Shown here: piece by piece, positions 1 to 64,000 of the stretch
How positions within the stretch are numbered: position 1 is the first letter of the stretch
Layout: the number at the start of each line of letters is the position of its first letter
Origin: Solirubrobacterales bacterium
GTDB lineage: Bacteria; Actinomycetota; Thermoleophilia; Solirubrobacterales; 70-9
DNA: 64,000 nucleotides
Direction of reading: 5' to 3'
NCBI GenBank assembly: GCA_025450195.1
Contig: JANWHW010000018.1
Location: forward strand, 3,174-67,173
Made by a program: the position numbers and the translations under genes
The notes under the pieces: generated by a model
Seen by the model: the letters and a program-made list of their open reading frames with translations, nothing else
The model's database searches: none
Told to the model about the DNA's origin: nothing

Positions 1-45
1 GTCCATATCTGATCCTTCGCGCCGCGAGCGAAGCGCGAAGATTGA
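1..45 (+). repeat. REP-like palindromic repeat, copy A (core CTTCGCGCCGCGAGCGAAGCGCGAAG at 15-40), preceded by GTCCATATCTGAT, the reverse complement of the ATCAGATATGGA motif found inside uvrC and pgk
   Basis: The arms CTTCGCGC and GCGCGAAG can pair (8 bp). Near-identical cores recur at 32418-32442 and 32488-32512. The copy lies directly upstream of the ATG at 50. Confidence 0.6.
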
Positions 46-49
46 TGCC

Positions 50-898
50 ATGACCGAGGAGCGCGTTCCGGCTCCGGACCCGAAGGGGCCGGCCAGAAAG
101 CCACCAAGTGAGGCAATCGCCGAAGCCCGCGTGCGGGTGCCGACAAGGGGCAACCGCAAGTTGGAGAGCTTCCTCAAGGCGGTGAACGATGACGAGCAGG
201 TTCGAGCCCGGTGGTACATGGCCCAGGTCCACGCCGAACGGCTGGGGATGTCGGACCACTCCTGGGTCCACACCCAGATCGTCCTCAACATTGCCCTTCG
301 TCTGCTCCGCTTACTGGTCAAGGCGGGCGTTGAGCCGGCAGTCGTCACCGATCACGGGATGTCCGCAAAAGACGCTGAGGTAGTCGTCGCCGGGGGCGCC
401 CTGCTGCATGACGTCGGCATGTCGATCCACCGGACCGATCACGAGGCCTACAGCCTCTTCCTTGCGAATGGCGTCCTCGACCGCCTCCTCGCCGACTCCT
501 ATCCCGAGCCCCTGCGGACGATTGTCGCCTCGGAGATCCTCCACGCGATCATCGGGCACCGCCGGCGTGGCGATCCCTACACGGTCGAGGCGGGTGTGGT
601 CCGGGTCGCGGATGCCCTCGACATGGCTCAGGGCCGCACGCGGATACCGCTGGAGGCAGGCCAAGAGGGGATCCACTCGATCTCAGCCGCCGCGGTTGAC
701 GAGGTTCGGATCGAAGCGGGGGAGGAGCGGCCGATACGGATCGAGATCGATCTCAACAACTCGGCCGGCATCTTCCAGGTCGACGATCTGCTGGCGACGA
801 AGATCCGCGGCACGCCGTTGGAGGGGCGGGTCGAGGTCGTGGCGGAGATCGAGGGTGAGAGCGAGAAGCGGTTGCTGAGCGGTTTCCGCCTGTCCTGA
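50..898 (+). CDS. HD-domain metal-dependent phosphohydrolase
   Basis: 282-aa ORF with an H...HD signature (LLHDVGMSIHRTDHE). Codon usage is coherent with the high-G+C background. Confidence 0.85.
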   Translation: MTEERVPAPDPKGPARKPPSEAIAEARVRVPTRGNRKLESFLKAVNDDEQVRARWYMAQVHAERLGMSDHSWVHTQIVLNIALRLLRLLVKAGVEPAVVTDHGMSAKDAEVVVAGGALLHDVGMSIHRTDHEAYSLFLANGVLDRLLADSYPEPLRTIVASEILHAIIGHRRRGDPYTVEAGVVRVADALDMAQGRTRIPLEAGQEGIHSISAAAVDEVRIEAGEERPIRIEIDLNNSAGIFQVDDLLATKIRGTPLEGRVEVVAEIEGESEKRLLSGFRLS

Positions 899-978
899 CA
901 ACCAGTCGGGCGGTGTCCTCAGTCGCTCGCGTGGCGTGCAGAGCACGCCACGCCCTCTGCGTCCTTGCCTAACAGGTG

Positions 979-1236
979 TTAGGACAGGCGCTCTAGGTCG
1001 TAGCGGCGCTGTTCTTTGCGCTTGTCAAGGCGCCCTTGGATCAGCGACAGCACGATCACCAGGACCGCGAAGAAGCCGATCACTCCGAAGCAGAAGAAGG
1101 TGACCGTCTTGTCGGTCACCGGGCCGGCCAGGCCAGCTCCGTTGTCGGCCATCGCGACCGGTGCGGCAAGGAGCATCAGGGAAAGCACCGCACAAAGGGC
1201 AGCGACGATTCGGGTGCGGCGGGACGTGAGCTTCAC
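979..1236 (-). CDS. small membrane protein downstream of uppP (hypothetical)
   Basis: The ORF track extends to 1308, but a GTG at 1236 gives a signal-like N-terminus (LCAVLSLMLLAAPVAMA) plus a C-terminal TM segment and a basic tail. The start codon is uncertain. Confidence 0.45.
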   Translation of the reverse strand: MKLTSRRTRIVAALCAVLSLMLLAAPVAMADNGAGLAGPVTDKTVTFFCFGVIGFFAVLVIVLSLIQGRLDKRKEQRRYDLERLS

Positions 1237-1294
1237 GCCTGGCAATCTAGCGCACAGTAGCGGCGCCTCGATCGGCAATCGTGCGCTCTGTGCT

Positions 1295-2110
1295 CTAGCT
1301 GATCGCACCCGTCGCAGCCAGCGCCAGAACCAGTGCTCCCAGCGCGATCCTGTAGACGATGAAAACCTTCAGCGTGTGGGTGCTGAGGTAGCGAAGCAGC
1401 CAGGCGATCGCGGCATATCCGGAAACGAAGGCCGCGATCGTGGCGACCATAGTCGCCACAACTGAGGCGTTGCCGTCCTCGCCGACTGTGCGCAACTCGA
1501 ACAAACCGCTCAGGACCACGGCCGGCACTGAGAGCAGGAACGAGTAGCGAGCGGCCGCGACCCGGTCGAATCCGCGCAGCAGTCCAGCGGAGATCGTTGC
1601 GCCCGAGCGCGAGACACCCGGGATCAGGGCGAGGGCCTGTGCCATCCCGACGAACAGCCCGTCGCGGCCATTCATCTCGGCCAAGGCTCTCTGCTGAGTG
1701 CCGACCCGCTCGGCGAGCATCATCACGAAGGAGAAGAGGATCAACGCCGAGCCGATCAGGTAAAGGCTGCGCGCGCCCGACTCGATCTGGTCGCTGAAGA
1801 CGAATCCGAAGACCGAGATCGGGATCGTGCCGAGGATGATGAACCAGCCCAACTTTGCCTCCTGGCTGCTCTGGCGAAAAGGGACGCGCAGTTCGCGTAC
1901 CCACGCGACAGCTATGCGCCAGAGGTCAGCTCGGAAGTAGATGAGAACCGCCGCCATCGTCCCGAGTTGAATCACGGCCGTGAAGCCGGCGCCCGGATCG
2001 GGCCAGCCAAGCAGTGCGGGAACGATGCGCAGGTGCCCGCTGGAGGAGATGGGCAGGAACTCCGTCAGCCCCTGCACGAGGCCGAGGACGATGGCCTCAA
2101 GGGTGCTCAT
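1295..2110 (-). CDS. uppP: undecaprenyl-diphosphate phosphatase
   Basis: 271 aa. The N-terminus LVQGLTEFLPISSSGHL is the UppP/BacA signature, and the protein is multi-TM. Confidence 0.95.
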   Translation of the reverse strand: MSTLEAIVLGLVQGLTEFLPISSSGHLRIVPALLGWPDPGAGFTAVIQLGTMAAVLIYFRADLWRIAVAWVRELRVPFRQSSQEAKLGWFIILGTIPISVFGFVFSDQIESGARSLYLIGSALILFSFVMMLAERVGTQQRALAEMNGRDGLFVGMAQALALIPGVSRSGATISAGLLRGFDRVAAARYSFLLSVPAVVLSGLFELRTVGEDGNASVVATMVATIAAFVSGYAAIAWLLRYLSTHTLKVFIVYRIALGALVLALAATGAIS

Positions 2111-2148
2111 GGCGCCCAGACTAGTGCGTGCCTGACTCGCGCGGTGCT

Positions 2149-2182
2149 AAAAAAACGAACGGCCCGGGACAGGGGCCGTTCG
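2149..2182 (-). terminator. intrinsic-terminator-like hairpin on the minus strand inside the uppP 5' leader
   Basis: On the minus strand, a 10-bp perfect stem CGAACGGCCC/GGGCCGTTCG with a 7-nt loop is followed by T7 (A7 at 2149-2155 on the plus strand). It lies about 40 nt upstream of the uppP start at 2110. Confidence 0.6.
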
Positions 2183-2339
2183 CGGTGACGAGAGGGAGCC
2201 TCGTGTCGAAGTCTGTCCGGACGCCGGCTGGCGGGAGTGAATATCCAGAGAATCGAGAGGGGAGGGTTTGGCCCAATTTGGGTATTTCGAACTGTAAAAA
2301 TCCTGTGAACGCAGGGATTTCCCTCCGCTTCCGCTGCGC

Positions 2340-3194
2340 ATGCGCATACAATCGCGCTGTTCCATCTGGCAAGGACGCCCGTCCGTCAACCACGGCGCTC
2401 CGCACTTGAACGCACAACACACCATCAGGCTCGCGGTAATCGACGACGACAGCGGTTTCGTGACCGTGCTCGGCAAGCGGGTCGACACAGCCGACTGGCA
2501 GAAGCGCGTGGTCGGGAGTGCGATACCCCCTGAGGAGCTGGTGGCGATGAAGCTTCATGCCCTCCTGATCGACCCGGCGGTGTTGGGGGATGGAGCATGG
2601 GACTACTTGGAGCGGGTCTGCGGAATGCTCCCCGATCTTGGCGTGATCGTCTGCACCGGCCGTTCGACGGTCGCCCAGCGGGTTCGTGCCCTTCGCTTGG
2701 GGGTCGACGACTGGATCACCAAGCCATGCCATCCCGAAGAAGCGATGGCGCGAATCGAAGCCGTCTCGCGCCGCCGCCGCCGTGCCCGCCCCCATGTGGA
2801 GGCCGGCCCTCTGGTGGCTGGGGAGCTGGAGATCCGCGCCGACCGCTTCCAGGCATTTGTCAACGGCGGCAGCCTTGACCTGACGAGGCGGGAGTTCGAG
2901 CTACTGCAACTGCTCGCCGAGTCCAGGGGCCAGGTGTTGGAGCGGGAGACGATTTACCAGCGGGTTTGGGGATATGCGATGGCACACGGCGATCGCTCGG
3001 TCGATGTCTTCATTCGCAAGCTGCGCCAAAAGCTCGAGCGCCAGTCCCCTGGTTGGGGCTACATCCACACTCATTTTGGAGTCGGCTACCGGTTTGACCC
3101 GGAGTCCACCATCGATACAGAGCTTTCCGCTTCGCGGGCCGACGAGCCGATCGATGCCACTGCGCATCAGGCCGAAGAGCTCTCTGTGCCCTAG
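2340..3194 (+). CDS. OmpR/PhoB-family response regulator (orphan; start may be the TTG at 2406)
   Basis: Receiver motifs (VIDDD, LLID, ITKP) plus a winged-helix C-terminus (LTRREFELLQLL...VDVFIRKLRQKLE...GVGYRF). No adjacent histidine kinase. Confidence 0.85.
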   Translation: MRIQSRCSIWQGRPSVNHGAPHLNAQHTIRLAVIDDDSGFVTVLGKRVDTADWQKRVVGSAIPPEELVAMKLHALLIDPAVLGDGAWDYLERVCGMLPDLGVIVCTGRSTVAQRVRALRLGVDDWITKPCHPEEAMARIEAVSRRRRRARPHVEAGPLVAGELEIRADRFQAFVNGGSLDLTRREFELLQLLAESRGQVLERETIYQRVWGYAMAHGDRSVDVFIRKLRQKLERQSPGWGYIHTHFGVGYRFDPESTIDTELSASRADEPIDATAHQAEELSVP

Positions 3195-3353
3195 GTGGGT
3201 CCAGCGAAACTCGCTAGGCCAGTAGCCATGCGGCCTCCGGGAGAGGGATCAAGAGCCACGACCCCAAGTGTGGGGGATTCTTACCCCAGAGAGGGCGGGA
3301 ACCAGCTCCTGAGCTTGAGATAGGTTCCTTGCAAGCAACCCCAGGAGGTCGGG

Positions 3354-3530
3354 ATGGCAAACGTGATGATCAAATGCCCGAACACGGGCAAACTTGTGCC
3401 CACGGGTATTGCGATGGATGCTCAGTCCTTTGCATCGGCGCAGTTGAGCAACAACGGGTTGGGAAACTGCCCTGCCTGCGGAGGCGGCCATGTTTGGAGC
3501 AAGAAGGATGCTCAGCTTGAGGAGGAGTAG
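3354..3530 (+). CDS. 58-aa zinc-ribbon mini-protein (below the ORF-track length cutoff)
   Basis: ATG preceded by AGGAGG. It translates to MANVMIKCPNTGKLVPTGIAMDAQSFASAQLSNNGLGNCPACGGGHVWSKKDAQLEEE, with CPxxG...CPxCG cysteine pairs. Confidence 0.6.
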   Translation: MANVMIKCPNTGKLVPTGIAMDAQSFASAQLSNNGLGNCPACGGGHVWSKKDAQLEEE

Positions 3531-3631
3531 CTGAACTCGCGATCCCAGTCCTAATGCGGCCTAACTGAGAGCGCCTTGCTGGCATAGCCAAGCGCCTATG
3601 GATGCCTCAAGAAGATCACTGGACTACTCGA

Positions 3632-4116
3632 TTAGTAGACCGGTTCTACTTCAACTAATCCCGTTGAGGTATCGACGGTGATTTCAAGCGTGGCGGCACC
3701 GCCCTGGCCTTCTAGCGAAAATCCGGTGCAGAGGTAATGCATGTAGCTGCGATATGACGAGCCATAGCTACACGACACTTCGTGGGCATGAGTTGGATCG
3801 CTCACTTCGACATTCGTAAGGATCTGCCGTTCCAATTGCTTCGTCGTTGCCCATTCGTCGCCGGGCTGCTTGATGATCATTTCTTCTAGATCGCGTGGTT
3901 CCTGCGGGTTTGTTGGATCCCCAAATTCTTCTCCGATTTCTTCATCAAGTTCTTCTTCGATTGCTTCTTCTTCGGCTTCGCTGAAATGAGTCTCTGATCC
4001 AGGTTCATTCGATGAGGCCTGCCAAGCGGACACCCCGACGACCAAGATGGCGAGGGCTAGAAGAGTCGCAGCGAGGAGTCTTTTTTGGCAAAGATTGAGA
4101 TCTTTCAGCCTCGTCA
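3632..4116 (-). CDS. membrane-anchored or secreted acidic protein (hypothetical)
   Basis: The ORF track runs to 4213. A GTG at 4116 gives a TM/signal anchor (LLAATLLALAILVVGVSA) followed by an acidic EEEAIEEELDEEIGEEF tract. The region is visibly lower in G+C. Confidence 0.5.
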
Positions 4117-4189
4117 CGGGCGGCAAGCTACCAGAAACGTGACTCAGAGTCCGTAGACTCGAAGTCGTCAAACTGGAAGCGTCGCGGAG

Positions 4190-4426
4190 GTGGAGAAGCA
4201 ATCCCCATCTCACTTGGCGCTGGGAGAAGCCATTAGGGAGTTCCGCCTGAAAGGCGGGCTATCCCAGGAGGCACTTGGCCTCGAAGCGGGCTTGGATCGG
4301 ACCTACATCTCTTCTGTAGAGCGAGGCTGGCGCAACATCAGCTTCGACAACCTCATCTTGATCGCCAAAACCCTTGACGTGAAGCCCGCTCGATTGCTGG
4401 CTCGCTGGGAAGAGATCGCCGGATAA
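4190..4426 (+). CDS. XRE-family helix-turn-helix transcriptional regulator
   Basis: The 78-aa sequence LGEAIREFRLKGGLSQEALGLEAGLDRTYISSVERGWRNISFDNL matches the HTH_XRE (Cro/C1) pattern. Confidence 0.8.
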   Translation: MEKQSPSHLALGEAIREFRLKGGLSQEALGLEAGLDRTYISSVERGWRNISFDNLILIAKTLDVKPARLLARWEEIAG

Positions 4427-4433
4427 CGCTGGC

Positions 4434-4673
4434 CTATTTGGCCTGAATCGCGATGCCTTCGCCCTTGTCGTCTTTGATGGTGCGGCTCCTTAGCTGCTTG
4501 CCTCTATTCCTTGCCGTCTTGTTGGCAGTGGCCAGAAAAGAGGGGGTATTCGTCATGTAGTCCTCCCCTCGGCGAAGTTCCCAGGGGGACCCATCGAGCC
4601 ATTCGTCCCAGGGGTACTTTGCCTTCGTTGGCATGTCCCCACCTGGGAATTCATCCAGCTTCTTCGCCACCAC
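4434..4673 (-). CDS. small hypothetical protein (79 aa), convergent with the XRE gene
   Basis: Clean ORF with a non-repetitive, mixed-charge composition (KYPWDEWLDGSPWELRRGEDY). No family recognised. Confidence 0.5.
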   Translation of the reverse strand: MVAKKLDEFPGGDMPTKAKYPWDEWLDGSPWELRRGEDYMTNTPSFLATANKTARNRGKQLRSRTIKDDKGEGIAIQAK

Positions 4674-4819
4674 GTTCCCCTTTTCTGGGCTGCTAATTTC
4701 ATAGCAGTTGATAGAAGACTAGCAACCTTAGCATTTGCTAGAATAGCCGTCAACAGGAAAGAAATGCCCCCGCGCTGTTTACGGCAGCCGGGGGCGCGGA
4801 CCAGAGAGTCGTTGCCTCC

Positions 4820-5941
4820 ATGGCCAAGTCGAAATTACCAACAAGATCGGTTGTGGCTGTACTCAGCCGTATCCTTGATTCCCCTGAGATCCAGGCACTG
4901 ATTGCTGAGCTTGAAGACACCCGCTGGACGGGTCGTCCTGGTTATCCAATGCGAGCGCTCGTCGGCTTGGCAATTGCAAAGTCTCTGTATCAGCGGCCCT
5001 GTTGGACCCAGATCGTGTCCCTCGCACAAGAGCACGATGCTCTGCGTCAAGCTCTCGGAGGCGAAGTTCCCTCTGTTCATGCCTGCTATCGCTTCACGAA
5101 GAAGCTGATCAAGTACAAGTCGCTTCGGGCTGATTGCGCTGATCGCTTGCTTGCGTCGCTGAAGGAGCTTCGCCCCGAGATGGGCGAGAACATCGCCATC
5201 GATGGCTCGGCTCTGCACGCCTACGCGAACGGGCATAAAACAACGATCCACAACGGACGTGAGCGGAAGCCAGAGGAGTTCAGCGATCCCGATGCCTCCT
5301 GGGGCCATCAGTCGGCGACCTCAACGGAGGGCAGGGGCCGAAGTATCTATGGCCATCGACTGCACATGGCTGCTTGCACGGCAACAGATTTGCCAGTGGC
5401 CTGGCATTTGAGCACAGCGCGCGATAGCGAGAAGCCAGTGGCCAGTGGCCTGCTCGATAAGACCCGCCAACGAGGGTTTGCCGCCCAGACCTGCGCGATG
5501 GACAAGGGTTATGACGCCGAAAGTACTTATGAGGAGTTTGAGGCTCGTGACTGCCACCCGGTCATCCCATTGATGAGGACGGGGTTCGTCAAGCAGGGGC
5601 GTCATCTACCTCATGAGTGCCGCCACGGCACCTGGGTCTTCGGGGGCAGCGACTACAAGCGCAAGGCAGCCAAGTGGCGTTGCCCCACAGGCGAATGCGA
5701 GGTCAGCAACCGTTGGGTCCCCGCCAGCCGCCTCCATACGTTGATCCCCCGCACGACTGATCGCTGGTTCAAGCTCAAAAGAGGCAGATCTTCGGTCGAG
5801 CGCGAGTTTGGACGCCTCAAGGACGGCTATGGCTTGAGGACGATCCGCGTCAGGGGGATTGAGAAAGTACGGCTACACGCCGACCTGACAATTCTGACGA
5901 GACTTGCCAGCTACCTCGCAAATAGCAGGGGTTTTCAGTGA
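4820..5941 (+). CDS. DDE transposase, IS4/IS5 superfamily (DUF772-like N-terminus)
   Basis: 373 aa with GRPGYPMRALVGLAIAKSLY (InsH-N-like), AMDKGYDAE, and the C-terminal SVEREFGRLKDGYGLRTIRVRG motif typical of this transposase superfamily. Confidence 0.85.
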   Translation: MAKSKLPTRSVVAVLSRILDSPEIQALIAELEDTRWTGRPGYPMRALVGLAIAKSLYQRPCWTQIVSLAQEHDALRQALGGEVPSVHACYRFTKKLIKYKSLRADCADRLLASLKELRPEMGENIAIDGSALHAYANGHKTTIHNGRERKPEEFSDPDASWGHQSATSTEGRGRSIYGHRLHMAACTATDLPVAWHLSTARDSEKPVASGLLDKTRQRGFAAQTCAMDKGYDAESTYEEFEARDCHPVIPLMRTGFVKQGRHLPHECRHGTWVFGGSDYKRKAAKWRCPTGECEVSNRWVPASRLHTLIPRTTDRWFKLKRGRSSVEREFGRLKDGYGLRTIRVRGIEKVRLHADLTILTRLASYLANSRGFQ

Positions 5942-5968
5942 AGTTTGGGTGGAGCGCCCATCCAAACT
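5942..5968 (+). terminator. hairpin immediately after the transposase stop codon (terminator or IS-end structure)
   Basis: AGTTTGGGTGG / CCATCCAAACT forms an 11-bp stem (one G-T pair) with a 5-nt loop. Confidence 0.35.
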
Positions 5969-5984
5969 GAGCTATAATTGCAGT

Positions 5985-6058
5985 CCACCTGTAGCTCAGT
6001 CTGGATAGAGCACTCCCGTCGCAGGGAGAGGTCGCGGGTCCGAATCCCGCCAGGTCTT
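5985..6058 (+). tRNA. tRNA-like sequence, probably a degenerate tRNA pseudogene (isotype unclear)
   Basis: There is a good D-arm (GCTCAGTCTGGATAGAGC) and T-stem (GCGGG/CCCGC). However, the top 2 acceptor pairs are mismatched, the anticodon loop has only 6 nt (GTCGCA), and the T-loop reads TCCGAAT instead of TTCGAAT. It abuts the IS end. Confidence 0.5.
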
Positions 6059-6132
6059 CGGAAGGCCCCCAGGCTGTGTATTCGCCGGGGGTCTTCTCTT
6101 TTTAGGGCACTTCCGTTGCTACCCTCGAAAGG

Positions 6133-6225
6133 ATGGAAGCTCTATTGAAATTCATCGTCGCCCTGATCGCGTTCGTGGTCGCGGGCCAGCGCCTGATAAC
6201 CGCCACTCGGCGACTTGGCCTGTAG
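6133..6225 (+). CDS. possible 30-aa hydrophobic peptide (speculative)
   Basis: Translates to MEALLKFIVALIAFVVAGQRLITATRRLGL, one TM-like helix plus a basic tail. The stop codon is embedded in the perfect 8-bp hairpin CCTGTAGG(6219-6226)/CCTACAGG(6235-6242). The ribosome-binding-site spacing is poor. Confidence 0.25.
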   Translation: MEALLKFIVALIAFVVAGQRLITATRRLGL

Positions 6226-6289
6226 GGCTGAAGACCTACAGGTCATCTGCGAAGCGCCGCGTTTCGCTGGCACTTTCGCTGGAGCCACC

Positions 6290-6455
6290 TAGGAGGGATT
6301 AGCGAAAACCCCGCCCACGACTGGCGGCGGCGGACACGGCGCGGTTCGGCGTCCTCGGTTGGCCAAATAGCGCTGCTATTTGGCCTCCCTGCGTCCTTGC
6401 CCCGCTTGGTCCGGCGCTCGCCAGCCGCAGACACGAGTTTCGCTAATCCCTCCTA
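6290..6455. repeat. MITE-like element: 18-bp perfect terminal inverted repeats separated by 130 bp
   Basis: TAGGAGGGATTAGCGAAA (6290-6307) pairs with TTTCGCTAATCCCTCCTA (6438-6455). An internal hairpin GGCCAAATAGC-GCT-GCTATTTGGCC has an 11-bp stem. The outermost TA on each side could be a target-site duplication. Confidence 0.6.
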
Positions 6456-6460
6456 ACGGG

Positions 6461-6482
6461 CTTTTACATCCTTTTTACATCC
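6461..6482 (+). promoter_or_regulatory. Pho-box-like direct repeats upstream of pstS
   Basis: CTTTTACATCC / TTTTTACATCC are two 11-nt direct repeats (10/11 identical). TTTACA hexamers at 6463-6468 and 6474-6479 show 11-bp periodicity, about 105 nt upstream of the pstS GTG. Confidence 0.55.
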
Positions 6483-6584
6483 TCGATACAGACAGGTAAC
6501 AAGCTGCCATAAGGCCGCTGAGAGTGTGCCGCCTGACATCGGCCCCAGGGCCGGCAATCGGAGCAACTACCAGAAGGAGACAGA

Positions 6585-7541
6585 GTGACTATCTCTAAGT
6601 GGCTCATGGTCATCGCCTCCGCGTCCGTCCTGGCGGTCGGGATCGCGGCTTGTGGCGACGATGACGAAAGCACGACCGGTGGCGGTGGAGACCTCTCAGG
6701 ATCGATTCGCATCGACGGGTCGAGCACGGTGGCCCCGCTGACCGCAGCGGTCGCCGAGCAGTTCGAAGCTGAAAACTCGGGTGTTAAAGTGACTGTCGGG
6801 ACCTCTGGCACCGGCGGTGGCTTCGAAAAGTTCTGCGCCGGCGAGACGGCGATCTCCGACGCCTCCCGCGCGATTGAGCCCGAAGAGGTCGAAGCATGCG
6901 AGAAGGCCGGGATCGGCTATGAGGAGGTGCGGGTCGCGACTGACGCACTCACCGTCGTCGTCAATCCCGACAACCCCGTCAACTGCCTCACGGTCGACCA
7001 GCTGAGCGCCATCTGGGGCCCGGATTCCGATCTCTCCAACTGGAGCCAGGTGCCCGGCCTGAACGAGGAATTCGACGAGGATCTGGCGCTCTACGGCCCA
7101 GGTACCGACTCGGGCACGTTCGATTACTTCACCGAGGAAATCAACGGTGAAGAGGGCGCTTCCCGCAAGGACTACAACAACGTCGGCGAGAACGACAACA
7201 CCACCGTCACCGGCGTTGAGGGCTCTCCGGGTGGCATCGGCTACTTCGGCTACTCCTTCTACGAGGAGAACGAAGAGGCGCTGAAGGCGCTCGAAGTCGA
7301 CAGCGGCAAAGGGTGTGTCGCTCCCTCGCCCGAAACCGCCCAAGACGGCACCTACGTGCCACTCAGCAGGCCGCTTTTCATCTATCCGAGCGCTGATGCG
7401 CTGAAGCAGGCCGAGGTGCAAGCGTTCGTCGACTATTACCTCGACAACGTCAACAGCATCGCCGAAGCGGTCGGCTTCATCCCGCTGACAGAAGAACAGC
7501 TGGCGACGTCTAAGGACGCTGCCAAAAAGGCCGGGGCCTAG
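6585..7541 (+). CDS. pstS: phosphate ABC transporter substrate-binding lipoprotein
   Basis: Lipobox (GIAACG), then [12 protein letters not shown]...[11 protein letters not shown], typical of PstS. GAAGGAGA ribosome-binding site before the GTG start. Confidence 0.95.
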
Positions 7542-7557
7542 GGCTCGGGCAGTCGCG

Positions 7558-8526
7558 ATGGAGGCAACCGGCATCGGGGCTACGGAGCCGGCGGGGGGAC
7601 CACCCCGCCGGCTCCAGGCTCCAGGCCGGCGCTACGGCGAGAAGGCCATTCAGGGCCTTCTCGCCGCCTGCGGCATCCTCTCCGTCGTCACGACGACGGC
7701 GATCGTCATCTCTCTGATCGGGCCGACGATCGGCTTCTTCGAGGTCGTCCCGGTCGGTGATTTCCTTTTCGGGACCGAATGGACCCCCCAGTTCGAGCCG
7801 CCCAGCTTCGGCGTGCTGGGGATCGTCGCCGGCACCCTCAACGTGACCCTCTGGGGCATGCTGTTTGCGAGCCCGATCGGGCTCGGCTCGGCGATCTACC
7901 TGAGTGAGTACGCCCGCCCGCGCGTTCGCAAGACGATCAAGCCGGTGCTTGAGATCCTCGCCGGCATCCCGACTGTGGCGATCGGTTTCTTCGCCGCCAG
8001 CTTCATCCTGCCGGAGATCATCCAACCTCTCTGGCCCGGCGAGTTCCTCGGCGGCGCGGTCGGCAAGCCGTTCATGGCTCTTGCCGGTGGCCTCGGCATC
8101 GGCCTGATGATCGTGCCGATCATCGCCTCGATCTCCGAGGACGCGATGTCGGCGGTGCCGAACGGGCTACGCGAAGGCGCCTACGCGATGGGCGCAACGA
8201 AGATGAAGGTGGCGACGCGGGTGGTCTTCCCGGCGGCTCTCTCTGGCATCGTCGCTTCGATCGTGCTGGCGACCTCTCGCGCCGTGGGCGAGACGATGAT
8301 CGTTCTTCTAGCCGCTGGATCCACCCCCAACTTCACCCTCAACCCGGTCGAAGCCGTGCAGACGATGACCGCCTACATCGGCGTCACGGCCACCGGCGAC
8401 ATCGGTACCGGCACGCTTGATTACAAATCGGTATTCGCGGTCGGCACCGTGCTCTTCGTCCTGACCCTGGCGATGAACCTGGTCAGCATCAGTCTGGTCC
8501 GCAAGTACCGCGAGGTCTACGAGTGA
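7558..8526 (+). CDS. pstC: phosphate ABC transporter permease
   Basis: Multi-TM protein with the EAA-loop-like motif MSAVPNGLREGAYAMGATK, positioned after pstS. Confidence 0.93.
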   Translation: MEATGIGATEPAGGPPRRLQAPGRRYGEKAIQGLLAACGILSVVTTTAIVISLIGPTIGFFEVVPVGDFLFGTEWTPQFEPPSFGVLGIVAGTLNVTLWGMLFASPIGLGSAIYLSEYARPRVRKTIKPVLEILAGIPTVAIGFFAASFILPEIIQPLWPGEFLGGAVGKPFMALAGGLGIGLMIVPIIASISEDAMSAVPNGLREGAYAMGATKMKVATRVVFPAALSGIVASIVLATSRAVGETMIVLLAAGSTPNFTLNPVEAVQTMTAYIGVTATGDIGTGTLDYKSVFAVGTVLFVLTLAMNLVSISLVRKYREVYE

Positions 8527-9461
8527 TGGCGGAGCCGGGCTCAGCAGCGCCCCGCACTCGGCTCGCCACGGCCGGCGCCAAGGCGACGACGCAAGCGATG
8601 CTGCGCGATCAGCCTCGCCGCGATGTGATCCGCAACACCGCCTTCGCCGGGCTGCTCCTGCTGGCGGTCTCGATTGCCCTGGCTGGGCTCATCGCGCTGC
8701 TGGTCCAGGCCTTCATAAAGGGCGCTCCGGCGCTCAGTACCGACCTCATCACCAACCCGCCATCGTCGATCTACCCGGAGAAAGCCGGCTTCCGGACGGC
8801 GATCCTCGGCTCGCTCGAGCTGATCGCCGGGGTGATCCTCTTCGTCGTACCGGTCGGGGTGGGGGCGGCTATCTACCTGGAGGAGTACGCGGACAAGACT
8901 CGCTGGTGGAACAGGATGATCGAGGTCAACATCCAGAACCTGGCAGCGGTGCCCTCGATCATCTACGGCATCCTCGGCTTGGCCTTCATCGTCCGCGGCC
9001 CGCTCGATCTCGGCTTCATCCTCATCGCAGGCTCGCTGACCCTGGCGCTGTTGGTGCTGCCGATGGTGATCATCGCCGCCCGCGAGGCGATCCGCGCCGT
9101 CCCCGACTCGATCAGGCAGGGCTCGCTGGCGCTGGGCGCGACCAAGTGGCAGACGGTGCGCAGCCAGGTCCTGCCGGCCTCGATTCCCGGCATCGCGACA
9201 GGGGTGATCCTTGCCGTCTCGCGGGCGCTGGGGGAGACGGCGCCGCTGCTGCTGGTCGGCGCGACCGTCTTCGTCACCTTTGATCCGACGCCGTTCTCCG
9301 ACTACTCGGCGTTGCCGGTGCAGATATTCAACTACGCGGTGCAGCCCCAGGACGAGTTTCAGGCACTGGCGGCCGCCGGGATCATCCTGATGCTGGTCGT
9401 ATTGCTGGCGATGAATTCCTTCGCGATCTGGCTACGAAATCGTTACGAGCAAAGGTGGTAG
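8523..9461 (+). CDS. pstA: phosphate ABC transporter permease
   Basis: Carries the motif [21 protein letters not shown]. Overlaps the pstC stop codon by 4 nt. Confidence 0.93.
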
Positions 9462-9471
9462 GTGGGCTAGT

Positions 9472-10383
9472 GTGGGCGAGCAGATGACCCAAGACGAGAG
9501 CAGGACTGGAACTGGGCGCGAAGCCCGAGAGGCGGCAGCCGAGCGCGCCGCGATCGCGGTGCGCCCGGATGAGTTTCACCACAGCGAGGCCGGCAGTGGC
9601 GCCAGGGAAAAGGTCTTCGAGCTAAAGGGCATCGATGTGCGCTATAGCGGCGTCGCCGCGGTCAAGGGCATCTCGATGGACATCCATCGCAAGGACGTCA
9701 CGGCATTGATCGGCCCGTCCGGCTGTGGCAAGAGCACACTGCTGCGCTGCCTCAACCGGATGAACGACCTGATCCCCAACGCCGAAGTGCAGGGTGAGCT
9801 GCTCTACCACGGTGAGGATCTCTACGGCCCGACGGTTGACCCGGTTCAGGTCCGCAAGCTGATCGGGATGGTTTTCCAGAAGCCAAACCCCTTCCCGAAG
9901 TCGATTTACGACAACGTCGCCTTTGGCCCGCGCATCCTGGGTCGCAAGGACGACCTCGACGCAACTGTCGAGCATGCCCTACGAGGGGCGGCGCTGTGGG
10001 AGGAGGTAAAGGATCGCCTCGAAGACAACGCCTTCGGCCTCTCGGGCGGCCAGCAGCAGCGCCTCTGCATCGCCCGCTGCATCGCGGTCGAGCCCGATGT
10101 GATCCTGATGGACGAGCCGTGTTCTGCGCTCGACCCGATCTCGACCGGCAAGATCGAGGATCTGATGATCGCGCTGAAGGACGAGTTCTCGATCGTCATC
10201 GTTACCCACAACATGCAACAGGCGGCCCGGGTCTCCGATCGCACCGCCTTCCTGATGGTGGAGTTGGACGCCGACGAGCAGAATCGCTGGGGCCGCTTGG
10301 TCGAGTACGACGACACCGAGAAGATCTTCACCAACCCGGCGGACCAGCGGACCGAGGACTACGTCTCGGGCAAGGTCGGGTGA
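9472..10383 (+). CDS. pstB: phosphate ABC transporter ATP-binding protein (about 45-aa N-terminal extension if the start is as given)
   Basis: Walker [10 protein letters not shown], signature LSGGQQQRL, Walker B ILMDEP, and the PstB-typical C-terminus. Confidence 0.93.
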
Positions 10384-10390
10384 CGGGCCG

Positions 10391-11077
10391 ATGGTTGAGC
10401 ACACCAGGGTCCAATACCAAGAGGAACTCGAGCAGCTGGAGGCCAGCGCTCTTGGCGGTCTCGATTTGGTCAGTGCCGCGCTCTCACGCACCCTGGAGGC
10501 GATCGAGCATCAGGACGTCGAGCTGGCGCAGCTGGTGGTCGCCGACGACGATCGCATCGACGGCCGCTACCTGGAGGTCCACCAGAGCCTGATCGCGTTG
10601 CTCGCGACTCAGTCGCCTGTGGCCACCGACCTGCGGTTGATATCGGCGCTTTTGCACGTGCTGAAGAACGTCGAGCGGATGGGCGATCAGTGTGTCAACG
10701 TCTGCAAGCTGATCCCACTCTCGGGCAACGAGCCACCGGCCGACAAGGAGATGGTGAAGAACATCCTCACCATGGGCAATCAGTCTCGTACCTTGATCAA
10801 TCAGGCGAAGCGCTCCTTCGAGGACCGCAACGTGGAGATGGCGCGAGATCTGGTTCGCCAGGATGACGTAGTCGACAATCTGAACCGGGAGTGCTTTCAC
10901 CTCGCGCTGGCGATCGGCGATGACGCCGACAAGCGCGAATGGGCGATGACGATGCTGCTTGCGGCGCGGGCGATCGAGCGGATCGGCGATAACGCTGTGG
11001 ATATCGGCGAGCAGGTTGCCTTCGTGGTGACAGGCCTGTTCAGGGAGTTTGAGGACGCCTCTCACCCAGGCGGGTAG
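10391..11077 (+). CDS. phoU: phosphate signalling complex protein PhoU
   Basis: Two PhoU repeats (ERMGDQCVNV and ERIGDNAVDIGE), positioned after pstB. Confidence 0.92.
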   Translation: MVEHTRVQYQEELEQLEASALGGLDLVSAALSRTLEAIEHQDVELAQLVVADDDRIDGRYLEVHQSLIALLATQSPVATDLRLISALLHVLKNVERMGDQCVNVCKLIPLSGNEPPADKEMVKNILTMGNQSRTLINQAKRSFEDRNVEMARDLVRQDDVVDNLNRECFHLALAIGDDADKREWAMTMLLAARAIERIGDNAVDIGEQVAFVVTGLFREFEDASHPGG

Positions 11078-11237
11078 TCGCCGATAGGCCGCTGCGCCGG
11101 CGGGTAGCGGTGGAGCTGCCCAGTGCGTTCTCTGTGCAAGCAGCCGATGTCCGCCAAGCCGGTAACCACCAGGCCCCAAATGCAAGCCCCCAGCGGGTGA
11201 GATCCGAAGTGTTTGGAAAGATCCAAGCAGGCTTCTG

Positions 11238-12143
11238 ATGCTCTGTGCGGCGATAGATATCGGGTCGAACACGACACGAGTGCTCGTGGCTGAGCCCGTC
11301 GATGGCCAGTTGAAGAAGGTGATGGAGCAGCGCGCCTACACACGCATCAACAAGGCGGCCGACGAGGATGGCCTGATCCCGGAGGAGAAGGCGCAGGAAG
11401 TCGCCGATGTGGTCGCGACTCAGGTGCGACTGGCTAGAGAGCTGGGGGCGGAGACGATCCGCTCGGTGGCGACGGCGGCTGTGCGCGAGGCCACGAACGG
11501 AGCGGAGACGGCGCGGAGGATCAGCGAGGAGTCCGGGGTGCCGGTCGAGATCCTCAGCGAGGAGGAGGAGGGAAGACTCTCCTTCATCGGCGCAACCAAG
11601 ACGCTCGGTCATCCGGTCGAGGGGAAGGTTGGGGTCGTCGACGTCGGGGGCGGCTCGACCGAGGTGATCCTCGGGACCGTTTCCGGCGGGGTCGACTGGG
11701 TTCGCTCCTGGCGGGTGGGATCAGGAGCGCTGGCGGACGAGCTGATCGCCTCCGACCCTCCGTCGGCGGCCGAGATTCGCAAGATCCGCGACCGAATCGA
11801 CGACATCTTCGAGGGGGTCGAGATCGAGCGCCCGGCGCAGGCGGTTGCGGTGGGCGGCAGCGCCACATCCCTGCGACGCCTGGTTGGGGCGGTCTTGGAA
11901 TACGAGACGCTCGAGCGCGGCATTCGGGTGCTCTCAGGCGATCCGGCTGCCGAGGTCGCGAGGCGCTTCGAGCTGGACCCTGAGCGGGTTCGGATCCTCG
12001 CCACCGGCGTCCTGCTGCTGGAGAAGGTCTCCGAGCTGCTTGGGCAGCCGCTTCAAATCGGCAAGGGCGGCTTGCGAGAGGGGATCATCCTCGATCTTCT
12101 CAACGGCAATTTCAGCGACCCAGCCCATTCCCTCGCCGCGTAG
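11238..12143 (+). CDS. ppx: Ppx/GppA-family exopolyphosphatase (N-terminal ASKHA domains only)
   Basis: AIDIGSNTTRVLVAE, VDVGGGSTEV and AVGGSATSL are actin-like ATPase motifs of the Ppx/GppA family. Confidence 0.88.
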   Translation: MLCAAIDIGSNTTRVLVAEPVDGQLKKVMEQRAYTRINKAADEDGLIPEEKAQEVADVVATQVRLARELGAETIRSVATAAVREATNGAETARRISEESGVPVEILSEEEEGRLSFIGATKTLGHPVEGKVGVVDVGGGSTEVILGTVSGGVDWVRSWRVGSGALADELIASDPPSAAEIRKIRDRIDDIFEGVEIERPAQAVAVGGSATSLRRLVGAVLEYETLERGIRVLSGDPAAEVARRFELDPERVRILATGVLLLEKVSELLGQPLQIGKGGLREGIILDLLNGNFSDPAHSLAA

Positions 12144-12220
12144 GGCGACCTCGCGGAACCCGCTCCATTGTGCGCCGCTAATCGCGCACGGGCCTGGAAT
12201 CGATCGTCTAGCCTCCGCCC

Positions 12221-12697
12221 GTGGCGCGCGCACGCGATGTCCCGGGCCTTGACTGTGGCGAGCCCTTCGCTCGGGCGGCAGCGCGCGTGGTCGAGGTGCG
12301 GGCGAGTGAGGTTTTTGCCCATTCGTATGGCGTCCTCGACATCGACAACATCGAGCATCTGCACGATATGCGGGTTGCAACACGCCGTCTGCGTGCCGCC
12401 ATGGAGGTGTTCGAGCCATGCTTTCCCGGTAAGCGCTGGCGCAAGGCGCTGAAGCGGGTGAAGGCGCTTGCCGACGCGCTGGGGGAGCGCCGTGACCGGG
12501 ACGTCGCCATCAATTTTCTCGTCGAATTCGCGGCGGACGCTCCCGAGGCCGACCGTTCCGCGCTCGCGGGGCTATTAGAAGGACTGCGAGATGAGCAGCA
12601 CCGGGCCAACGACGAGCTGGCCCCATACGTCGCGCAGCAACGACTCGAGAAGCTGCAGCAGCGTCTGCGCAAGCTGGTGAAGGCCGTGGAGGCATGA
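12221..12697 (+). CDS. CHAD-domain protein, first half
   Basis: HDMRVATRRLRAAMEVF and LGERRDRDV are CHAD helical-repeat signatures. Confidence 0.8.
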   Translation: MARARDVPGLDCGEPFARAAARVVEVRASEVFAHSYGVLDIDNIEHLHDMRVATRRLRAAMEVFEPCFPGKRWRKALKRVKALADALGERRDRDVAINFLVEFAADAPEADRSALAGLLEGLRDEQHRANDELAPYVAQQRLEKLQQRLRKLVKAVEA

Positions 12698-13116
12698 AGG
12701 CACGCGCAGTTGAAGGCCTCCGCCCGGAGGCGCCGCTTCGCGAGAACGCGGTGTCGATCCTGCGCACCCGGCTCAATGAGCTGTTCTCCTTTGCCGAGGC
12801 GGCGCTTGAGCCCGGTGCGGTGGACGCGCAGCACGACATGCGGATCGCCGCCAAGCGTTTGCGCTACGTGCTCGAGATCACCGGCTTCTGCTTTGGATCG
12901 GAGGCCGATGCCGCACGTGGTGCCGCCAGGGCGCTGCAGAGCGTTCTTGGCGACATCCGCGATTGCGAGGCGATGTTCCCGCGTGCGCAGGGGATCGATT
13001 CGCTGACGACCGTTCTACACACCCGTCGTGAGCTGCTCCTTCGCCGTTTCAGCGGCCTTTGGGAGGAGCAGGCGAAAGAGGGCATCTGGGTTGGCCTGGA
13101 GCGCGCTTTGGGCTAA
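12694..13116 (+). CDS. CHAD-domain protein, second half
   Basis: HDMRIAAKRLRYVLEI and LGDIRDCEAM motifs. The ATGA stop/start overlaps the preceding CHAD ORF. Confidence 0.8.
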   Translation: MKARAVEGLRPEAPLRENAVSILRTRLNELFSFAEAALEPGAVDAQHDMRIAAKRLRYVLEITGFCFGSEADAARGAARALQSVLGDIRDCEAMFPRAQGIDSLTTVLHTRRELLLRRFSGLWEEQAKEGIWVGLERALG

Positions 13117-13221
13117 TTCTCGATCACTGGATATTCACAGGCCGTTCCCCTTTGCTTTACAAGATTCCCCTGCAAATTGAGAATCTAAGGAGGACAACAG
13201 AACGCGAATAGGGAGACACCG

Positions 13222-15495
13222 ATGACTTCCCGAGTCGATCTGCACTGCCACTCCACCGCCTCACACCTCTCACGGCTCGGGGTACAGCGCTCGCTGGGGC
13301 TGCTCGAGTGCGCCACTCCGCCGCAGGAGGTCTATGAGCTGGCGAAGCGGCGGGGCATGGACTTTGTGACGATCACCGATCACGACACGATCGACGGCTG
13401 CCTGGAGTTGGCCGATCGTTCCGACTGCTTCGTCTCCGAGGAGCTGACCGCCCGCTTTGCCGGCGAGCCACAGGCGGTTCATGTCCTCTGTTACGGGATC
13501 ACTCCCGGAGACCATGACTGGCTGCAGGCTCATGCTGGCGATGTCGAGGCCTGCGCCATCTACCTGCATGAGAACGAGATCGCCTGCGCGCTCGCGCACC
13601 CGTTCTACGACGTCGGCGCGCCTCTTACCCGGCGTCATCGTCGTCGCCTCGCCGAGATGTTTTCTGTCTGGGAGGTCCGCAACGGGTCGCGGGCCGCGGA
13701 GCTCAACATGCCTGCCGCGATCTACATCGACACGCATGGAGGCGCCGGGATCGGCGGCTCCGACGATCACGCCGGTGTGGACATCGGGCGCACCTTCACC
13801 GAGGTGCCCTCCGCGTCCACGCCGGAAGAGTTTCTGCACTGCCTGCTCAGCGGCGATGCCCTGGTCGGCGGCGAACAGGGCAGCGCCGCCAAGTGGGCGC
13901 ACGCGGCAATGGCCCTTGCAACTCGTGCCCTCGCCCTCGATGGACGGACCGGGGGCGAGGGTGCGCCCGACCCTGCCGTTGTTTTGAAGATCGCGCAGCA
14001 GGTTGTCGGTCAGGGCGCCGCCCGCGAGGGAAAGGTCGCCGCTGACCTTGGTCCCGACGACGCCCGGGCGCTGCTCGAGGCCTGGCTCGCATCCGTCGGC
14101 CTCGAGCAGCGAGGCCGAGATCTGATCGATTACCTGCAGTCCGACGGCTTCTCCCACGCAGCTCTCTACCGCCGCGCCCGCCGCGTCCATGAGCGACGGT
14201 TGTGCGCCGCCATCGCCTTAGGCTCGCGGGCGGTTGTCGGGGGCGACGCGCCGGGGGCCTTCGGGGGCCTCTTCGAGGCTCTGGTGCCCGCCGTGCCCTA
14301 TGCGCCATCCGCCGCGTTCCTCGGCGCCGAGAAGACAAAGCTCGCCGCCCGCGAGGAGGAGCCACGTCGGGTCGCGGTGATTGTCGATGGCATCGCGTCG
14401 ATGCATGGGGTGACTCACACGATTGAGCAGATCCGCGAGCATGGGGTGTCCGGCTTTGAGGTCGAGGTCGTGGGGACCGATGCGGGCGTCGATCGCAGGC
14501 TGCCAGCCGCCGCCGAGCTGGACGTTCCCTTCTACGACGGCATGAGGCTCGGGGTTCCTGCCCTACCCGACCTCGTGGAGACGCTCGCCGAGGGCCGCTA
14601 CGACCTGATGCATGTCACCGCGCCGGGCCCGGCGGGCATTGCCGCCGTCCTGCTCAGCCGCATCACCGGAATGCCGCTGGTCGGCAGTTACCACACCGAG
14701 CTGGGCGCCTACGCTGGGCTCCGAAGCGGGGACGACGGCTTGGAGGCAATCGCACGCGCCGCGCTGGCGGCCTTCTACCGGGCGCCGTCGATAGTCCTCT
14801 CCCCAAGCCCCGCGGCAGACCGCTCGCTGATTGAGCTTGGCGTCGATCCAGGCCGTGTCGCTCGCTGGGAGCGCGGGGTCGACGTCAGCCGCTTCGACCC
14901 GTCCAAGCGCGACGCCGAGGCCTTCCCCGGCGAGCTGAAGGTCCTCTATGCCGGCCGCCAGACGCGTGAGAAGGGGGTGGACCTGCTCGCCGAGAGCTTC
15001 CTGCGCGCCCACCGGGCCGACCCTCGCTTGCACCTGCTGCTGGCCGGTGGCGGGCCCGAGGAGGAGGAGCTGCGCAGGCGCCTTGGCGATCGCGCCACCT
15101 TCCTCGGCTGGCTCGAGGGCGAGGAGTTGGCTCGGGTGTATGCCAGCGCCGACATCTTCCTCTTCTGCTCGCGCACCGACACCTATGGGCAGGTGATCCT
15201 CGAGGCCGGCGCCAGCGGTTTGCCTGTCATCGCGGTTGCCGAGGGAGGCCCCGCCTCGCTGGTCGAGAACCGCCACACGGGCATGCTCTGCCAGGCCAAT
15301 CCCGACCATGTCGCGGGGGTCGTGCTCCAGCTGGCGTCCTCGGCCTCCCTGCGTGGAGATCTGGGGGCCGCTGCGGTGCGGACAGCCCACACGCGCTCCT
15401 GGGGGCGTGCCCTGGATCAGCTGGCAGCGGGCTATCGGCGTGCACTGGATTCTGGGATCGCCGTCCAGGGACTTGCCCCGGTTCGGGCAGCCTGA
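13222..15495 (+). CDS. fusion protein: N-terminal PHP-domain phosphoesterase plus C-terminal GT4 (group 1) glycosyltransferase
   Basis: The N-terminus VDLHCHSTASH...VTITDHDTIDG...GGSDDHAG carries PHP metal-binding motifs. The C-terminus LYAGRQTREKGVDLL...DIFLFCSRTDTYGQVILEAGASGLPVIA is a GT4 E-x7-E-type motif. Confidence 0.85.
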   Translation: MTSRVDLHCHSTASHLSRLGVQRSLGLLECATPPQEVYELAKRRGMDFVTITDHDTIDGCLELADRSDCFVSEELTARFAGEPQAVHVLCYGITPGDHDWLQAHAGDVEACAIYLHENEIACALAHPFYDVGAPLTRRHRRRLAEMFSVWEVRNGSRAAELNMPAAIYIDTHGGAGIGGSDDHAGVDIGRTFTEVPSASTPEEFLHCLLSGDALVGGEQGSAAKWAHAAMALATRALALDGRTGGEGAPDPAVVLKIAQQVVGQGAAREGKVAADLGPDDARALLEAWLASVGLEQRGRDLIDYLQSDGFSHAALYRRARRVHERRLCAAIALGSRAVVGGDAPGAFGGLFEALVPAVPYAPSAAFLGAEKTKLAAREEEPRRVAVIVDGIASMHGVTHTIEQIREHGVSGFEVEVVGTDAGVDRRLPAAAELDVPFYDGMRLGVPALPDLVETLAEGRYDLMHVTAPGPAGIAAVLLSRITGMPLVGSYHTELGAYAGLRSGDDGLEAIARAALAAFYRAPSIVLSPSPAADRSLIELGVDPGRVARWERGVDVSRFDPSKRDAEAFPGELKVLYAGRQTREKGVDLLAESFLRAHRADPRLHLLLAGGGPEEEELRRRLGDRATFLGWLEGEELARVYASADIFLFCSRTDTYGQVILEAGASGLPVIAVAEGGPASLVENRHTGMLCQANPDHVAGVVLQLASSASLRGDLGAAAVRTAHTRSWGRALDQLAAGYRRALDSGIAVQGLAPVRAA

Positions 15496-15516
15496 GAAGG
15501 TGGGAGGAGCCTGACG

Positions 15517-17619
15517 TTGCCGCAGTACGATGGTCGGATCGACGATCCGACCCTTTACTTCAATCGCGAGCTCTCCTGGCTTGACTTCAATCAGCGGGTC
15601 CTCGAATTGGCTGAGGATCCCGGTGTTCCGCTGCTGGAGCGGGTTCGATTCTGTTCCATCTATGCCTCAAATCTGGATGAGTTCTTCATGGTCCGGGTCG
15701 CCGGGCTGTTCGACCAGCTCGATGCGGGTATCGACGCGCGCGGCCCGGACGGGCTCGTCCCCGGCGAGTTGATCGACGCGATCCAGACGCGAGTGCTCGA
15801 GCTCGACGGCCGTCTCCACAACTGCTTCAACGGCGTACTGCGCCCGGCGCTGGAAGAGCACGGCATTCGCATCGTGTCGCTGGGCTCCGCGACCGAGGAA
15901 GAGCGCCGCGAGATCGACGTGCGCTTCCACGAGCAGGTCTTCCCGGCGCTGACCCCGCTTGTGATCGGGTTGGGCCGGCCGTTCCCCTACATCTCCAACC
16001 TCTCGCTCAGCCTCGGCGTTCTGTTGCGCGACCCCGATTCCGGCACCGAGATCATCGCTCGCGTCAAGGTGCCGAAGGAGCTGCTTGGGCGATTCCTGCG
16101 GATTGGCGAGGGGGGCAGCGTGCTCGTTCCTCTAGAGGAGGCGATCGCCGCCAATCTCGATGCGCTCTTCCCAGGCACAGAGGTCATCGACTACGGGTAT
16201 TTCCGGGTTACCCGTGACGCTGATTTCACGGTGAGCGATGAGGCCGATGACCTGCTGCAGGCGGTCCAGAATGAGCTCCGCCGCCGCCGTTTCGGCGAGG
16301 TGGTGAGGCTCGAGGTTGCAGCTGGGATGAACTCGAAGCTGCGGGGCCAGCTGATCGATGCATTGCGCCTCGAAGACCGCGAGGTATACGACGTAGACGG
16401 GCTGATCGACCTGGCGGACCTCACCGATGTCGTCGATGTCCCGGGGCGCGCTGAGTTGCGCTACAAGCCCTGGAAACCCGTCACGCAGCCACGGCTGCAG
16501 GGGGAGGACGAGGAGCCGGTCGACATCTTCGCGGCGATCCGGCAGGGCGACATCCTCGTCCACCATCCCTACGACTCCTTTGCAACCTCTGTGGAGCGCT
16601 TCGTCGATCAGGCGGTGGCAGACCCCAACGTGTTGGCGATCAAGCAGACGGTGTACCGAACGAGCGACGACTCGCCGCTTGTGCCGGCGCTGATCCGCGC
16701 TTCCGAACGCGGCAAGCAGGCGGTCTGCATGGTGGAGCTGAAGGCTCGCTTCGACGAGGCGGCCAACATCCACTGGGCGAAGTCGCTGGAGGAGTCGGGC
16801 GTACACGTCGTCTACGGCATCCCGGGCCTGAAGACGCACGTGAAGGCCATCGTCGTCGCACGCCGCGAGGGCGATCGGGTGCGCGAGTACGTACACATCG
16901 GGACCGGCAACTACAACCCGACGACGGCGCGGATCTATACAGACCTCGGCCTGTTCACGGCGGACCCCGAAATCGGCGCGGACGTGGCCGAGATGTTCAA
17001 CTACCTGACCGGATACGGGCGGCCCGCGAGGTATCGGAAGGTGCTGGTCTCCCCGACCACGATGCGGAGTCGCATCGTCGAGGAGATCGAGGCCACCGTC
17101 GAAGCGCACTACGCCGGCGAAGAGGCGAGGATCGCGCTGAAGATGAACGCGCTGGTCGATGCCGGTTGCATCCAGGCTCTCTACGAGGCCTCGCGAGCGG
17201 GGGTTCCCGTGGACCTCAACGTGCGTGGCATCTGCTGCCTGCGCCCCGGGGTCCCTGGTCTATCCGAGAACATCCGGGTGGTCTCGGTGGTCGGGCGCTT
17301 TCTCGAGCACTCCCGAATTTATGCCTTCCGCCGCGGCGAAGAGACACGGGTCCTGACCGGATCCCCGGACTTGATGCCCCGCAACCTGGACAGCCGGGTT
17401 GAGCTGGTGACTCCGGTCGAAGACCCAGATCTCCGCCTCGAGTTGCTCGACGTGCTCGAGTGCAGCTTCGCCGACAACGTGAACGCCTGGGAGCTCGATT
17501 CGGCGGGTGTCTGGACCCGGCTCAGCCCGCCCGAGGGGGCACGGCACAGCGTTCAGGAGGAACTGTGCGAGCGCCATGCCGCGCGCGCCAGCGAGCAGCT
17601 TGCGGCGGCGGCGGGATGA
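15517..17619 (+). CDS. ppk: polyphosphate kinase 1
   Basis: 700 aa. YFNRELSWLDFNQRVL, the PLD-like HxK motifs (LKTHVKAIVV and FLEHSRIY), and the length all fit Ppk1. Confidence 0.95.
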   Translation: MPQYDGRIDDPTLYFNRELSWLDFNQRVLELAEDPGVPLLERVRFCSIYASNLDEFFMVRVAGLFDQLDAGIDARGPDGLVPGELIDAIQTRVLELDGRLHNCFNGVLRPALEEHGIRIVSLGSATEEERREIDVRFHEQVFPALTPLVIGLGRPFPYISNLSLSLGVLLRDPDSGTEIIARVKVPKELLGRFLRIGEGGSVLVPLEEAIAANLDALFPGTEVIDYGYFRVTRDADFTVSDEADDLLQAVQNELRRRRFGEVVRLEVAAGMNSKLRGQLIDALRLEDREVYDVDGLIDLADLTDVVDVPGRAELRYKPWKPVTQPRLQGEDEEPVDIFAAIRQGDILVHHPYDSFATSVERFVDQAVADPNVLAIKQTVYRTSDDSPLVPALIRASERGKQAVCMVELKARFDEAANIHWAKSLEESGVHVVYGIPGLKTHVKAIVVARREGDRVREYVHIGTGNYNPTTARIYTDLGLFTADPEIGADVAEMFNYLTGYGRPARYRKVLVSPTTMRSRIVEEIEATVEAHYAGEEARIALKMNALVDAGCIQALYEASRAGVPVDLNVRGICCLRPGVPGLSENIRVVSVVGRFLEHSRIYAFRRGEETRVLTGSPDLMPRNLDSRVELVTPVEDPDLRLELLDVLECSFADNVNAWELDSAGVWTRLSPPEGARHSVQEELCERHAARASEQLAAAAG

Positions 17620-17657
17620 CCGCTCTGGCGTCCTCGGTCGCACAATAGGATTGCCGC

Positions 17658-18278
17658 GTGGCGCGCTTCTCCCTACTGCCTCGAGATAGCACCTTCTTCG
17701 ATCTCTTCATTGAGGCTGGTCAGAACACCCTTCACGCCGCGCGCCTCTTGGATCAGATGATGGCCACATGGCCTGACGACGGGGGATTGTCGCGAGAGAT
17801 CCTCAAGGCCGAGCAGGAGGGCGATCGGATCACTCACGACATCGTCCAGCGCCTCAACTCGACGTTCGTTACGCCCATCGATCGCGAGGACATCTATGGG
17901 TTGGCGACACAGATGGACGACGTGGTCGACTACACCGAGGAAGCTGCTGATTTCCTTGGCCTGTACAAGATCGAAGCGCCCATGGCGCAGGCGCAGGCCC
18001 TGACCAAAGTGCTGGTCGGAGCGTGCGAGCAGCTTGCCGGTGCGTTGGAGCATTTGCGCGAGTTCAAGGGCCTCGATAAGTACTGGATCGAGATCCACCG
18101 GCTTGAGAACGAGGGCGACCGGATCTCTCGCGACGCCGTCGCGTCGCTGTTCTCCAATGGGATCGACCCGATGGTGGTGATTCGCTGGAAGGACATGTTT
18201 GCGGTGCTGGAGAACGCGATCGACGCGACTGAGACAGCTGCCCAGATACTCGAGGGCATCGTCATCAAGAACTCGTGA
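17658..18278 (+). CDS. DUF47 (PhoU-like) protein, putative PiT accessory regulator
   Basis: FFDLFIEAGQN...FVTPIDREDI...WKDMFAVLENAIDATE is the typical DUF47/TIGR00153 pattern, and the ORF overlaps the PiT gene. Confidence 0.88.
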   Translation: MARFSLLPRDSTFFDLFIEAGQNTLHAARLLDQMMATWPDDGGLSREILKAEQEGDRITHDIVQRLNSTFVTPIDREDIYGLATQMDDVVDYTEEAADFLGLYKIEAPMAQAQALTKVLVGACEQLAGALEHLREFKGLDKYWIEIHRLENEGDRISRDAVASLFSNGIDPMVVIRWKDMFAVLENAIDATETAAQILEGIVIKNS

Positions 18279-19387
18279 GCGCCGATGTAATTCTGGTGAT
18301 CGTCGTTGGCACAGCGCTCGCCTTCGATTTCACCAACGGCTTTCATGACACCGCCAACGTCGTCGCGACCTCGATCTCGACGCGGGCGGCAAGCCCACAG
18401 GTGGCGGTTGCGTTTGCTGCCCTGCTCAATTTCGTCGGCGCCTTCATCTCGATCTCGGTTGCGGCTACGGTGGCCAACGACGTCGTCGATGCCGCGGTAA
18501 TCACGCCGACCGTCGTTTTCGCAGGGCTGATCGGGGCGATTGCGTGGAACCTCATCACCTGGTCCTTCGGGTTGCCGTCGAGCTCTTCACACGCATTGAT
18601 CGGAGGTGTGGTCGGGTCGGCTGTCGCCGCATCGGGGCTTGACGCCGTGCTCGTCGACGGAGTGGTCGGCAAAGTGTTGGTTCCTGCCGTGATCGCGCCG
18701 CTGCTGGCCTTCACCGTCGCGGGTATCGCGATCGGGCTCTCCTACCGGATCGTGGGCGGCCAGCGGCCAGGGACGGTCACTCGAGGCTTTCGGTATGGCC
18801 AGATCGTCTCAGGGGGTCTGCTGGCACTCGCGCATGGAACCAACGATGCGCAGAAGACGATGGGGATCATCACGTTGGCGCTGATTGCCAACGGCACTCT
18901 CGGGGCCGGCGCCGACCCACCATTCTGGGTGATCGTCTCCTCGGCGGCTGCGATCGCGCTCGGCACTTACAGCGGTGGCTGGAGAATCATCAAAACGACC
19001 GGAACGCGGATCATCAAGATGGATTCGGCGCAGGGCTTTTCGGCGCAGGGTGCGGGGGCGGCGGTGATCTTGACCTCCACGCATTTCGGCTTCCCGCTCT
19101 CGACCACGCACGTGATCAACGGTGGGGTGATGGGTGCCGGGGCCGCGAAGCGGATCTCGGCGGTTCGTTGGGGGGTGGCCGGCAACATCATGATGGCTTG
19201 GCTGCTGACATTGCCTGCGGCTGCGGCCATAGGCGCGGCCGCCTATGGCGCTAGCCGGATCTTCGGTACCGGGGCGCTGGGTCCCGCGCTGGTTACGCTG
19301 GCGGCACTGTCCCTTGTTGTGGTCGCTTTCGCACGGCGATCGCAGCGAGGTGCCCCCGTGCCGGCGGGGGTTGAGGGCGGCTCATGA
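18275..19387 (+). CDS. pit: inorganic phosphate transporter, PiT family
   Basis: FDFTNGFHDTANVVATSI and AHGTNDAQKTMGII are the duplicated PiT signature. Confidence 0.93.
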   Translation: MSADVILVIVVGTALAFDFTNGFHDTANVVATSISTRAASPQVAVAFAALLNFVGAFISISVAATVANDVVDAAVITPTVVFAGLIGAIAWNLITWSFGLPSSSSHALIGGVVGSAVAASGLDAVLVDGVVGKVLVPAVIAPLLAFTVAGIAIGLSYRIVGGQRPGTVTRGFRYGQIVSGGLLALAHGTNDAQKTMGIITLALIANGTLGAGADPPFWVIVSSAAAIALGTYSGGWRIIKTTGTRIIKMDSAQGFSAQGAGAAVILTSTHFGFPLSTTHVINGGVMGAGAAKRISAVRWGVAGNIMMAWLLTLPAAAAIGAAAYGASRIFGTGALGPALVTLAALSLVVVAFARRSQRGAPVPAGVEGGS

Positions 19388-19605
19388 TCGAGACCAGCGA
19401 GTTGCTGCAGACGGTGATCGCCTCGGTGGTTGCCGGAGTGGGAGCGACCGTTGCCTTCGCGATCGCGATTTGGGGTGCGGCTCGGTTCGTTGACCTGAGT
19501 CGCAGCGAACGGTCGGTTGCGGCCGGTGCGGCAGCCGCAGTGGGCATCTTGGCCTTGGCGGTGACGCTGGCCGGGGTGGCGTTCGGCGTTCTCGCGATCG
19601 TCTAA
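19384..19605 (+). CDS. small two-TM membrane protein (hypothetical)
   Basis: ATGA overlap with the pit stop codon. Two hydrophobic helices. Confidence 0.5.
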   Translation: MIETSELLQTVIASVVAGVGATVAFAIAIWGAARFVDLSRSERSVAAGAAAAVGILALAVTLAGVAFGVLAIV

Positions 19606-19660
19606 GAACCTGCTTCAGAATGAGTGCGTTCTAAGGCCGGTTTCACGGTCGTACAATCGT

Positions 19661-20014
19661 TTGATGCGCATTGCTCGGAACGTCGCGATTGTCATGGCCC
19701 TCGCGTTCGTCGTGGCTTTTGTCCCGGCTGGCGGCAATGTGGCGATCCTCATCGTGACCGCGATCTCGATGGCATTTCTGGCGGCGATTGCTTGGGCCCT
19801 TTTTGTTTTCAGCCGTCAGAACCAGCTGACGCTGGCCGCGTTGAGCGACGGCCGCCGCGCGATCCTCTACGGAGCATTGGGCCTGATCGCGCTGTTGATC
19901 GCTGGTAGCGACGAGCTGTTCTCGAGCGGCCCCGGCACGCTGGCCTGGATCCTCTTGCTCGCTGCCGCGGTAACCGCCATCTGGCGGATCTGGACCGAAG
20001 CGAATACGTACTGA
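19661..20014 (+). CDS. four-TM membrane protein (hypothetical)
   Basis: 117-aa hydrophobic ORF with correct third-position G+C bias. Confidence 0.55.
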   Translation: MMRIARNVAIVMALAFVVAFVPAGGNVAILIVTAISMAFLAAIAWALFVFSRQNQLTLAALSDGRRAILYGALGLIALLIAGSDELFSSGPGTLAWILLLAAAVTAIWRIWTEANTY

Positions 20015-20118
20015 GTTCGGCTCGCCGGCACCCACTCGAGCCTTTCGAGACAGATTCGGCGCTCAAGGTTTTGACTTGATGCGCAACGCGTGAGCCATGG
20101 GCTGGCAGGGTCGCGAGG

Positions 20119-20475
20119 GTGCCGTCCCAGACCGTCAGGAGCTCGAGCCGTAGGGAGGGCGGAACCGCCTCGGTCGAGCTGATCGCGGTGATTCCGTTCC
20201 TGCTGTTGGCGGTTCTGGTGGCGGCACAGCTTGCCCTCGCCGGGCAGGCCCTGTGGTCGGCGGGGGTTGCCGCCAGGGCGGGGGCACGGGCCGCAGTGGT
20301 CGGGCGAGAGGCGAAGGCCGCGGCTCGTCAGGCGCTGCCCCCCTCGATGCGCCCTGGGGCGAAGGTGCGCGACGACGACGCCGTCTCGGTGCGGGTCTCG
20401 GTGCCTCGACTCCTGCCGGGGCTACCTCAGTTGACTGTGGAGGCTGAGACGGATCTGGGCTCCGGCGATGGATGA
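20119..20475 (+). CDS. TadE-like pseudopilin-type protein
   Basis: The N-terminus GGTASVELIAVIPFLLLAVLV carries the TadE/TadF-type motif (G..xVE + TM). Confidence 0.7.
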   Translation: MPSQTVRSSSRREGGTASVELIAVIPFLLLAVLVAAQLALAGQALWSAGVAARAGARAAVVGREAKAAARQALPPSMRPGAKVRDDDAVSVRVSVPRLLPGLPQLTVEAETDLGSGDG

Positions 20476-20836
20476 CGCCTGTCGACGATCTGGAGAGTCC
20501 ATGCGCCTGAGTGACTCGTCTGGTCAGGCTGCCATCGAGCTGGTGGCCGGCTTGCCTGCCCTGCTGCTTGCCGGCCTAGTCGCCCTCCAGCTTCTCGCCG
20601 CGGGCTATGCGCTGACCCTCGCCGATGGAGCCGCGGAGGCAGGTGCCTTGGCGCTTGCCTCTGGGCGGCCGGTTGTCCCCGCCGTCCGCGGCGCCCTGCC
20701 TGGCTGGGCTGAGAGCGACGTCGACGTTGTGGTGAGCGGCGGTGAGGTCACGGTCCGCGTTCGGGCCCCATCGCCGCTCCCGGCCGTTGAAGATCGACTC
20801 GCGATTGCGTCTTCGGCTGCCGCCAGACCGAGATGA
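20468..20836 (+). CDS. TadE-like pseudopilin-type protein (second copy)
   Basis: Carries GQAAIELVAGLPALLLAGLV. Overlaps the upstream ORF. Confidence 0.65.
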   Translation: MDDACRRSGESMRLSDSSGQAAIELVAGLPALLLAGLVALQLLAAGYALTLADGAAEAGALALASGRPVVPAVRGALPGWAESDVDVVVSGGEVTVRVRAPSPLPAVEDRLAIASSAAARPR

Positions 20837-21471
20837 GCGAAGCCGTAGTCCTTGTCACCAGAGTCGGCGCCGCAACAGGCTCGAAGGCTGCCGCCGCGGC
20901 TCTTGCCTGCGCTGCCTCGGAGCCCGACCGGGCGGGCCTGCTCATCGATCTCACCGATGCCCGCCCGCCTCGCCCTTCTTTGATCGCCACCGGGGCGGCC
21001 CGCGAGCTGGAGGAGCGGCTTGCGGTGCACTTGCCGAATGGGGGTGTCGCGTCGCGGGGGCAGACCTGTCATCTGGCGCTCCACACGGATACGAGCGTCG
21101 ATGATGTCGCAGGCGCTCTGCCCCTGGCACGAGAGTCGGTTGCAGTCGTTCACCTCCCGCCGCATCTTTTGCAGCCGATCTTGGATCAGGCTCCTTTTAG
21201 CCCTTCGGCGGCACTGCTTCGGGCCGATCTCCCAGAGGACCGGGCCTTGACCGCGCTTGCCGCTCGGGACTTGGCCCAGCGCAGCATCCGCGTCGTCGTG
21301 CTCAAGCAGCCGCTGGGCTGGGTTGCCTCTCGCCGTGCTCTGGCCGGCGTTTTGCCGGTCGGCTCGGGTGGAGGGCTCTCCGAGCGCTTGCTGGGGCGCG
21401 TGCTCGAGGAGCGTTGGCGGGCGCAGGGAGCGACGATGCCCGTAGGCGGCGGAGGTCACAGAATTGTTTGA
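20833..21471 (+). CDS. hypothetical protein with a degenerate P-loop-like N-terminus (TadZ/CpaE-like?)
   Basis: VVLVTRVGAATGSKAAAAALA...LLIDL resembles a decayed MinD/ParA-type fold. Overlaps the upstream ORF. The functional call is weak. Confidence 0.5.
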   Translation: MSEAVVLVTRVGAATGSKAAAAALACAASEPDRAGLLIDLTDARPPRPSLIATGAARELEERLAVHLPNGGVASRGQTCHLALHTDTSVDDVAGALPLARESVAVVHLPPHLLQPILDQAPFSPSAALLRADLPEDRALTALAARDLAQRSIRVVVLKQPLGWVASRRALAGVLPVGSGGGLSERLLGRVLEERWRAQGATMPVGGGGHRIV

Positions 21472-21514
21472 CTGAGCGCCCCACACGTGATCCGCGGCTC
21501 GGCACAGTGCGGGC

Positions 21515-22918
21515 ATGGCGGCGTTCAGGGGAGGCTCAGCTCGAGCACCTGCATGCAGATGCCCTCGAGGTCAGGGCGGACAGGCCACGCTCCTTGTCAT
21601 CGGGGCGGCATTTGTCCTCATCGCCGGGGCCTTTGCCCTGGTGGCGATTGCGGGGGCGATCACCGGGAAGGGTCGTGTGCAGCGCGCCGCCGACTTGGCC
21701 GCGGTCTCAGCCGCGCGGTCGATGCGAGACGACCTGCCGCGGCTGCTCGCCCCACCAACCTTGCCGAACGGCCTGCCGAACCCGATTCATTTGGAGAAGG
21801 CCGCCTACCTAATGCGGGCGCGCGCTGCGGCGCTTCAGGCGGCGAGAGCGAATGGCGTCGCGGCTGGGCGAGTGCGTATCTCGTTTCCCGATTTGGCCTC
21901 ATTCGCGCCGCTGCGAGCCAAGGCAGCTGTCATCGCCGATCTCGACGTCGGCGGCGGTCGCGGCACCGTGGAAGCATCGGCGGTCGCCGAAGCCTCCGCA
22001 CTGGCAGCGGCGATCGGCGGGATGCCGGCAATGGCCAGCGGTGGTGGCTACAGCGGCCGGCTCATCTATCGCCAGGGTGAGGGCATGCGGCCAGATGTAG
22101 CTGCCGCGTTCGATCGGATGGCGACCGCCGCCGTAGACGCGGGCATCGAATTGCTCCTCAGCTCGGGCTTTCGCTCCGACGCCGAGCAGGCGGCGCTGTT
22201 TGCGGCCCATCCCGATCCTCGCTGGGTCGCCCCGCCGGGGCAGTCGCTGCACCGTTGTGCGACCGAGCTGGACCTCGGCCCGGCATCTGCCTATGGCTGG
22301 CTGGCAGCAAACGCGAGCCACTTTGGCTTCGTTCAGCGCTACTCGTGGGAGGCCTGGCACTACGGCCTAGGCATCGGCCCCGCACCGTGCTCGGCGGCCG
22401 GCAACGCGGTTCGGGTGGGGGCGACGGCGATCGGCAAGGGCGCCGCCGGCGGGGGAGACGGAGCCCTTGCTGGGTCCGGTGGCCTTCCCTCTTTTGTGCC
22501 GCCCCGCTTTCGCGCGCCCCTGTTCCGATCGGCGGCGCATTGGAACGTCTCGGCTGCCCTGCTGGCCGCGCAGGTGATGGCGGAGTCGAACTTCAACCCC
22601 AATGCCATCTCTCCGGCCGGCGCCCAGGGCATTGCGCAGTTCATCCCCTCGACTGCCGCGGCATACGGCCTCGACGACCCTTTCGACCCTGTCGCGGCGA
22701 TCGACGCCCAAGCCCACCTGATGTCGGACCTGCTTCGCCAGCTTGGCTCAGCTCAACTCGCGCTCGCCGCCTACAACGCCGGCCCGGGCGCGGTCGAATC
22801 CTGTGACTGCGTTCCCTCGATCCCCGAGACCACCGCCTACGTCAGCCGCATCCTTGCCCTGCTTGGCGGAGCCGGCGTATTGGTCGCTCCAAGCTTCGAA
22901 GTGAGGTTGGTTGGGTAG
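21515..22918 (+). CDS. tri-domain protein: TadG-like N-terminal anchor, M15 (VanY-type) peptidase, and lytic transglycosylase (SLT)
   Basis: TadG-like: GQATLLVIGAAFVL...RVQRAADLAAVSAA. M15: PGQSLHRCATELDL...FGFVQRYSWEAWHY. SLT: QVMAESNFNPNAISPAGAQGIAQF...AAYNAGPGAV. Confidence 0.8.
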   Translation: MAAFRGGSARAPACRCPRGQGGQATLLVIGAAFVLIAGAFALVAIAGAITGKGRVQRAADLAAVSAARSMRDDLPRLLAPPTLPNGLPNPIHLEKAAYLMRARAAALQAARANGVAAGRVRISFPDLASFAPLRAKAAVIADLDVGGGRGTVEASAVAEASALAAAIGGMPAMASGGGYSGRLIYRQGEGMRPDVAAAFDRMATAAVDAGIELLLSSGFRSDAEQAALFAAHPDPRWVAPPGQSLHRCATELDLGPASAYGWLAANASHFGFVQRYSWEAWHYGLGIGPAPCSAAGNAVRVGATAIGKGAAGGGDGALAGSGGLPSFVPPRFRAPLFRSAAHWNVSAALLAAQVMAESNFNPNAISPAGAQGIAQFIPSTAAAYGLDDPFDPVAAIDAQAHLMSDLLRQLGSAQLALAAYNAGPGAVESCDCVPSIPETTAYVSRILALLGGAGVLVAPSFEVRLVG

Positions 22919-23054
22919 ATGCGATTGCCGGGATGCTGCGTGTGACTTAATGACGCGGTCCGGCACGGGAGCTCATTGCATCTATGGCACTGCAGACGAC
23001 TGAAAGTACGGCGGGGAGAATCCCTGCAGAGCGCTCTTTAGTGCTCAAGGCCTT

Positions 23055-23140
23055 GACAGAGCCATTAGAATTATTCGAGTTCCGAAGCACGTCGGAACTT
23101 CCAGTGGACCCGACGGGCGAATAATTCTAATGGCTCTTTC
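23055..23140. repeat. large nested inverted repeat (20-bp perfect arms)
   Basis: AGAGCCATTAGAATTATTCG (23058-23077) pairs with CGAATAATTCTAATGGCTCT (23118-23137), extendable to 23 bp with 1 mismatch. The 40-nt spacer holds a second hairpin, GTTCCGA...TCGGAAC. The sequence is A+T-rich relative to its flanks. Confidence 0.7.
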
Positions 23141-23258
23141 AAGAATGCGGCCCTTCGTTGCTATTCCGTCTGGCCCTGGTGTAGTTTCTTTCTCACGGGC
23201 TAAAGGTTTCAGAGTCTCCTAATGGCTTTACAGCCGTTTAGCCGATAAAGGAGTTGAC

Positions 23259-23426
23259 ATGGCACTTGATACCGATATCCGAGTTGCGACCAAGATCGAT
23301 AGCAACGATTTTGACGCTGCGCGGAGAGATTCCAAGGTCAACAAGCTTGTTGCCGACTCAAAGCACTACGGGAATGGCCTTCGCAAGAATGGCAAGGACC
23401 ATTCGCTGAGTCACTCCCCTAAGTAG
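23259..23426 (+). CDS. possible 55-aa basic protein (below the ORF-track cutoff)
   Basis: AAGGAG ribosome-binding site 7 nt upstream of the ATG. Translates to MALDTDIRVATKIDSNDFDAARRDSKVNKLVADSKHYGNGLRKNGKDHSLSHSPK. Its 3' end overlaps the convergent 205-aa ORF by 8 nt. Confidence 0.35.
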   Translation: MALDTDIRVATKIDSNDFDAARRDSKVNKLVADSKHYGNGLRKNGKDHSLSHSPK

Positions 23427-24036
23427 CACTTTCGCTCGCTGCCTCTAATCCTCGGTCGAATGGTCCCATATAGGGGCCCGTGAGCGGCAGGTAAAGGCGA
23501 TGCAATTCGCCTGCCTCGTCGACGGTCTGAGAGTTGCGAAGGCCCTTGTTACGCCACATCTGCTGGGTCTCCAAGTCGAATGGGTCTAAGGTGAGGATCG
23601 GGTTGCCCTGGATCCTGTTGACTTCGGTGGCTACGAAGATGGCGTGTCGCAAGGCGAGATCACCAGCACCTCCAGATGCTCGGCGATCTCGGGCTATCCA
23701 CTCGACGTGTGAGGACCCGAGTCGGCTACCCCCCTCGTGGCCCATCTGCTTCTGATGCTTCTCCGAGGTGACGATTGCCTCACCGGAGGTCAGTGCATAG
23801 AACGCCGCTATGTGGCCATGCGCGACCAAAATGCGCGTCACGCAGGTAGTTGTCTCCGCCGAGAGATCGCGGAGCCAAGCCGTTCCTTCCTGAGCTGCCT
23901 TCTCGTTTTTCGAATAGGCCTCAAACTCAGCAACTGCCTCCTTTAGCTCTTCTCGTTCCTCGGCGATCTGGAGGTTCCACTGGAACCACTCTCCGCTCTG
24001 GGCTTTCTCCAGGCTGATCTCCCAGTCCCCTGCCAC
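23419..24036 (-). CDS. hypothetical protein, C-terminal half GNAT-acetyltransferase-like by eye
   Basis: 205-aa ORF in the lower-G+C patch. HIAAFYALTSGEAIV...VEWIARDRRASGGAGDLALRHAIFVATEV...LTLDPFD resembles GNAT beta4-alpha3 and C-terminal elements. Unverified. Confidence 0.6.
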   Translation of the reverse strand: MAGDWEISLEKAQSGEWFQWNLQIAEEREELKEAVAEFEAYSKNEKAAQEGTAWLRDLSAETTTCVTRILVAHGHIAAFYALTSGEAIVTSEKHQKQMGHEGGSRLGSSHVEWIARDRRASGGAGDLALRHAIFVATEVNRIQGNPILTLDPFDLETQQMWRNKGLRNSQTVDEAGELHRLYLPLTGPYMGPFDRGLEAASESAT

Positions 24037-24162
24037 TGGCCGCAGATAATGTCTAAGTTGGGTAGGTGATGTCTTGTCGGCCGGGAGACGATCTTGTGCG
24101 CTGGCGATGATGCAGGAAAGCTTGAGCTCACGAGGTTTTCGCCTGCCCTAGACTGCCACGCG

Positions 24163-24636
24163 ATGGCAACAGTGGAGGTACAAGGGATCGAGGGCATGCA
24201 GTCGCTGCTCGGGCAGGAGATTGGCCCGAGCGAGTGGCGCACCGTCACCCAGGAGGACATCGACACCTTCGCGAAGCTCTCCGGCGACGATCAGTGGATC
24301 CACGTCGACGTCGAGCGGGCGAAGAACGAGAGTCCGTTCGGTACGACCATCGCCCACGGCAACCTGACCCTCTCACTGGTCGACGGGTTCCGCAAAGAGA
24401 TGATCTCTTCGACCGGCTTCGCGCTCGGCGTCAACTACGGCTGGAACAAGATCCGTTTTCCGGCCCCGGTGCCCGTGGACGCCCGAGTGCGCGGCCGCGC
24501 CGAGGTTGTTTCAATCGACGAGAAGGGCGGCGGCTGGTACGAGGTCGTCACTCGCTTCACCCTCGAGGTCGAGGGCAACGAGAAGCCCTGCTTCGTGGGC
24601 GACTCGGTTACGCGCGTGATGGCGCCAGCCGTCTGA
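24163..24636 (+). CDS. MaoC-like (R)-specific enoyl-CoA hydratase / hotdog-fold dehydratase
   Basis: VTQEDIDTFAKLSGDDQWIHVDVERAKNESPFGTTIAHGNLTLSL is the MaoC dehydratase signature. The ATG at 24163 is preferred over the upstream alternative start. Confidence 0.88.
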   Translation: MATVEVQGIEGMQSLLGQEIGPSEWRTVTQEDIDTFAKLSGDDQWIHVDVERAKNESPFGTTIAHGNLTLSLVDGFRKEMISSTGFALGVNYGWNKIRFPAPVPVDARVRGRAEVVSIDEKGGGWYEVVTRFTLEVEGNEKPCFVGDSVTRVMAPAV

Positions 24637-24656
24637 CCAGAAGGCACCTGGGGCCG

Positions 24657-25352
24657 ATGGCTGATCCAGTTTCGGTGGCCGCCATTGCGAAGGCAAGCCA
24701 AGCGGCGCTTGCTGATTCCGGGGCTGAGGTTGAGGCTTTTACCTCTCAGATCACTGGAGCACCGCGTAAGGAGCTCGGGGCGTGGTTCTCAGATCACATC
24801 CGCCTTCGACGGATGAGGTCGCAGCTCAAGATTCTCAAGAAGGCACAGGAATACGCCGAGGAGGCGGGCTTTGAGCCAGGTGTCGTGAATATGAACCTGC
24901 TCGTGCCTCTGCTTGAGGCAGGGTCTCTAGAGGAGGACGAGGGAATGGCAGACCGCTGGGCCGCTTTGCTTGCAAATGCAGCGGGGCGCGACGCTGGGGT
25001 CTATGAGGTTCCTCCGAGTTTTCCGGATGTCCTGCGGCAGCTGTCTCCAAAGGAGGCCGCGCTCTTGGATGCCGTGTATGAGGCGGCGATTCAGCATCCT
25101 CCTGAGGAATGGTCGCATCGGGGAGCGCTGGCGGCTGCTGCACAACAGTTTGTTGACATGAATGACGAGGAGTTCGCGGTGGGTAAGCAAAATCTGATCC
25201 GACTTGGTCTTTGCAGAGACCCTGCTAATGGGTTCGAGTTCACCGATCAAGATTTCAAGTACCAAATCGTTGATTCTCACCTGATTTGCCTCACGCGGTA
25301 TGGAGCGGCATTTGTAAGGGCATGTCGGACTCCTAGCCCGAATTCATCGTGA
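24657..25352 (+). CDS. Abi-alpha / DUF4393-like protein (putative abortive-infection family)
   Basis: The in-frame ATG at 24657 lies within the 24234..25352 ORF. IRLRRMRSQLKILKKAQEYAEEAGFEPGVVNMNLLVPLLEAGSLEEDEGMADRWAALLANAA resembles the family pattern from memory. Confidence 0.6.
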   Translation: MADPVSVAAIAKASQAALADSGAEVEAFTSQITGAPRKELGAWFSDHIRLRRMRSQLKILKKAQEYAEEAGFEPGVVNMNLLVPLLEAGSLEEDEGMADRWAALLANAAGRDAGVYEVPPSFPDVLRQLSPKEAALLDAVYEAAIQHPPEEWSHRGALAAAAQQFVDMNDEEFAVGKQNLIRLGLCRDPANGFEFTDQDFKYQIVDSHLICLTRYGAAFVRACRTPSPNSS

Positions 25353-25367
25353 GATAGGTCCGACATG
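25321..25367. terminator. hairpin between convergent genes, spanning the stop codon of the Abi-alpha-like ORF
   Basis: CATGTCGGAC (25321-25330) and GTCCGACATG (25358-25367) form a 10-bp perfect stem. There is no clear U-tract. Confidence 0.4.
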
Positions 25368-25421
25368 ATGTTGCAGTGACCCAGCGATCTATGATCGCCT
25401 CAGCGTAGCGCCGCCTCGTTC

Positions 25422-25734
25422 TCATGAGTGCCGCATCTCGCTGGCGTACCAATCACTGATTCGGCCAGCAACCCCGAGGAGATGGTTGGACGTTATTGGC
25501 AGGCCCATGCGTCCGGTCTGAATCTCGGCGAGGTACTCAGCAGTTGCACGAGTGCCTGCTCCATCTCGAAGCTTCTGGGCTAGGGCGTCGAGATATTGGT
25601 CGTACTCGTCGCGCGCCTCGGGAATCCCGTCGACACGTATCGGGGTCCCAGTGCGTCATGAGAAGCGCTCGCAAGCCTCGACTGCCACGCGACTTCCACC
25701 AATCCTGCCACTCGCCTCGCTCCATTGCCGTCAT
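25422..25734 (-). pseudogene. frameshifted small gene (about 103 aa if repaired), WDP-I/G-V...DEYD family-like
   Basis: Frame 1 reads MTAMERGEWQDWWKSRGSRGLRALLMTHWDP. After the C4 run (plus-strand GGGG at 25642-25645) the +1 frame reads IRVDGIPEARDEYDQYLDALAQKLRDGAGTRATAEYLAEIQTGRMGLPITSNHLLGVAGRISDWYASEMRHS. ATGA overlap with the stop codon of the upstream GT87 gene. Confidence 0.5.
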
Positions 25735-27041
25735 TTGCTCTGGAGAACCTGGCTCTCTGGCGGCATGGAGGTAGATGGGCGCTCGTTTCCGACATTTGAT
25801 TCCGAGGGTTCCTGCGCTGCCGCGGCCTCTGCCCGGATCGGGGGTCGCCGCAGAAGGAAGGTCATCGCGATTGACGCGTCGACTGTCGCGGCGACCAGCG
25901 CGAGGTTGCGGATCAGTGTGTTCTCGGCGGACCCGAAGGCGCTGGTGGACAGGATCGTCGCTCCGATCACGACCCACGCGGGTCGCGCCAGCCGGGCGCT
26001 CCCCGCGGTGAGGACTACCGCCACCAGGCCGAGAAGCCAGATCATGTATTGGGGGCTGAGAACTCGACTCGTGACGATGAGCAGCAGGACGACAGTGAAG
26101 ACGAAGTCGATGCTCACTGAGGAGTGGGTGAGGTCGGTTCGGCCGTTGCGAATCGCTCTGACGCGACACAGCCACCACACCGCTGCGGCTCCAAGCGCCG
26201 CGATGGCGAGCCAGTTGAGCACGTCGGCGATGGTGCTCGCGGGTTGGGACGTGATCTCCCACGCCCCGAAGCGAATTTTCCTGTCGGGAGAGTGCCCGGT
26301 GACCAGCTCCCGCACCTGCCACGGCGCGGTGGCGACTGCTTCCTCCTGGAGCCCCCGATCGCTCTGCTCGCCGAGGAATGACGTGGAGTCGTCGAAGGCG
26401 ATTGCGGTGACCAGGAACACGAGCGCGACCGCCGCGATCGCCGCAACGACGGCGCGGATCAGCCGCTGCCGGTCCCACTCCCCGAAGAGCAGGACCACTG
26501 GCCAGGCCTTGATCGCGGCTCCAAGCCCTGTCAAGGCGCCAAACAAGCCGGGGCGCCGGTGGATCACGACAAGCGCCGCGATCGCGATAACGGCCGGAAC
26601 CAAGTCGAAACGCAGCACCGGCAAGGAGCCGAGCAGAGGCATTCCCAGCAGCCAGACCCAGACTCCCGTGTAGTTGCTCGATTGCCGCCCGAGCCGCGCC
26701 AGTAGTCCAAGTCCAATCAGGTCGACGAGGAGCATCAGGGCGACGAACGACTCGCCGTATGTCCCGAGGCCCAGGCGCGGCAGGAGCATCAGGAACGCTG
26801 CGCCAGGGGGGTACTGCCAGGTTTCGTCGCTCGGGATCGCGTGTGCCGTCGTCAGATAGTGCGACCAGGTGTCGTAGTCGTTGACGTCCTCGAGCCGGAG
26901 GTGCGACACGTGGTCCCAGAAGCCGACATCGACGACGATGAACGCCCGGGTGACAAGCCAGACGCCAACCCAGATCCACACCATGCGGTTGGTGAGAATC
27001 GAGCGCACCGCTTCTCTGATTCCTCCCGCAGCGCTCGGCAT
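25731..27041 (-). CDS. GT87 / DUF2029-family integral-membrane glycosyltransferase
   Basis: 436-aa multi-TM protein. EDVNDYDTW...WQYPPGAAFLMLLP resembles the D-x-x-x-Y and YPP motifs of polyprenyl-phosphate-sugar-dependent transferases. Confidence 0.8.
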   Translation of the reverse strand: MPSAAGGIREAVRSILTNRMVWIWVGVWLVTRAFIVVDVGFWDHVSHLRLEDVNDYDTWSHYLTTAHAIPSDETWQYPPGAAFLMLLPRLGLGTYGESFVALMLLVDLIGLGLLARLGRQSSNYTGVWVWLLGMPLLGSLPVLRFDLVPAVIAIAALVVIHRRPGLFGALTGLGAAIKAWPVVLLFGEWDRQRLIRAVVAAIAAVALVFLVTAIAFDDSTSFLGEQSDRGLQEEAVATAPWQVRELVTGHSPDRKIRFGAWEITSQPASTIADVLNWLAIAALGAAAVWWLCRVRAIRNGRTDLTHSSVSIDFVFTVVLLLIVTSRVLSPQYMIWLLGLVAVVLTAGSARLARPAWVVIGATILSTSAFGSAENTLIRNLALVAATVDASIAMTFLLRRPPIRAEAAAAQEPSESNVGNERPSTSMPPESQVLQSK

Positions 27042-27109
27042 GGCGTGAGTGACTACCAGAAACTCTTTGGCGAGCCTCCGTTCCTATTGAAGCTGCGATC
27101 GCTAGGAAT

Positions 27110-27133
27110 GGCGCCCGCCGAGTGGCGGGCGCC
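27110..27133 (-). terminator. G+C-rich hairpin downstream of the cupredoxin gene
   Basis: GGCGCCCGCC-GAGT-GGCGGGCGCC forms a 10-bp perfect stem 14 nt after the stop codon at 27147. The U-tract is weak. Confidence 0.5.
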
Positions 27134-27146
27134 CTCCTCGAACGGA

Positions 27147-27605
27147 CTACTTGACGGTCAGCGTGCCTTCCATGCCCGCTTCGCGGTGGCCCGGAACCGA
27201 GCAGTAGAAGGTGTAGGTGCCGGGTTTGAGGTTGACCGTGGTCGAGTCGGAGCCGTCGGCGATCAGTTCGGTGGAGCCGACCTCTTTGCCGCTGGAGTCT
27301 TCGATCGCGACGTCGTGGGTCACCGGCTGCGGGTTGTCGAAGTCGATCGTCACCTGGCCGGCTTTGGTTTCGACTTCGGCGGTCGTGTAGGCGAGGGCGC
27401 CTCCGGGGTCGGCCAAGAAGCTCAGGGTCGTACCGCCACCGCCTTCATGGGAGCCGCCGCCGGCGGTTTCCTGCCCCCCGCCGGTTTCGGCTTCCTGGGT
27501 GGTTTCGCCGCCGCCGGTTGCGGTCGTGTCGGAGTCGTCGCCGCCGCAGGCAACGAGGGCGAACGATGCGAGGGCGAGTGCTAGAAGTGCCGCGACCTTC
27601 TTCAT
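27147..27605 (-). CDS. cupredoxin (plastocyanin/azurin-like blue copper) lipoprotein
   Basis: The MKKVAALLALALASFALVACGG lipobox sits at the ATG at 27605. Copper ligands are present in THDVAI...FYCSVPGHREAGMEG. Confidence 0.85.
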   Translation of the reverse strand: MKKVAALLALALASFALVACGGDDSDTTATGGGETTQEAETGGGQETAGGGSHEGGGGTTLSFLADPGGALAYTTAEVETKAGQVTIDFDNPQPVTHDVAIEDSSGKEVGSTELIADGSDSTTVNLKPGTYTFYCSVPGHREAGMEGTLTVK

Positions 27606-27674
27606 TCGGGAGTCCTTTCCGTCAGAGCAGCTGGGGCACAACGAGGCAGAGCCTACTCCGGATCGAGCCTCTAT

Positions 27675-28499
27675 TCACCTTCCTCGGAACACGGGCTTAT
27701 CGCCGCTGAAGAAGGCGATCGCGCCTTCGCGTAGATCTTCGGTTGCCATGCTGTCGGCGATCCCGTGCCGCTCCAGCTGAAGGTGCTCGGTCATGCTGTT
27801 CTCGATGCTCACGCCGCACAGCCGTTTCGCCATCTTCACGTAGTGCGGTGCCATCTCGGCTAGCTGTGCTGCCTTTGCTTGCGCCGCATCCATCAGCTCG
27901 TCCGCGGCCACCACGGAGGAAACCAAGCCCTCCTCGAGCGCGTCCTTCGCAGTCATGTTGGGATCCTCGAGGAGGATCTCGAGCGCACGGCTCGGCCCGA
28001 CGACGCGCGGCAGGAAGTAGGTCATGCCGCCGTCCGGCGAGGCGCCGATTCGCCCGTAGGCACAGGCGAGAAAGGCCGTCTCGGAGGCGATCCGGATGTC
28101 GCAGGCGAGCGCCAGTGAGAAGCCGGCGCCGGCAGCCGGCCCGTTGACCGCGCAGATCACCGGATAGGGGATCCGGCGAAGATCGACGATCGCCACGTGC
28201 AGCGCCTCGGCGCCGCGCCGTACCTGTGCCGGTAGGTCGATCGAGTCGTCTTCGACGCCATCCTTAAAGCCGTTGATGTCACCGCCGGAGCAGAAGGCCT
28301 TACCGGCGCCGGTGATGATCAGCGCCCGCAGCGGGGCCTGGTCGGCGAGCCAGGCGAAGGCGGTGCCCAGGTCGAAGATCATCTCCGGGCTCATCGCGTT
28401 GAAGGCATCGGGGCGATTGAGGGTGAGGGTCCCGATCTCACCGTCGATATCGATCTGCAGTGTGCTCAGCTCGGGCGGGCTTATCGTCTGGGTCGTCAT
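27675..28499 (-). CDS. enoyl-CoA hydratase/isomerase (crotonase family)
   Basis: ITGAGKAFCSGGDI...AVNGPAAGAGFSLALACDIRIAS are crotonase oxyanion-hole motifs. Confidence 0.93.
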   Translation of the reverse strand: MTTQTISPPELSTLQIDIDGEIGTLTLNRPDAFNAMSPEMIFDLGTAFAWLADQAPLRALIITGAGKAFCSGGDINGFKDGVEDDSIDLPAQVRRGAEALHVAIVDLRRIPYPVICAVNGPAAGAGFSLALACDIRIASETAFLACAYGRIGASPDGGMTYFLPRVVGPSRALEILLEDPNMTAKDALEEGLVSSVVAADELMDAAQAKAAQLAEMAPHYVKMAKRLCGVSIENSMTEHLQLERHGIADSMATEDLREGAIAFFSGDKPVFRGR

Positions 28500-28558
28500 C
28501 TCGTCTCCGTGTCGGGCGTTTCGCTTTGGCCGGCTGGCCAGGAGCCTACCCTTGTCGA

Positions 28559-30523
28559 GTGAGCAAGAGCGAACCAGGTACGCCGCGCGCCGAGCGTTTG
28601 GCGCAGCGACGCCGTGAGTTGCCCGATTCGCCGGGGGTCTACCTCTTCTACGACAGCGACGAGGAGCTGCTCTACGTCGGCAAGGCGCGCTCGATCCGCA
28701 AGCGTGTCGCGTCGCACTTCTCAGGGGGGGAGACGCGGCTTACCTCCAGGGTGGATCGGATCGACGTCCTCGTCACGGCCACGGAGGCGGAGGCGCTGCT
28801 CGCCGAGCAGAGCTTCATTAAGCGCCATCGCCCGCGCTTCAATATCAGGCTGCGCGACGACAAGTCCTACCCCTACGTCTGCGTCAGCCTCGACGAGGCT
28901 TTCCCACGCGTCTACTTCACGCGGGAGAAGCATCGCTCCGGACGGGCCTACTTCGGCCCCTTCTCGAGCGCGAAGCGGGTGCGAGAGACCCTCGACCTGC
29001 TCGGCAAGCTCTTCCAGTTCCGAACCTGCGAGGGGGCCGAGCCGGGGCGGCGGTCCGGCAGCCCCTGCCTCGATTACTTCATCAAGCGCTGCGGGGCGCC
29101 CTGCGTCGATTACGTCAGCCCCGAGGAGTACCGGCGCAACATCGACGCGATCGTCGATTTCCTCTCCGGGCGCTATCGCCAGGTAGAGGCCGACGAGCAG
29201 GCGAAGATGGATGAGGCGGCCGCGGCGCGTGAATTCGAGCGCGCCGCGCTGCATCGGGACCGCCTCAAGGCAATCCAGTCCCTGTTCGAGCGCCAGCGGA
29301 TCGCGGGGGGCTCGGTCGGCACCGCCGACCTGATCGGGGTGGCGGCCGAGGGGACCGATGCGAACGCCCAGGTCTTCCAGGTGCGAGACGGCATCCTCGC
29401 CGAGCGCCAGAATTTCTACCTCGACAACCAATCCGAACGCGAGCCGGCCGAAGTCGCCGAGGAGTTCATCGGCCAGTACTACTCGGCTTCACCGGCGATG
29501 CCTCGGACGATCGTTGTCGGCCCGTACCTGAAGGAGAGGGCGGAGCTGTTGGCGGCCGCCCTGAGCGAGCGCCGCGGGGCCCCGGTTGAGGTGCGGGTCG
29601 CCGAGCGGGGCGACAAGCGGCGACTGCGCGAGCTGGCCGAGCGCAACGCCCGCCTTGCTCTCGATCAGGATCGCCTGCGCCGCGAGCACCGCCGCCAGCG
29701 GCGGGTCGACTCGCTGGCGGATCTGGGCGAAGCCTTAGGGATGGAAGAGCTGCCGGTGCGGATTGAGGGCTTCGACATCTCGAATCTGGGTGGCGAGCAC
29801 ACCGTTGCCTCGATGGTGGTGTTCGAGGGAGGTGCAACGAAGAAGGCCCACTACCGCCGATTTAAAATCCGCTCGCGTACTCCGCCCCCGGACACGGCCA
29901 AAGAATCAGATATGGATGGTCGTATCTCAGATATGGATGGGAATGGCCGTGTTCTCCCGCGTCCGCCGCGAGCGGGTCCTGATGACTTCGCTTCGATGGA
30001 AGAGGTTCTGGATCGGCGGGTGAACCGTTACCTGGAGCAGGTCGACCTCTCGCCCCACGATGGCAAACGAGACGAGGGCTTCGCTTCGTTGCCCTCGCTG
30101 GTGGTGATCGACGGCGGCAAGGGGCAGCTGGCGGCTGGGACCCGTGTCCTGCGCCCGTTCGTCGAGCGGGGGGCGATGGTGGTCTCACTCGCGAAGCGCT
30201 TGGAGGAGGTCTACGTTCCCGGCCGCTCGGCGCCACTTGACCTGTCCGCCGACTCCGAAGCGTCGAAGCTACTCCAGCGAGTTCGCGACGAGGCCCATCG
30301 CTTTGCCATCGAACACCATCGCGGGCGCCGGGGCCGCGCGATGACGGGTTCAGTGCTCGATGAGCTGAAGGGGATTGGGCCGGTTCGCAAGCGCGCGCTG
30401 CTCCAGCACTTCGGCTCTCCGGAGCGCTTCATGGCCGCCACCCGGGAGGAGCTCGAGGCGGTGCCCGGCGTACCTGGCAAAGTTGCTCGCGAGATCCACG
30501 AGCAACTGCACAGAACTGGCTAG
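28559..30523 (+). CDS. uvrC: excinuclease ABC subunit C (carries an in-frame insertion of about 30 aa)
   Basis: GIY-YIG N-terminus (PGVYLFYD...LYVGKA), a UVR domain, an endonuclease V-like region and an (HhH)2 C-terminus. The GTG at 28559 is preferred as the start. Confidence 0.95.
   Translation: MSKSEPGTPRAERLAQRRRELPDSPGVYLFYDSDEELLYVGKARSIRKRVASHFSGGETRLTSRVDRIDVLVTATEAEALLAEQSFIKRHRPRFNIRLRDDKSYPYVCVSLDEAFPRVYFTREKHRSGRAYFGPFSSAKRVRETLDLLGKLFQFRTCEGAEPGRRSGSPCLDYFIKRCGAPCVDYVSPEEYRRNIDAIVDFLSGRYRQVEADEQAKMDEAAAAREFERAALHRDRLKAIQSLFERQRIAGGSVGTADLIGVAAEGTDANAQVFQVRDGILAERQNFYLDNQSEREPAEVAEEFIGQYYSASPAMPRTIVVGPYLKERAELLAAALSERRGAPVEVRVAERGDKRRLRELAERNARLALDQDRLRREHRRQRRVDSLADLGEALGMEELPVRIEGFDISNLGGEHTVASMVVFEGGATKKAHYRRFKIRSRTPPPDTAKESDMDGRISDMDGNGRVLPRPPRAGPDDFASMEEVLDRRVNRYLEQVDLSPHDGKRDEGFASLPSLVVIDGGKGQLAAGTRVLRPFVERGAMVVSLAKRLEEVYVPGRSAPLDLSADSEASKLLQRVRDEAHRFAIEHHRGRRGRAMTGSVLDELKGIGPVRKRALLQHFGSPERFMAATREELEAVPGVPGKVAREIHEQLHRTG
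29877..29973 (+). repeat. in-frame inserted element inside uvrC (boundaries approximate)
   Basis: GAATCAGATATGGAT (29903-29917), with TCAGATATGGATGG duplicated at 29927-29940, then CTCCCGCGTCCG (29954-29965). Bracketed by the inverted repeat ACACGGCC/GGCCGTGT. The same two motifs occur in the same order and frame in pgk. Confidence 0.6.
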
Positions 30524-30527
30524 GGAG

Positions 30528-31451
30528 ATGGCAGACGCCGAGAAGAGAGAGGCGCAGAGCGGGGAGCCCGGGCAGGGTGGGCGAGAGATGACCCTGGTCC
30601 TGATTACCGGGCATTCGGGCGCCGGAAAGTCCGAGGCGATCGCCGCTTTCGAGGACGGCGGGTATTTCTGCGTCGACAATCTCCCGCCGCGAATGATCGG
30701 CAGCCTGGGGGAGCTGTTCCGCCATGAGGGCAGCGGGGTCGAGCGGGCAGCGGTGGTCTCCGACGTCCGCGGCGGCGACTACTTCGACGATCTGGTCCAG
30801 GTGCTCGACGACCTCGAGGCGGAGGGGTTGAAGCCAAAGCTTCTCTTCCTCGAGGCCGACGAGGAGACGCTCGTCGATCGCTACAAGGAGACGCGCCGCC
30901 GTCATCCGATGGCTCCCGAAGGCAACATCGTCGATGGGATTCGCGCCGAGCGCGAGCTGCTTACCCCACTGCGAGCCAGAGCGGATGTAGTGATGGACAC
31001 CAGCGGGCTCACTGGTGGCCTGCTGCGGCGGCGGATTGCGGAGGACATGCTGGGCAGCGACGGTGGTGGCAAGCTGGCCCTGACCCTGCTCACCTTTGGC
31101 TTCAAGAACGGGCCGCCTCGCGACTCTGACCTGACGCTCGACGTTCGCTTCCTGCCCAATCCTCACTACGTAGACGAGCTGCGGCCGTTGACGGGGTTCG
31201 ATCAGGCAGTGCGCGAGTACGTTGAGGCAGGGACCCAGGCCGGCGAGTTCTACGGGCGCCTGCTTCCTCTCTTGGAGTTCCTGGTTCCGGCCTACGTCGC
31301 CGAGGGGAAGAGCCACCTGACGATCGCGGTTGGCTGCACCGGGGGGCGGCACCGCTCGGTGACCGTCGCCGACCGGATCCGGCGGGCTCTGGCTAATCGT
31401 GAGGATGTAATCGTCCGCGTGAAGCACCGCGATGTTGAGCTGGACAGCTGA
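30528..31451 (+). CDS. rapZ: RNase adapter protein RapZ (YvcJ-type P-loop protein)
   Basis: LVLITGHSGAGKSEAIAAFEDGGYFCVDNLPP and C-terminal GCTGGRHRSV motifs. The ATG at 30528 is preferred as the start. Confidence 0.92.
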   Translation: MADAEKREAQSGEPGQGGREMTLVLITGHSGAGKSEAIAAFEDGGYFCVDNLPPRMIGSLGELFRHEGSGVERAAVVSDVRGGDYFDDLVQVLDDLEAEGLKPKLLFLEADEETLVDRYKETRRRHPMAPEGNIVDGIRAERELLTPLRARADVVMDTSGLTGGLLRRRIAEDMLGSDGGGKLALTLLTFGFKNGPPRDSDLTLDVRFLPNPHYVDELRPLTGFDQAVREYVEAGTQAGEFYGRLLPLLEFLVPAYVAEGKSHLTIAVGCTGGRHRSVTVADRIRRALANREDVIVRVKHRDVELDS

Positions 31452-31507
31452 CGTGGGTCGGGCGAGCCCCTCCCTCGCAACAGCGGGGAGGCTTACCCGA
31501 CCCACGT
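31451..31507 (+). terminator. long hairpin after rapZ
   Basis: ACGTGGGTCGGG (31451-31462) and CCCGACCCACGT (31496-31507) form a 12-bp perfect outer stem with further inner pairing. It is followed by TTGG only. Confidence 0.5.
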
Positions 31508-31534
31508 TGGCAGTCGTCCTAGAATCGCTCGGCT

Positions 31535-32386
31535 TTGGACTCTGATCCCGTCATCTCCATTCGCGGCCTGCGCAAGCGCTACGGCGACGTCGAAGCAGTC
31601 CGCGGCATCGACCTCGAGGTCCAGCCCGGCGAGGTCTTCGCCTTCCTCGGGCCAAACGGCGCCGGCAAGACAACGACGGTCGAGATCCTCGAGGGGTACC
31701 GCAAGCGCGACGATGGCGAGGTAACCGTGCTGGGCGAGGACCCCGAGCGGGCGGGGCGTGCCTGGCGCGAGCGGATTGGGATAGTCCTGCAGAGCTGTCG
31801 CCTCGACCCATATTTGACGGTGCGGGAGTCTTTGGGCCTCTACGCCGGCTACTACAGCAACCCGATGTCGATCGAGGAGACGATCGAGCTCGCCGGCCTC
31901 GGTGGAAAGGCGAACTCACGCACCGGGGCGCTTTCCGGCGGCCAGCAGCGCCGCCTCGACGTCGGCATGGCGCTGATCGGCAACCCGGAGCTGCTGTTCC
32001 TCGACGAGCCGACCACCGGCTTCGACCCCTCGGCCCGCCGCCAGACCTGGGAGACGATCGCCGGCCTGCGTGACCTCGGCAAGACCGTCTTTCTCACCAC
32101 CCACTACATGGACGAGGCGCAGCGGCTTGCCGACCGAGTGGCGATCCTCGTCCGCGGCGAGGTGGTCGCCCGTGGCACGCCGGAGGACCTCGGCGATCGC
32201 GAGAACCGACCGGCGCGAATCACCTACCGCGACGCAGGGCGAGAGGTGCAGCTGGAAACGACGAATGCGGTGGAGACCCTGAACGAGCTGACCGGGCGGG
32301 CGCTTGCCGAGGGGCTCGAGCTCGAGGGCCTGGAGGTCACGCGCCCCAGCCTCGAGGACGTCTACCTGGAGCTGACGGACCAATGA
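31535..32386 (+). CDS. ABC-2-type (DrrA-like) exporter ATP-binding protein
   Basis: Walker A GPNGAGKTT, signature LSGGQQRRL, Walker B LFLDEPTTGFD. Confidence 0.92.
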   Translation: MDSDPVISIRGLRKRYGDVEAVRGIDLEVQPGEVFAFLGPNGAGKTTTVEILEGYRKRDDGEVTVLGEDPERAGRAWRERIGIVLQSCRLDPYLTVRESLGLYAGYYSNPMSIEETIELAGLGGKANSRTGALSGGQQRRLDVGMALIGNPELLFLDEPTTGFDPSARRQTWETIAGLRDLGKTVFLTTHYMDEAQRLADRVAILVRGEVVARGTPEDLGDRENRPARITYRDAGREVQLETTNAVETLNELTGRALAEGLELEGLEVTRPSLEDVYLELTDQ

Positions 32387-32520
32387 GCGCGGAGCGAGCA
32401 AGCGTCGCAGTCTGGTTCTTCGCGTCGCGAGCGAAGCGCGAAAGTTGCCGATGAGCGCGGAGCGAGCCCAATGAACGCAGTCTGGTTCTTCGCGTCGCGA
32501 GCGAAGCGCGAGAGTTGCCA
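32383..32520 (+). repeat. tandem direct repeat (68 + 70 bp), each unit containing the palindromic REP-like core
   Basis: The units start with ATGAGCGCGGAGCGAGC at 32383 and 32451. They share GCAGTCTGGTTCTTCGCGTCGCGAGCGAAGCGCGA(A/G)AGTTGCC(G/A). A third ATGAG at 32521 is the permease start. Confidence 0.85.
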
Positions 32521-33282
32521 ATGAGTCTCGTCCTGCACCAGCTCCGCTACGACCAGAAGGCCTTCTGGCGCAATCCCGCTGCGGTCTTCTTCACCGTCAT
32601 GTTCCCGGTCATCTTGCTGCTGATTTTCGCGACCGTCTTCGGGGACCAGACGATCGACACCGGCGACGGCATCGATGCGACCGCCTATTACGTGCCGGCG
32701 ATCATCACCCTCTCGGTTATATCGGCGACGATGCAGACGCTGGCGATGTCGCTGGTGATCGCTCGCGAGGACGGCCGCCTCAAGCGAGGCCGAGGCACGC
32801 CAATGCCCGCTTGGGTGTTCATCGCCGGCCGGATCGGCAACTCGGTCGTCGTCGCGGTGCTGATGCTCGCCCTCGTGGCGGCGATAGGCAAGGTCATATA
32901 CGGGGTGCCGATTCCCTGGGGCCAGATACCGGAGCTGCTCGCGGTGCTGGCGGTGGGCGCGGCGTCGTTCTGCTGCCTCGGGATCGCCCTCACGGCTGCG
33001 ATTCCCTCCCAGGACGCGGCGGCGGCCATCATCAACGCCCTGCTGCTGCCTCTGTACTTCCTCTCGGGCATCTTCATCCCCGACAGTGAGCTCCCAGCCG
33101 GCGTCATCGACTTTGCCAACCACTTCCCGATCCGGCACTTCTTCGAGGCGTTCTTCGACGCCTACGAGAGCGGCTCCGCCGTGGCCTGGGGGGACCTCGC
33201 GGTCGTCGCTGCCTGGGGCCTCGCCGGCCTTGCGATCGCGATTCGCTACTTCCGCTGGACCCCGCGGGCTGACAGACGCTGA
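32521..33282 (+). CDS. ABC-2-type exporter permease
   Basis: Six-TM hydrophobic protein after the ATPase. The ATG at 32521 is preferred over the ORF-track start at 32515. Confidence 0.85.
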   Translation: MSLVLHQLRYDQKAFWRNPAAVFFTVMFPVILLLIFATVFGDQTIDTGDGIDATAYYVPAIITLSVISATMQTLAMSLVIAREDGRLKRGRGTPMPAWVFIAGRIGNSVVVAVLMLALVAAIGKVIYGVPIPWGQIPELLAVLAVGAASFCCLGIALTAAIPSQDAAAAIINALLLPLYFLSGIFIPDSELPAGVIDFANHFPIRHFFEAFFDAYESGSAVAWGDLAVVAAWGLAGLAIAIRYFRWTPRADRR

Positions 33283-33366
33283 AGCTCATTCATTTGGCCG
33301 GCCGCACCCGCGGCTCCTTGAGGCGGCCGACCCGCGTCGGGGCGCCCATATAGCCTCTCGGTCCCG

Positions 33367-33729
33367 ATGTTGCACCATGTCCTCTTGGAGGTCTCAGACC
33401 TCGAGCGGAGCGCGTCTTTCTATGACTCGCTGCTTGCGCCCCTTGGATGGCGGCGTCACTTCGAGGAAGACGGAACCATCGGTTGGGGAATCGCGAAACC
33501 GGTGTTCTTCGTCGCAGCCGATCATCCGCCGAAGCCGGGCTTTGGCTTGCTCAGCTTCTCCGGCTTGGGGATCGTTGCCGTGAAGGCTGCATGGGAAGCG
33601 GGCATGAGGGCTGGTGGGACGAGCGTCAGCGAGCCTGGCGAGCGTCGCGCGAACGGCTCCGGCTCCTACTCGGCGTTCCTCAAGGACCCAGACGGGTATG
33701 AGCTTGAGATCACGATTGGGAGTGACTAG
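33367..33729 (+). CDS. VOC-family (glyoxalase/bleomycin-resistance-fold) protein
   Basis: MLHHVLLEVSDLERSASFYDSLL...FLKDPDGYELEI is typical of the VOC family. Confidence 0.85.
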   Translation: MLHHVLLEVSDLERSASFYDSLLAPLGWRRHFEEDGTIGWGIAKPVFFVAADHPPKPGFGLLSFSGLGIVAVKAAWEAGMRAGGTSVSEPGERRANGSGSYSAFLKDPDGYELEITIGSD

Positions 33730-33753
33730 ATGGTCGATTCGATGACCCTCTAG

Positions 33754-34815
<1,062 letters not shown>

Positions 34816-34833
34816 GCTTCGCCGGGACGGCGA

Positions 34834-36105
34834 ATGTCGAGATTCTCCAAGGCAAGCGTCCGCGATGCCGATGTGGCGGGCAAGCGGGTGCTGGTTCGCG
34901 TTGACTTCAATGTGCCTCTTACAAAACCCACCGCCTCCTCTGCTCCCGGGAGCCCGGAGGAATCAGACATGGATCCGGGCTCCCTCCCGCGTCCGGGGGC
35001 GGCGGGGCTTCAGGTTGCCGATGACACCCGCATCCGGGCTGCGCTGCCGACAATCGAACTGCTGCGAGATCGAGGTGCGTCCGTGGTGCTCGTCTCCCAC
35101 CTGGGGCGGCCGAAGGGGAAGGTCGACCCGGAGCTCTCTATGCGACCGGTGGGAGAGCGCCTGGCGGAGCTGCTGGGCGCCCCGGTCAGCCAGGCGCCGG
35201 CCGTGATCGGCGAGGACATCGAGACGATGGCCAGGGGTCTCGGTCCAGGGGGCGTGCTGCTGCTGGAGAACGTTCGCTTCGAGCAGGGCGAGACGGAGAA
35301 CGACCCAGAGTTGGCCACAGCTCTGGCCGGGCTGGGGGACATCTACGTGAACGACGCCTTTGGGGCCGCCCATCGCGCCCACGCCAGCACCGAGGGCGTG
35401 GCGCACCATCTGCCCGCCTACGCCGGCCTCTTGCTCGAGCGGGAGGTAACCGAGCTGACCGCGGTGGTCGAGTCTCCATCCCGTTCTCTGGTCGTCGTCC
35501 TCGGTGGCGCCAAGGTCTCCGACAAGGTTGGGGTGATCGAGCGCTTCCTGGAGATCGCCGACCGAATCCTGATCGGCGGCGCGATGTGTTTCAGTTTCTT
35601 CCGGTCGCAGGGGATTGAGACCGGGGACTCGCTGGTGGAGGAGGAGGGCGTGAAGCTGGCCGCCGAGGCGCTGGAGCGGGCTCAGTCCTCCGATTGCGAG
35701 CTGATGCTGCCGGTCGATCTAGTGCTTGGGAGGAGCTTCGATGCCGGTACGGAGACCAGCGAGGGCGACGGCGTCGAGGTGCCGGAGGGCTGGATGGGTC
35801 TCGATATCGGCCCGAAGACGGCCGCCGCATACGCCGAAGCGATTGCCTCGGCGGGAACCGTGCTCTGGAACGGGCCGATGGGCGCCTTCGAGCTGGAGCC
35901 CTTCGCGGCGGGGACTCGGACTATCGCCGAGGCGATCGCCTCAGCACCCGGGACGACGGTGCTGGGCGGTGGCGACTCGGTTGCCGCCATGCAGCAGTTC
36001 GGGCTTGCTGACAAGGTGGACTGGCTATCGACCGGAGGAGGAGCCTCGTTGGAGCTGTTGGAGGGAAAGAAGCTGCCGGGAGTGGAGGCCTTGATCGATG
36101 CCTAG
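34834..36105 (+). CDS. pgk: phosphoglycerate kinase (carries an in-frame insertion of about 25 aa)
   Basis: RVDFNVPL...DDTRIRAALPTI...SHLGRPKG...GGGDS motifs. Confidence 0.95.
   Translation: MSRFSKASVRDADVAGKRVLVRVDFNVPLTKPTASSAPGSPEESDMDPGSLPRPGAAGLQVADDTRIRAALPTIELLRDRGASVVLVSHLGRPKGKVDPELSMRPVGERLAELLGAPVSQAPAVIGEDIETMARGLGPGGVLLLENVRFEQGETENDPELATALAGLGDIYVNDAFGAAHRAHASTEGVAHHLPAYAGLLLEREVTELTAVVESPSRSLVVVLGGAKVSDKVGVIERFLEIADRILIGGAMCFSFFRSQGIETGDSLVEEEGVKLAAEALERAQSSDCELMLPVDLVLGRSFDAGTETSEGDGVEVPEGWMGLDIGPKTAAAYAEAIASAGTVLWNGPMGAFELEPFAAGTRTIAEAIASAPGTTVLGGGDSVAAMQQFGLADKVDWLSTGGGASLELLEGKKLPGVEALIDA
34921..35008 (+). repeat. in-frame inserted element inside pgk (boundaries approximate)
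   Basis: GAATCAGACATGGAT (34960-34974) lies in the loop of the 10-bp hairpin GGGAGCCCGG (34948-34957) / CCGGGCTCCC (34975-34984), followed by CTCCCGCGTCCG (34984-34995). It matches the uvrC insert. Confidence 0.6.
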
Positions 36106-36844
36106 GAGGCCATACATCGCCGCCAACTGGAAGATGCACAAGACGGTTTCAGAGGCGGCCGAGTTCGTCGATGCGTTGCTCCCGAAGATTGCCGCGACAC
36201 AACACGACGTGGTCATCTGCCCCTCCTTCCTCGCCCTCTCCGAGGTGATCGAGCGCTCGCGGGGCAGCGCCGTCCGGGTCGCCGCCCAGAACATGCACGA
36301 GGAGGAGTCTGGGGCCTTCACCGGCGAGGTCTCGGCGCCGATGCTGGTTGAGCTCGATGTCGATGCCGTGGTCCTCGGTCACTCCGAGCGCCGCCAGTAT
36401 TTCGGCGAGACCGACGATTCCTTGGCCCGCAAGGTCCCGGCCGCACTGGCAGCAGGATTGGAGCCGATTCTCTGCATAGGGGAGAGCGAGGAGGCTCGTG
36501 ACGCCGGGCAGACCGAGGGTGTGCTGGAGCGCCAACTGCAGGCCGACCTGGCCAAGGTGGAGCCGGGGCGAGTGCCGGAGATAGTGATCGCCTACGAGCC
36601 GATCTGGGCGATCGGCACCGGTCGCACTGCCACGCCCGAGCAGGCCCAGGAGACGATCGCCTTCATCCGCGATGCGCTGCGCGAGCGTGGTGCCGCCGGG
36701 GACAGCGTGCGGATCCTCTACGGCGGCTCGGTCAAGCCATCGAACGCAGCAGAGCTGATGGCGCAGCCCGACATCGATGGGGCTTTGGTTGGCGGTGCGA
36801 GCCTCGACCCCGACGATTTCGCCGCGATCGTAGAGGCAGCGTGA
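36098..36844 (+). CDS. tpiA: triose-phosphate isomerase
   Basis: Carries IAANWKMH, GHSERR, AYEPIWAIGTG and YGGSV. Confidence 0.95.
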   Translation: MPRRPYIAANWKMHKTVSEAAEFVDALLPKIAATQHDVVICPSFLALSEVIERSRGSAVRVAAQNMHEEESGAFTGEVSAPMLVELDVDAVVLGHSERRQYFGETDDSLARKVPAALAAGLEPILCIGESEEARDAGQTEGVLERQLQADLAKVEPGRVPEIVIAYEPIWAIGTGRTATPEQAQETIAFIRDALRERGAAGDSVRILYGGSVKPSNAAELMAQPDIDGALVGGASLDPDDFAAIVEAA

Positions 36845-38382
36845 CCAAGCCGGTCCCGTCGCTGGCGCTGGTCATTCTCGATGGCTGGGGCCTCGCGCCT
36901 CCTGGCCCCGGCAACGCGATCTCACTGGCGAAAACGCCCGTCTTCGACCGCCTCTGGGACAGCTTTCCTCACACGCAGCTCTCCGCGCAGGGCCGCGACG
37001 TCGGTCTACCCGACGGGCAGATGGGCAACTCCGAGGTTGGGCATCTCAACCTCGGAGCGGGGGCGATTGTCAAGCAGGACCTCGCCCGGATCGATGACGC
37101 GATCGCCGACGGCAGCTTCTTCGAAAACGAGGCGCTGCTCGCCGCCTGCGCGCACGCGCGCCAGAGCCCGCGCGGTCGCCTGCACCTGCTCGGCTTGGTT
37201 TCCGATGGCGGTGTGCACTCCGGCTGGGAGCACCTCGAGGCGATGATTGAGCTCGCCTCTCAGGAGGGCGTGCCCGACATCGTCTTCCACGTCTTCACCG
37301 ATGGCCGAGACACCCTGCCTCACGGCGGTCGCGCCTACCTCGGCGAGCTAGAGCGCTGGTTGCGTCACGCCGGCCGAGTCGCAACGGTGGGTGGCCGCTA
37401 CTACGCGATGGATCGCGACACCAGGTGGGAGCGGACCAAGCTCGCCTACGACGCGATCGTCCACGCACGCGGGTTGCATGCGGCAAGCGCAATCGAGGCG
37501 ATCGATGCCTCCTACGAGCACGGCGAGACCGATGAGTTCGTCAAACCGACCGTGATTGGCAACTACGACGGTGTCGCCCTGGGCGACGTCGCGATCTTCA
37601 TCAACTTCCGCCCGGACCGGGCGCGACAGATGACCCGGGCCCTCGGCGAGCCGGATTTCGATGAGTTCTCTCGCGCAAGTGGCCCCACCATCGACCTCAC
37701 CACGATGACCGAGTACCGCAAGGGCTGGCCCTACCCCGTCGCGTTTCCGGAGGCGCGCCCGAGGATCACCCTGGCAGAGGTGATCTCCGAGGGTGGGGGT
37801 CGCCAGCTCCACGTCGCCGAGACCGAGAAGTACGCCCACGTCACCTATTTCTTCAATGGGGGGCGCGAGCAGGAGTGGGAGGGAGAGGAGCGTTGCCTGG
37901 TCGAGTCGCCCCGCGACGTTCCCACCTACGACTACAAGCCCGAGATGAGCGCTCGCGCTGCTGCCGATGCGTTCGTCGACAGCTGGCAGGGTGGCGACTA
38001 CCGCTTCGGCATCATCAACTTCGCCAACCCCGACATGGTCGGCCACACAGGGGTGATTCCCGCCGCGGTGAGCGCGGTCGAGGCGGTCGACGGTTGCCTC
38101 GGCGACGTGGTCGCCGCGGTCGAGCGCTCCGGCGGCGCTTGCATCGTCACTGCCGACCACGGCAACTGCGACCACATGCTCGAGCCCGACGGCTCGCCGA
38201 ACACCGCTCACTCCCTGAACCCGGTGCCGCTGGTCGTCACCGCCGAGGGGTTGCAGCTGCGTGACCACGGGATCCTCGCCGACGTCGCCCCGACCACCCT
38301 GGAGCTCCTCGGCATCCCCCAGCCCGAGGCGATGACCGGCCGCTCGCTGATCGAATCTGTTGACGAGTTAGTGAGCCCATAG
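36841..38382 (+). CDS. gpmI: 2,3-bisphosphoglycerate-independent phosphoglycerate mutase
   Basis: Carries LVILDGWG, MGNSEVGHLNLGAG and TADHGN. Confidence 0.95.
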   Translation: MTKPVPSLALVILDGWGLAPPGPGNAISLAKTPVFDRLWDSFPHTQLSAQGRDVGLPDGQMGNSEVGHLNLGAGAIVKQDLARIDDAIADGSFFENEALLAACAHARQSPRGRLHLLGLVSDGGVHSGWEHLEAMIELASQEGVPDIVFHVFTDGRDTLPHGGRAYLGELERWLRHAGRVATVGGRYYAMDRDTRWERTKLAYDAIVHARGLHAASAIEAIDASYEHGETDEFVKPTVIGNYDGVALGDVAIFINFRPDRARQMTRALGEPDFDEFSRASGPTIDLTTMTEYRKGWPYPVAFPEARPRITLAEVISEGGGRQLHVAETEKYAHVTYFFNGGREQEWEGEERCLVESPRDVPTYDYKPEMSARAAADAFVDSWQGGDYRFGIINFANPDMVGHTGVIPAAVSAVEAVDGCLGDVVAAVERSGGACIVTADHGNCDHMLEPDGSPNTAHSLNPVPLVVTAEGLQLRDHGILADVAPTTLELLGIPQPEAMTGRSLIESVDELVSP

Positions 38383-38409
38383 GCTCAGTAAAACGTCAGC
38401 AGATCTGAA

Positions 38410-39639
38410 ATGAGGATCGATCCGGAGAGATTGAGGTTTGAAGTCGAGGCGCGGGATGGCGATGCTCGTGCTGGGGTGCTCCATACAGCGCACGGGCCGG
38501 TGCGGACGCCAGCGTTCATCCCGCTCGCCACAAAGGGAACGGTGCGGGGCCTGGAGTCAGAGGAGGTGGCGGGGCTTGGGTACGAGCTGGTGCTCGGCAA
38601 CACCTACCACCTGTTCGTCTCGCCCGGTCCGGATCGGATAGCCGCCGCGGATGGGTTGCACGGCTTCATGAGCTGGGACCGGGCGCTGATCACCGACTCC
38701 GGCGGCTTCCAGGTCTTCTCGCTGGCGCACGGGGGCGTCGCCGACGAGGTGAAGGGCAGTGGCCGGCCGGGCGGCGACCACGGCTCGGTGCTCTCGATCG
38801 GCGAGGAGGGGGTGCGCTTTCGCTCCTACAAGGATGGGACGCCGCTGTTCGTCTCGCCTGAGGTCTCGATGGAAATCCAGGCGAAGCTGGGCTCGGACAT
38901 CGCCCTGGTCTTCGATGAGTGCACGCCCTACCACGCAGACCGCGAGTACACGGCGCGTTCTATGGAGCGCACCCACCGTTGGCTGGGTCGATGCCTTGAC
39001 TGGCACCGCCTCGAGGGCCCGGCTCGCCAAGCGGTTTTCGGGATCGTCCAGGGTGGCGTCTACGAGGACCTGCGCCGCGAGTCGGCACAGGCAGTCTCAG
39101 AAGCCGAAGTGGATGGCCTGGCGATCGGCGGCACCCTCGGCCGCGACAAGGCGGAGATGCGCGAGGTGTTGGAGATGACGGCCCCGTTGCTGCCGTCCGA
39201 GGCGCCGAAGCACCTGCTTGGGATCGGCGAGATCGACGATCTGCTCGGCGGCATCGCCCTTGGCCTAGACGTCTTCGACTGCGCGGTCCCGACGCGGCTG
39301 GCCCGCCACGGCACGGCGTTGACGCCAGACCCCGACAATCGGTTTCGCTTAGACCTGCGCAAGCCGGGACGGGAGGGAGATCGAAATCCAATAGTCGATG
39401 GCTGCCCCTGCCCGGCCTGCCGGAATCACGATCGCGACTACATCAGCTACCTCTCGCGAGCCGAGGAGCTGACCGCGGTTCGCCTTCTCTGCCTCCACCA
39501 CCTCACTTACATGCACCAGTTCATGACCCACGCCCGCACCGCCATCACCACCGGCACCTTCAGCACCTACTCCGCTTCCATTCTGGCGGGCGTGCCCCCG
39601 TGGGCGGCTGGGGGAGGGGCTGGACAGTCTCCAGCTTAG
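38410..39639 (+). CDS. tgt: tRNA-guanine transglycosylase (queuine tRNA-ribosyltransferase)
   Basis: Carries TPAFIPLATKGTV, LITDSGGFQV, and the zinc motif CPCPACRNH. Confidence 0.93.
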   Translation: MRIDPERLRFEVEARDGDARAGVLHTAHGPVRTPAFIPLATKGTVRGLESEEVAGLGYELVLGNTYHLFVSPGPDRIAAADGLHGFMSWDRALITDSGGFQVFSLAHGGVADEVKGSGRPGGDHGSVLSIGEEGVRFRSYKDGTPLFVSPEVSMEIQAKLGSDIALVFDECTPYHADREYTARSMERTHRWLGRCLDWHRLEGPARQAVFGIVQGGVYEDLRRESAQAVSEAEVDGLAIGGTLGRDKAEMREVLEMTAPLLPSEAPKHLLGIGEIDDLLGGIALGLDVFDCAVPTRLARHGTALTPDPDNRFRLDLRKPGREGDRNPIVDGCPCPACRNHDRDYISYLSRAEELTAVRLLCLHHLTYMHQFMTHARTAITTGTFSTYSASILAGVPPWAAGGGAGQSPA

Positions 39640-39765
39640 GAGGAGCGGAGGGTCGGGTGCGTCCCGGGGAAACTCTGGGAGCGGCCCGCTTTGGGCTAGG
39701 AGCGGCGGAAGGTAGAGGGTCCAGGTGCCCCTCACGGGGAGACTTTGGGAGCGGCGCGCTTCCGG
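39637..39765 (+). repeat. imperfect tandem repeat (about 60 + 69 nt) between convergent tgt and the kinase gene
   Basis: Both units start with TAGGAG. The cores CGGGGAAACTCTGGGAGCGGCCCGCTT (39665-39691) and CGGGGAGACTTTGGGAGCGGCGCGCTT (39735-39761) are 24/27 identical. Confidence 0.6.
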
Positions 39766-39824
39766 AGCTCCAGGGGCATGACAGACGGACGGTCTCCACG
39801 GGAGGGGTACCTGGACTCTCGCCT

Positions 39825-41042
39825 CTATTCGGTGTTCCGCTCGACCAGTTCCTTCAACTCTTCAACCACCCTGTCAATGGATTCCCCCGCGACGTCCGTG
39901 ACCCTCACGCTGGTAGCCGTGTCGGTGGCGTAGATCACTGCGGCGGCAACTGCCGCCGCGATCAGCACGAGCGCGATCGTGGCCATTGAGAACCTGGCAA
40001 ATCGCGAAAAGGCCCCTCGCTTCTTAGGCCCGGGCGGCTGGGGCTGGGGTGGAGGCGGCGGCGCGTGCCGGGCGGCCGGTCGCCTGCTTGGTGAAGGTGC
40101 TGGCCGGTACTCGGTCGGTTCGGTTTGGTCGAGGCGCCTCGTCGTTGCCTCGCCGCCCAGCACGCGGGTGGGGGTCGATTCCTCGCCCGCGGGTAGGGTC
40201 ACGTCCTCTCCCTGCAGGCCCAGGCGCAAGCCCCCTGCCAGCTCACCGGCGCTCCCGTAGCGGCGCATCGAGTCGCCCTCCAATGCCCGCAACACCGCAC
40301 CGCCGAGCGTCTCCGGCACGTTGTCGTTGTAGGTGCTGGGGGGCAACGGCGTCTCGTTCTGCTGGCGCACCGCCAGCTCAGCCAGGCTCGAGCCCTCGTA
40401 GGGCAGTCTGCCGGTCAGGAACTGGTAGGTGACCACCCCGAGCGCGTAGACGTCGGTTGCCGGCGTCGCCTCCTCGCCACGCACCTGCTCGGGGGCTAGA
40501 TATGCAGCGGTGCCGACCACTGAGCCCACCTGCGTAATGCGGGTCTGTTCGATCGCCCGTGCGATGCCGAAGTCGGTCAGCTTGACGGTCATCTCTCCGC
40601 CCCCGACCGGCCCGCCGACGATCATCAGGTTCCCCGGCTTGACGTCGCGGTGGATGATCCCCCGCCGGTGCGCGTAGTCCAACCCTGTGCACGCCTGGAT
40701 CCCGATCTCGGCGGCAGTCTCGAAATCGAGCGGGCCCTGGCCCTGCAGGATCTGCGCTCCGGAGCGGCCCTCGACGTACTCCATCACGATGTAATGACGA
40801 TCGGCGTCGACCCCGGTGTCGTAGACCTGAACGATGTTCGGGTGGATCAGCTTGGCAACGGCGAGGGCCTCGCGGCGGAAGCGCGCGACGAAACGCTCGT
40901 CGTCTGACAGGTGCTCGGCGAGGATCTTGACGGCGACCGTACGCTCGAGGATGCGATCGGTGGCGCGATAGACGTTTGACATCCCCCCCGATCCGAGGCG
41001 GTCACCGATCTCATATCGGCCTGAGAGGCTTCCGCCCTCCAT
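39825..41042 (-). CDS. Ser/Thr protein kinase with C-terminal TM anchor
   Basis: Hanks motifs are present: GSGGMSNVY, VAVK, HRDVKPGN, DFG and APE. A Pro-rich linker leads to a TM segment. Confidence 0.93.
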   Translation of the reverse strand: MEGGSLSGRYEIGDRLGSGGMSNVYRATDRILERTVAVKILAEHLSDDERFVARFRREALAVAKLIHPNIVQVYDTGVDADRHYIVMEYVEGRSGAQILQGQGPLDFETAAEIGIQACTGLDYAHRRGIIHRDVKPGNLMIVGGPVGGGEMTVKLTDFGIARAIEQTRITQVGSVVGTAAYLAPEQVRGEEATPATDVYALGVVTYQFLTGRLPYEGSSLAELAVRQQNETPLPPSTYNDNVPETLGGAVLRALEGDSMRRYGSAGELAGGLRLGLQGEDVTLPAGEESTPTRVLGGEATTRRLDQTEPTEYRPAPSPSRRPAARHAPPPPPQPQPPGPKKRGAFSRFARFSMATIALVLIAAAVAAAVIYATDTATSVRVTDVAGESIDRVVEELKELVERNTE

Positions 41043-41584
41043 CAGCCTTCCTCTTCTACAGGGCTGCCTGGACCTACCCCGCCAGAAGGAGAGTCTTCGC
41101 CTTCTCCTTCTTCGCTGCCTTCTTCTTCCTCAGTGGGTTCCGTTGGTTCTGTCGGTTCGGTCGGAGGGGTCGGCTTTTCCTTGGTCTTTTCGGGCTTTTC
41201 CTTCTTCGGAGCCTTGGGAGGCTTCTCGGTCTTCTCTTCTGTCTCGGCCGGAATGCTTGCGGGCCCCACTGCTTCGGTGGTGGTTTCGTCGCATTCGTCG
41301 ACGACTTCGTTTAGCCGCTCTGCCCCGTCCTGGAGTGCCTGCTTCAGCTTTGCGTCTACGCCCGTGAGCGCTTCGATCTGTTCGCCCACCTGCTCCGCGG
41401 CGCTCTCAGCGCCGATGCAGTCCCCTTCGTCTGCCAGCTGGCTGACCGTATCCAGGTTGGCGACGATCTCTCGCGCGGTTTCGCCCGGCAGCAATTGCGC
41501 GTCTTCCTCGCCGCACGCGACGAGGGTGAGCGCAGCGGCGACGCCCAGTGCGCCGGCGAGCAGATATGCGGCTGTACGACCCAT
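41042..41584 (-). CDS. lipoprotein with C-terminal PTEPTEPTEPTEEEE repeat (hypothetical)
   Basis: The ATG at 41584 gives the MGRTAAYLLAGALGVAAALTLVACG lipobox. ATGA overlap with the kinase start. Confidence 0.6.
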   Translation of the reverse strand: MGRTAAYLLAGALGVAAALTLVACGEEDAQLLPGETAREIVANLDTVSQLADEGDCIGAESAAEQVGEQIEALTGVDAKLKQALQDGAERLNEVVDECDETTTEAVGPASIPAETEEKTEKPPKAPKKEKPEKTKEKPTPPTEPTEPTEPTEEEEGSEEGEGEDSPSGGVGPGSPVEEEG

Positions 41585-41639
41585 GCGTGGCGAGTCTAGA
41601 GAACCATCATTGGGGCGAATTTTGCCTGCATATGGCGGG

Positions 41640-42380
41640 TCACTGCCCTGCATACAGCCGATCCGCCAGGCGCTGTGGCAGGCCGGCGGTGGCAATCGAC
41701 TGAGCTGCACGTTCGACGTCGTAGGGAACGCGGTGGAAGTGGGCCATCTGCTCCTCGGTGTCGAGCATCAGCCATGCCGCTCTGGGGTCGCCGTCGCGCG
41801 GCTGTCCGACGCTGCCTGGGTTGACGAGCCAGCTGCCGCTGCCGAGGTCGAGTTTGGCGCCGTCGCTTGCCTGAGCGCCATGCAGGTGCTCTTTCGAGCC
41901 GTTCGTAAGGCGAGAGAAGAACAGGGCCACATGCGAGTGGCCGATCAGTCCAATCCTCTCCGCCTGAACGTTGAGGCACGCATCTGCTTGCTCGCCGGAA
42001 AGCACGTACTCCCAGACAGGGTCCCGCGGCGAAGCATGGAAAAGCCCGATGCCGTCGCGCTGCGCGGCGGGATCCAGATCCCTCAGGAAATCGAGCGTCC
42101 GCTCTGCGACGTTCTCGCGAGTCCAGGCCACCGCCTCGGCGGCGGCCTCCGAGAAGGCGGAGATCTCTAGTGCGCCGAGCACCGCGAGGTCGTGGTTTCC
42201 GACCAGGCAGGTATTGCAACGCTCCCGCACCAAATCGGCGCAGGCGTCGGGCTCGGCCCCGTAGCCGATCACGTCGCCCAGGCACCAGAGCTCATCGGTC
42301 TCGCCTGCGTCGATCGCCTCGAGCACCGCCTCGAGGGCAGCCAGGTTGGCGTGGATGTCTGTGATCACAGCGACTCGCAC
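41640..42380 (-). CDS. metallophosphoesterase (calcineurin-like / YfcE-type)
   Basis: VAVITDIHAN, LGDVIGYG, GNHD and GHSH motifs. The start is tentatively the GTG at 42380. Confidence 0.85.
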   Translation of the reverse strand: MRVAVITDIHANLAALEAVLEAIDAGETDELWCLGDVIGYGAEPDACADLVRERCNTCLVGNHDLAVLGALEISAFSEAAAEAVAWTRENVAERTLDFLRDLDPAAQRDGIGLFHASPRDPVWEYVLSGEQADACLNVQAERIGLIGHSHVALFFSRLTNGSKEHLHGAQASDGAKLDLGSGSWLVNPGSVGQPRDGDPRAAWLMLDTEEQMAHFHRVPYDVERAAQSIATAGLPQRLADRLYAGQ

Positions 42381-42426
42381 GGTGGCCAGCGTACCCTGGC
42401 CCGGCCCGGGTCCATACGATGAGTGC

Positions 42427-44073
42427 GTGACTGCGACCGACTCGATTGCCGAGCTCCGTACGGCTGTTGACCAGGCCGCTCGCACCCTGCGGGGCGGTGA
42501 GCCGACCAGTCCTGAGCCCTCCCTCGAGCGCCCACCCAAGCCCGAGCTCGGCGACTACAGCTCCAATGCCGCCATGCTTTTGGCGGCGCCTCTCGGTGAG
42601 AGCCCACGCGATGTCGCCGCCCAGCTCTGCGCCGAGCTCGAGCGCGAGTTAGGCCCCAGCGACAGCATCGGCCGGCTCGAGGTGGCCGGCCCTGGGTTCG
42701 TCAATCTCTTCCTCTCGGACGCTTGGTATCGGCGTGCGATGGAGCGCCTGGGAGAGGCGGGAGACGCGCTGGGCCCGGCTCCAATCGATTCGCCCGAGCG
42801 CGTCCTGGTCGAGTTCGTGTCCGCCAATCCCACCGGGCCGTTGCACGTCGGCGGCGGGCGACACGCTGCCTACGGCGACGCAGTCGTACGGCTGCTCGAG
42901 GCGGTTGGGCACGACGTGCAGAGGGAGTTCTACGTGAACGATGCCGGAGGCCAGATCGAGCGCTTCGCATCCTCGATCGCTGCGGCGATGACCGGAAGCG
43001 AGCCTCCAGAGGACGGCTACAGGGGCGATTACGTAACCGAGCTGGCAGAGCGCCTGCGAGTCGAGGGGGTCGACCCCGCGAAGCTGGACGCGGTTGGCGG
43101 TCGGGGGGTCGCGCTGATCCTCGAGGAGGTCCGGGCAACGCTCAGCCGCTTCGGCGTGAAGTTCGACAGCTGGGTCTCCGAGCGCGACCTATACGAGCGC
43201 GGCGCGGTCGACGCCGCGCTTGCGCAGCTCGAGCAGGGGAGCCACACATACAGGAGCGATGGAGCGCTGTGGCTTCGCACGACCGAATTCGGAGACGACA
43301 AGGACCGGGTCTTGGTCCGGGCCGATGGCGAGCCCACCTATCTTGCGGCCGATGTCGCCTACCACTTGGACAAGCTGGAGCGCGGCTTCGGGCGGTTGAT
43401 CGACGTCCTTGGCGCCGATCACCATGGCTACGCTCCCCGTCTCCGGTCCGCCATCGCCGCACTCGACACCGATGCGGATGTGCTCGAGACCTTGATCATG
43501 AGGCTGGTTCACATCGTCGAAGATGGCGAGCGCACTCAGATGGCCAAGCGCAGTGGCGATTTCGTCTCGCTCGACGAGTTGCTCGACGATATCGGCGTGG
43601 ACGCGGCGCGTTGGTTCATGCTCTGGCGGAGCCATGACACGACCGTCGACCTCGACCTCGAGTTGGCGCGACGTGAGTCGAGCGACAACCCGGTCTACTA
43701 CGTGCAATACGCGCATGCACGCATTGCGAGCATCCTCCGCAAAGCGGGGGAGGGGGCGGCCGAGGAAGCGGTGACAGCCGATGCCCCGACGCCGGAGACC
43801 GCCCTGGAGCCGGCCGAGAAGGAGCTTGTGAAGCGCCTGTTGGAGTTCCCCGACGAGGTTCGGGAGGCTGCGGCTCGCCGCGGGCCTCACCGCATCTGCG
43901 CCTACTCGATGGCGGTCGCATCGGACTTTCACGCCTTCTACCGCGACTGTCAGGTGGTCGGAGCGCCCGGCGAGGGCGTCGAGCAGTCGCGAATGGCGCT
44001 CTGCATGCTCGCCAAGCGAACGATTGCCGCGTCGCTGGGGCTGCTCGGCATCTCCGCCCCCGAGCGGATGTGA
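42427..44073 (+). CDS. argS: arginine--tRNA ligase
   Basis: VSANPTGPLHVGGGRHA (HIGH region), a KMSKS-like MAKRSG, and the DALR anticodon-binding C-terminus. The GTG at 42427 is preferred as the start. Confidence 0.93.
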   Translation: MTATDSIAELRTAVDQAARTLRGGEPTSPEPSLERPPKPELGDYSSNAAMLLAAPLGESPRDVAAQLCAELERELGPSDSIGRLEVAGPGFVNLFLSDAWYRRAMERLGEAGDALGPAPIDSPERVLVEFVSANPTGPLHVGGGRHAAYGDAVVRLLEAVGHDVQREFYVNDAGGQIERFASSIAAAMTGSEPPEDGYRGDYVTELAERLRVEGVDPAKLDAVGGRGVALILEEVRATLSRFGVKFDSWVSERDLYERGAVDAALAQLEQGSHTYRSDGALWLRTTEFGDDKDRVLVRADGEPTYLAADVAYHLDKLERGFGRLIDVLGADHHGYAPRLRSAIAALDTDADVLETLIMRLVHIVEDGERTQMAKRSGDFVSLDELLDDIGVDAARWFMLWRSHDTTVDLDLELARRESSDNPVYYVQYAHARIASILRKAGEGAAEEAVTADAPTPETALEPAEKELVKRLLEFPDEVREAAARRGPHRICAYSMAVASDFHAFYRDCQVVGAPGEGVEQSRMALCMLAKRTIAASLGLLGISAPERM

Positions 44074-44723
44074 AGGCCCTGGCGCAGATCTCGGTCCGGT
44101 CGCCCGGTGACCTTCAGCCGGGAACTTTGCGCCGCCGCGATCTCGAGGCCTTCGGCAGTGTGCTGGCGCAGCTGGGCACCTGTGGCATCGTCCTGGTGAC
44201 CGGTACCGACGAGAGCAAGCGAACGTGTGCCCTTGGCTTGGCCACAGCCGCGGTTGTCGATGGCCGCCGAGCCGCCCTCCTCGAGTGCGACTTCGCCAAA
44301 CCGGCGCTCGCCAAGACGTTGAGCCTCTTGGCTGAGCCAGGCCTCCACGAGTACTTACGGCTGGAGGCCGAGGCGGGGCAGATCCTGCAGCCGGTGATGC
44401 TCGCCGGCCCGGAATCCGGCGAGGTCACAGCGCCCCTGGTCTGCATCGCGGGAGGTAAGCCGACCTCACAGGGGTCGACCCTGCTCTCGTCGCAGGGCTT
44501 TCGTCACGCGACGTCGAAGCTGCGGGCCGCCTACGACCTGGTGGTACTCGACGGGCCCTCTCTCGAGTCCGATGCCGTGCAGCTGAGCAGCGTTGCCGCC
44601 TGCGCGGATGCGTCGCTCGGCTGTGTCGAGCGCACGCTAAGCACTCGTCGCTCGGCGAGGAGGCTGAAGCGCCGCCTGCGCCAGCTCCCCACTCGAGTCG
44701 CCGGCTTGGTGGCCTGCGGCTGA
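44070..44723 (+). CDS. BY-kinase/MinD-like P-loop-fold protein with degenerate Walker motifs (hypothetical)
   Basis: VLVTGTDESKRT replaces GxxGxGKS/T. ECDFAKP occupies the Walker A' position and VVLDGPSL the Walker B position. The GTG overlaps the argS stop codon (ATGTGA). Confidence 0.55.
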   Translation: MKALAQISVRSPGDLQPGTLRRRDLEAFGSVLAQLGTCGIVLVTGTDESKRTCALGLATAAVVDGRRAALLECDFAKPALAKTLSLLAEPGLHEYLRLEAEAGQILQPVMLAGPESGEVTAPLVCIAGGKPTSQGSTLLSSQGFRHATSKLRAAYDLVVLDGPSLESDAVQLSSVAACADASLGCVERTLSTRRSARRLKRRLRQLPTRVAGLVACG

Positions 44724-44727
44724 CCCT

Positions 44728-45183
44728 CTACAGGTCGTATCTGGACAGATCGGCATCGAGGCGTTCGGCATCCGCTCCCCGCGGCGGCGTGGGCGTCGAT
44801 CCGGGCTGGCTCGTGTGCCGGCGCCAGCGCAGCACACCAACCGTCAGCGCCGCAATGGCAGCCAGGAAGGCGATCACCGGGATCAGGTAGGCGGAGAGGC
44901 TGAACCCGGAGCCCTCCGGCAGCGCCAGCACCTCTCTCCCATACTGCGCGACCAGGGCATCCTTGATCTGGGCCTTCGTCTTGCCTTCGACGATCAACCT
45001 TTTGACATACACCCGCTGGCGTTCTGCCTGAGGCGAGTACGCGAGCTCCAGGAGCGTTCCACAGATCGGGCACATCACTTCGTCTTCGATGTCGGCGATG
45101 CCGACCTGGGGCGCGGCGGCAAGCCCGGGCGTGGCAAGCGCCAGCAGCGCAAGGACGGCGACCGGCAGCATCAGTCGCCTCAT
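44728..45183 (-). CDS. ccmH: cytochrome c-type biogenesis protein CcmH/NrfF family
   Basis: Signal peptide, a CPICG redox motif, a conserved downstream helix (IKDALVAQYG), and a C-terminal TM segment. Confidence 0.85.
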   Translation of the reverse strand: MRRLMLPVAVLALLALATPGLAAAPQVGIADIEDEVMCPICGTLLELAYSPQAERQRVYVKRLIVEGKTKAQIKDALVAQYGREVLALPEGSGFSLSAYLIPVIAFLAAIAALTVGVLRWRRHTSQPGSTPTPPRGADAERLDADLSRYDL

Positions 45184-45701
45184 TGCGACTCTTCGATGAT
45201 CGGGATCATCTGCTCCTCGAGATCCCTGTCGTCAACCGGGCCGGGCCAGAGCAGCGCCAGCCGCCCATGCGGGTCGACGAGGAAGTTCTCAGGCACGCCG
45301 GTTGTGCCGAAGGCGGAGCTCCGCTCATTCCCGATCGAGCGCAGCTGGGGGTAGGTCGTGGGGTAGCTCCTCAGGAAGGCGAGGGCGTCGTCGCTGTTGT
45401 CCTGGACGTTGATGCCGAGCACCGTCACACCGTCGCGGCGGTGGCGCTGTGCGAAGCGCTCCAGGACTGGTGCCTCCTCACGGCACGGCGTGCACCACGA
45501 GGCCCACAGGTTCACCAGTACCCAGCGTCCCCGGTAATCGGCGATCGCGGCGTCCCCGCTTTTGTCGAGGAGCGGCAGCCTCTTGTCTGGGATTGGCTCG
45601 CCGACCTTGACCCTGGCATCTCCCTTGCTGAGCAGGCCAAAGATGAGCAGGCCGACGAGGGCAAGCACGGCGGCGAACGCAGCAAAGGCTCGAGCACTCA
45701 C
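45180..45701 (-). CDS. ccmG: TlpA/ResA/CcmG-type thiol:disulfide oxidoreductase
   Basis: N-terminal TM segment and a WASWCTPCREEAP thioredoxin-like motif. Overlaps ccmH. Confidence 0.88.
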   Translation of the reverse strand: MSARAFAAFAAVLALVGLLIFGLLSKGDARVKVGEPIPDKRLPLLDKSGDAAIADYRGRWVLVNLWASWCTPCREEAPVLERFAQRHRRDGVTVLGINVQDNSDDALAFLRSYPTTYPQLRSIGNERSSAFGTTGVPENFLVDPHGRLALLWPGPVDDRDLEEQMIPIIEESQ

Positions 45702-45801
45702 GATCGAGAGGTTAGTCTCACCGCGCTGTGCGACCCCCTTGGCCAGTAGCTGTCGGAGGCGCAGCTCTCAAGCGGGCCCGGCCATAGAATCAAGCTTCCG
45801 C

Positions 45802-45874
<73 letters not shown>

Positions 45875-45890
45875 TACTTCGCCGCTTCAC

Positions 45891-46003
45891 AGAGCCAAAT
45901 TCTTCATCGGGGTTCGAAACCCGTTCGAATTTGGCTCTAGACCTGACTCTCAGAGCCACCCTCGCTGATCGGGGCAGTCTAGACGACTAGAAAGTGCCGG
46001 CGG
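45891..46003 (+). repeat. tRNA-Gly-derived T-arm-like fragment enclosed by a 12-bp inverted repeat, plus conserved downstream sequence (copy 1)
   Basis: AGAGCCAAATTC (45891-45902) and GAATTTGGCTCT (45927-45938) flank CGGGGTTCGAAACCCG. The following about 65 nt are homologous to 49846-49915. Confidence 0.6.
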
Positions 46004-46053
46004 CGGGAATTCGGCTTTAGGGCACTGTCTCCAAGCGGCGATAGCTTCCGAGC

Positions 46054-46794
46054 ATGCCTGAGGTGGTCGTCCTAGTGCTCGCGGCCTGCGGCACCGCACT
46101 CGCCACCGGATTGGGCGCGATCCCCGTCTTCCTGCTTGGCCGCCGCGCCGCTGCGCTGACCCCGCTCCTGCTTGGGTTCGCCGCCGGGGTAATGGGGGTG
46201 GCGGCGATCGCCGGGCTGCTGATCCCTGCGTTCCAGGAAGGATCGGCAGCGGCGGTGATCGTCGGCCTCCTCGCTGGGTTGGGATTTCTCATCTTTGTCC
46301 GCCGTCACTTCAGCGCCGACGCCGGCTTCATGGGTCAAAGCGGGCCGGGAGCGCGTACCTCCGGCCTTGTCTTTCTCGTCCTCTTCGTCCACAGCCTGCC
46401 CGAGGGCTTTGCCGTGGGAACTGCTTTCGCCTCAGACCGAGCGGGGTTGAGCCTGTTCGTCATCCTCGCGATCGCGATCCAGAACATCCCGGAGGGCACG
46501 AGCGTCGCAATTCCGATGGAGGAGGCTGGATTCAGTCGTACGCGGATGTTCTGGGCAGCGGTCGGGACCAGCGCTCCGCAGCCGGTCGGCGCCCTGATCG
46601 CGTTCGTTGCGGTCGAGCAGGTCAGCAGCCTGCTGCCGCTCTCCTTCGCTTTTGCCGCCGGGGCGATGCTGGCGCTGATTGCCATCGAGATGCTGCCTCA
46701 GGCCTTCTCGGGACCGAGACGCGGCGGGCCGAGTTTTGGCGTGGCTTGCGGCGCCGCGCTGATGCTGATCCTCAGCCTCCTGCTCGGCGTCTGA
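46054..46794 (+). CDS. ZIP-family divalent metal transporter (ZupT/GufA-like)
   Basis: Multi-TM protein with HSLPEGFAVG and IQNIPEGTSVAIPM motifs. Confidence 0.92.
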   Translation: MPEVVVLVLAACGTALATGLGAIPVFLLGRRAAALTPLLLGFAAGVMGVAAIAGLLIPAFQEGSAAAVIVGLLAGLGFLIFVRRHFSADAGFMGQSGPGARTSGLVFLVLFVHSLPEGFAVGTAFASDRAGLSLFVILAIAIQNIPEGTSVAIPMEEAGFSRTRMFWAAVGTSAPQPVGALIAFVAVEQVSSLLPLSFAFAAGAMLALIAIEMLPQAFSGPRRGGPSFGVACGAALMLILSLLLGV

Positions 46795-46797
46795 TCG

Positions 46798-47079
46798 CTA
46801 GAAGACGGTCAGCGCTCCGAGCGCCAGCACCGAGACCGCGATCACGGCCAGGGCGATTCCGGCACCGAGCGCCTCGATCCAGCCGGCGTTCTCATGGCCG
46901 AGGGTGAAGGGCAGGTCGAAGTCCATTGTTCCCTCGGGCCACTCCATTAGGTGTAGGTCGGAATGACAGGCGCCGGCCCCACCCACCTTGATCAGCACCT
47001 CTCCGGGGCCAGGTTCGGGAACCTCCACCTCGCGCAGCTGCGGTGGCGTTTGCCATGCAGTGAGCTGGTATGCCTTCAT
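46798..47079 (-). pseudogene. N-terminal fragment of a zinc-dependent alcohol dehydrogenase
   Basis: MKAYQL...PGPGEVLIKVGGAGACHSDLHL...LPFTLGHENAGWIEALGAG matches the first 73 or so residues of the GroES-like domain of medium-chain dehydrogenases. It then runs into an unrelated hydrophobic tail and stops. Confidence 0.6.
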
Positions 47080-47128
47080 CTGTTTATCTCTCCTAGTTCG
47101 TTCAGCTTAGCCCTGCGAGTATGCGCCT

Positions 47129-48022
47129 GTGTCAGTGATCGAGACCGAACGGTTGACGAAGTCCTATGGGAGCGCGCGGGGCATCGAGGAGGTGACGATC
47201 ACGGTCGAGGCTGGAGAGGTCTTTGGGTTTCTCGGCCCTAACGGCGCCGGCAAGACGACGACCATTCGTACCCTGCTCGACCTCCTCCATCCGACCTCCG
47301 GCAGCGCTCGCATTTTCGGACTTGATAGCCGACGCGAGAGCGTTGCGATCCGGGCGCGACTCGGCAACCTGCCAGGTGACTTCGGCTACGGGAAGGGGGC
47401 CAGCGGCCGCGAAGCGCTCTCGCTGTTGGCGCGACTTCGCGGGATGGAGGGCATCGGCAGGGCGGAGGCGTTGGCGAAGCGTTTTCGAGCCAATCTCGAC
47501 CGTCCTCTGGGCGAGCTTTCGCGCGGCAACCGCCAGAAGGTCGGCCTGATCCTGGCGACCTTCCACGAACCGGAGCTGCTGATCCTCGACGAGCCGACCA
47601 GTGGGCTCGATCCCCTGATGCAAGAGGAGTTCCTGACTCTGGTCGGCGAGGAGCGCGAACGCGGCTGTGCGGTCTTCATCTCCTCGCATGAGCTCGACGA
47701 GGTGGAGCGGGTTTGCGACCGAGTTGGCATCGTGCGGGCCGGACGCCTGATTGCCGTGGAGCGGATCGCCGACCTGCTGGGCAAGGCCAAGCGCCGGGTG
47801 AGGCTGGAGCTGGCTGAGCAGACCGACTTGGCGGAGCTGAAAGGGCTTCCGGGGGTGGGCGAATTGAAGGTTGAGGGTCAACGCGCCTCCTTCCTCATCG
47901 GTGGAGATCTCGACCAGGCGATCAAGGCGATCGCCGGACACCGCATCACCGACATCGAGATCGCTCACCCGACGCTCGAGGAGGTCTTCCTCGGCTATTA
48001 CGAGGAGGGGGCCGGCGGATGA
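47129..48022 (+). CDS. ABC-2-type exporter ATP-binding protein
   Basis: Walker A GPNGAGKTT, signature LSRGNRQKV, Walker B LILDEPTSGLD. Confidence 0.92.
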   Translation: MSVIETERLTKSYGSARGIEEVTITVEAGEVFGFLGPNGAGKTTTIRTLLDLLHPTSGSARIFGLDSRRESVAIRARLGNLPGDFGYGKGASGREALSLLARLRGMEGIGRAEALAKRFRANLDRPLGELSRGNRQKVGLILATFHEPELLILDEPTSGLDPLMQEEFLTLVGEERERGCAVFISSHELDEVERVCDRVGIVRAGRLIAVERIADLLGKAKRRVRLELAEQTDLAELKGLPGVGELKVEGQRASFLIGGDLDQAIKAIAGHRITDIEIAHPTLEEVFLGYYEEGAGG

Positions 48023-48798
48023 GCTATCTGATCGCGACCCATCTGTGCGACCGCCGTCGATCGCTGCTCTCCTGGGGCATTCCGCTCGGCCTCTGGTCAG
48101 CTTTCATCGTTGCGATCTTCCCCTCGCTCGAAGACACCCTCTCGAAGCTGGCGAAGAGCTATCCACCGGCGCTGAAAGAAGCGTTTGGGGTCGCTGGGTT
48201 GACCAATGTCGAGCAGTACCTGCAGGCCGAGATGCTGAGCCTGATTGTTCCGCTGGCCCTCGGCTACCTGGCGGTGAGGGCAGTCGCAAGCGGGCTCTCC
48301 GGCGCGGCCGAAAGCGGTCGTCTCGACGTCCTGCTCTCAGCGCCGGTCTCGCGCAGCAATCTCGCGGCGGCGAGCTTTGCCGCGACCGCGGTCGAGCTGG
48401 CTGCGGTACTGGTGGTCACCATCGTCTTCGCTGCGCTCGGCAGCGTAGTCTCCGGCGCCGGCCTTGAGTTCGCCTCCGCCGTTGCCGGCTTCGCCAACGT
48501 CTGGCCCCTGGCGCTGCTCTTCGCTGGCCTTGGCGTCGTTGCCACCGGCTTCTCGCTTCGAACCAGCGTCGTCACCGGGTCGGTTGCGGGTGTGCTGGTG
48601 TCGATGTACGTGATCGACCTGATCGGCCGGCTCGACCCTGGCCTTTCCGGTGTGCGCTACCTCTCGGTCTTCAAGTACTACGGAAACGCGATTGAAGACG
48701 GCATCGAACCGCTCGCCTTTTGTGGAGTCACCCTTGCCGGGGTCGCCCTCGCTGCGATTGGCGCCTGGCTATTCGACCGGCGCGATATCTCTGGCTGA
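48019..48798 (+). CDS. ABC-2-type exporter permease
   Basis: Overlaps the ATPase stop codon. Six-TM hydrophobic profile. Confidence 0.85.
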   Translation: MSYLIATHLCDRRRSLLSWGIPLGLWSAFIVAIFPSLEDTLSKLAKSYPPALKEAFGVAGLTNVEQYLQAEMLSLIVPLALGYLAVRAVASGLSGAAESGRLDVLLSAPVSRSNLAAASFAATAVELAAVLVVTIVFAALGSVVSGAGLEFASAVAGFANVWPLALLFAGLGVVATGFSLRTSVVTGSVAGVLVSMYVIDLIGRLDPGLSGVRYLSVFKYYGNAIEDGIEPLAFCGVTLAGVALAAIGAWLFDRRDISG

Positions 48799-48801
48799 GC
48801 A

Positions 48802-49794
48802 ATGCGTGCGATGGTCCTGGAGAAAGCCCGCAAGCCTCTTCGGATCGCCGAGCTGCCAGACCCGGTTCCTGACTCAGGCCAAGTTCTGATCTCCGTTCAT
48901 GCGTGCGGAGTTTGCCGTACCGATCTGCACATCTTCGACGGTGAGCTGACCGAGCCGAAGCTGCCTCTCGTTCCGGGACACCAGATCGTCGGCAACGTCG
49001 TCGAGGCGGGGGAGGGGGCGGAGCGCTTCATGGTCGGCGATCGAGTTGGGGTTCCCTGGCTCGGCTGGACTTGCGGCGAATGCCGCTACTGCCTCAGCGA
49101 TCACGAGAACCTTTGCGACCGCTCCCGCTTCACCGGATATGACATTGATGGCGGCTATGCCGAGTTGGCGGTCGCCGACGAGCGCTTCTGCTTCCCGATC
49201 GCGGAGGGTTACTCCGACGAGCAGGCGGCACCGCTGCTCTGTGCTGGATTGATCGGCTACCGGGCGCTGCGGTTGGTCGGCGAAGCCGAGCGGATCGGTT
49301 TCTACGGCTTCGGTGCCTCCGCCCACATCCTCTGTCAGGTTGCCGTCCACCAGGGAAGGCGCGTTTTTGCCTTCACCCGCGAGGGAGACGAGGAGGCGCA
49401 GGCGTTTGCACGTCAGCTCGGCGCCGAGTGGGCGGGCTCCTCGGAGGAAACGCCACCGGAAGAGCTCGACGGCGCGATCGTCTTCGCCGCGGTCGGGGCC
49501 CTGATGCCAGCGGCGTTGCGGGCCAGTGCCAAGGGGGCGCGGGTGATCAGCGCCGGCATCCATATGAGCGACATCCCTACCTTTCCCTACGAGATTCTTT
49601 GGGGTGAGCGGATGCTTGGCTCCGTCGCAAATCTGACCCGCCGCGATGGAGAGGAGTTCCTCGAGTTGGCGCCGCAGGTGCCCGTTCGCACCGAGGTCAG
49701 GGCCTACGCGTTGGAGGAGGCGAACACGGCTCTCAACGATCTGCAGGCTGGCCGCTTTCGGGGCGCTGCAGTGCTCACCGTCGACCCGGATTGA
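48802..49794 (+). CDS. zinc-dependent alcohol dehydrogenase (medium-chain dehydrogenase/reductase family)
   Basis: Carries GVCRTDLH and GHQIVG, the structural zinc Cys cluster CGECRYCLSDHENLC, and GFGASAH. Confidence 0.93.
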   Translation: MRAMVLEKARKPLRIAELPDPVPDSGQVLISVHACGVCRTDLHIFDGELTEPKLPLVPGHQIVGNVVEAGEGAERFMVGDRVGVPWLGWTCGECRYCLSDHENLCDRSRFTGYDIDGGYAELAVADERFCFPIAEGYSDEQAAPLLCAGLIGYRALRLVGEAERIGFYGFGASAHILCQVAVHQGRRVFAFTREGDEEAQAFARQLGAEWAGSSEETPPEELDGAIVFAAVGALMPAALRASAKGARVISAGIHMSDIPTFPYEILWGERMLGSVANLTRRDGEEFLELAPQVPVRTEVRAYALEEANTALNDLQAGRFRGAAVLTVDPD

Positions 49795-49822
49795 ATCTCA
49801 GGCAGGTCGGCCCTCCCCCGCA

Positions 49823-49915
49823 AAGGTCGCGGGTTCGAGACCCGTTCAGAATTGGCTCTGGGCCTAACCCTCAAGCCCTCCTTCGCTGACCCGGGGCAGT
49901 CAAGACGACAAAGGA
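49823..49915 (+). repeat. tRNA-Gly 3'-half fragment plus conserved downstream sequence (copy 2)
   Basis: AAGGTCGCGGGTTCGAGACCCGT (49823-49845) is identical to tRNA-Gly positions 45844-45866. The next 70 or so nt parallel 45924-45995. Confidence 0.65.
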
Positions 49916-49964
49916 GCGCCAGTCGTCAACACGCTACTCCGAGGGGCGCATACCCTGACAGTCG

Positions 49965-51113
49965 ATGCGTCGGCAGCAGATCCTCAGTCGGCTGGGAAGT
50001 GAGCCACCGGCCACCTGGCTCGGGATTGTGGCGACGGTTGCCGTGATTGCGGCTGGAACGCTGCTCGTCTACCCACTCAAGGCGGTGGCGCCGGTCGTAT
50101 CGCTCGGGATCGTCTACCTGCCGGCGATCCTGCTGATCTCAACGGTTTGGGGCCTGCGACTGGGCTTGCTCGCATCGATTCTCAGTGCCCTCGCCTTCAA
50201 CTTTTTCCACATCCCGCCCATGCATCGCTTCACGATCGCTGACGAGGAGAACTGGGTTGCCCTTGTCACCTTCGTGATCGCAGCCATCGTCAGCAGCACG
50301 GTCGCGGGCCTTGCGCGCGCTCGCGCTGTCGAAGCCGAGCGCCGTCGTGAAGAAGCCGACCGCGCGCTCGCCGAGCTGGAGGCGCTGACCCGGGAGCGCG
50401 ACCGGATGCAGGCGGAGGCGGTGGAGGCCGAGGCCCTGCGGCGAAGCGACGAGCTTAAGACCGCGCTTCTGCGATCTATCTCGCATGACCTGCGCACGCC
50501 GTTGACTTCGATCATCGCCGGCGGCTCTGCGCTCGGCTCGGAGACGCTGACCGCCGAGGAGCGTGCCGAGTTGAGCGCGGCGATCGTCGGCGAGGGCAAC
50601 CGTTTGTCCCGCCTCGTGGAGAACCTGCTCGATATGTCCCGGCTGGAAGCCGGGAAGGCAGAGCCGCACCGGGAGCCGGTCGATCTCGCCGAGGTGCTTG
50701 ACGCCGCCCGCGAGGGAGTGGGCAACTCGGCGTCGGTTCGGCTGGCGATCGACCCCGACCTGCCGATGGTCGATGCAGACGCCGCCCAGCTAGAGCGCGC
50801 CTTCGCGAACCTCTTGGAGAATGCCGTCCGCTACAGCGAGGGCCGCCCGGTCTCTGCACGGTCTCGACTCGTCGACGGCAATATCGTCGTCCGCGTGGTC
50901 GACCAGGGGCCGGGGATACCCGAGAGCGAGTGGGAGCGGATCTTCGAGCCATTCCAGCGCGGCGACGCCGCCAACACCGGCACGGGCCTCGGCCTGGCGA
51001 TTGCCAAGGGCTTCGTCGAGGCCAACGGAGGCCAAATCGGGATCGAGTCGCTGCCGGGACAGGGCACCAGCTTCATCGTCACCCTGCCGCCGCAGGCGGG
51101 AGCTTCCGCATGA
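49965..51113 (+). CDS. kdpD: KdpD-type sensor histidine kinase, C-terminal module only (DUF4118 TM + HisKA + HATPase)
   Basis: Four TM segments with the FNFFHIPP motif, H-box SISHDLRTPL, N-box LLENAVRYS, and G-boxes DQGPGI and GTGLGLAI. It lacks the KdpD N-terminal and USP domains. Confidence 0.88.
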   Translation: MRRQQILSRLGSEPPATWLGIVATVAVIAAGTLLVYPLKAVAPVVSLGIVYLPAILLISTVWGLRLGLLASILSALAFNFFHIPPMHRFTIADEENWVALVTFVIAAIVSSTVAGLARARAVEAERRREEADRALAELEALTRERDRMQAEAVEAEALRRSDELKTALLRSISHDLRTPLTSIIAGGSALGSETLTAEERAELSAAIVGEGNRLSRLVENLLDMSRLEAGKAEPHREPVDLAEVLDAAREGVGNSASVRLAIDPDLPMVDADAAQLERAFANLLENAVRYSEGRPVSARSRLVDGNIVVRVVDQGPGIPESEWERIFEPFQRGDAANTGTGLGLAIAKGFVEANGGQIGIESLPGQGTSFIVTLPPQAGASA

Positions 51114-51790
51114 ACGAGGCGACGCGAGTGCTGGTCTGCGACGACGAGGCGCAGATCCTTCGCGCCCTACGAGTGATCCTGCGCGACGCCGGCTATGAAG
51201 CAGTCACCGCTTCCACCGGCGAGGAGGCCCTCGACCGCGCCTCGGTGAAGCCACCGGCAGCCGCGATCCTTGACCTGATGTTGCCCGACCTCGATGGCGT
51301 TGAGGTGACTAGGCGGCTGCGCGAGTGGAGCGAGATGCCGATCATCGTCCTCTCCGCGGTCGGGGAGGAGGAGGCGAAGGTGCGCGCTCTAGCGGCCGGT
51401 GCCGACGATTACGTGACCAAGCCGTTCGGGCCACCGGAGCTGGTGGCGCGGCTCGAGGCGGTGCTGCGACGGGCGAAGCCGGAAGCATCGGAGCCGGTGA
51501 TCGCCGCGGACGGCTTGGAGGTCGACCTTGTTGCCCGAGTTGTGAGACGTGATGGGGAGCCGGTCCACCTAACCCCGACCGAGTTCGAGCTCCTGCGAAC
51601 GCTGGCACAGAACCGCGGCCGGCTGATGACGCACCGCTCTCTGCTGGTCGAGGTCTGGGGTGTGGAGTACGAAGACGATGTGCAGGTGCTGCGAGCCCAT
51701 GTCGCCAACCTGCGCGGCAAGATCGAGCCCGAGGACGGACCCCGCTACATCCGCACCGACCCCGGCGTCGGCTACCGCTTCGCGGGCTAG
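51110..51790 (+). CDS. kdpE: OmpR-family response regulator KdpE
   Basis: ATGA overlap with the kinase gene. Carries VLVCDDE, ILDLMLPDLDG, VTKPF and a winged-helix LTPTEFELLRTL...GVGYRF. Confidence 0.92.
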   Translation: MNEATRVLVCDDEAQILRALRVILRDAGYEAVTASTGEEALDRASVKPPAAAILDLMLPDLDGVEVTRRLREWSEMPIIVLSAVGEEEAKVRALAAGADDYVTKPFGPPELVARLEAVLRRAKPEASEPVIAADGLEVDLVARVVRRDGEPVHLTPTEFELLRTLAQNRGRLMTHRSLLVEVWGVEYEDDVQVLRAHVANLRGKIEPEDGPRYIRTDPGVGYRFAG

Positions 51791-51864
51791 ACCTTTACGA
51801 AATCTGTATACGCAGGGCCGGTTCCTTCATGCGGCCTTGACGGGGTGAGACGCACGATCGCTGC

Positions 51865-51945
51865 ATGGATCTCGTCTCGATCGCCCTGGCCGTTGCCGCC
51901 TTCGGGCTGATCTACTTCCTCATCGGAGCGCTGGACCGGGTATGA
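51865..51945 (+). CDS. possible 26-aa hydrophobic peptide preceding kdpF
   Basis: Translates to MDLVSIALAVAAFGLIYFLIGALDRV. ATGA overlap with the kdpF start. Confidence 0.35.
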   Translation: MDLVSIALAVAAFGLIYFLIGALDRV

Positions 51946-52031
51946 GCGCCGCCGAGCTGTTCGGGCTCCTCGTCTCGGCGGCGGTCTTCGGCTACCTCGC
52001 CTACGCGCTGTTCCGCGGAGAGAAGCTCTGA
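51942..52031 (+). CDS. kdpF: K+-transporting ATPase subunit F
   Basis: The 29-aa sequence MSAAELFGLLVSAAVFGYLAYALFRGEKL shows the YL.YAL...E+ pattern typical of KdpF. Its stop codon overlaps the kdpA ATG. Confidence 0.7.
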   Translation: MSAAELFGLLVSAAVFGYLAYALFRGEKL

Positions 52032-53785
52032 TGGCGCAGGGCTGGGCGCAGATCGTCGTCTTCCTCCTCGTCCTCACCGCGCTCGTGCCGCTGGTCGGCA
52101 CCTACCTCGCCCGCGTCTTCCGCGGTGAAAGGGTTTTCCTCTCGCCGGTCATCGGGCCGGTTGAGCGCTTCGCCTACCGGGTGATGCGCGTGCGTCCCGA
52201 GGAGGGTCAGGACTGGAAGGCATACGCGCGCTCGATCGTCGTCTTCAGCCTGGTCTCCTGGCTCGCGCTCTACCTGCTGCTGCGCACCCAGGGCATCCAG
52301 CCGCTGAACCCCGAGGGCTTCGGCTCCGGTCCCTGGAACCTCAGCTTCAACACCGCCTCCTCCTTCGTCACCAACACCAACTGGCAGTACTACGGCGGCG
52401 AGACGACGCTCTCCTACTTCGTCCAGATGGTCGGGCTGACGGTGCAGAACTTCGTCTCCGCGGCGGTCGGCATCGCAGTCCTCGCGGCGGTGATTCGCGG
52501 CTTCGCCGCCCGCTCGGGAGCGGCGCTCGGCAACTTCTGGTCGGACCTGATTCGGATCAACCTCTACGTCCTGCTGCCGATCGCCTTCGTCGCCGCCCTC
52601 GTCCTCGTCTCCCAGGGCGTGATCCAGACCCTCGACGGCTCGACCACCTTCAACACCCTCGCGGGCGGAACGCAGACCCTGGCGCTCGGCCCGGTCGCCT
52701 CGCAGGAGGCGATCAAGGAGCTCGGCACCAACGGCGGCGGCTTCTTCAACGTCAACAGCGCCTACCCGTTCGAGAACGCAAACAGCTTCACCAACATGGT
52801 CGAGCTGCTGCTGATCCTGATCGTCCCGGCCAGCCTCACCTACACCTTCGGGCGCATGGTCGGCAACCGACGCCAGGGCTGGGCGCTCTACGCGGCGATG
52901 ATGGCGATGTTCCTGGTGGCGGTGGGCGTCGTCTACGCGGCCGAGCAGCACGGCTCTCCCGCCCAACACCATGCCGGCGTCCTCACCCACGCCTTCGACG
53001 GCTCGACCGGCGGCAACATGGAGGGCAAGGAGCAGCGCTTCGGGATCGCCGAGTCCTCGCTGTGGACGGCGGTGACGACCGTGACCTCCTGCGGCGCGGT
53101 CAACGCCGCGCTCGACTCGCTGACCGGGATCGGTGGCCTCGTGCCGCTGGCGAACATGGGGACCGGCGAGGTGGTCTTCGGCGGGGTCGGCTCGGGCCTC
53201 TATTACATGCTCCTGTTCGTCCTGCTGACGGTGTTCATCGCCGGGCTGATGGTCGGACGCACGCCGGAGTTCCTCGGCAAGAAGATCGAGTCGCGGGAGG
53301 TGAAGCTGGTCCTCGTCGGCGTCCTGGTGACGCCCCTGCTGGCCTTGTTCGCGACCGCCTTGGCGGTGGCGAGCCCAGACGGCACGCAGTCGATCTACAA
53401 CCACGGCCCGCAGGGTTTCTCGGAGTCGCTCTACGCCTATATGTCTCAGGCGAACAACAACGGCTCGGCCTTCGCCGGCTACACCGGCTTCGTCCAGCCC
53501 AACGCGCCGGGCAACGCAGGTGCCGAAGCGTTCAGCTTCGCCAACCTGCTCGGCGGCCTGGTGATGATCCTCGCCCGCTTCCTGCCGATGATTGCGGCGC
53601 TCGCCGTGGCGGGGTCGCTCGCCGGCAAGCGGATCGCCCCGGCCGGCGCCGGCACTTTCCGCGCCGACTCGCCCACCTTCGTCGTGCTGCTGATCGGCGT
53701 CGTCGCGATCGTCGCTGCGCTGACCTTCTTCCCCGCCTTCCTGCTCGGCCCGGTCGTGCAGGGACTAACGGACCAGCTCTTTTGA
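52031..53785 (+). CDS. kdpA: potassium-transporting ATPase subunit A
   Basis: 584 aa with the MAQGWAQIVVFLLVL start, TNTNWQYYGGE, and GTNGGGFF selectivity-filter motifs. Confidence 0.96.
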   Translation: MAQGWAQIVVFLLVLTALVPLVGTYLARVFRGERVFLSPVIGPVERFAYRVMRVRPEEGQDWKAYARSIVVFSLVSWLALYLLLRTQGIQPLNPEGFGSGPWNLSFNTASSFVTNTNWQYYGGETTLSYFVQMVGLTVQNFVSAAVGIAVLAAVIRGFAARSGAALGNFWSDLIRINLYVLLPIAFVAALVLVSQGVIQTLDGSTTFNTLAGGTQTLALGPVASQEAIKELGTNGGGFFNVNSAYPFENANSFTNMVELLLILIVPASLTYTFGRMVGNRRQGWALYAAMMAMFLVAVGVVYAAEQHGSPAQHHAGVLTHAFDGSTGGNMEGKEQRFGIAESSLWTAVTTVTSCGAVNAALDSLTGIGGLVPLANMGTGEVVFGGVGSGLYYMLLFVLLTVFIAGLMVGRTPEFLGKKIESREVKLVLVGVLVTPLLALFATALAVASPDGTQSIYNHGPQGFSESLYAYMSQANNNGSAFAGYTGFVQPNAPGNAGAEAFSFANLLGGLVMILARFLPMIAALAVAGSLAGKRIAPAGAGTFRADSPTFVVLLIGVVAIVAALTFFPAFLLGPVVQGLTDQLF

Positions 53786-53786
53786 G

Positions 53787-54383
53787 ATGAACGGACTGCG
53801 ACGAGACCTGACCACCGCCGCGATCGCGATCGTCTTCCTGACGCTCCTGCTCGGCGTCGCCTATCCGCTCGTCACGACCGGGGTGGCGCAGCTGGCCTTC
53901 CCCGGCGCCTCCAATGGCAGCAAGGTCGAGGTCGACGGCAGGGTCGTCGGCTCGAAGCTGATCGGCCAGGACTTCAAGGGTCTGCCGCGCTATTTCCAGA
54001 GCCGTCCTTCCGCCACCGAATACAGCGGCGACGTCACCTACTTCAACAACCTCGGCCCTAACAGCCGAGAACTGTCGGACTTCTTTGGCAAACAGCTCGG
54101 CGCCTACCTGAAGCGCGAGCGTCCCTTCAACCCTGGCCTGAGTGCCGACGAGGTGCCGGTCGACGCGACCACCACCTCCGCCTCCGGCGTCGATCCGCAC
54201 ATCTCGGTCGCCAACGCTCGAATCCAGGCGCATCGGGTCGCCGCGGTTCGCAGCTTGCCCTTGTCGGACGTGCTCGACCTCGTTGACGAGCACACCGATG
54301 GCCGCTTCCTCGCTCTCTTTGGAGAGCCGGGGGTGAACGTCCTACGGCTCAACCTCGCCCTCGACCAGAGAGGCACCGAATGA
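53787..54383 (+). CDS. kdpC: potassium-transporting ATPase subunit C
   Basis: Carries [33 protein letters not shown] and LNLALD. Confidence 0.93.
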
Positions 54384-56452
54384 CCGACGAGACGCTTCGC
54401 AACGAGCCGCGCTCCCTGGTCGACCGGGCGATCATGGTGCGCGCTCTGCTCGACTCGGTGCGCAAGCTCGATCCTCGCCACCAGATCCGCAACCCCGTGA
54501 TGTTCGTGGTCGAGATCGGCGCGTTGATCGTCACCGGGGGCTGGCTGATCCAGGTCTTCGGCGGCCCTCCGCTTGGCGGCGGGGACGAGCCCGCGTGGTT
54601 CGCGTTCTCGATCGGCGCCTGGCTCTGGCTCACCGTCATCTTCGCCAACTTCGCCGAGGCGATCGCCGAGGGTCGGGGCAAGGCACAGGCCGACGCGCTG
54701 CGCTCGATGCGCACCGAGACCGTCGCCCGCCTGCGCGACGGTGGCGAGAAGCCGGCCTCGGAGCTTCATCGCGGCGACGTGGTGGTGGTCGAGGCGGGGG
54801 AGACGATCCCCGGCGACGGCACCGTGATCGAGGGCATCGCCTCGGTCGATGAGTCGGCGATCACCGGCGAGTCGGCGCCGGTCGTGCGCGAGTCCGGCGG
54901 CGACCGCAGCGCCGTCACCGGCGGCACCCGCGTCCTATCCGACCGGATCGTCGTCGAGATAACCCAGGAGCCGGGGCAGAGCTTCCTCGACCGGATGATC
55001 GCCCTGGTCGAGGGAGCGGAGCGGCGCAAGACGCCGAATGAGATCGCGCTCAACATCCTCCTCGCCGGGCTCACTCTCGTCTTCCTCGCCGTGGTCGTCT
55101 CCCTGCGTCCCTTCGCCGAGTTCTCGGGAACCGACGCCTCGGTCGTCACCCTGATCGCGCTGCTGGTCGCACTGATTCCGACGACGATCGGCGCCCTGCT
55201 CTCGGCGATTGGGATCGCCGGCATGGATCGGCTCGTCCGCCACAACGTCCTCGCCCTCTCCGGCCGCGCGGTCGAGGCGTCCGGCGACGTGGACGTGCTG
55301 CTGCTCGACAAGACCGGCACGATCACCCTCGGCAACCGCGAGGCGACGCAGTTCATCCCGATGCCGGGGATCGAGGAGGCCGAGCTGGCAGAGGCGGCGC
55401 AGCTCTCCTCGCTCGCCGACGAGACGCCCGAGGGTCGCTCGATCGTCGTCCTTGCCAAGAAGTACGGAATCCGCGAGCGCCAGCTTGAAGCCCATGCGCG
55501 CTTTGTTCCCTTCTCTGCCGAAACTCGGATGAGCGGGGTTGACGTCAACGGGAACCAGTACCGCAAGGGCGCCGGTGATGCGATCGTCCGCTACGTCATC
55601 GAGCAGGGCGGTCGGCCTCCGGTCGAGTTGCAGGAGCAGCTCGACCTGATCGGCCGCGACGGTGGCACGCCGCTGGCCGTATGCCGCGACAATCATGTCC
55701 TCGGCGTCGTCTACCTGAAGGACATCGTCAAGGAGGGGATGCACGCCCGCTTCGATGAATTGCGACGCATGGGGATCAGCACCGTCATGGTCACGGGCGA
55801 CAACCGCCTGACGGCTGCGAAGATCGCCGAGGAGTCCGGCGTCGATGACTTCCTGCCGGAAGCGACGCCGGAGCAGAAGCTGGACCTGATCCGCGGCCAT
55901 CAGGAGGAAGGGCGGATGGTCGCGATGGCGGGCGATGGCACTAACGACGCTCCGGCGCTGGCACAATCCGATGTAGGGGTGGCGATGAACACCGGCACCC
56001 AGGCCGCCCGCGAGGCAGGCAACATGGTGGACCTCGACTCCAACCCAACGAAGCTGATCGAGGTCGTGGAGATCGGCAAGCAGCTCCTCATCACCCGCGG
56101 GGCCCTGACCACCTTCTCGATCGCCAACGACGTCGCCAAGTACTTCGCGATCCTACCGGCGATCTTCGCCTTCACCTACGCCGCGAATCCGGGCGAGCGC
56201 GGGCCGCTCGATGCGCTCAACATCATGGAGCTGGGTACGCCCACCTCGGCGATCCTCTCGGCGATCGTCTTCAATGCCCTGGTAATTCCTCTGCTCGTGC
56301 CGCTGGCCCTGCGCGGCGTTCGCTACCGGCCGATCGGCGCGACGGCGCTGCTGCGACGCAACATGCTGATCTTCGGCCTCGGCGGCTTGATCGTCCCCTT
56401 CATCGGGATCAAGCTGCTCGACCTCTTGATCCACAACCTGCTGGGGGCTTGA
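54380..56452 (+). CDS. kdpB: potassium-transporting ATPase subunit B (P-type ATPase)
   Basis: Carries [10 protein letters not shown], the DKTGTIT phosphorylation site, MVTGDN and [10 protein letters not shown]. Confidence 0.96.
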
Positions 56453-56453
56453 G

Positions 56454-57620
56454 GTGTCCGCCGCAGAAACCGCGGCGGAGAATGAAGGTGTGCGACCTGC
56501 TCGCCGTGGACACCTCAAGGTCTTCATCGGCATGGCGGCCGGGGTCGGAAAGACCTACCGGATGCTTCAGGAGGGCCATGCCGAGCAGGAGGCCGGCCGC
56601 GACGTGGCGATCGGCTACATGGAGCCCCATAAGCGGCCGGAGACCTCGGTCCTGGCAGAGGGATTGGAGACGGTCCCCCGACGGCGCGTCACCTACCGCG
56701 ACACCGACCTCGAAGAGATGGACCTGCCAGCGCTCTTGGCACGGGCGCCCGAGTTGGCGCTGATCGACGAGCTGGCCCACACCAACGCACCCGGCGCCGA
56801 GCACGAGAAGCGCTACGAAGACGTGCGCGACGTGCTCGCCGCCGGGATCGACGTTTTTTCCACGGTCAACGTCCAACACCTGGAGTCGCTGAACGATCAG
56901 GTCGCCGAGCTGACCGGGACGCGGGTGCGGGAGACGATCCCCGACGCCGTGCTCGGCAAGGCCGACGAGGTGGTCTTGATCGACCTCACGCCCGAGGCGT
57001 TGGTCCAGCGGCTGCGGGCGGGCAAGGTCTACCCCGGCGAGAGCATCGAGGCGGCGCTGCGCAACTTCTTCACGGTCGAGAACCTGCTGGCGCTGCGCGA
57101 GGTCGCCCTGCGTCAGGTTGCCCACGAGGTAGAGGCGAAGCGGCTTGTGATCGAGGAGCCTCTCGGCACCCGAGAGGAGCGAGTCGCCGCCGAGGTGCCG
57201 AAAGCGATCGGCGAGCGGCTGCTGGCCCTGGTCCGACCGCAGCCGAGCTCGCAGCGGCTTGTGCGCCGCGCTTGGCGCTCCGCGCAGCGGCTCGGCACCG
57301 GCCTCGACCTGCTCTGGGTGAAGCCTCCCGGTCAACCGATCGAGGGCGAGGTCGAGCGCCAGGTGACGGCGCTGCGCCACCTCGCCTCGGTCCTCGGCGC
57401 CACCTTCCTGATCGAGGAGAGCGACAGCCTCGTGGACGGCGCGGCGCAGGTAGTCCGCGAGCGCGGCATCACCTACATCATGGTCGGCGAGTCCGAGCAG
57501 CCGCGCGGCCTGGCGAGACTGCGGGAGCCACTGCCGCAGCGGTTGATGCGTGCCACGCCGGCCGGAGTCGATGTGCGGATCGTCGCCCACCGAGGGTTCA
57601 AGGACAGGGAGGCCGAGTGA
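56454..57620 (+). CDS. KdpD N-terminal sensor module (KdpD-N P-loop-like domain + USP domain) encoded as a separate gene
   Basis: Carries GHLKVFIGMAAGVGKTYRML, IDELAHTN and STVNVQHLESLND, followed by a USP-like region. No TM or kinase domains. Confidence 0.9.
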   Translation: MSAAETAAENEGVRPARRGHLKVFIGMAAGVGKTYRMLQEGHAEQEAGRDVAIGYMEPHKRPETSVLAEGLETVPRRRVTYRDTDLEEMDLPALLARAPELALIDELAHTNAPGAEHEKRYEDVRDVLAAGIDVFSTVNVQHLESLNDQVAELTGTRVRETIPDAVLGKADEVVLIDLTPEALVQRLRAGKVYPGESIEAALRNFFTVENLLALREVALRQVAHEVEAKRLVIEEPLGTREERVAAEVPKAIGERLLALVRPQPSSQRLVRRAWRSAQRLGTGLDLLWVKPPGQPIEGEVERQVTALRHLASVLGATFLIEESDSLVDGAAQVVRERGITYIMVGESEQPRGLARLREPLPQRLMRATPAGVDVRIVAHRGFKDREAE

Positions 57621-58210
57621 CTGCCGAGCATGTCCTGATTGCCGTTGCCCTGATCGCGGGATTGGCGGGGGGCTACCTATTCGCCCGCTCTCGCTGGCGG
57701 GGGCGCCGATCCGAGCGGCCGCAGGCCATCCACCAGATCCTCCTTCCCTTCACCGGGACCGCAATCTCTCGCCGTTCGCTGGACGCCGCGCTCCGTCTTG
57801 CGCACGCCGAGGATGCGACGCTGATGCCCGCCTATCTAGCAACGGTGCCGAAGCAGCTTCCACTTGACTGTTCGATTCCGGCCGAAGCGGCCAAGGCAAT
57901 GCCGATGCTGGAGGCGATCGAGCAAAGAGCGACGGCGCAGGGAGTGAACATCGACTCGCGCATCGAGCGTGGGCGCTCCTACCGGCACGCCCTCGCCCGC
58001 CTTCTAGACCGGGAACGCTTCGACCGCGTTGTCGTCCCGGCTACCGCTGAGGTTGGGGCTGGGTTCTCCGGCGACGATCTCGTTTGGCTTCTGGAGAAAG
58101 CACCGGCGGAGGTGCTGATTCTGCGCCCCGCTCCTGGGGACAACCTCTTCGTCACGACAACGGGCTCCAGCCACACGAAACGGCGATCGGGCACGAGGGA
58201 AACTCAATGA
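57617..58210 (+). CDS. membrane-anchored universal-stress-protein-like protein
   Basis: GTGA overlap with the upstream stop codon. N-terminal TM segment (LIAVALIAGLAGGYLF) followed by a USP-like alpha/beta region (ILLPFTG...VVVPAT...VLILRP). Confidence 0.65.
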   Translation: MTAEHVLIAVALIAGLAGGYLFARSRWRGRRSERPQAIHQILLPFTGTAISRRSLDAALRLAHAEDATLMPAYLATVPKQLPLDCSIPAEAAKAMPMLEAIEQRATAQGVNIDSRIERGRSYRHALARLLDRERFDRVVVPATAEVGAGFSGDDLVWLLEKAPAEVLILRPAPGDNLFVTTTGSSHTKRRSGTRETQ

Positions 58211-58243
58211 TCCAAAGTGACTTCGCTGAAGCGACCTCACGCG

Positions 58244-58267
58244 GGGTTCGAGACCCGTCGTCCGCTT
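58244..58267 (+). repeat. direct repeat of the 3' end of tRNA-Gly (copy 3; att-like)
   Basis: GGGTTCGAGACCCGTCGTCCGCTT is identical to 45853-45876 (T-arm, 3' acceptor strand and the first flanking bases of the tRNA-Gly gene). Confidence 0.75.
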
Positions 58268-58282
58268 CGGGGTCGGTCTTAC

Positions 58283-58597
58283 TTACTGTGCTTGCTTCGC
58301 CCTGGATGCCGCGGTTTTGCCCGCGCCGTTCGAGGAGCCCGCTCCGTTGGAGCGTTGGGTCTGCCGGTAGAAATGCTCGACGGCGCCGCGCACCTGTCGT
58401 TGGCTCTCCAGTTCCAGGAGCCCCGCCTTGACCAGCTCCGTGACGTGGTAGTTGACGTTGCCGAGCGCTGCCCCCAGCTCCAAGCTGAGGTCCTTTGGCG
58501 AGAGCGTCCGGCCTCCATCGAGGCAGATGACTTCGAGGATTGAGACCCGAAGGGGGTGGGTATTTGCTCGCGCTAGATGCTCCCAAGCCACGGTCAT
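58283..58597 (-). CDS. ArsR/SmtB-family winged-helix transcriptional regulator
   Basis: HPLRVSILEVICLDGGRTLSPKDLSLELGAALGNVNYHVTELVKAGLLE matches the family pattern. Confidence 0.85.
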   Translation of the reverse strand: MTVAWEHLARANTHPLRVSILEVICLDGGRTLSPKDLSLELGAALGNVNYHVTELVKAGLLELESQRQVRGAVEHFYRQTQRSNGAGSSNGAGKTAASRAKQAQ

Positions 58598-58679
58598 TCG
58601 AGTAAGTCCTCACTTTCAGTCAATTAGGTTACCAAAAAAATATTACCTAACATCATCAAAATAAGGTAGTGTCTCCGGA
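58598..58679. promoter_or_regulatory. A+T-rich divergent promoter region with an imperfect palindrome (candidate ArsR operator)
   Basis: The 82-bp sequence is strikingly A+T-rich. TTAGGTTA (58624-58631) and TACCTAA (58644-58650) are separated by an A-run, and a third GGTA half-site lies at 58665-58668. Confidence 0.4.
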
Positions 58680-61670
58680 ATGAACCTTTGGGCGAGAGAC
58701 TCAATCCAATTGATCTGGGCACCGGCAAGCGTCGGAAGGCGATCGGGCTGGCGCTTCGCAATCGCGGCTTTGGCGGTGACTTTGGCTGCCATGGTCGGCC
58801 CGTCACCGGCATCGGCCAGCACTGCCGACATCATCGCTCCGTCCGATCCGGACAATCCCTCCCCGAAAAGTGGCTGGCAGGCCGGCACTTGCAATGTCGA
58901 CACCCCCACCTGCGACGTCAACAGCCCAGACGCTCAGTTCTTCGAACGGGCCGCTGGGCATCCTCCGGTCGGCTTCACGCAGTTCATCGTGAGAAGCAAA
59001 AAAGGGGTCATCGGCGAAGAAGAACCGATTGGCTCGCTGAAAACCGTGCACGTCGATCTTCCGGCCGGCCTCGCCGTCAACCCGCAGGCAACCGAACAGT
59101 GCACCCAGGCGGAGTTCGAAGCAAATCCTTCGATCTCATGCCCCGGTGCGGCCGTCGGGACCAGCTTCGTGACGGGCTCGGTGCTGGGCGTGCCTAGTCC
59201 CGCGCCAATTTCGGCCACCGTCTACAACATCGAACCCCCCGAAGGGGAGCCGGCCCGCTTCGGCTTCAACCTCGTCGGCAACAACATCTACCTTCAAGCC
59301 GATCTGTCTTGGGAGAGCGACTTCCACGAGGCCTTCACGATCGACGTGCCCGAGTTGCCGCTGGGGATCGAAAATCTGATCCTCAAGAATCGCCTGGTCT
59401 TCGATGGTACGTCCGGCGATGGCACCTTCATCACGGCGCCGACGACGTGTCTGGGGGAAGCGACCTCCTCGTCACCTTTCAAAGAGGTCTACTCGACCTG
59501 GCTTCTGGCCAGCTCGATCAAAGAAGAGGCAGAACCCGGCTACGAATTCCCCACCGATGCCGAACCGCCCCTCGAGTCGAGAATCCCCCCGGAAAGATCG
59601 CCGAAAGAATGCGACAGCATTCCCTTCGACCCCTCGATCGACGTCGAACCGAACACCGGCCTCACCGATTCTCCGGCTGGGGCGACGGCCACCGTGGCAG
59701 TGCCGGAGATCAAAGGCGGTTCCAACCAGTCGAGCTCCCAGGTCAGGTCAGCACGGGTCTCCTTGCCCGTCGGGATGGGCCTCAACCCCTCTGCCGCGAA
59801 TGGCCTTGCAGCTTGCACCGACGCCCAGTTCGGCAAGGGAACCCGAAATCCAGTGGCCTGTCCGGAGGCATCTCGGGTCGGCACGGTGGAAGTCGACACT
59901 CCACCCCTGCCCGACGGTTCGCTCACCGGCCCGGTCTTCGTCGGGCAGCAGCTCAGCCGCGACCCGACCTCTGGCGAGACCTACCGGATCTTCGTCGACG
60001 TCGAGTCCCCGCGCTACGGCATCTCGGCTCGCCTGCTGGGCAAAGTCAGCGCCGACCCGCAAACCGGGCAGCTGACTACCACCTTCGACGACGGACCCTT
60101 GGGAAGCGTGCCGTTGCCTGGACTGCCTCAGGTCCCCCTCAAGTCCTTCCGGATCAAATTCAATGGGGGCGCAAAAGCGCCGCTGACCAGCCCACCCACT
60201 TGCGGCCCGAACACGACCACCTCGCATATGACGCCCTGGTCCTCGGCGCTTGGCATAGTGCCGGTGGGAGAAGAAGGAGGGCCCTCCGGCGACCCGCCGG
60301 CCACGCCCTCAGGCGATTTCGAACTGACCAGCCTCCCCAGCGGAGGGAAATGCCCGAAAACGCTTGCAGAGCGGCCGTTTGGGCCAGGTTTCGGGACCAA
60401 ATCCGGAAGCTCTCAGGCCGGCGCCTTCACGGAGTTCCAAGTCGATATCTCCAGGCAGGACGGCGAGCAAGAGTTGAAGGGCGCAGCCGTCAAACTTCCA
60501 CCAGGGCTGACCGCCAAGCTGGCCGGGGTCAAATACTGCCCAGAGAATGCGATCGCCGCTGCCGCCGCCAACAGCGGCTTGGCGGAGGCCGCCACCTCGA
60601 CGTGTCCGTCGTCAAGCCTGATCGGTAGGGCTTCTGTGCTGGCGGGGACGGGCCCGAACCCAATCTCGATCGCCGGCAAGGTCTTCCTCACAGGCCCCTA
60701 TCACGGGGCCCCCCTGTCCCTGGTGGTTGTCACCCCCGCCACGGCCGGGCCATTTGATCTCGGCTCGGTCGTGGTGAGGGTGGCGCTGTTCGTCCATCCG
60801 GAAACCGCGCGGGTCGAAGCGGTAGCCGATCCGATCCCGCATGTCTTCGGCGGTGCGTTGCTCGACGTTCGCTCCGTTTCCATGCGGCTCGATCGACCGC
60901 GGTTCTCGATCAACCCGACCAACTGCTCGGCGTTTGCGACTGAAGGCGCGCTGCGAGGTGGCGGTGCGAATCCCATCGATCCCGCCGCCTTCAGCAGCTT
61001 CCCCGTTTCGGCGCCCTTCCAGGTGAAAGGTTGCGAGCAGCTTGGCTTCAAACCGAAACTCTTTCTCCGCCTGTTCGGCGCAACGCAGCGGGGCAAGAAC
61101 CCGAAGCTGCGGGCGGTCTTCCAAGCTCGTCCCGGCGATGCCAATACAGCTCGCGTTGCGGTGACTCTGCCCCGCGCTCTCTTCCTCGATCAGTCGAGCA
61201 TCTCCAATGTTTGCACCCGAGTGCAATTCGCCGCCAACGATTGCCCACGGAACTCGATCTACGCTCACGCGCAGGCTTACAGCCCGCTGCTAGATGAGCC
61301 CCTCAAAGGCCCCGTTTTCCTGCGCTCGTCGAACAACTTGCTGCCGGATCTGGTCTTCGCTCTGCATGGCCAGGTGGACATCGATCTGGTGAGCCGAATC
61401 GACACCGCTCGCGGGCGAATCCGCAACACTTTCGACACAGTCCCCGACGTGCCGGTTTCGAAATTTGCCGCCACCTTCCCTGGCGGCAAACGGGGACTCC
61501 TCACCAATTCCCGCAACCTCTGCCCAGGCAGCAACAAAGCCAAAGGCAAGGCCAAGAAGAGCAAGGCCGCCGGTCGAGCCGGCGGCCCCCGCGCCATCGT
61601 GCGGATGAAAGCCCAGAACGGCAAGAAGCTCAACCTGCGGCGGGTGAAGGTGCGGCGCCCGTGCCGATGA
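58680..61670 (+). CDS. large secreted protein with four tandem Cys-containing modules and a Lys/Arg-rich C-terminal tail (unknown function)
   Basis: 996 aa with an RR-containing signal-like N-terminus ending ASA. The repeated pattern LP.G...NP...C....F......CP..S.vG ... GPVF ... P.vP...F...F.GG....L..P..C occurs four times. Confidence 0.8.
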   Translation: MNLWARDSIQLIWAPASVGRRSGWRFAIAALAVTLAAMVGPSPASASTADIIAPSDPDNPSPKSGWQAGTCNVDTPTCDVNSPDAQFFERAAGHPPVGFTQFIVRSKKGVIGEEEPIGSLKTVHVDLPAGLAVNPQATEQCTQAEFEANPSISCPGAAVGTSFVTGSVLGVPSPAPISATVYNIEPPEGEPARFGFNLVGNNIYLQADLSWESDFHEAFTIDVPELPLGIENLILKNRLVFDGTSGDGTFITAPTTCLGEATSSSPFKEVYSTWLLASSIKEEAEPGYEFPTDAEPPLESRIPPERSPKECDSIPFDPSIDVEPNTGLTDSPAGATATVAVPEIKGGSNQSSSQVRSARVSLPVGMGLNPSAANGLAACTDAQFGKGTRNPVACPEASRVGTVEVDTPPLPDGSLTGPVFVGQQLSRDPTSGETYRIFVDVESPRYGISARLLGKVSADPQTGQLTTTFDDGPLGSVPLPGLPQVPLKSFRIKFNGGAKAPLTSPPTCGPNTTTSHMTPWSSALGIVPVGEEGGPSGDPPATPSGDFELTSLPSGGKCPKTLAERPFGPGFGTKSGSSQAGAFTEFQVDISRQDGEQELKGAAVKLPPGLTAKLAGVKYCPENAIAAAAANSGLAEAATSTCPSSSLIGRASVLAGTGPNPISIAGKVFLTGPYHGAPLSLVVVTPATAGPFDLGSVVVRVALFVHPETARVEAVADPIPHVFGGALLDVRSVSMRLDRPRFSINPTNCSAFATEGALRGGGANPIDPAAFSSFPVSAPFQVKGCEQLGFKPKLFLRLFGATQRGKNPKLRAVFQARPGDANTARVAVTLPRALFLDQSSISNVCTRVQFAANDCPRNSIYAHAQAYSPLLDEPLKGPVFLRSSNNLLPDLVFALHGQVDIDLVSRIDTARGRIRNTFDTVPDVPVSKFAATFPGGKRGLLTNSRNLCPGSNKAKGKAKKSKAAGRAGGPRAIVRMKAQNGKKLNLRRVKVRRPCR

Positions 61671-61683
61671 GAGTGGCGACTCA

Positions 61684-61743
61684 GGTGCCAGGGAGAGCCG
61701 GCTGCCGCTAGATCGGTGCCAGGGAGCCCGCCGACGCTAGATC
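61684..61743. repeat. tandem duplication (31 + 29 nt) at the 3' end of the SDR gene
   Basis: GGTGCCAGGGAGAGCCGGCTGCCGCTAGATC is followed by GGTGCCAGGGAGCCCGCCGACGCTAGATC. The second unit contains the SDR stop codon (minus strand). Confidence 0.6.
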
Positions 61744-62453
61744 GGCTGGCGGGTCGGGCGGATCAGGATCTCGTTGACGTCGACGCCGGGCGGCTGCTCC
61801 AGCGCGAACATCACCGCTCGGGCGATGTCATCGTCGCTGAGCGCCCAATCGCCGGGCCGGTTGTCGAAGAATGGCGTGTCGGTCATCCCGGGCTCGATCA
61901 AGGTGACGCGGATGTCGTGGTTCTCGTGCATCTGGCGCAGCTCGGCCCGCAGGGCCTCGCCGATCGCCGTTGCCGCCCACTTCGTAGCCGAGTAGAGCGA
62001 ACCAGGCAGCACCCGCCGGCCGGCGACCGAGCTGGTGACCAGGAAGTGGCCGTCGCCACGCTCGAGTAGGTGGGGGAGGGTGGCGCGGATGGTCAAAGCG
62101 ACGCCGTAGACGTTGGTCAAGACCATCGAGCGCCAGTGCTCGACCGACTCCTCCAGGAAGCCGCGGCTGGCGCCGAAGCCGGCGTTTGCGAAGACGGCGT
62201 CGATCTGGCCGAAGCCCTCCAGCGTGGCGGCGCTCATCGCCTCCACCTGGTCCCACTCGGTCACGTCGCACTGGATTGCGATGGCGCGGTCGCCGCCGCC
62301 AAGCTCGGCCGCCAGCTCTTGCAACGGCTCCAGCCGGCGCGCAGCCAGTGCCAGCCGGTGGGTCTTCGCCGCGGCTCGCGCGGTGGCGGCGCCGATCCCG
62401 CTGCTGGCGCCGGTGATCAGCAGGACAGGGTCAGTGGACTGGTCGCCCGCCAT
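61737..62453 (-). CDS. short-chain dehydrogenase/reductase (SDR)
   Basis: TGASSGIGAA cofactor motif and YSATKWA catalytic motif. The ATG at 62453 is preferred as the start. Confidence 0.9.
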   Translation of the reverse strand: MAGDQSTDPVLLITGASSGIGAATARAAAKTHRLALAARRLEPLQELAAELGGGDRAIAIQCDVTEWDQVEAMSAATLEGFGQIDAVFANAGFGASRGFLEESVEHWRSMVLTNVYGVALTIRATLPHLLERGDGHFLVTSSVAGRRVLPGSLYSATKWAATAIGEALRAELRQMHENHDIRVTLIEPGMTDTPFFDNRPGDWALSDDDIARAVMFALEQPPGVDVNEILIRPTRQPI

Positions 62454-62517
62454 CTGGCGATTCTGGCAGATCGCGTCATCTGGTCCGACGGGCAGGCCTT
62501 GCGATAATCCCGCCTTC

Positions 62518-62931
62518 GTGGATCCCCAGCGCAAGAGGAAGATCCGGTTGGTGGTGGCGCTGAGCGTCGCGGTTCTGCTTGCCGCGGCGCTCGTCTACAC
62601 GTCATTCAGCGCTTCGACTGAGACGAGGGAGCCCTCTCAGCTGATCGGTGCGGCCTCCGGCATCAGCTATGACATGACCGGCAAGGTGGTCACGGGCTCG
62701 GTCCGCCACGAGGGGGATGACCTGAGCTTCACGGTCGCCGACCGTGACGACCCGTCCCAGAGCATTCCGGTCACATACAGCGGCACCATCCCGGATCCCT
62801 TCCGCGGCGGCCGCGAGATCATTCTCACCGGCGAGGTCAAGGACGGCGTCTTCTTAGGGGAGCGCGACACCTTGATAACCAAGTGCCCGTCGAAGTTCAC
62901 GACCGAGAGCCCCACTGCGAATGACAGCTAG
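62518..62931 (+). CDS. ccmE: cytochrome c maturation heme chaperone CcmE, Cys-type variant
   Basis: N-terminal TM segment, an OB-fold region (VTYSGTIPDPFRGGREIILTGEV), and KCPSKF where canonical CcmE has KHDENY. The GTG at 62518 is taken as the start. Confidence 0.85.
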   Translation: MDPQRKRKIRLVVALSVAVLLAAALVYTSFSASTETREPSQLIGAASGISYDMTGKVVTGSVRHEGDDLSFTVADRDDPSQSIPVTYSGTIPDPFRGGREIILTGEVKDGVFLGERDTLITKCPSKFTTESPTANDS

Positions 62932-64000
62932 CGTCGGCGGCGCTGCGCTGGCGCTGGCCTTCTGCGTTGCCATCTTTGCGGCCGTCGCTGCGCTGGCGGG
63001 GCGACGGGGGGCGCACCGCTGGATCGACCTTTCGCGCCGTGCCGTCTACGCGCTGTGCGCGCTGCTCACCCTGTGCGTCGTCCTGATCGAGATCGCCTTT
63101 GCCGGTAATGATTTCTCGCTCGAGATAGTCCAGCAGCACTCCTCGATCGACACCCCGGCCTTCTACAAGCTGGGGGCGATGTGGTCGAGCCAGGAGGGCT
63201 CGTTGCTGTTGTGGGCATGGGTCCTCTCGATCGCCTCTTCGGCGGCTCTCTACGCGACCCGGACGAAGCTGCGCGAGGTCGTTCCCTATGCGACCGCGGT
63301 GATGGCGGGCATCGCGGCCTTCTTCACCGGGCTGATGCTGTTCGCCGGTGGGGTCAACCCGTTTACGACGGTGACTTCGGTGCCGGTTGACGGGCTCGGC
63401 CTCAACCCGCTGCTTCAGCACCCGAGCATGATGATCCACCCGCCGATGCTCTATTCGGGGTACGTGGCATTCACGATCCCGTTCGCGTTTGCGATCGGTG
63501 CCCTCGCCGCCCGCCGCCTCGACGCGACCTGGATTCGCTCGACTCGCCGCTTTGCGCTGATTGCCTGGGCCTTCCTCGGTCTCGGCCTCTTGCTCGGCGC
63601 TCGCTGGTCCTACACCGAGCTGGGCTGGGGGGGCTACTGGGCTTGGGACCCAGTCGAGAACGCCGCTCTGATGCCGTGGCTGATCGGTACCGCGTTCCTG
63701 CACTCGATCATGGTTCAGGAGAAGCGGGGGATGTTGAAGGTCTGGAACGTCTCGCTGATCGTCGCCGCCTTCGGCTTGGCCCTGCTTGGCACCTTCCTCG
63801 TCCGCTCCGGAGTCCTCGAGTCGATTCATGCCTTCGGGGACAGCACGGTCGGTCCCTACATCCTCGGCCTGATCGCGGTCGTGCTGATCGGCTCGACGGC
63901 GCTGATCGTCTCGCGTCTCGACGACCTGCGCTCGGAGAAGCGAATCGACTCCCTCGCCTCGCGCGAGGCGGTCTTCCTGGTCAACAACCTGCTGCTGGTG
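62921..64000 (+). CDS. ccmF: cytochrome c-type biogenesis protein CcmF (5' part; runs off the window)
   Basis: Open frame from the ATG at 62921, not in the ORF track because there is no stop codon. Carries YKLGAMWSSQEGSLLLW and the WGGYWAWDPVENAALMPW WWD-type heme-handling motif. Confidence 0.88.
   Translation, partial: MTASVGGAALALAFCVAIFAAVAALAGRRGAHRWIDLSRRAVYALCALLTLCVVLIEIAFAGNDFSLEIVQQHSSIDTPAFYKLGAMWSSQEGSLLLWAWVLSIASSAALYATRTKLREVVPYATAVMAGIAAFFTGLMLFAGGVNPFTTVTSVPVDGLGLNPLLQHPSMMIHPPMLYSGYVAFTIPFAFAIGALAARRLDATWIRSTRRFALIAWAFLGLGLLLGARWSYTELGWGGYWAWDPVENAALMPWLIGTAFLHSIMVQEKRGMLKVWNVSLIVAAFGLALLGTFLVRSGVLESIHAFGDSTVGPYILGLIAVVLIGSTALIVSRLDDLRSEKRIDSLASREAVFLVNNLLLV

Follow-up and report, generated by a model that had tools for sequence, protein, structure and literature searches.

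The 757-aa protein encoded at 13222..15495 (+) of the window, the 64,000-nt stretch of DNA analysed here, belongs to a real, old and widely conserved family in which a PHP metal-dependent phosphoesterase domain is fused to a GT4 glycosyltransferase. Its gene lies behind a conserved predicted PHO box, a link that goes deeper than gene adjacency and that the initial annotation, made from the sequence alone, had overlooked. The reading that we favour, at about even confidence, is a Pho-regulon lipid-renovation enzyme whose PHP domain would expose diacylglycerol and whose GT4 domain would glycosylate it, in effect a fused, non-homologous analogue of PlcP-Agt.

Architecture and conservation of the fusion

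The ORF is real and has exactly the extent and length initially annotated. Its ATG start is preceded by a putative ribosome-binding site, GGGAG (13211..13215, +; 6 nt 5' of the ATG, read from the sequence), and the stretch gggagacaccgATG is kept in relatives. The domain order is PHP (residues 1-220), an all-helical linker (221-378) and a complete GT4 domain (379-745). The AF2 model of the protein is compact and confident (pLDDT 88.6, pTM 0.86); the protein is acidic in this clade and has no hydrophobic segment (maximum KD19 = 1.39).

Among the matches listed, at least 120 full-length homologues share 77-85% identity with the fusion. We confirmed a full-length fusion at 582 loci in species genomes, mostly of Thermoleophilia/Solirubrobacterales, and traced fused full-length homologues to about 30% identity, with the catalytic residues invariant in both halves. 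The fusion is therefore genuine: equal length and architecture at hundreds of loci, closed chromosomes included, rule out an origin by misassembly or frameshift. Shorter natural forms also occur, which retain the PHP domain, the linker and the acceptor-side half of GT4 and have dropped the nucleotide-binding half. The initial annotation was aware of no characterised enzyme with this architecture, and we likewise found none, nor a solved structure or a paper; a literature search for PHP with a glycosyltransferase and ppk, or with phosphate starvation, returned nothing on PHP-GT4 proteins.

The N-terminal domain (13222..13881, +) is a PHP distorted (beta/alpha)7 barrel, weak by sequence models and clear by fold. 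PF02811 scores 18.3 bits, under its gathering score of 26.4, PHP_C is borderline (21.3-22.8 bits against a threshold of 21.3), the NCBIfam CehA/McbA metallohydrolase model matches residues 4-215 with 41.7 bits, and family-profile searches gave no Metallophos match on this domain. In VIA-align, residues 1-219 matched the PHP proteins 3e38, 3o0f, 2anu and 9etk with Z of 19.7, 18.6, 17.8 and 16.1, and Foldseek matched the domain to RNase AM (7ug9, E = 3.7e-8); the closest PHP structures are uncharacterised proteins or nucleotide/RNA enzymes (RNase AM, Cv1693). The metal-ligand motifs are not degenerate. H8-x-H10, D53-H54-D55, E74, H87, H126 and D181-D182-H183 are invariant or nearly so in relatives down to about 30% identity; H8, H10, H54, E74, H87, H126, D181 and H183, each invariant or at least 90% conserved, align with the motifs of 3e0f and 2yb1. 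Since the Asp after HxH is variable (H15 here), eight of the nine ligands of the PHP set (HxH, D, H, E, H, H, DxH) are present.

COG0613/TrpH-type PHP phosphoesterases (RNase AM, the pAp phosphatase Cv1693, BAD_1165, TM0559 and BVU_3505) have this fold in common with the fusion (Z 16-20), as well as the motifs HxH, DH, E, H, H and DxH. The fusion family differs from them in lacking their insertion domain, in not conserving the Asp after HxH, in having the extra invariant acidic residues D55 and D182, in scoring under the PF02811 gathering score, and in continuing after the PHP domain with a novel helical domain and GT4. The PHP fold can also carry other chemistry, since the PHP-fold enzyme PsfC is an oxidase instead of a phosphoesterase.

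What was initially annotated as a linker of about 150 aa is a 158-aa helical domain by AF2 secondary structure (13882..14355, +), and G217, G220, H227, P278, P359 and Y360 are conserved in this region. The domain has no Pfam or NCBIfam match and no convincing fold match in structure searches, which were dominated by residues 1-219. Its charge is near neutral in this clade and strongly basic (+8 to +18) in distant members.

The GT4 half comprises an N-terminal, acceptor-side Rossmann domain (residues 379-560; 14356..14901, +) and a C-terminal nucleotide-sugar domain that runs with its tail to the stop codon (residues 561-757; 14902..15495, +). Both score well over the Pfam cut-offs (Glyco_transf_4 at 397-557, 66.8 bits; Glycos_transf_1 at 565-718, 94.2 bits), and the GT-B fold matches MshA, BshA and HepE with TM of 0.74-0.77 (on target). 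TPGPxG and H491-T492 are invariant in the N-domain, as are D653-x7-E661 and an EAxASG motif in the C-domain; D653-x7-E661 (TDTYGQVILE) is a candidate EX7E-type donor-site motif, with Asp instead of the first Glu. The motifs PxY..L.L.VP, TPGPxG and SYHT may resemble those of SQD2/SqdX-type DAG glycosyltransferases. The N-domain in this clade has a pI of about 5 and a net charge of -4 to -11; in many GT-B enzymes that act on lipids, the N-domain is basic and binds the membrane.

The best curated match of the GT4 domain in 17/17 diverse members is a lipid-headgroup enzyme, GlcNAc-PG synthase (NF053787), with a best E-value of 1e-42 against 1e-32 for MshA. All curated family matches lie far under their own cut-offs. 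NF053787 (GpgS) scores 120.3 bits against a cut-off of 480, with all 17 members far below it, so the fusion GT4 is not a GpgS orthologue; TIGR03449 (MshA) scores 82.7 bits against 462.5, TIGR02472 (SPS) 28.5-29.9 against 576, and TuaC matches are weak. In fold and in PDB profile, soluble-acceptor enzymes (MshA, GlgM, BshA, SPS) lie as near to the GT4 half as PimA/PimB' do, and the PDB-profile and Foldseek rankings did not separate lipid-acceptor from soluble-acceptor enzymes. When we looked for informatively named GT4 relatives that stand alone, the matches were all pieces of the PHP-GT4 family itself, cut off by contig ends.

A predicted PHO box upstream of the fusion gene

The predicted PHO box (13122..13165, +) consists of four direct repeat units of 11 nt (GATCACtggat, ATTCACaggcc, GTTCCCctttg and CTTTACaagat). 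It is of the TTCACA type with 11-nt phasing and matches the description of actinomycete PhoP sites, which have an 11-nt direct-repeat architecture with a GTTCACC core (PMC4415409). The window holds two such arrays, while 30 shuffles gave none; the second (6462-6505, +) stands ahead of pstS-pstC-pstA-pstB-phoU, which extends to 11077. Three such arrays occur in the whole 2.18-Mb genome, the other two preceding pstS and a PhoB-type winged-helix gene. Even if the fusion acts on a different substrate from the one we favour, it would thus be a predicted core member of the Pho regulon, as one of the three top-scoring PHO-box targets in the genome.

Among relatives, PHO-box arrays (score at least 18) were found upstream of the orthologue in 67/78 loci, compared with 12/740 background windows, and the box is kept also in loci without ppk1. 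No promoter-like site other than a sigma-70-like promoter, TTTACA-17-GAGAAT (13156..13184, +), turned up in 6200-20600; the predicted -35 hexamer of this promoter overlaps the last PHO-box unit, and the region is conserved in relatives. An Rfam scan of 6000-20500 gave no RNA element, and a terminator scan gave matches no more numerous than in shuffles.

Gene neighbourhoods near and far

Upstream of the fusion gene lie ppx and a CHAD domain split over two ORFs (together 11238..13116, +; Pfam). The CHAD ORFs (12221-12697 and 12694-13116) meet in an ATGA overlap and cover CHAD profile positions 7-132 and 141-221. Downstream, after 21 nt, follows ppk1 (polyphosphate kinase 1; 15517..17619, +; four PPK domains), which is probably co-transcribed with the fusion gene; a 9-bp hairpin (15532-15552) falls within the ppk1 start region. 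A DUF47/PhoU_div gene and a PiT-family phosphate transporter gene come next, with overlapping stop and start (17658..19387, +; Pfam), and are syntenic in relatives. No polymerase, flippase or polyprenyl-phosphate genes lie near the fusion gene in the window.

The fusion gene does stand between CHAD and ppk1 in this window, as initially annotated, but the position is not fixed. The CHAD pair is directly upstream in 19/56 close relatives and 1/20 distant loci, and ppk1 is directly downstream in 52/53 close relatives and only 8/21 distant loci. The clustering of ppk with the fusion is accounted for by ppk being itself a usual Pho-regulon member (PMC4415409).

In unrelated lineages, phosphate- and phospholipid-related neighbours recur. 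One locus (L114) contains an ABC transporter, a GDPD glycerophosphodiesterase, the PHP-GT4 gene, a second GT4 and a UDP-glucose dehydrogenase; another (L117) has Ppx-GppA directly downstream of the fusion; a third (L121) has a DUF2334 deacetylase-like gene and a PF04185 gene of the phospholipase-C/acid-phosphatase family. By curated family profiles, the partner glycosyltransferases are nearest to glycerolipid glycosyltransferases, with matches to UgtP-type diglucosyl-DAG synthase (226.6 bits), GlcNAc-PG synthase (224.6, 145 and 129 bits), and IagA/BgsA and processive DAG alpha-glucosyltransferase (140 and 89 bits). On a single metagenomic contig (L119), the gene for a form without the catalytic half of GT4 shares 4 nt with the start of a gene that has MGDG_synth/GT28 domains. 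Judged from this overlap, translation of the PHP form there is coupled to that of a UgtP-like diacylglycerol glycosyltransferase, which would tie the PHP module to diacylglycerol glycosylation. Elsewhere we found a PIG-L deacetylase (L107), a sugar kinase with an NDP-sugar pyrophosphorylase (nucleotidyltransferase; L078), a divergent GH31 alpha-glycosidase (L065, L071 and L075) and a TRAP transporter; the GH31, sugar kinase/nucleotidyltransferase and TRAP contexts are uninformative on function.

Proposed lipid renovation and competing readings

The exchange of phospholipids for glycolipids is a major bacterial survival route in phosphate scarcity, and its enzymes are known mainly from Proteobacteria; PlcP-Agt lipid renovation occurs in SAR11, roseobacters, rhizobia/Agrobacterium, Pseudomonas and Burkholderia. 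The fusion resembles PlcP-Agt in pairing a metal phosphoesterase with a GT4 under Pho control (here predicted from a conserved, near-unique PHO box), in the proposed logic of phospholipid to diacylglycerol to glycosyl-DAG, and in often having second glycosyltransferases and UDP-GlcA supply nearby. It differs in that the phosphoesterase is a PHP (beta/alpha)7 barrel rather than a calcineurin-like metallophosphoesterase, the two putative activities are fused through the 158-aa helical domain, the family occurs in Gram-positive Actinomycetota, and the gene is probably co-transcribed with ppk1.

We propose the following scheme of regulation, of the two substrates and of the sequence of reactions. 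When phosphate is scarce, a PhoP-type regulator would bind the four-unit PHO box and activate the promoter driving PHP-GT4, ppk1, DUF47 and pit. In the cytoplasmic, bifunctional enzyme, the PHP domain, as a di- or trinuclear metal phosphoesterase, would remove phosphate or a phospho-headgroup from a glycerophospholipid or phosphatidate, freeing phosphorus and exposing diacylglycerol. The retaining GT4 domain would then move a sugar from an NDP-sugar (possibly UDP-GlcNAc, UDP-Glc or UDP-GlcA) to the diacylglycerol hydroxyl, giving alpha-glycosyl-diacylglycerol. In certain lineages this product may be elaborated by another glycosyltransferase encoded next door or by a deacetylase. The helical linker would keep the catalytic domains together and may offer a membrane or substrate surface. 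More tentatively, and at somewhat less than even confidence, the PHP domain could be the first phospholipase C or phosphatidate phosphatase of the PHP family, fused to a glycosyltransferase that would receive diacylglycerol straight from it for conversion to a glycolipid without phosphorus.

The lipid-renovation reading is favoured by Pho control together with phosphate and phospholipid neighbours that recur in unrelated lineages, and by GlcNAc-PG synthase as top match in every diverse member together with glycerolipid-type partner glycosyltransferases. Against it count the acidic protein, with its acidic GT4 N-domain and no hydrophobic segment, and the nearness of the GT4 half to soluble-acceptor enzymes at curated scores far under cut-offs. 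The UgtP-like coupling is seen on one metagenomic contig, and the GH31, sugar-kinase and TRAP contexts are uninformative. We know of no PHP-family enzyme that hydrolyses phospholipids, and this too counts against lipid renovation, as do the nucleotide/RNA enzymes among the nearest structures. In its favour, phosphate-starved actinobacteria make phosphorus-free glycolipids: GlcA-DAG rises about 4100-fold in phosphate-starved M. tuberculosis, by enzymes yet to be identified (PMC12722247). For such glycolipids of Actinomycetota, the PHP-GT4 family, which hundreds of Thermoleophilia species from soil carry, offers a concrete enzyme candidate that is also abundant. If the reading is true, it would extend PHP chemistry to lipids, describe a new single-polypeptide lipid-renovation machine of Gram-positive Actinomycetota, and could guide the search for glycolipid enzymes of phosphate-starved mycobacteria.

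The initial annotation had suggested coupled phosphate-ester hydrolysis and glycosyl transfer. The coupling is plausible, and the shorter forms keep PHP, linker and acceptor-side GT4 half together, but the products it proposed fare less well: the genes found beside the fusion in other lineages speak for glycosylation of glycerolipids and not for a compatible solute, and nothing points to a polyP-linked glycoconjugate. In the soluble version of this idea, which we regard as unlikely, GT4 would glycosylate a phosphorylated small acceptor (a sugar phosphate, inositol phosphate or glycerol-3-phosphate) and the PHP domain would then take off the phosphate, in the manner of SPS/SPP, MshA/MshA2 or GgpS/GgpP with PHP replacing the HAD phosphatase. 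Synthase-phosphatase systems (SPS-SPP, TPS-TPP, MshA with the unidentified MshA2) likewise hold a glycosyltransferase and a phosphatase in one pathway or polypeptide, and the GT4 enzymes MshA and SPS are among the top structural matches of the fusion GT4. The best structural and PDB-profile matches (MshA, with acceptor inositol-3-P; GlgM, with acceptor glucose-1-P; BshA; SPS), the acidic protein without membrane segment, and the PIG-L, sugar kinase/pyrophosphorylase and GH31 neighbours all suit a soluble acceptor. However, the phosphatases of synthase-phosphatase fusions are HAD-type and C-terminal, and Pfam found no HAD phosphatase domain in the fusion protein; the SPS models reach only about 29 bits; and the reading leaves unexplained why the PHO box is conserved and why GDPD, PLC-family, Ppx and glycerolipid-glycosyltransferase genes lie nearby. 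What we take to be the phosphate-binding residues of MshA, Y110 and R154, fall on P468 and the non-conserved R512. A mycothiol MshA+MshA2 fusion in particular is excluded, because neither this genome nor any of five more that carry the fusion has an MshC above the cut-off; no MshA reached its own cut-off either. Slightly less probable still is another phosphate-sparing envelope glycoconjugate, either PG headgroup glycosylation (GpgS-like, with PHP as PGP phosphatase) or a step towards an anionic, phosphorus-free polymer of the wall or a lipoglycan anchor, comparable to the switch to teichuronic acid that PhoP induces. GpgS, the N-acetylglucosaminyl-phosphatidylglycerol synthase of P. aeruginosa (NF053787; PMC12713373), is the best curated match of the GT4 and of several neighbouring GT4s, the DUF2334 and PIG-L deacetylases near some loci recall gpgS-gpgD (PMC12713373), L114 has a UDP-glucose dehydrogenase, the fusion gives weak TuaC matches, and Pho activates the teichuronic acid genes in Bacillus (PMC4415409). 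Yet all scores are far under the family cut-offs, PG glycosylation spares no phosphorus, the UgtP-like partner points to diacylglycerol, and the fusion, with its Pho-regulon context and fused PHP domain, has no gpgF-type flippase, just as polymerase and polyprenyl-phosphate genes are missing nearby in the window.

A direct role in polyphosphate metabolism, in which PHP would hydrolyse polyP or a nucleotide and GT4 build a glycan or primer linked to polyP granules, would explain the position beside ppk1, ppx and CHAD. The near-constant ppk1 adjacency in close relatives, Ppx-GppA directly downstream in a distant lineage, and the basic linker of distant members, which could bind a polyanion, are in keeping with it. 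We nonetheless consider it quite improbable: ppk1 no longer adjoins the fusion in 13/21 more distant loci, while the PHO box stays, CHAD is mostly absent, the regulon membership of ppk accounts for the clustering (PMC4415409), and the linker is near neutral in this clade. To our knowledge there is also no polyP-glycan. The least probable reading, to which we give very little weight, is that the domains are chemically uncoupled, with PHP hydrolysing the NDP by-product, scavenging phosphate from nucleotides (pAp, for example) or serving as a non-catalytic regulatory module. The closest characterised PHP relatives (Cv1693, RNase AM) do act on nucleotides or RNA, but the loss of the nucleotide-binding half from shorter forms that keep all else speaks against a function built around the NDP product, and the invariant metal ligands argue against a dead PHP domain.

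Domains and distribution of the PHP-GT4 protein

The ORF at 13222-15495 (+), with a GGGAG ribosome-binding site 6 nt before its start, encodes a 757-aa protein (P0001) whose C-terminal half is unambiguously a GT4 glycosyltransferase of the GT-B fold (Pfam Glyco_transf_4 at residues 397-557 and Glycos_transf_1 at 565-718). Sequence models match the N-terminal 220 residues weakly: PF02811 scores 18.3 bits against the 26.4 required, PHP_C lies at its threshold, and the NCBIfam CehA/McbA metallohydrolase model scores 41.7 bits. In an AlphaFold model with 31 relatives as input (pLDDT 88.6), the PHP barrel is clear over residues 1-219, with Z-scores of 19.7 to BVU_3505, 18.6 to BAD_1165, 17.8 to TM0559, 17.3 to PsfC and 16.1 to RNase AM (Foldseek E-value 3.7e-8 for the last). 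Residues H8, H10, D53-H54-D55, E74, H87, H126 and D181-D182-H183 show no or almost no variation among relatives down to about 30% identity and line up with the ligand motifs in 3e0f and 2yb1; the sole ligand position not kept is the Asp usual after HxH. The linker (residues 221-378) is all-helical in the model and had no match in family or fold searches, the model of the whole protein is compact (pTM 0.86), and a search of the protein for a hydrophobic segment found none. The linker is about neutral in the Thermoleophilia clade versus strongly basic (net +11 to +18, pI 10-11) in four distant homologues (P0238, P0258, P0266 and P0269, alignment A3), where it may form a membrane- or polyanion-binding surface.

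A protein search listed at least 120 clusters of full-length proteins at 77-85% identity. Scanning a single genome for each species confirmed 582 loci, of which the best 80 all belong to Solirubrobacterales/Thermoleophilia, several on closed chromosomes. Full-length fused relatives at 30-36% identity occur in other classes and in metagenomes. These homologues, loci and closed chromosomes rule out an artefact, and the initial annotation's description of a genuine fusion with intact PHP motifs stands, while its interpretation is supported in part. The N-terminal module is patchily distributed, occurring in 22 of 401 genomes evenly sampled from the phylum; carriers make up 6/8 of one sister family and 7/31 of a distant one, and are few in the rest.

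Gene order and a predicted PHO box

The gene order in the window is pstSCAB-phoU, ppx, split CHAD, PHP-GT4, ppk1, DUF47, pit. The initial annotation took the position between CHAD and ppk1 to be fixed, which did not hold across relatives: ppk1 lies directly 3' of the fusion gene in 52 of 53 close loci (at least 70% identity) versus 8 of 21 more distant ones, and the CHAD pair directly 5' in 19 of 56 close versus 1 of 20 distant loci. The CHAD domain is carried by two half-size ORFs (12221-12697 and 12694-13116, both +). They lie in different reading frames, share an ATGA in which the first stops and the second starts, and cover positions 7-132 and 141-221 of the CHAD profile. Since relatives carry the same two matches about 470 nt apart, the split suggests a conserved two-gene arrangement, not a frameshift error.

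Upstream of PHP-GT4, within a 105-nt gap, lies an array of four 11-nt-phased units (GATCAC/ATTCAC/GTTCCC/CTTTAC, 13122-13165), the last of which overlaps the -35 hexamer of TTTACA-17-GAGAAT, the sole sigma-70-like promoter found in 14 kb. A similar array (6462-6505) precedes pstS, and no such arrays appeared in 30 shuffles. Genome-wide (2.18 Mb), the array score is reached at three loci only, those of pstS, of PHP-GT4 and of a PhoB-type winged-helix gene that lacks a receiver domain. The architecture of this predicted site is that of actinomycete PHO boxes, which have a GTTCACC core and direct repeat units of 11 nt (PMC4415409). The region upstream of the orthologue scores at least 18 in 67 of 78 loci versus 12 of 740 background windows, and the 67 include some without ppk1, itself a usual Pho-regulon gene (PMC4415409). 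Because arrays are kept without ppk1 while ppk1 and CHAD adjacency varies, the constant feature appears to be Pho control, not position.

Partner genes, shorter forms and candidate functions

Three lines of evidence from gene context and similarity (neighbours, partner glycosyltransferases and shorter forms) point to phosphate-sparing glycerolipid chemistry. In unrelated lineages the gene sits among an ABC transporter, a GDPD glycerophosphodiesterase, a second GT4 and a UDP-glucose dehydrogenase (locus L114), 6 nt 5' of a Ppx-GppA gene (L117), or with a DUF2334 deacetylase-like gene and a PF04185 phospholipase-C/acid-phosphatase-family gene (L121). A second glycosyltransferase adjoins it in L086, L089, L106, L108 and L112. 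Among curated families the partners are nearest to glycerolipid glycosyltransferases, namely UgtP-type diglucosyl-diacylglycerol (DAG) synthase (226.6 bits), GlcNAc-PG synthase (224.6, 145 and 129 bits), and IagA/BgsA together with the DAG alpha-glucosyltransferase of processive type (140 and 89 bits), and GlcNAc-PG synthase is the top curated match of the fusion's own GT4 domain in 17/17 diverse members; all are far under the cut-offs and are therefore leads, not memberships. Natural shorter forms of about 600-660 aa, found in metagenomes as well as another actinobacterial family (L105, 7978-9786, -; L111, 7061-8980, -; L119, 7001-8986, +), have the PHP domain and the helical linker but, of GT4, only the acceptor-side (N-terminal) half, and in L119 there is a 4-nt overlap between the gene and the start of a UgtP-like MGDG_synth/GT28 gene. 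These forms and this overlap suggest that the PHP module acts on the acceptor of the glycosyltransferase, with diacylglycerol as the simplest candidate.

Actinobacteria starved of phosphate accumulate glycosyl-DAGs, for which the responsible enzymes are unidentified (PMC12722247). Given these lipids and the three lines of evidence, we see about an even chance that the protein is a fused, non-homologous analogue of PlcP-Agt, the proteobacterial lipid-renovation pair that converts phospholipid to DAG and then to glycosyl-DAG. Against the lipid reading, we know of no lipid-cleaving PHP enzyme; the nearest characterised PHP proteins use nucleotides or RNA, and PsfC, also of PHP fold, is an oxidase. 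A synthase-phosphatase for a soluble glycoside is unlikely but tenable, because the fusion is acidic in this clade (GT4 N-domain pI about 5) and its GT4 fold is as near to MshA, GlgM, BshA and SPS, which use soluble acceptors, as to PimA/PimB'. The mycothiol version of this alternative is excluded, since no MshC or MshA exceeded the cut-offs in six genomes. Less likely readings are a PG-headgroup or wall-polymer variant, which we doubt slightly more than the soluble glycoside, a direct role in polyP, which is improbable, and two uncoupled domains, which we consider the least probable of all.

Other features of the loci

A DDE transposase gene (DDE_Tnp_1, 4820-5941, +) lies inside the 3.4-kb gap from a response-regulator gene (2340-3194) to the pstS promoter. 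A perfect 9-bp hairpin, GGTCGGATC-gac-GATCCGACC (15532-15552, +), is located 37 nt past the PHP-GT4 stop codon, just within ppk1 at its annotated 5' end. Two small ORFs after pit (19661-20014 and 20119-20475, both +; 117 and 118 aa) are without Pfam match and keep their syntenic position in almost all close relatives. The third-strongest PHO-like array, at about 34605-34648 of contig C31 of this genome (L113), precedes a gene (34271-34594, -) whose 107-aa product is an OmpR/PhoB winged-helix DNA-binding domain alone, without a receiver domain, and may be an autoregulated Pho regulator. In Thermoleophilia lineages without adjacent ppk1 (loci L065, L071 and L075), a GH31 alpha-glycosidase-family gene (about 5600-7900, -) diverges from a PHO-box intergenic region that it shares with the fusion gene.

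Follow-up and report, generated by a model that had tools for sequence, protein, structure and literature searches.

The uvrC and pgk genes in the window, i.e., the whole 64,000-nucleotide stretch of DNA that was analysed, which comes from a Solirubrobacterales MAG (Actinomycetota), each carry an in-frame insert (Table 1). Two short motifs had been claimed to be shared by these inserts, and both were recovered, i.e., GAATCAGATATGGAT at 29903-29917 in uvrC with GAATCAGACATGGAT at 34960-34974 in pgk, and CTCCCGCGTCCG at 29954-29965 and 34984-34995; both pairs are in frame, as claimed, and encode ESDMD...LPRP. With up to two mismatches, GAATCAGATATGGAT had three matches in the window, where shuffles gave an expectation of 0.08. 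For CTCCCGCGTCCG alone, 2.06 matches with up to one mismatch are expected in this G+C-rich DNA, so that it is unremarkable by itself; what stands out is the paired, ordered occurrence of the two motifs.

Table 1. Features of the inserts in uvrC and pgk, and of the ATGA element, in the window
Feature	Position	Strand	Remarks
Element copy in uvrC	29870..29974	+	105 nt, 35 codons (RSRTPPPDTAKESDMDGRISDMDGNGRVLPRPPRA); covariance model 55.8 bits, E=9e-13
uvrC copy, outer stem 5' arm CGCTCGCG	29870..29877	+	Pairs with CGCGAGCG, 29967-29974; sequence and fold
uvrC copy, inner stem 5' arm GGACACGGCC	29890..29899	+	Partner GGCCGTGT(TC), 29945-29954; sequence and fold
uvrC copy, apical loop region	29900..29944	+	AAAGAA, then core TCAGATATGGAT (29906-29917), duplicated core (29927-29938)
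uvrC copy, conserved 3' internal segment CTCCCGCGTCCG	29954..29965	+	Encodes LPRP
Element copy in pgk	34918..35013	+	96 nt, 32 codons (LTKPTASSAPGSPEESDMDPGSLPRPGAAGLQ); covariance model 91.5 bits, E=2e-22
pgk copy, outer stem 5' arm CCCACCGCCTCC	34927..34938	+	Pairs with GGGGGCGGCGGG, 34996-35007; includes conserved T.G
pgk copy, inner stem 5' arm GGGAGCCCGGA	34948..34958	+	Pairs with TCCGGGCTCCC, 34974-34984; sequence and fold
pgk copy, apical loop GGAATCAGACATGGAT	34959..34974	+	Encodes (E)ESDMD
pgk copy, conserved 3' internal segment CTCCCGCGTCCG	34984..34995	+	Sequence match
ATGA element, 3' part of one copy	1..52	+	Just upstream of HD-domain gene (50-898); different element
ATGA element, two tandem copies	32386..32525	+	At ATGA stop/start overlap of ABC ATPase and permease genes

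The inverted repeat described in uvrC (ACACGGCC, 29892-29899, and GGCCGTGT, 29945-29952) is present, together with a further, outer pair (CGCTCGCG/CGCGAGCG), and the minimum-free-energy fold of this copy shows outer, middle and inner helices. The pgk motif does lie in the loop of a stem of its own, but that stem is 11 bp long (GGGAGCCCGGA/TCCGGGCTCCC) rather than 10 bp; the hairpin core of this copy lies at 34927-35006, and the fold energy is -49 kcal/mol (z=-3.2). The original prediction also included a 21-nt tandem duplication in uvrC: TCAGATATGGATGG does occur twice (at 29906 and 29927), but the other 7 nt are not the same in the two units. The uvrC copies of other genomes contain a single core, and the closest relatives have a UvrC insert of 28 amino acids, the window being 27 nt longer through an internal duplication specific to it. 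Besides the uvrC and pgk copies, there was no covariance-model match in the window below E=0.01.

The UvrC loop is normally short, as had been claimed, with 7-15 residues from YRRF(K/R)(I/V) to DDFA(S/A)M in insert-free homologues, and orthologues without equivalent loops are common in both families. The insert was present in 27 and absent from 76 of 104 close UvrC homologues, while for Pgk it was present in 14 of 120 and lacking in 100 of the ~114 with a readable loop. As expected, the inserts sit in loops, that of Pgk in place of residues 26-29, a four-residue turn, of T. maritima PGK (1VPE), and that of UvrC between two aligned blocks of the structures 2NRT and 3C65. AlphaFold2 gave Pgk residues 34-56 a pLDDT below 50 and no secondary structure. 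The inserted peptide itself is most likely a passive, disordered linker.

Architecture and Covariation

The element represented by these inserts is a long imperfect palindrome, with copies of ~85-100 nt. Read from one end, it consists of an A/T-rich end, the outer stem, the segment CTCYGCTCCCG, a 10-bp inner stem, the loop RAAGAATCAGATATGGAT, the complement of the inner stem, CTCCCGCGTCCG and finally the complement of the outer stem. The unpaired segments are nearly invariant (the invariance of the loop being overstated, since copies entered the sample through an exact match at 19 positions of the loop and internal segments), whereas the stems vary from copy to copy yet remain Watson-Crick complementary. 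The left internal segment, which lay outside the ascertainment pattern, is 87-100% identical across orthologous copies, with flanks of 32-75% identity.

The alignment contains 24 pairs in three helices, with compensatory changes in 20 of them; 96.0% of cells are paired, as against 70.6% after shuffling and 41-51% with the partners slid, and 518 cells have changed on both sides, as against 128 in shuffles. Among 105 copies there are 77 distinct inner arms and 43 distinct outer arms, the outer arms and A/T-rich ends forming inverted repeats within each copy. In orthologous uvrC copies, compensatory changes give inner arms GGGCGCGGCC/GGCCGCGCCC in L007 and GGACACGGTC/GACCGTGCCC in L008. The claim that the hairpin is kept with different stem sequences is upheld by covariation. 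A T.G position is conserved in the family (column pair 19-105, UG in 77 copies). Because shuffled G+C-rich sequence folds well too, the single-sequence fold z-scores of the window copies are modest (-3.2 and -1.8), and the case for structure therefore rests on covariation. We also considered whether wobble asymmetry might reveal an RNA strand, but the variable stems contain 10 G.T versus 26 A.C mismatches in 2042 cells, and two fixed T.G positions argue in the opposite sense to these counts. None of the 4227 Rfam models matched the element at its gathering threshold, and at E values up to 5 the only match overlapping the pgk copy was a 21.8-bit chance one, to Pab160.

Read-through of the element is possible because of its length and because one frame is free of stops in each direction, i.e., ..AASSAP..ESDMD..LPRPGAAG forward and ..APGRGSE.SISDS..AGAEEAAE in reverse. 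The reading frames of UvrC and Pgk homologues stay open in dozens of species, which lends indirect support to retention of the insert in mRNA and protein.

Distribution of the Element

Species-representative genomes were scanned with the pattern TCAGANATGGAT-N(7-17)-CTCCCGCG, giving at least 120 matches. Other genomic copies do exist, as had been predicted: among the matches listed, at least ~111 are from Solirubrobacterales-type MAGs and share the full architecture, at many loci and with several per genome (at least six in CAWFLL01, six in CAWDUO01 and four in DATBHH01), while nine are from other phyla and look like chance. The covariance model found 11 further copies, none of them found by the pattern, in ~0.74 Mb of flanking DNA, a density of ~15 copies per Mb; if this held genome-wide, there would be, very roughly, 35-45 copies per genome of 2.5-3 Mb. 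Copies recovered outside the pattern scan range from intact to badly decayed; short forms and deletion remnants of the element also occur.

Within one genome the stem is different in each copy, whereas orthologous copies across species have similar stems. Since no two copies in a genome have a common stem there is no sign of recent bursts, and the family looks old and mostly vertically inherited. In viral contigs the main pattern had one match, in an A+T-rich phage, and as this is a chance match there is no sign of a phage origin. A search with the 32-amino-acid pgk insert peptide against 1.84 billion cluster representatives gave no match at E values up to 0.001, the query being short for a library of this size, and a forward-plus-reverse consensus peptide compared with 5.8 billion proteins gave nine candidates past the word filter and one match, which was uninformative. 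Because the insert peptide is too short for the protein library, the host spectrum was taken from DNA loci. A search of the literature on Solirubrobacterales and Actinomycetota yielded no description of such an element, in line with the original prediction, and this palindromic element is so far undescribed. We propose the name Solirubrobacterales palindromic element.

Host Proteins and Neighbouring Genes

Approximately one quarter of the copies lie in frame inside proteins and many are intergenic, most being in neither uvrC nor pgk. The internal hosts are UvrC, Pgk, Dxs, IleS (at two sites), an AidB-like acyl-CoA dehydrogenase, PMT_2 and MMPL; copies also form protein ends, i.e., the C-terminal tails of NuoF and PntA and the N-terminus of NuoE. 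The Dxs and IleS inserts lie between Pfam domains, that of Dxs in a linker. Surface loops, linkers between domains and the ends of essential proteins are all places where copies persist. In 116 copies, 29 combinations of gene frame and orientation read straight through and 28 form C-terminal tails, a crude tally in which one copy may score in both orientations; at least 19 copies are inside well-supported genes.

Many copies abut start or stop codons. In at least 10 species a reverse-oriented element precedes a conserved gene, with GAGGAGG 8-10 nt ahead of the start codon ATG; this segment could therefore act as a Shine-Dalgarno site, part of which would be paired within the outer stem.

Occupancy and Orientation of Sites

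The occupancy of one site differs between related genomes, the site being full in either orientation, empty, or marked by a deletion remnant. In the relatives L007 and L010 the uvrC copy is present and the pgk site is empty, and the relative L009 has neither copy. The pgk site of different homologues holds a forward copy, a reverse copy or an 11-amino-acid remnant, and at both IleS sites the element was found in both orientations. On neighbour-joining trees the pgk insert has undergone at least eight changes and the uvrC insert at least 15, but such crude trees do not tell repeated gains apart from repeated losses.

There was no consistent direct repeat in the flanks of ~110 copies, and no target-site duplication was definable in four comparisons of filled and empty sites, all between diverged genomes; nor did we find a near-identical pair of genomes differing by one insertion. 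In ~1 Mb sampled, no transposase, recombinase or RAYT-like gene adjoins any copy examined, and the genes called around the uvrC-pgk loci of the window and its relatives include no transposase. Nor was a parent transposase seen between closely spaced, paired copies, the genes there being purQ and nuoD/nuoE. The window does contain a DDE transposase, at about 4820-5941, for which no link to the element was found.

Origin of the Inserts

The extra loops of UvrC and Pgk are, we conclude, very probably resident copies, one in each gene, of a non-coding repeat that is dispersed and forms hairpins. Such an element would have spread by insertion, with machinery acting in trans that would recognise the invariant loops and the pairing of a stem but not its sequence, and copies landing in frame in tolerant loops would have survived selection. 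A resident copy may flip in place between its own inverted-repeat arms, or have its centre deleted through slippage of the direct CTCCCG repeats on either side of the inner hairpin. The arms might stay complementary because the hairpin is under selection, because of hairpin-templated (quasipalindrome) correction, or for both reasons. The original prediction was of a miniature mobile element tolerated in frame; a tolerated in-frame repeat is supported, but "mobile" is still inferred, no recent insertion event having been caught.

Three alternatives can be given little weight. The source is a MAG, and some mis-binning is indicated by a Chloroflexota-labelled contig (L026) that has the same locus as a Solirubrobacterales chromosome (L039), but it is vanishingly improbable that the inserts are artefacts of metagenome assembly or binning, and the original prediction was right to treat them as real. 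The Pgk protein of the window is found on seven contigs, including those of one NCBI MAG and one JGI assembly, both of which carry a 654-amino-acid UvrC; two further JGI assemblies contain the 5' portion of the window in the region of the HD gene; and there are homologous inserts in dozens of genomes assembled independently, closed long-read chromosomes among them, with the reading frames of UvrC and Pgk homologues remaining open across dozens of species. There is almost no chance, either, that the two inserts are old lineage-specific protein loops, alike by accident or through convergent low-complexity composition. The peptides are indeed rich in Pro, Ser, Ala and Gly, and the 12-mer CTCCCGCGTCCG is unremarkable by itself, but the likeness spans ~80 nt with the same architecture (covariance E=2e-22 and 9e-13), most orthologues lack the loops, and the pattern scan and the covariance-model copies refute this explanation, with more than 100 further copies, mostly outside uvrC and pgk and many of them intergenic. 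Selection at the protein level, i.e., of a short linear motif such as ESDMD...LPRP retained in each host and spread by recombination, would explain why this peptide is conserved among insert-bearing UvrC orthologues and why one frame dominates among forward in-frame copies. It is nonetheless very improbable, because the same sites also carry the reverse orientation, encoding the unrelated peptide APGRGSE.SISDS..AEEAAE, many copies are intergenic, conservation extends to synonymous sites at which the A/T-ending codons are disfavoured ones, and the loop is predicted by AlphaFold2 to be disordered.

A more serious rival, although still an unlikely one, is that the element serves the host first and foremost as a structured nucleic-acid motif, i.e., as a site to which a global RNA- or DNA-binding protein attaches or as a module affecting translation or mRNA stability at gene junctions, under purifying selection at each site and with the in-frame copies as by-products. 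Near-invariant unpaired segments with covarying stems are what marks functional structured RNAs; conservation among orthologous copies exceeds that of their flanks; and many copies adjoin start or stop codons, including those with GAGGAGG ahead of ATG. Flanking genes are co-oriented with the forward strand of the element at 52 sites and with the reverse strand at 21, AT-ending codons (GAA TCA GAT ATG GAT) persist in host genes with GC3 above 0.9, and 11 of the 12 nt of the loop core recur in a second, structurally different repeat family. Against this, both orientations occur, even at one site; G.T is not enriched over A.C, unlike in typical RNA helices; no Rfam family matches; a regulatory motif would have no reason to occupy arbitrary positions in at least nine unrelated proteins; and there are decayed copies, short forms and deletion remnants. 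This alternative also overlaps with a dispersed repeat, as the element could be a domesticated one.

The strong conservation of unpaired nucleotides in resident copies is not as expected of a repeat that is purely selfish and decaying, and suggests some function in place. We put forward tentatively, as a possibility that we do not favour over a simple selfish repeat, that the element is a long-lived structured module whose invariant loops are recognised by a dedicated trans-acting protein of the Solirubrobacterales. This suggestion is prompted by the recurrence of 11 of the 12 nt of the apical-loop core in the second, structurally unrelated repeat, by the arms being kept perfectly complementary with almost no wobble intermediates, and by the ability of the element to flip in place yet remain translatable both ways. 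If true, it would represent a new kind of partnership between host and element, REPIN/RAYT-like or regulatory, inside coding sequence.

Comparison with Other Repeats

The palindromic elements of Rickettsia (Ogata et al., 2000; summarised in PMC10969869) are short, dispersed, hairpin-forming repeats of ~100-150 nt, found between genes and in frame in many unrelated housekeeping genes. The Solirubrobacterales element is likewise dispersed, multi-copy and hairpin-forming, lies between genes and in frame in unrelated housekeeping genes, adds a conserved peptide at fold-compatible positions, encodes no transposase, and has copies that are common to related species yet variably present. The hosts differ, i.e., a free-living, high-G+C soil actinobacterial order as against a reduced, obligate intracellular alphaproteobacterium, as does size (~85-100 versus ~100-150 nt). 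By description, the Solirubrobacterales element is also set apart by near-invariant unpaired segments combined with two hypervariable, compensated stems, and by the use of one site in both orientations, both of them predicted to be translated. The peptides of the Rickettsia elements have been proposed to be amphipathic and partly helical, whereas that of the Solirubrobacterales element is predicted to be disordered. Judged by composition and host, homology to the Rickettsia sequence families is very unlikely.

Like REP and REPIN sequences, the element is an abundant, G+C-rich, non-autonomous hairpin repeat, apparently old and largely vertically inherited, and like REPINs it folds into a long, bulged hairpin; a single-strand transposase that recognises structure would account for the pairing being conserved rather than the stem sequence. 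However, its consensus has no GTAG or CGTC head of the kind that REPs bear on a palindrome of 20-40 nt, and whereas REPIN stems (the REPs) are conserved and the loop variable, here the reverse holds. REPs are extragenic by definition, unlike the approximately one quarter of our copies that are inside genes, and REP/REPIN sequences have RAYT transposases, while no RAYT was present at any locus examined. Occasional in-frame fusions are known for the MITEs ERIC, BOX, Coxiella QMITE1 and those of Anabaena (PMC10969869, PMC5896051), which resemble it in small size and in having many copies, and which have terminal inverted repeats. The intragenic fraction of the Solirubrobacterales element is far above this occasional level, its terminal repeats differ between copies, and neither a target-site duplication nor a parent insertion sequence with matching ends was identified at the loci examined. 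With cis-regulatory RNAs of the Rfam type it shares invariant unpaired nucleotides, covarying helices and a frequent location at the 5' ends of genes, but not its two orientations, its presence inside coding sequence, its decayed and deleted copies or its lack of wobble enrichment.

In-frame palindromic repeats had hitherto been regarded as a curiosity of Rickettsia and a few reduced or repeat-rich genomes, and the same phenomenon now appears at high frequency in an abundant, free-living, uncultured order of soil actinobacteria, within core enzymes that include UvrC, Pgk, Dxs, IleS and subunits of complex I. The many independent insertions, inversions and deletions of a disordered segment of ~30 residues in essential proteins constitute a natural experiment, and the combination of invariant loops with hypervariable, compensated stems offers a practical way into the question of how such repeats are recognised and kept. 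The element accounts for length anomalies and "hypothetical" N- or C-terminal extensions in the annotation of Solirubrobacterales MAGs, and can mislead gene callers and homology-based alignments.

A Second Repeat Family

A third exact copy of the core, ATCAGATATGGA, which the original prediction had missed, occurs on the minus strand at 2-13 of the window and belongs to a different repeat, the ATGA element. The two elements are structurally unrelated, yet 11 of 12 nt of the apical-loop core GAAYCAGATATG are common to both, which may reflect one recognition system for the two families. The ATGA-element site of the ABC ATPase/permease gene pair is empty in L007, L008, L010 and L132. The ATGA element sits exactly at start codons, where it adds a translationally coupled upstream reading frame of 22 codons.

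Shared inserts in uvrC and pgk

The genes uvrC and pgk lie within a uvrC-rapZ-...-gap-pgk-tpi neighbourhood, an arrangement usual for actinobacteria. Seven contigs carry the window's Pgk protein, and the two shown, an NCBI MAG (DATBQX010000010.1; GCA_036560605.1, 'Solirubrobacterales bacterium') and a JGI metagenome (3300035693), also encode a 654-aa UvrC; two further JGI assemblies share the window's 5' region near the HD gene. The original prediction was that both genes harbour an RPE-like mobile element, recognised by a shared 15-mer and 12-mer, and these motifs were indeed found at the positions claimed, in identical order and frame. Allowing up to two mismatches, the 15-mer has three matches in the window (0.08 expected), far above chance; the 12-mer on its own is not above chance frequency there. 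The inverted repeats flanking the motif are real, with a pgk stem of 11 bp rather than 10 bp. In uvrC there is an additional outer 8-bp pair (CGCTCGCG/CGCGAGCG), so that the entire 105-nt insert forms a single long imperfect palindrome. The proposed tandem duplication in uvrC holds for TCAGATATGGATGG, whose repetition lengthens the insert by 27 nt relative to the closest insert-bearing relatives, and not for the tails of the two units, which have diverged. With a covariance model of the element, the only two significant matches in the window were that in pgk, at 91.5 bits, and that in uvrC, at 55.8 bits.

Features in the window and in fetched contigs or loci of related genomes (L-numbers)
Feature	Location	Strand	Remarks
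uvrC	28559-30523	+	encodes 654-aa UvrC
Palindromic element in uvrC	29870-29974
pgk	34834-36105	+
Palindromic element in pgk	34918-35013
ATGA element	1-52		3' part; full copy at L003:3166-3240
Third loop-core copy	2-13	-	part of ATGA element
ATGA element	32386-32525		two tandem copies
Transposase region	4820-6462		DDE_Tnp_1 gene, L003:8007-9128
tRNA-like match	5987-6055		weak (38 bits)
44-nt inverted repeat	6283-6326, 6419-6462		92-nt spacer
A+T-rich inverted repeat	23052-23143		intergenic
Short forms of palindromic element	L048:6372-6425, L025:6520-6573, L029:5187-5240		about 54 nt
pgk of GCA_041393445.1	L008:16054-17307
nuo junctions; PMT_2-like frames	L087:6043-7985, L074:6111-7592
Element left ends by MSEL/MSDL gene	L016, L028, L034, L050, L057, L077, L088, L099, L108, L111, L124
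Cobalamin riboswitch	L041:1635-1823		69.6 bits; unrelated to element

A dispersed family with covarying stems

A scan of one genome per species with the pattern TCAGANATGGAT-N(7-17)-CTCCCGCG gave at least 120 matches. About 111 of those listed, almost always with Solirubrobacterales, Conexibacteraceae or unclassified Actinomycetota in the title, space the two motifs 8-9 nt apart and agree in their extended architecture; another nine, from other phyla, have 11-17-nt gaps and no similarity beyond, and were taken to be chance. The pair therefore occurs at many loci beyond uvrC and pgk, several of them in single genomes (among the matches listed, at least six in CAWFLL01, six in CAWDUO01 and four in DATBHH01). 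One contig binned as 'Chloroflexota bacterium' (JBLMYD010000007.1) has the same locus and copy as a closed Solirubrobacterales chromosome (OY969702.1) and is probably mis-binned.

The aligned consensus was (A/T-rich)CCGCCGCC-TC-CTCYGCTCCCG-[10-bp stem]-RAAGAA-TCAGATATGGAT-[stem']-CTCCCGCGTCCG-GGGGCGGCGG(A/T-rich). The covariance model, built from this alignment of pattern-selected copies, found 105 matches in 842 kb of fetched loci, 11 of which the pattern had missed, corresponding to about 15 unascertained copies per Mb. Because these range from intact to badly decayed, the pattern-selected sample overstates the invariance of the loop. Three of them are short forms in which the outer stem persists together with the internal segments, and the inner hairpin and its loop are missing. 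All have one junction, GCTTCGCGTCCG, in common; they represent either a deletion subfamily or the ancestral form.

In the alignment fitted to the model, standard pairs occupied 96.0% of cells, compared with 70.6% when 3' partners were shuffled and 41-51% when they were slid. Changes on both sides were seen in 518 cells (128 in shuffles), and compensatory change at 20 of 24 pairs, so the stems covary. A count made without alignment, using the conserved segments as anchors, agreed: about three-quarters of copies have an inner helix of 10 bp with perfect pairing. The 105 copies have 77 distinct inner-arm and 43 distinct outer-arm sequences. The left internal segment (CTCYGCTCCCG) lies outside the search pattern, and its conservation is at least 90%. 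At two positions T.G is fixed. The variable stems contain 1977 Watson-Crick, 26 A.C and 10 G.T cells; as G.T is not commoner than A.C, they carry no wobble signature marking a transcribed strand. Within one genome each copy has its own stems, and orthologous copies in different species have similar ones, with some differences compensated. In orthologous sets, subject to an ascertainment caveat, identity was 87-100% in the left internal segment, 68-100% in the arms and 32-75% in ungapped flanks.

Occupancy and orientation at orthologous sites

The best 120 UvrC homologues (83-100% identity) all came from Solirubrobacterales MAGs or soil metagenomes. The YRRF..-DDFA.M segment was readable in 104, and had 7-15 residues, typically RGERSNGS, in 76 and an insert of 25-46 residues with the consensus (K/R)FRPRALLPDTAKESDMDGRVLPRPPRAGP in 27; the remaining one, RFRPRAQLPRAGG, resembles an internal deletion. 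At the Pgk site, 100 homologues have a four-residue turn (DGGR), six the forward insert (..AASSAPGTPEESDMDPGSLPRPGAAG..), five a different peptide (..AAPGRGSEGGSISDSSALAGAEEAAEY..) at the same position, and three short remnants. Absence is thus the commoner state of both sites. Two related loci (L007 and L010) have the uvrC copy and an empty pgk site, and another (L009) has neither; in L131 the same outer arms (CCCGCCGCC...GGCGGCGGG) enclose the reverse complement of the pgk copy, and in L132 only the ends of the copy are left. These differences in occupancy indicate that the two window copies have different histories. From the sequences compared, the element appears to have been gained, inverted and eroded at these sites. 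At the Pgk insertion site of GCA_041393445.1 there is a loop of 16 residues, ADPAPGREAAEVGGRV, which looks like a reverse-orientation copy minus its centre; the uvrC copy of this genome shows strong decay (EPDADD; 54 bits).

Both orientations occur across genomes at pgk, at two IleS sites and at one intergenic site. Since the palindrome reaches its A/T-rich ends, and a single Pgk clade mixes forward with reverse pgk types, inversion in place between the arms is the most economical reading, although independent insertions at a single hot spot may have given both orientations instead.

Placement in genes and proteins

By coding-potential tests, flanking genes ran in the direction of the element's forward strand at 52 sites and of its reverse strand at 21, and were divergent at seven and convergent at two. 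In a crude tally that follows the frame of the upstream gene, and in which one copy can count in both orientations, the frame TCA-GAT-ATG-GAT (SDMD) ran on through 17 forward copies and ended as a C-terminal tail in 13 more; for reverse copies (..SISDS.. frame) there were six of each. Pfam placed copies between the N-terminal and pyrimidine-binding domains of Dxs, between the catalytic core and anticodon-binding domain of IleS, in an AidB-like acyl-CoA dehydrogenase, a PMT_2 glycosyltransferase and, in reverse orientation, an MMPL transporter, and at the C-termini of NuoF and the PntA 4TM subunit; the second IleS site precedes the WTTTPW motif. In the nuo operon copies occur at several junctions, translated as the N-terminus of NuoE, that of NuoD (a decayed copy) or, in other genomes, the NuoF tail. 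Two apparent PMT_2-like frames about 1.4 kb apart each contain a copy in similar sequence context, so insertion would predate the gene duplication. One gene (MSEL/MSDL...), on the strand opposite to the element, has a copy 4-9 nt ahead of its start codon in at least ten species, which puts the element's GAGGAGG at Shine-Dalgarno distance, partly paired in the outer stem.

Both protein inserts map to short loops. In Pgk, the insert stands in place of residues 26-29 of the T. maritima enzyme (1VPE), a four-residue turn between two N-domain strands; in an AlphaFold2 model (39 homologues), residues 34-56 are predicted to lack secondary structure (pLDDT <50). The UvrC insert lies between blocks aligned with the RNase-H-like endonuclease domain in the structures 2NRT and 3C65, whose equivalent loop has about six residues.

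Nature of the element

The uvrC and pgk inserts are therefore copies of a dispersed palindromic repeat, with many further copies, that is tolerated in frame. As to mobility, we infer spread by insertion from the multi-locus distribution, presence or absence at orthologous sites and the independent histories of the window copies. No match to Rfam families was found, the element was absent from viral contigs, no transposase was seen among genes called around the uvrC-pgk loci or in two between-copy intervals checked, and no target-site duplication emerged from flanks or filled/empty comparisons. Our literature searches, and a 2024 review of prokaryotic MITEs, yielded no account of an element of this kind from Actinomycetota; in the review the known in-frame cases are RPE, ERIC, BOX, QMITE1 and Anabaena MITEs.

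The family looks old, as no stems are identical within one genome, and intact copies appear to be under nucleotide-level constraint; together, these features leave part unexplained by a purely selfish, decaying repeat. The simplest unifying idea is a putative trans-acting factor that would read the invariant loops on a paired scaffold, and could serve either mobility or a host function, for example the control of translation or mRNA at gene junctions. Hairpin-templated correction, in which one arm is restored from the other, would also explain the near absence of half-compensated pairs, and a flip of the element's centre would be the same kind of event.

A second repeat family and other window features

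The third loop-core copy in the window belongs to a different family, the ATGA element. A soil metagenome scan with 22 specified bases gave at least 120 matches; at least 109 distinct copies follow a consensus of about 72 nt that hardly varies and has RTGAGC at both boundaries, and their position coincides exactly with a start codon or an ATGA stop/start overlap. The element reads as a 22-codon frame, MSAERASVHIWFFAPRAKREDL plus stop, the stop overlapping the downstream ATG, a putative translationally coupled upstream frame. Its centre, GCATATCTGGTTC, is identical at 11 of 12 positions to the reverse complement of the palindromic element's loop, CCATATCTGATTC.

In the transposase region, where no relation to the palindromic element was seen, the DDE_Tnp_1 gene is followed by the tRNA-like match and then the 44-nt inverted repeat. 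The A+T-rich inverted repeat, unusual in its composition, has 26-nt arms (CTTGACAGAGCCATTAGAATTATTCG / CGAATAATTCTAATGGCTCTTTCAAG) that are 96% complementary, with 40 nt between them.

Follow-up and report, generated by a model that had tools for sequence, protein, structure and literature searches.

An in-frame hairpin repeat in pgk of a Solirubrobacterales bacterium, probably a tolerated mobile passenger

Introduction

The phosphoglycerate kinase (Pgk) of a Solirubrobacterales bacterium carries an in-frame insert which, in our reading, is one copy of a REP/RPE-like, non-autonomous mobile DNA hairpin, tolerated by the enzyme as a passenger (we put the probability of this reading at roughly 0.72). 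The insert belongs to a previously undescribed hairpin-forming repeat family, 84–85 bp in length, found nearly entirely in Solirubrobacterales genomes; we found no paper tying Solirubrobacterales genera to REP, MITE or palindromic repeats. The window analysed here is a stretch of 64,000 nucleotides of one contig of a Solirubrobacterales MAG, and comparison extends to about 1 Mb of loci. Movement of the element is deduced from the distribution of its copies, since these loci revealed no transposase and no strain-level pair of filled and empty sites was found.

Results

The pgk insert and its fold

The host gene (34834–36105, plus strand; 423 aa) is identified as phosphoglycerate kinase by its match to the Pfam PGK family (PF00162), by the gene order gap-pgk-tpiA-gpmI and by its conserved catalytic motifs, and outside the insert the protein is 80–87% identical to its orthologues. 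The element occupies codons 30–58, at the tip of a beta-hairpin between NVPL and DDTRI. Close orthologues are mostly 395 aa long and read DFNVPL-DGGRV-ADDTRI at this site; from the difference in length and the short DGGRV turn, the insert amounts to 28 codons (84 nt). An earlier sequence-only reading of the window had recognised the insert but estimated its size at about 26 residues, which the orthologue comparison corrects. In an AlphaFold2 model, residues 36–56 have a pLDDT below 50 and lack secondary structure, most of the remaining protein being confident; on this model the insert is probably tolerated as a disordered surface loop at a beta-turn.

We compare the insert with a covariance model (CM R1) built from 54 copies, all from genomes other than that of the window. 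Positions 34921–35006 align to the model end to end (88.8 bits, model positions 1–87 of 87), and the insert has a folding energy of −50.6 kcal/mol (z = −3.1). Read along the plus strand, the copy begins with an AT-rich leader, ACAAAA (34921–34926, encoding Thr-Lys), followed by the left arm of an outer stem, CCCACCGCC-T-CC (34927–34938), which the CM alignment pairs with the right arm GG-G-GGCGGCGGG (34995–35006); this stem contains one A.C mismatch in addition to a T.G pair that is near-invariant across the family. Within it lie two family-conserved internal loops, TCTGCTCCCG on the left (34939–34948) and CTCCCGCGTCC on the right (34984–34994, read as L-P-R-P in pgk). The inner stem, for which fold and CM alignment agree, pairs GGAGCCCGGA (34949–34958), a sequence peculiar to the pgk copy, with TCCGGGCTCC (34974–34983) and encloses the hairpin loop GGAATCAGACATGGA (34959–34973), which includes the family motif TCAGAYATGGA and reads E-S-D-M-D. 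Relative to the orthologous copies at loci L072 and L096 (GGACCCCGGA/TCCGGGGTCC), one pair of this inner stem is altered on both sides.

The sequence-only reading had described a stem GGGAGCCCGG (34948–34957) / CCGGGCTCCC (34975–34984) around a 17-nt loop AGGAATCAGACATGGAT (34958–34974), followed by a trailing motif CTCCCGCGTCCG (34984–34995), and each of these lies where it was placed, as does a 12-nt palindrome GCTCCCGGGAGC (34941–34952). The palindrome is incidental; it is formed at the junction of the conserved GCTCCCG with the stem peculiar to this copy, and is confined to the pgk copy and absent from the others.

Relatives of the insert within the window

Exactly two full family matches are found in the window with the CM from other genomes, one in pgk and one in uvrC. 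The uvrC copy (29862–29976, plus strand; CM match 29871–29973, 47.7 bits, E = 4e-9) represents a subfamily with a variant outer stem CCGCTCGCG/CGCGAGCGG and the inner stem GACACGGCCA/TGGCCGTGTT, and the proposal that the two inserts are copies of one hairpin element is supported by these matches to a model of foreign copies. The loop of the uvrC copy is longer by nine residues, ISDMDGNGR (about 27 nt, where the CM alignment leaves 28 nt unaligned), and this addition includes a duplicated TCAGATATGGATGG; the orthologous uvrC copies at L061 and L074 are without this duplication. The loop motif said to be common to both inserts recurs in uvrC at 29901–29917 with two mismatches, where 0.06 occurrences are expected and 0 of 100 shuffles gave two. 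The trailing 12-mer CTCCCGCGTCCG, also said to be shared, is present exactly (29954–29965) but is not significant alone, with 2.06 matches expected in the window at no more than one mismatch and 58 of 100 shuffles reaching 2.

This last result is the kind that chance similarity of GC-rich low-complexity sequence would give, an explanation that, together with an assembly artefact, we regard as barely credible. The loop motif is expected far less than once, and an exact scan with a two-block pattern of 22 bases returns at least 119 genomic stretches, nearly all from Solirubrobacterales MAGs, against a chance expectation of about 4 (our own estimate). The E-values of the copies under the CM range from 1e-9 to 1e-23, the contig sequence is the same in independent NCBI and JGI assemblies, and copies are also found on complete chromosomes. 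The oligomers shared by the two inserts are frequent solely as parts of the repeat family.

The reverse complement of the loop motif had also been noted at the very start of the window. It is present there, at 1–18, where the CM matches a truncated loop on the minus strand (13.8 bits), but it belongs to a diverged sister family. The window edge cuts this relative, which is homologous to repeats at 32406–32455 and 32476–32525; in its right-hand part (1–52, minus strand) a hairpin CTTCGCGC...GCGCGAAG adjoins the loop motif GATCAGATATGGAC. Uncut, on the parent contig (L128:3158–3241, minus strand), the copy scores 27 bits (E about 1e-3).

Covariation and spread of the family

Each copy consists of an AT-rich leader, an outer stem of 9–12 bp, two C/T-rich internal loops, a 10-bp inner stem and a loop. 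The internal loops TCTGCTCCCG and CTCCCGCGTCC are conserved and bridged by a 3-bp helix. The hairpin is asymmetric and three-tiered, and the hairpin loop GAATCAGATATGGA (15–16 nt, (A)AGAATCAGATATGGA) is conserved as well. The conserved blocks contain GCTCCCG twice, as direct repeats at a distance of about 47 nt, and CTCTGCTCCCG, at positions outside the search pattern, is identical in 81 of the 118 copies among the matches listed and one base off in the rest. In the same 118 copies, A/T makes up about 80% of the leader at positions −15 to −12 (counted upstream from the outer stem), the genomes themselves having a GC content of about 66%, and in reverse copies the leader turns together with the element.

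The inner stem varies between copies and sub-lineages yet remains complementary. Among 54 copies, each of the 10 inner-stem pairs varies in both of its bases, with 96.5% of the cells in that stem paired, 7 of the 12 outer-stem pairs covary, and the T.G pair is found in 53. Taking all stem cells of these 54 copies together, 91.9% are paired, compared with 74.6% in shuffles, and pairing falls to 48–49% when the partner is shifted by one column. The inner stem has a mean of 9.47 Watson-Crick pairs out of 10 within copies, compared with 4.58 when arms are taken from different copies, and RNAalifold independently recovers the same helices. These data bear out the suggestion that the differing stems of pgk and uvrC reflect conservation of structure or a common palindromic origin.

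The 118 copies among the matches listed fall into 74 distinct flank clusters (loci), and 12 stem sequences occur at 2–7 unrelated loci each. The repeat family has spread to many unrelated loci, with stem-defined sub-lineages at several loci each. It was not found on viral contigs or plasmids, and Rfam gave no match over the copies in the window at the gathering threshold. Since copies were collected with an exact-match pattern, the sample favours intact loops; a case for strong purifying selection on the loops is weakened on this ground, and in the UvrC set, which is free of that bias, the loop motif decays (about 10 of 35 copies altered).

Copies inside genes

About a fifth to a quarter of the copies among the matches listed lie in frame within genes. 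Reading through in frame, with coding sequence on both sides, is seen in 26 of the 118, a count that includes L098, whose host is probably a false antisense ORF (no Pfam match, odd codon statistics), and that comes from a test which missed pgk copies near the N-terminus; further copies lie at the N- and C-termini of genes. Pfam identifies as hosts Dxs, an SdhB-like Fe-S protein, MMPL, IleRS, HisF, an AidB-like dehydrogenase and PMT_2, and with Pgk, UvrC, NuoE and an aminotransferase there are at least 11 host protein families; ileS holds the element at two sites. A profile of the forward peptide (padded 44-aa alignment) had no match at E <= 10 in a set of 5.8 billion proteins, the motif being too short for significance at that database size, so the breadth of hosts rests on DNA loci.

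Orientation inside genes is about even (13 vs 13 in the 26 read-through copies among the matches listed). In this material, forward coding copies always encode ...AASSAP..ESDMD..SLPRPGAAG and reverse ones always ...PAAPGRGSE..SISDS..AGAEEAA. One reading frame is seen per orientation, with 9 of 9 independent forward hosts using F0 (p about 1.5e-4), even though 78–110 of the 118 copies among the matches listed are open in each of five of the six frames. Length matters too: 19 of 57 copies of the 84-nt class are in genes, compared with 6 of 56 of the 85-nt class (Fisher p = 0.006, among the matches listed). The peptides in the used frames are small, hydrophilic and acidic. We infer that the survival of coding copies reflects a selection filter on length class, frame and peptide character.

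The single frame per orientation, and the similar peptide in Pgk, UvrC, Dxs, IleRS, HisF and others, could also be read as a functional peptide module, in which a linear motif ESDMD...LPRP was acquired independently by Pgk and UvrC under protein-level selection. We consider this very improbable, as reverse copies at the same sites give a peptide of unrelated sequence (PGRGSE..SISDS..AGAEEAA), the resemblance lies in the nucleotides and extends to non-coding copies, the insert is predicted to be disordered, and most orthologues do without it, scars being tolerated. Nothing supports a role for the inserted peptide itself.

Filled, flipped, scarred and empty sites

Among the 120 closest orthologues of Pgk, 99 have the native DGGRV-type turn, 9 the full insert and 3 a scar, with 9 unclassified; among the 120 closest of UvrC, 75 show the short native RVRGERSNGS-type site, 25 hold a copy that is intact and about 10 a copy that has decayed. 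In Pgk, inserts of class B match the reverse complement of class A exactly and occupy the identical site, and at IleRS site 2 the forward (L029) and reverse (L078) copies have the inner stem CAACGGCGGA in common. We count only pgk and ileS site 2 as sites with both orientations, since the forward and reverse copies in SdhB, a case we have withdrawn, lie at different positions in one variable linker. Deletion scars are present in Pgk, IleRS and UvrC orthologues, and copies are lost without replacement.

A loop-bearing Pgk without the element's nucleotides was not encountered: all such DNAs that we read carry the element, forward or as its reverse complement, and loop-bearing Pgk known as protein all show the forward or the reverse peptide, the loop-less orthologues having a 5-residue turn. 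Because related lineages show the element flipped, partly deleted (short scars) or absent, the pgk element appears, on these comparisons, to be a passenger and not a functional module of the enzyme. The occupied site is found in several separated branches of the Pgk tree, and such recurrence would call for strong target specificity, for the element having been lost repeatedly, or for allele exchange. In L125, where the pgk site is empty, GGCGGC is already present. A metagenome scan for the empty pgk allele of the source species, anchored on its own flanks with a gap of 10–40 nt, gave 36 matches, all of them distant pgk genes at most 69% identical, and was uninformative.

A different possibility is that the element is a host-level DNA site, a cruciform or folded strand bound by a chromosomal protein (nucleoid, replication/repair or self-marker) and kept by selection. 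Orientation-independent function would suit the near-even orientations, and the conserved blocks with their two GCTCCCG repeats, the stems that pair by Watson-Crick only and the persistence of orthologous copies across species-level genomes are also in its favour. A site of this kind is nevertheless unexpected within the coding sequence of essential enzymes if it is required, and it sits poorly with copies that decay or vanish without replacement and with such patchiness at single sites (99 empty, 9 full and 3 scarred for Pgk; 75 empty and about 35 occupied for UvrC), so that we judge it quite unlikely. In orthologous intergenic copies, the identity of the unforced internal loop is 0.94–1.00, that of the stems about 0.73 and that of the coding flank about 0.77; conservation of the loop above the flank hints that at least some copies may have a host-level or RNA-level function.

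Copies between genes

Most copies, in either orientation, are tightly fitted between the stop codon of one gene and the start codon of the next; for 56 of the 83 non-coding copies among the matches listed, a gene's stop or start is no more than about 11 nt away. Where the flanking genes are co-directional, 36 copies run forward with respect to them and 23 in reverse (p = 0.12, among the matches listed). On the reverse strand, AGAGGAGG stands about 9 nt upstream of ATG; 17 copies are at a distance of 2–3 nt, ten of these from one orthologous locus, and in some intergenic reverse copies AGAGGAGG may have been co-opted as a ribosome-binding site.

Such positions raise the question of whether the family is a structured cis-acting RNA (a site for mRNA processing or stability, a cassette for translational coupling or ribosome binding, or a terminator lacking a U-tract) that spread because it is useful, the coding copies being side effects. 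Two covarying helices with conserved unpaired segments are a classic signature of functional RNA, the placement of AGAGGAGG ahead of ATG and the anti-Shine-Dalgarno-like CCTCCT of the forward strand would suit it, as would the crowding at gene boundaries, and in orthologous sets the unforced internal loop is better conserved than the coding flank. However, one strand-specific RNA function cannot explain the family, since orientations are mixed both by genes (36:23) and inside them (13:13) and a single site can hold both. Moreover, the variable stem has almost no G-U pairs (2 in 540 cells from 54 copies), which is unusual in an RNA helix and expected of DNA pairing, Rfam gave no match at E <= 1 to the copies in L011 or L087, and the loop motifs decay in UvrC copies. 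Overall, we find this explanation rather unlikely.

For the mobile hairpin that we favour, the surroundings of the copies bear on how it would move. A target-site duplication is found at no fixed offset (k = 2–6, all left and right boundary offsets compared in the 118 copies among the matches listed); the best offset has a 2-mer in 18 of 118 copies, compared with 8.7 in controls, and there is no majority at any offset. In the roughly 1 Mb of loci there is no parent IS, and the genes lying between inverted copies in L050, L079 and L121 are purQ, ddl and nuoD/E, with no RAYT gene seen.

Discussion

How a passenger hairpin of this kind would be mobilised is a more tentative matter. Stems that vary freely, constant unpaired segments and the lack of both a target-site duplication and a constant terminal inverted repeat all fit a trans-acting enzyme that recognises the folded single strand, in the manner of REP/RAYT, the ends of IS200/IS605 and integron attC; a classical cut-and-paste MITE seems to fit less well. 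The enzyme would read the three constant unpaired segments and the conserved T.G (or a bulged T), and the helices could have any sequence. It would insert the element without target duplication beside outer-arm-like sequence (GGCGGC at the empty pgk site, GGCGGCCG in ileS, CGCGGCCCGCG in uvrC), and would be able to invert it in place. Possibly, Solirubrobacterales have an undescribed mobilisation system that works on single strands, is guided by their structure and has this family as its substrate; we propose it with reserve. If true, core genes in Solirubrobacterales, among the most abundant soil bacterial orders, would continually gain new loops at protein surfaces, extensions at N- and C-termini, and ribosome-binding sites. 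A concrete structure is now available with which to seek the mobilising enzyme, and the rules by which a mobile hairpin survives inside enzymes become directly testable. There is also a warning for annotation: 'signature inserts' of 25–30 residues in Solirubrobacterales proteins may be repeat DNA and not lineage-specific protein features (a paper on signature indels of Thermoleophilia does not mention Pgk, UvrC or IleRS).

It is useful to place the family beside known systems. The repeats of REP/RAYT systems are interspersed palindromes, mostly between genes of one operon, without target-site duplication; they are 20–40 nt long and extragenic, with a conserved GTAG-type 5' tetranucleotide and stems conserved within a genome. 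The family resembles them as a set of interspersed, mostly intergenic palindromes without target-site duplication, plausibly recognised as a folded strand with unpaired bases beside the hairpin. It differs in its 84–85 nt, its two helices of varying sequence and its lack of strict extragenic placement, 26 of 118 copies among the matches listed (one host probably a false ORF) being inside coding sequence; by eye, neither the consensus nor the 5' end of any inspected copy shows a GTAG. Integron attC sites, of about 60–140 bp, are specified by the way a single strand folds, with variable stems, short conserved motifs and extrahelical bases that set strand choice. The near-invariant T.G (or bulged T) is reminiscent of them, a resemblance of logic alone, whereas our copies lie outside cassette arrays, not beside an integrase, and some are within genes. 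MIRUs are actinobacterial repeats that fill intercistronic gaps in operons, with gene stops and starts abutting or overlapping the repeat. The 56 of 83 non-coding copies (among the matches listed) close to a gene boundary recall this arrangement, but MIRUs are tandem direct repeats, not palindromic, and are not known to lie in frame within genes in both orientations.

Prokaryotic MITEs (Correia/NEMIS, ERIC, Nezha) are small, non-autonomous and hairpin-capable, and sometimes make in-frame fusions or supply regulatory signals to neighbours (PMC10969869). Our family is likewise small, non-coding and multi-copy at unrelated loci. It departs from MITEs in having no target-site duplication, in an unpaired AT-rich leader on one side only with no parent IS known, and in terminal arms that vary by compensatory change (GCCGCC, GCCATC, GGCAGC, CCCGCG and others), where a transposase-binding terminal inverted repeat would be constant.

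To our knowledge, large-scale documentation of palindromic repeats lying in frame in housekeeping genes has until now come mainly from Rickettsia, which has a reduced intracellular genome. The Rickettsia palindromic elements (RPEs) are short palindromic repeats without a known transposase, often in frame in unrelated housekeeping genes, to which they add a conserved peptide, thought to sit where the fold is undisturbed (PMC10969869). The Solirubrobacterales family shares both traits, an in-frame palindromic repeat in many unrelated ORFs and a conserved peptide; given the host, we claim likeness to RPEs by description and not membership. RPEs belong to an obligate intracellular alpha-proteobacterium and are about 100–150 bp long, in contrast to 84–85 bp in a free-living, high-GC order of soil actinomycetes, where the hairpin is resolved into covarying stems and invariant loops and is documented both ways at the same codon position. 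Next to Rickettsia, the family supplies a clear second case, this one from free-living, high-GC Actinomycetota of the soil, and its record is the more resolved, with covariation, both orientations at one codon, filters on length and frame, and a decay series from full to flipped to scar.

A hairpin repeat copy within pgk

The pgk gene (34834..36105, + strand) lies within a gap-pgk-tpiA-gpmI cluster, and the same contig is found in GCA_036560605.1 (contig DATBQX010000010.1, a Solirubrobacterales MAG) and in JGI metagenome 3300035693. The encoded Pgk has 423 aa, whereas most of its closest relatives have 395 aa and carry a short turn at the same site (DFNVPL-DGGRV-ADDTRI); the insert is therefore 28 codons long rather than the roughly 26 aa proposed in the sequence-only reading. 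The anatomy described there is otherwise found where it was placed: the inner stem GGGAGCCCGG / CCGGGCTCCC (34948-34957 / 34975-34984), its 17-nt loop AGGAATCAGACATGGAT, the trailing motif CTCCCGCGTCCG and the palindrome GCTCCCGGGAGC. The loop motif does recur in uvrC as claimed, with two mismatches (0.06 such matches expected by chance), and the 12-mer said to be common to both genes recurs exactly but is not significant alone. When folded, the two inserts form the same nested hairpin. A covariance model built from 54 copies in other genomes matches both the pgk copy (34922-35007, 88.8 bits) and the uvrC copy (29871-29973, 47.7 bits), which supports the proposal that they are copies of one element; the pgk insert is one copy of a lineage-wide hairpin repeat. 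The model also matches a truncated loop at 1-18 of the window (minus strand), where the reverse complement of the loop motif had been noticed.

The uvrC copy has 9 extra loop residues (ISDMDGNGR, approximately 27 nt) at 29917-29944, seen as 28 unaligned nt in the model alignment and containing a second TCAGATATGGATGG; orthologous copies at loci L061 and L074 are without them.

Extent and structure of the family

Scanning one genome per bacterial and archaeal species with the pattern TCAGAYATGGA-N(5-35)-CTCCCGCGTCCG returns at least 119 stretches, against about four expected by chance on our own estimate, and nearly all of those listed are Solirubrobacterales MAGs. The same pattern finds no match in viral contigs, a canonical copy finds none in plasmids, and no Rfam family matches element copies even at E <= 1. 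One copy, L028 (JBLMYD010000007.1), is labelled Chloroflexota, and both copy and flanks are orthologous to Solirubrobacterales loci L041, L043 and L108; the label is probably a binning error.

The consensus of aligned copies reads A-W-W-W-N / CCGCCGCC-T-CC / TCTGCTCCCG / 10-nt arm / (A)AGAA-TCAGATATGGA / 10-nt arm / CTCCCGCGTCC / GG-G-GGCGGCGG(G). Among 118 parsed copies there are 81 different right inner arms. The inner arms of one and the same copy make 9.47 Watson-Crick pairs out of 10, as compared with 4.58 when left and right arms are taken from different copies. When 54 copies are aligned without gaps, 91.9% of cells are paired (74.6% in shuffles), and sliding the partner by one column lowers pairing to 48-49%. 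Two-sided changes occur in all 10 inner-stem pairs and in 7 of the 12 outer-stem pairs; the variable stem is almost free of G-U pairs, and one T.G pair of the outer stem recurs in 53 of the 54 copies. RNAalifold independently gives the same helices together with a 3-bp bridge between the internal loops. The element is a dispersed repeat whose helices covary and whose unpaired blocks stay constant.

Occupied, inverted, scarred and empty sites

Four states of the Pgk site occur among 120 orthologues: empty (99 of 120), two classes of insert, and short odd-looking inserts. Class A peptides read ...AASSAPGTPEESDMDPxSLPRPGAAG and class B peptides ...PAAPGRGSEGxSISDSxxxAGAEEAAE. In DNA examined for example orthologues of each state, class B matches class A exactly once reverse-complemented and is read in a different open frame, the short inserts of L126 and L127 are class B copies with the centre deleted, and the empty site reads CTG GAT GGC GGC AGG GTC. 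A further short insert (protein P0028) looks, by its peptide, like an A-type scar. In a neighbour-joining Pgk tree with the insert removed, occupied sequences fall at several separate places, and classes A and B are intermixed inside one clade. Judged from these comparisons, what varies at the Pgk site is a DNA element rather than a feature of the protein. Among the 120 UvrC orthologues nearest to the window's protein are 75 with a native short segment, 25 with an intact forward copy and about 10 with a decayed copy; none carries a reverse copy.

The second of two sites in IleRS holds the element forward in L013 and L029 and reversed in L032, L078 and L120, at an identical position and with the AT-rich leader inverted along with the rest of the element. 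L029 and L078 have in common the inner stem CAACGGCGGA and an uncommon outer stem, CGGCCG[C/T]C; the common stems and flipped leader therefore indicate the same copy, inverted in place or excised and put back. If an 84-bp unit whose first base is the second of a codon is inverted, the forward (ESDMD) frame turns into the reverse (SISDS) frame, and by our own arithmetic such a unit in pgk would begin at 34922, the start of the model alignment.

Scars consisting only of an outer arm and the AT-rich leader are found in Pgk (L127:1085-1130; L126:1085-1135) and at IleRS site 1 of L029, for example ...GGAGGCGGCGGAATATG encoding EAAEY, and a UvrC orthologue segment, KVRFRPRAQLPRAGG, is a comparably truncated form. 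The scars persist as coding sequence, so that proteins keep short lineage-specific inserts derived from decayed copies.

A probable passenger in proteins

Coding statistics on both sides show 26 of the 118 parsed copies to be read through in frame, a count that includes the L098 host (probably a false antisense ORF) and misses pgk copies near the N-terminus, so that the share of coding copies is approximately a fifth to a quarter. Hosts by Pfam are Dxs, an SdhB-like iron-sulfur subunit, an MMPL transporter, IleRS (two different sites), HisF, an AidB-like acyl-CoA dehydrogenase and a PMT_2 glycosyltransferase; others are Pgk, UvrC, NuoE (N-terminus) and an aminotransferase (C-terminus). Open reading is possible in five of the six frames for 78-110 of the 118 copies, and still forward coding copies use one frame only (ESDMD; nine independent hosts, p about 1.5e-4), as do reverse ones (SISDS; five hosts); the frames never used would give Arg-rich or hydrophobic peptides. 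Length is filtered as well: 19 of 57 copies in the 84-nt class (28 codons) lie in genes versus 6 of 56 in the 85-nt class (Fisher p = 0.006).

In an AlphaFold2 model of the window's Pgk, residues 36-56 have pLDDT below 50 and no secondary structure; these residues lie where a beta-hairpin turns, at its tip, and the model is confident for most of the rest of the enzyme. The frame and length filter, the disordered model and the empty and scarred orthologues together point to the element being a tolerated passenger rather than a functional part of Pgk, and tolerance best explains its presence there.

Genomic positions and proposed mobility

Flanking sequence sorts the 118 copies into 74 distinct clusters. 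Twelve stem sequences are each shared by two to seven unrelated loci, and therefore stem-defined sub-lineages have been copied to new places. In 31 of the 83 copies outside coding sequence, the stop codon of a forward gene is no more than about 11 nt from the left end; in a further 25 the start codon of a gene on the reverse strand is found at that place, and in 23 of these it is within 7 nt. The start of a forward gene lies no more than 25 nt from the right end in 34 copies, and the element often takes up all the space between two cistrons. With co-directional neighbours as reference, 36 copies are forward and 23 reverse (p = 0.12), and inside genes orientation is about even (13 vs 13). Reverse copies place AGAGGAGG approximately 9 nt upstream of ATG, where the element may supply the ribosome-binding site of the downstream gene.

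At the left end of reverse copies (L017, L033, L036, L055, L056, L070, L089, L104, L105, L122 and others), the reverse strand of the conserved internal loop and the outer arm reads CGGGAGCAGAGGAGGCGGCG; 2-3 nt separate the arm from the start codon, with GGAGG about 9 nt before the ATG.

No target-site duplication appears at any fixed offset (2-6 bp compared, 118 copies), the terminal arms are not constant between copies, and no transposase was found between inverted copy pairs (L050, L079, L121). We suggest that a trans-acting enzyme would recognise the folded single strand of the element, a logic similar to that of REP/RAYT, IS200/IS605 ends and attC sites. Unoccupied sites resemble the resident copy's outer arm in pgk (GGCGGC, L125:1080-1100), ileS site 2 (GGCGGCCG, L039) and uvrC (CGCGGCCCGCG, L005). 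This likeness is a lead only. It could reflect homology-guided target choice, a remnant of an earlier copy, or chance in GC-rich DNA; it covers three sites in genomes where GC-rich hexamers are common, and old scars may account for two of the 'empty' ones. Identity of the unforced internal loop within orthologous intergenic sets is 0.94-1.00 versus about 0.73 for stems and 0.77 for coding flank, which counts against a purely selfish element, with the reservation that the largest set's loop doubles as the Shine-Dalgarno of the downstream gene and the sample is biased towards intact copies.

Other repeats in the window

A second, related repeat family occurs at 1-52 (full copy L128:3158-3241, minus strand), 32406-32455 and 32476-32525, with a CTTCGCGC / TTCGCTCGCG / GCGCGAAG hairpin followed by (G/A)A(T/C)CAGA.... 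Its copy at the window start still has the TCAGATATGGA loop, and the model gives it 27 bits; those at about 32.4 kb are a 70-nt tandem duplication filling the gap between an ABC-transporter ATPase gene and a permease gene. Positions 3001-6000 have lower GC (0.56-0.59 vs about 0.66), contain an HTH_31-type regulator gene and end at a weakly scoring tRNA (5987-6055, 38 bits), past which lies a 44-nt, 75%-complementary inverted repeat (6283-6326 / 6419-6462); together these may be an integrated element. The kilobase 23001-24000 also has low GC (0.554). In it a 26-nt, 96%-complementary, AT-rich inverted repeat (23052-23077 / 23118-23143; CTTGACAGAGCCATTAGAATTATTCG) sits a short way upstream of an Abi_alpha-domain gene, and no high-GC3 ORF is called between about 20.5 and 24.1 kb.

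Comparison with known systems

Our literature search found no paper linking Solirubrobacterales with such repeats. The element fails the defining features of MITEs and REPs: it is without target-site duplication, its termini are variable, it is not extragenic and it is 84-85 nt long; unlike REPs, it has no GTAG in its consensus or in the copies inspected. The nearest known behaviour is that of Rickettsia palindromic elements (RPEs), which are inserted in the reading frame of many metabolic genes and have no known means of movement (PMC10969869). We rate the Solirubrobacterales element as an RPE-like in-frame palindromic repeat, documented through comparison of orthologous loci to flip in place, with an unusually well-defined architecture in which structure is conserved and sequence is variable.
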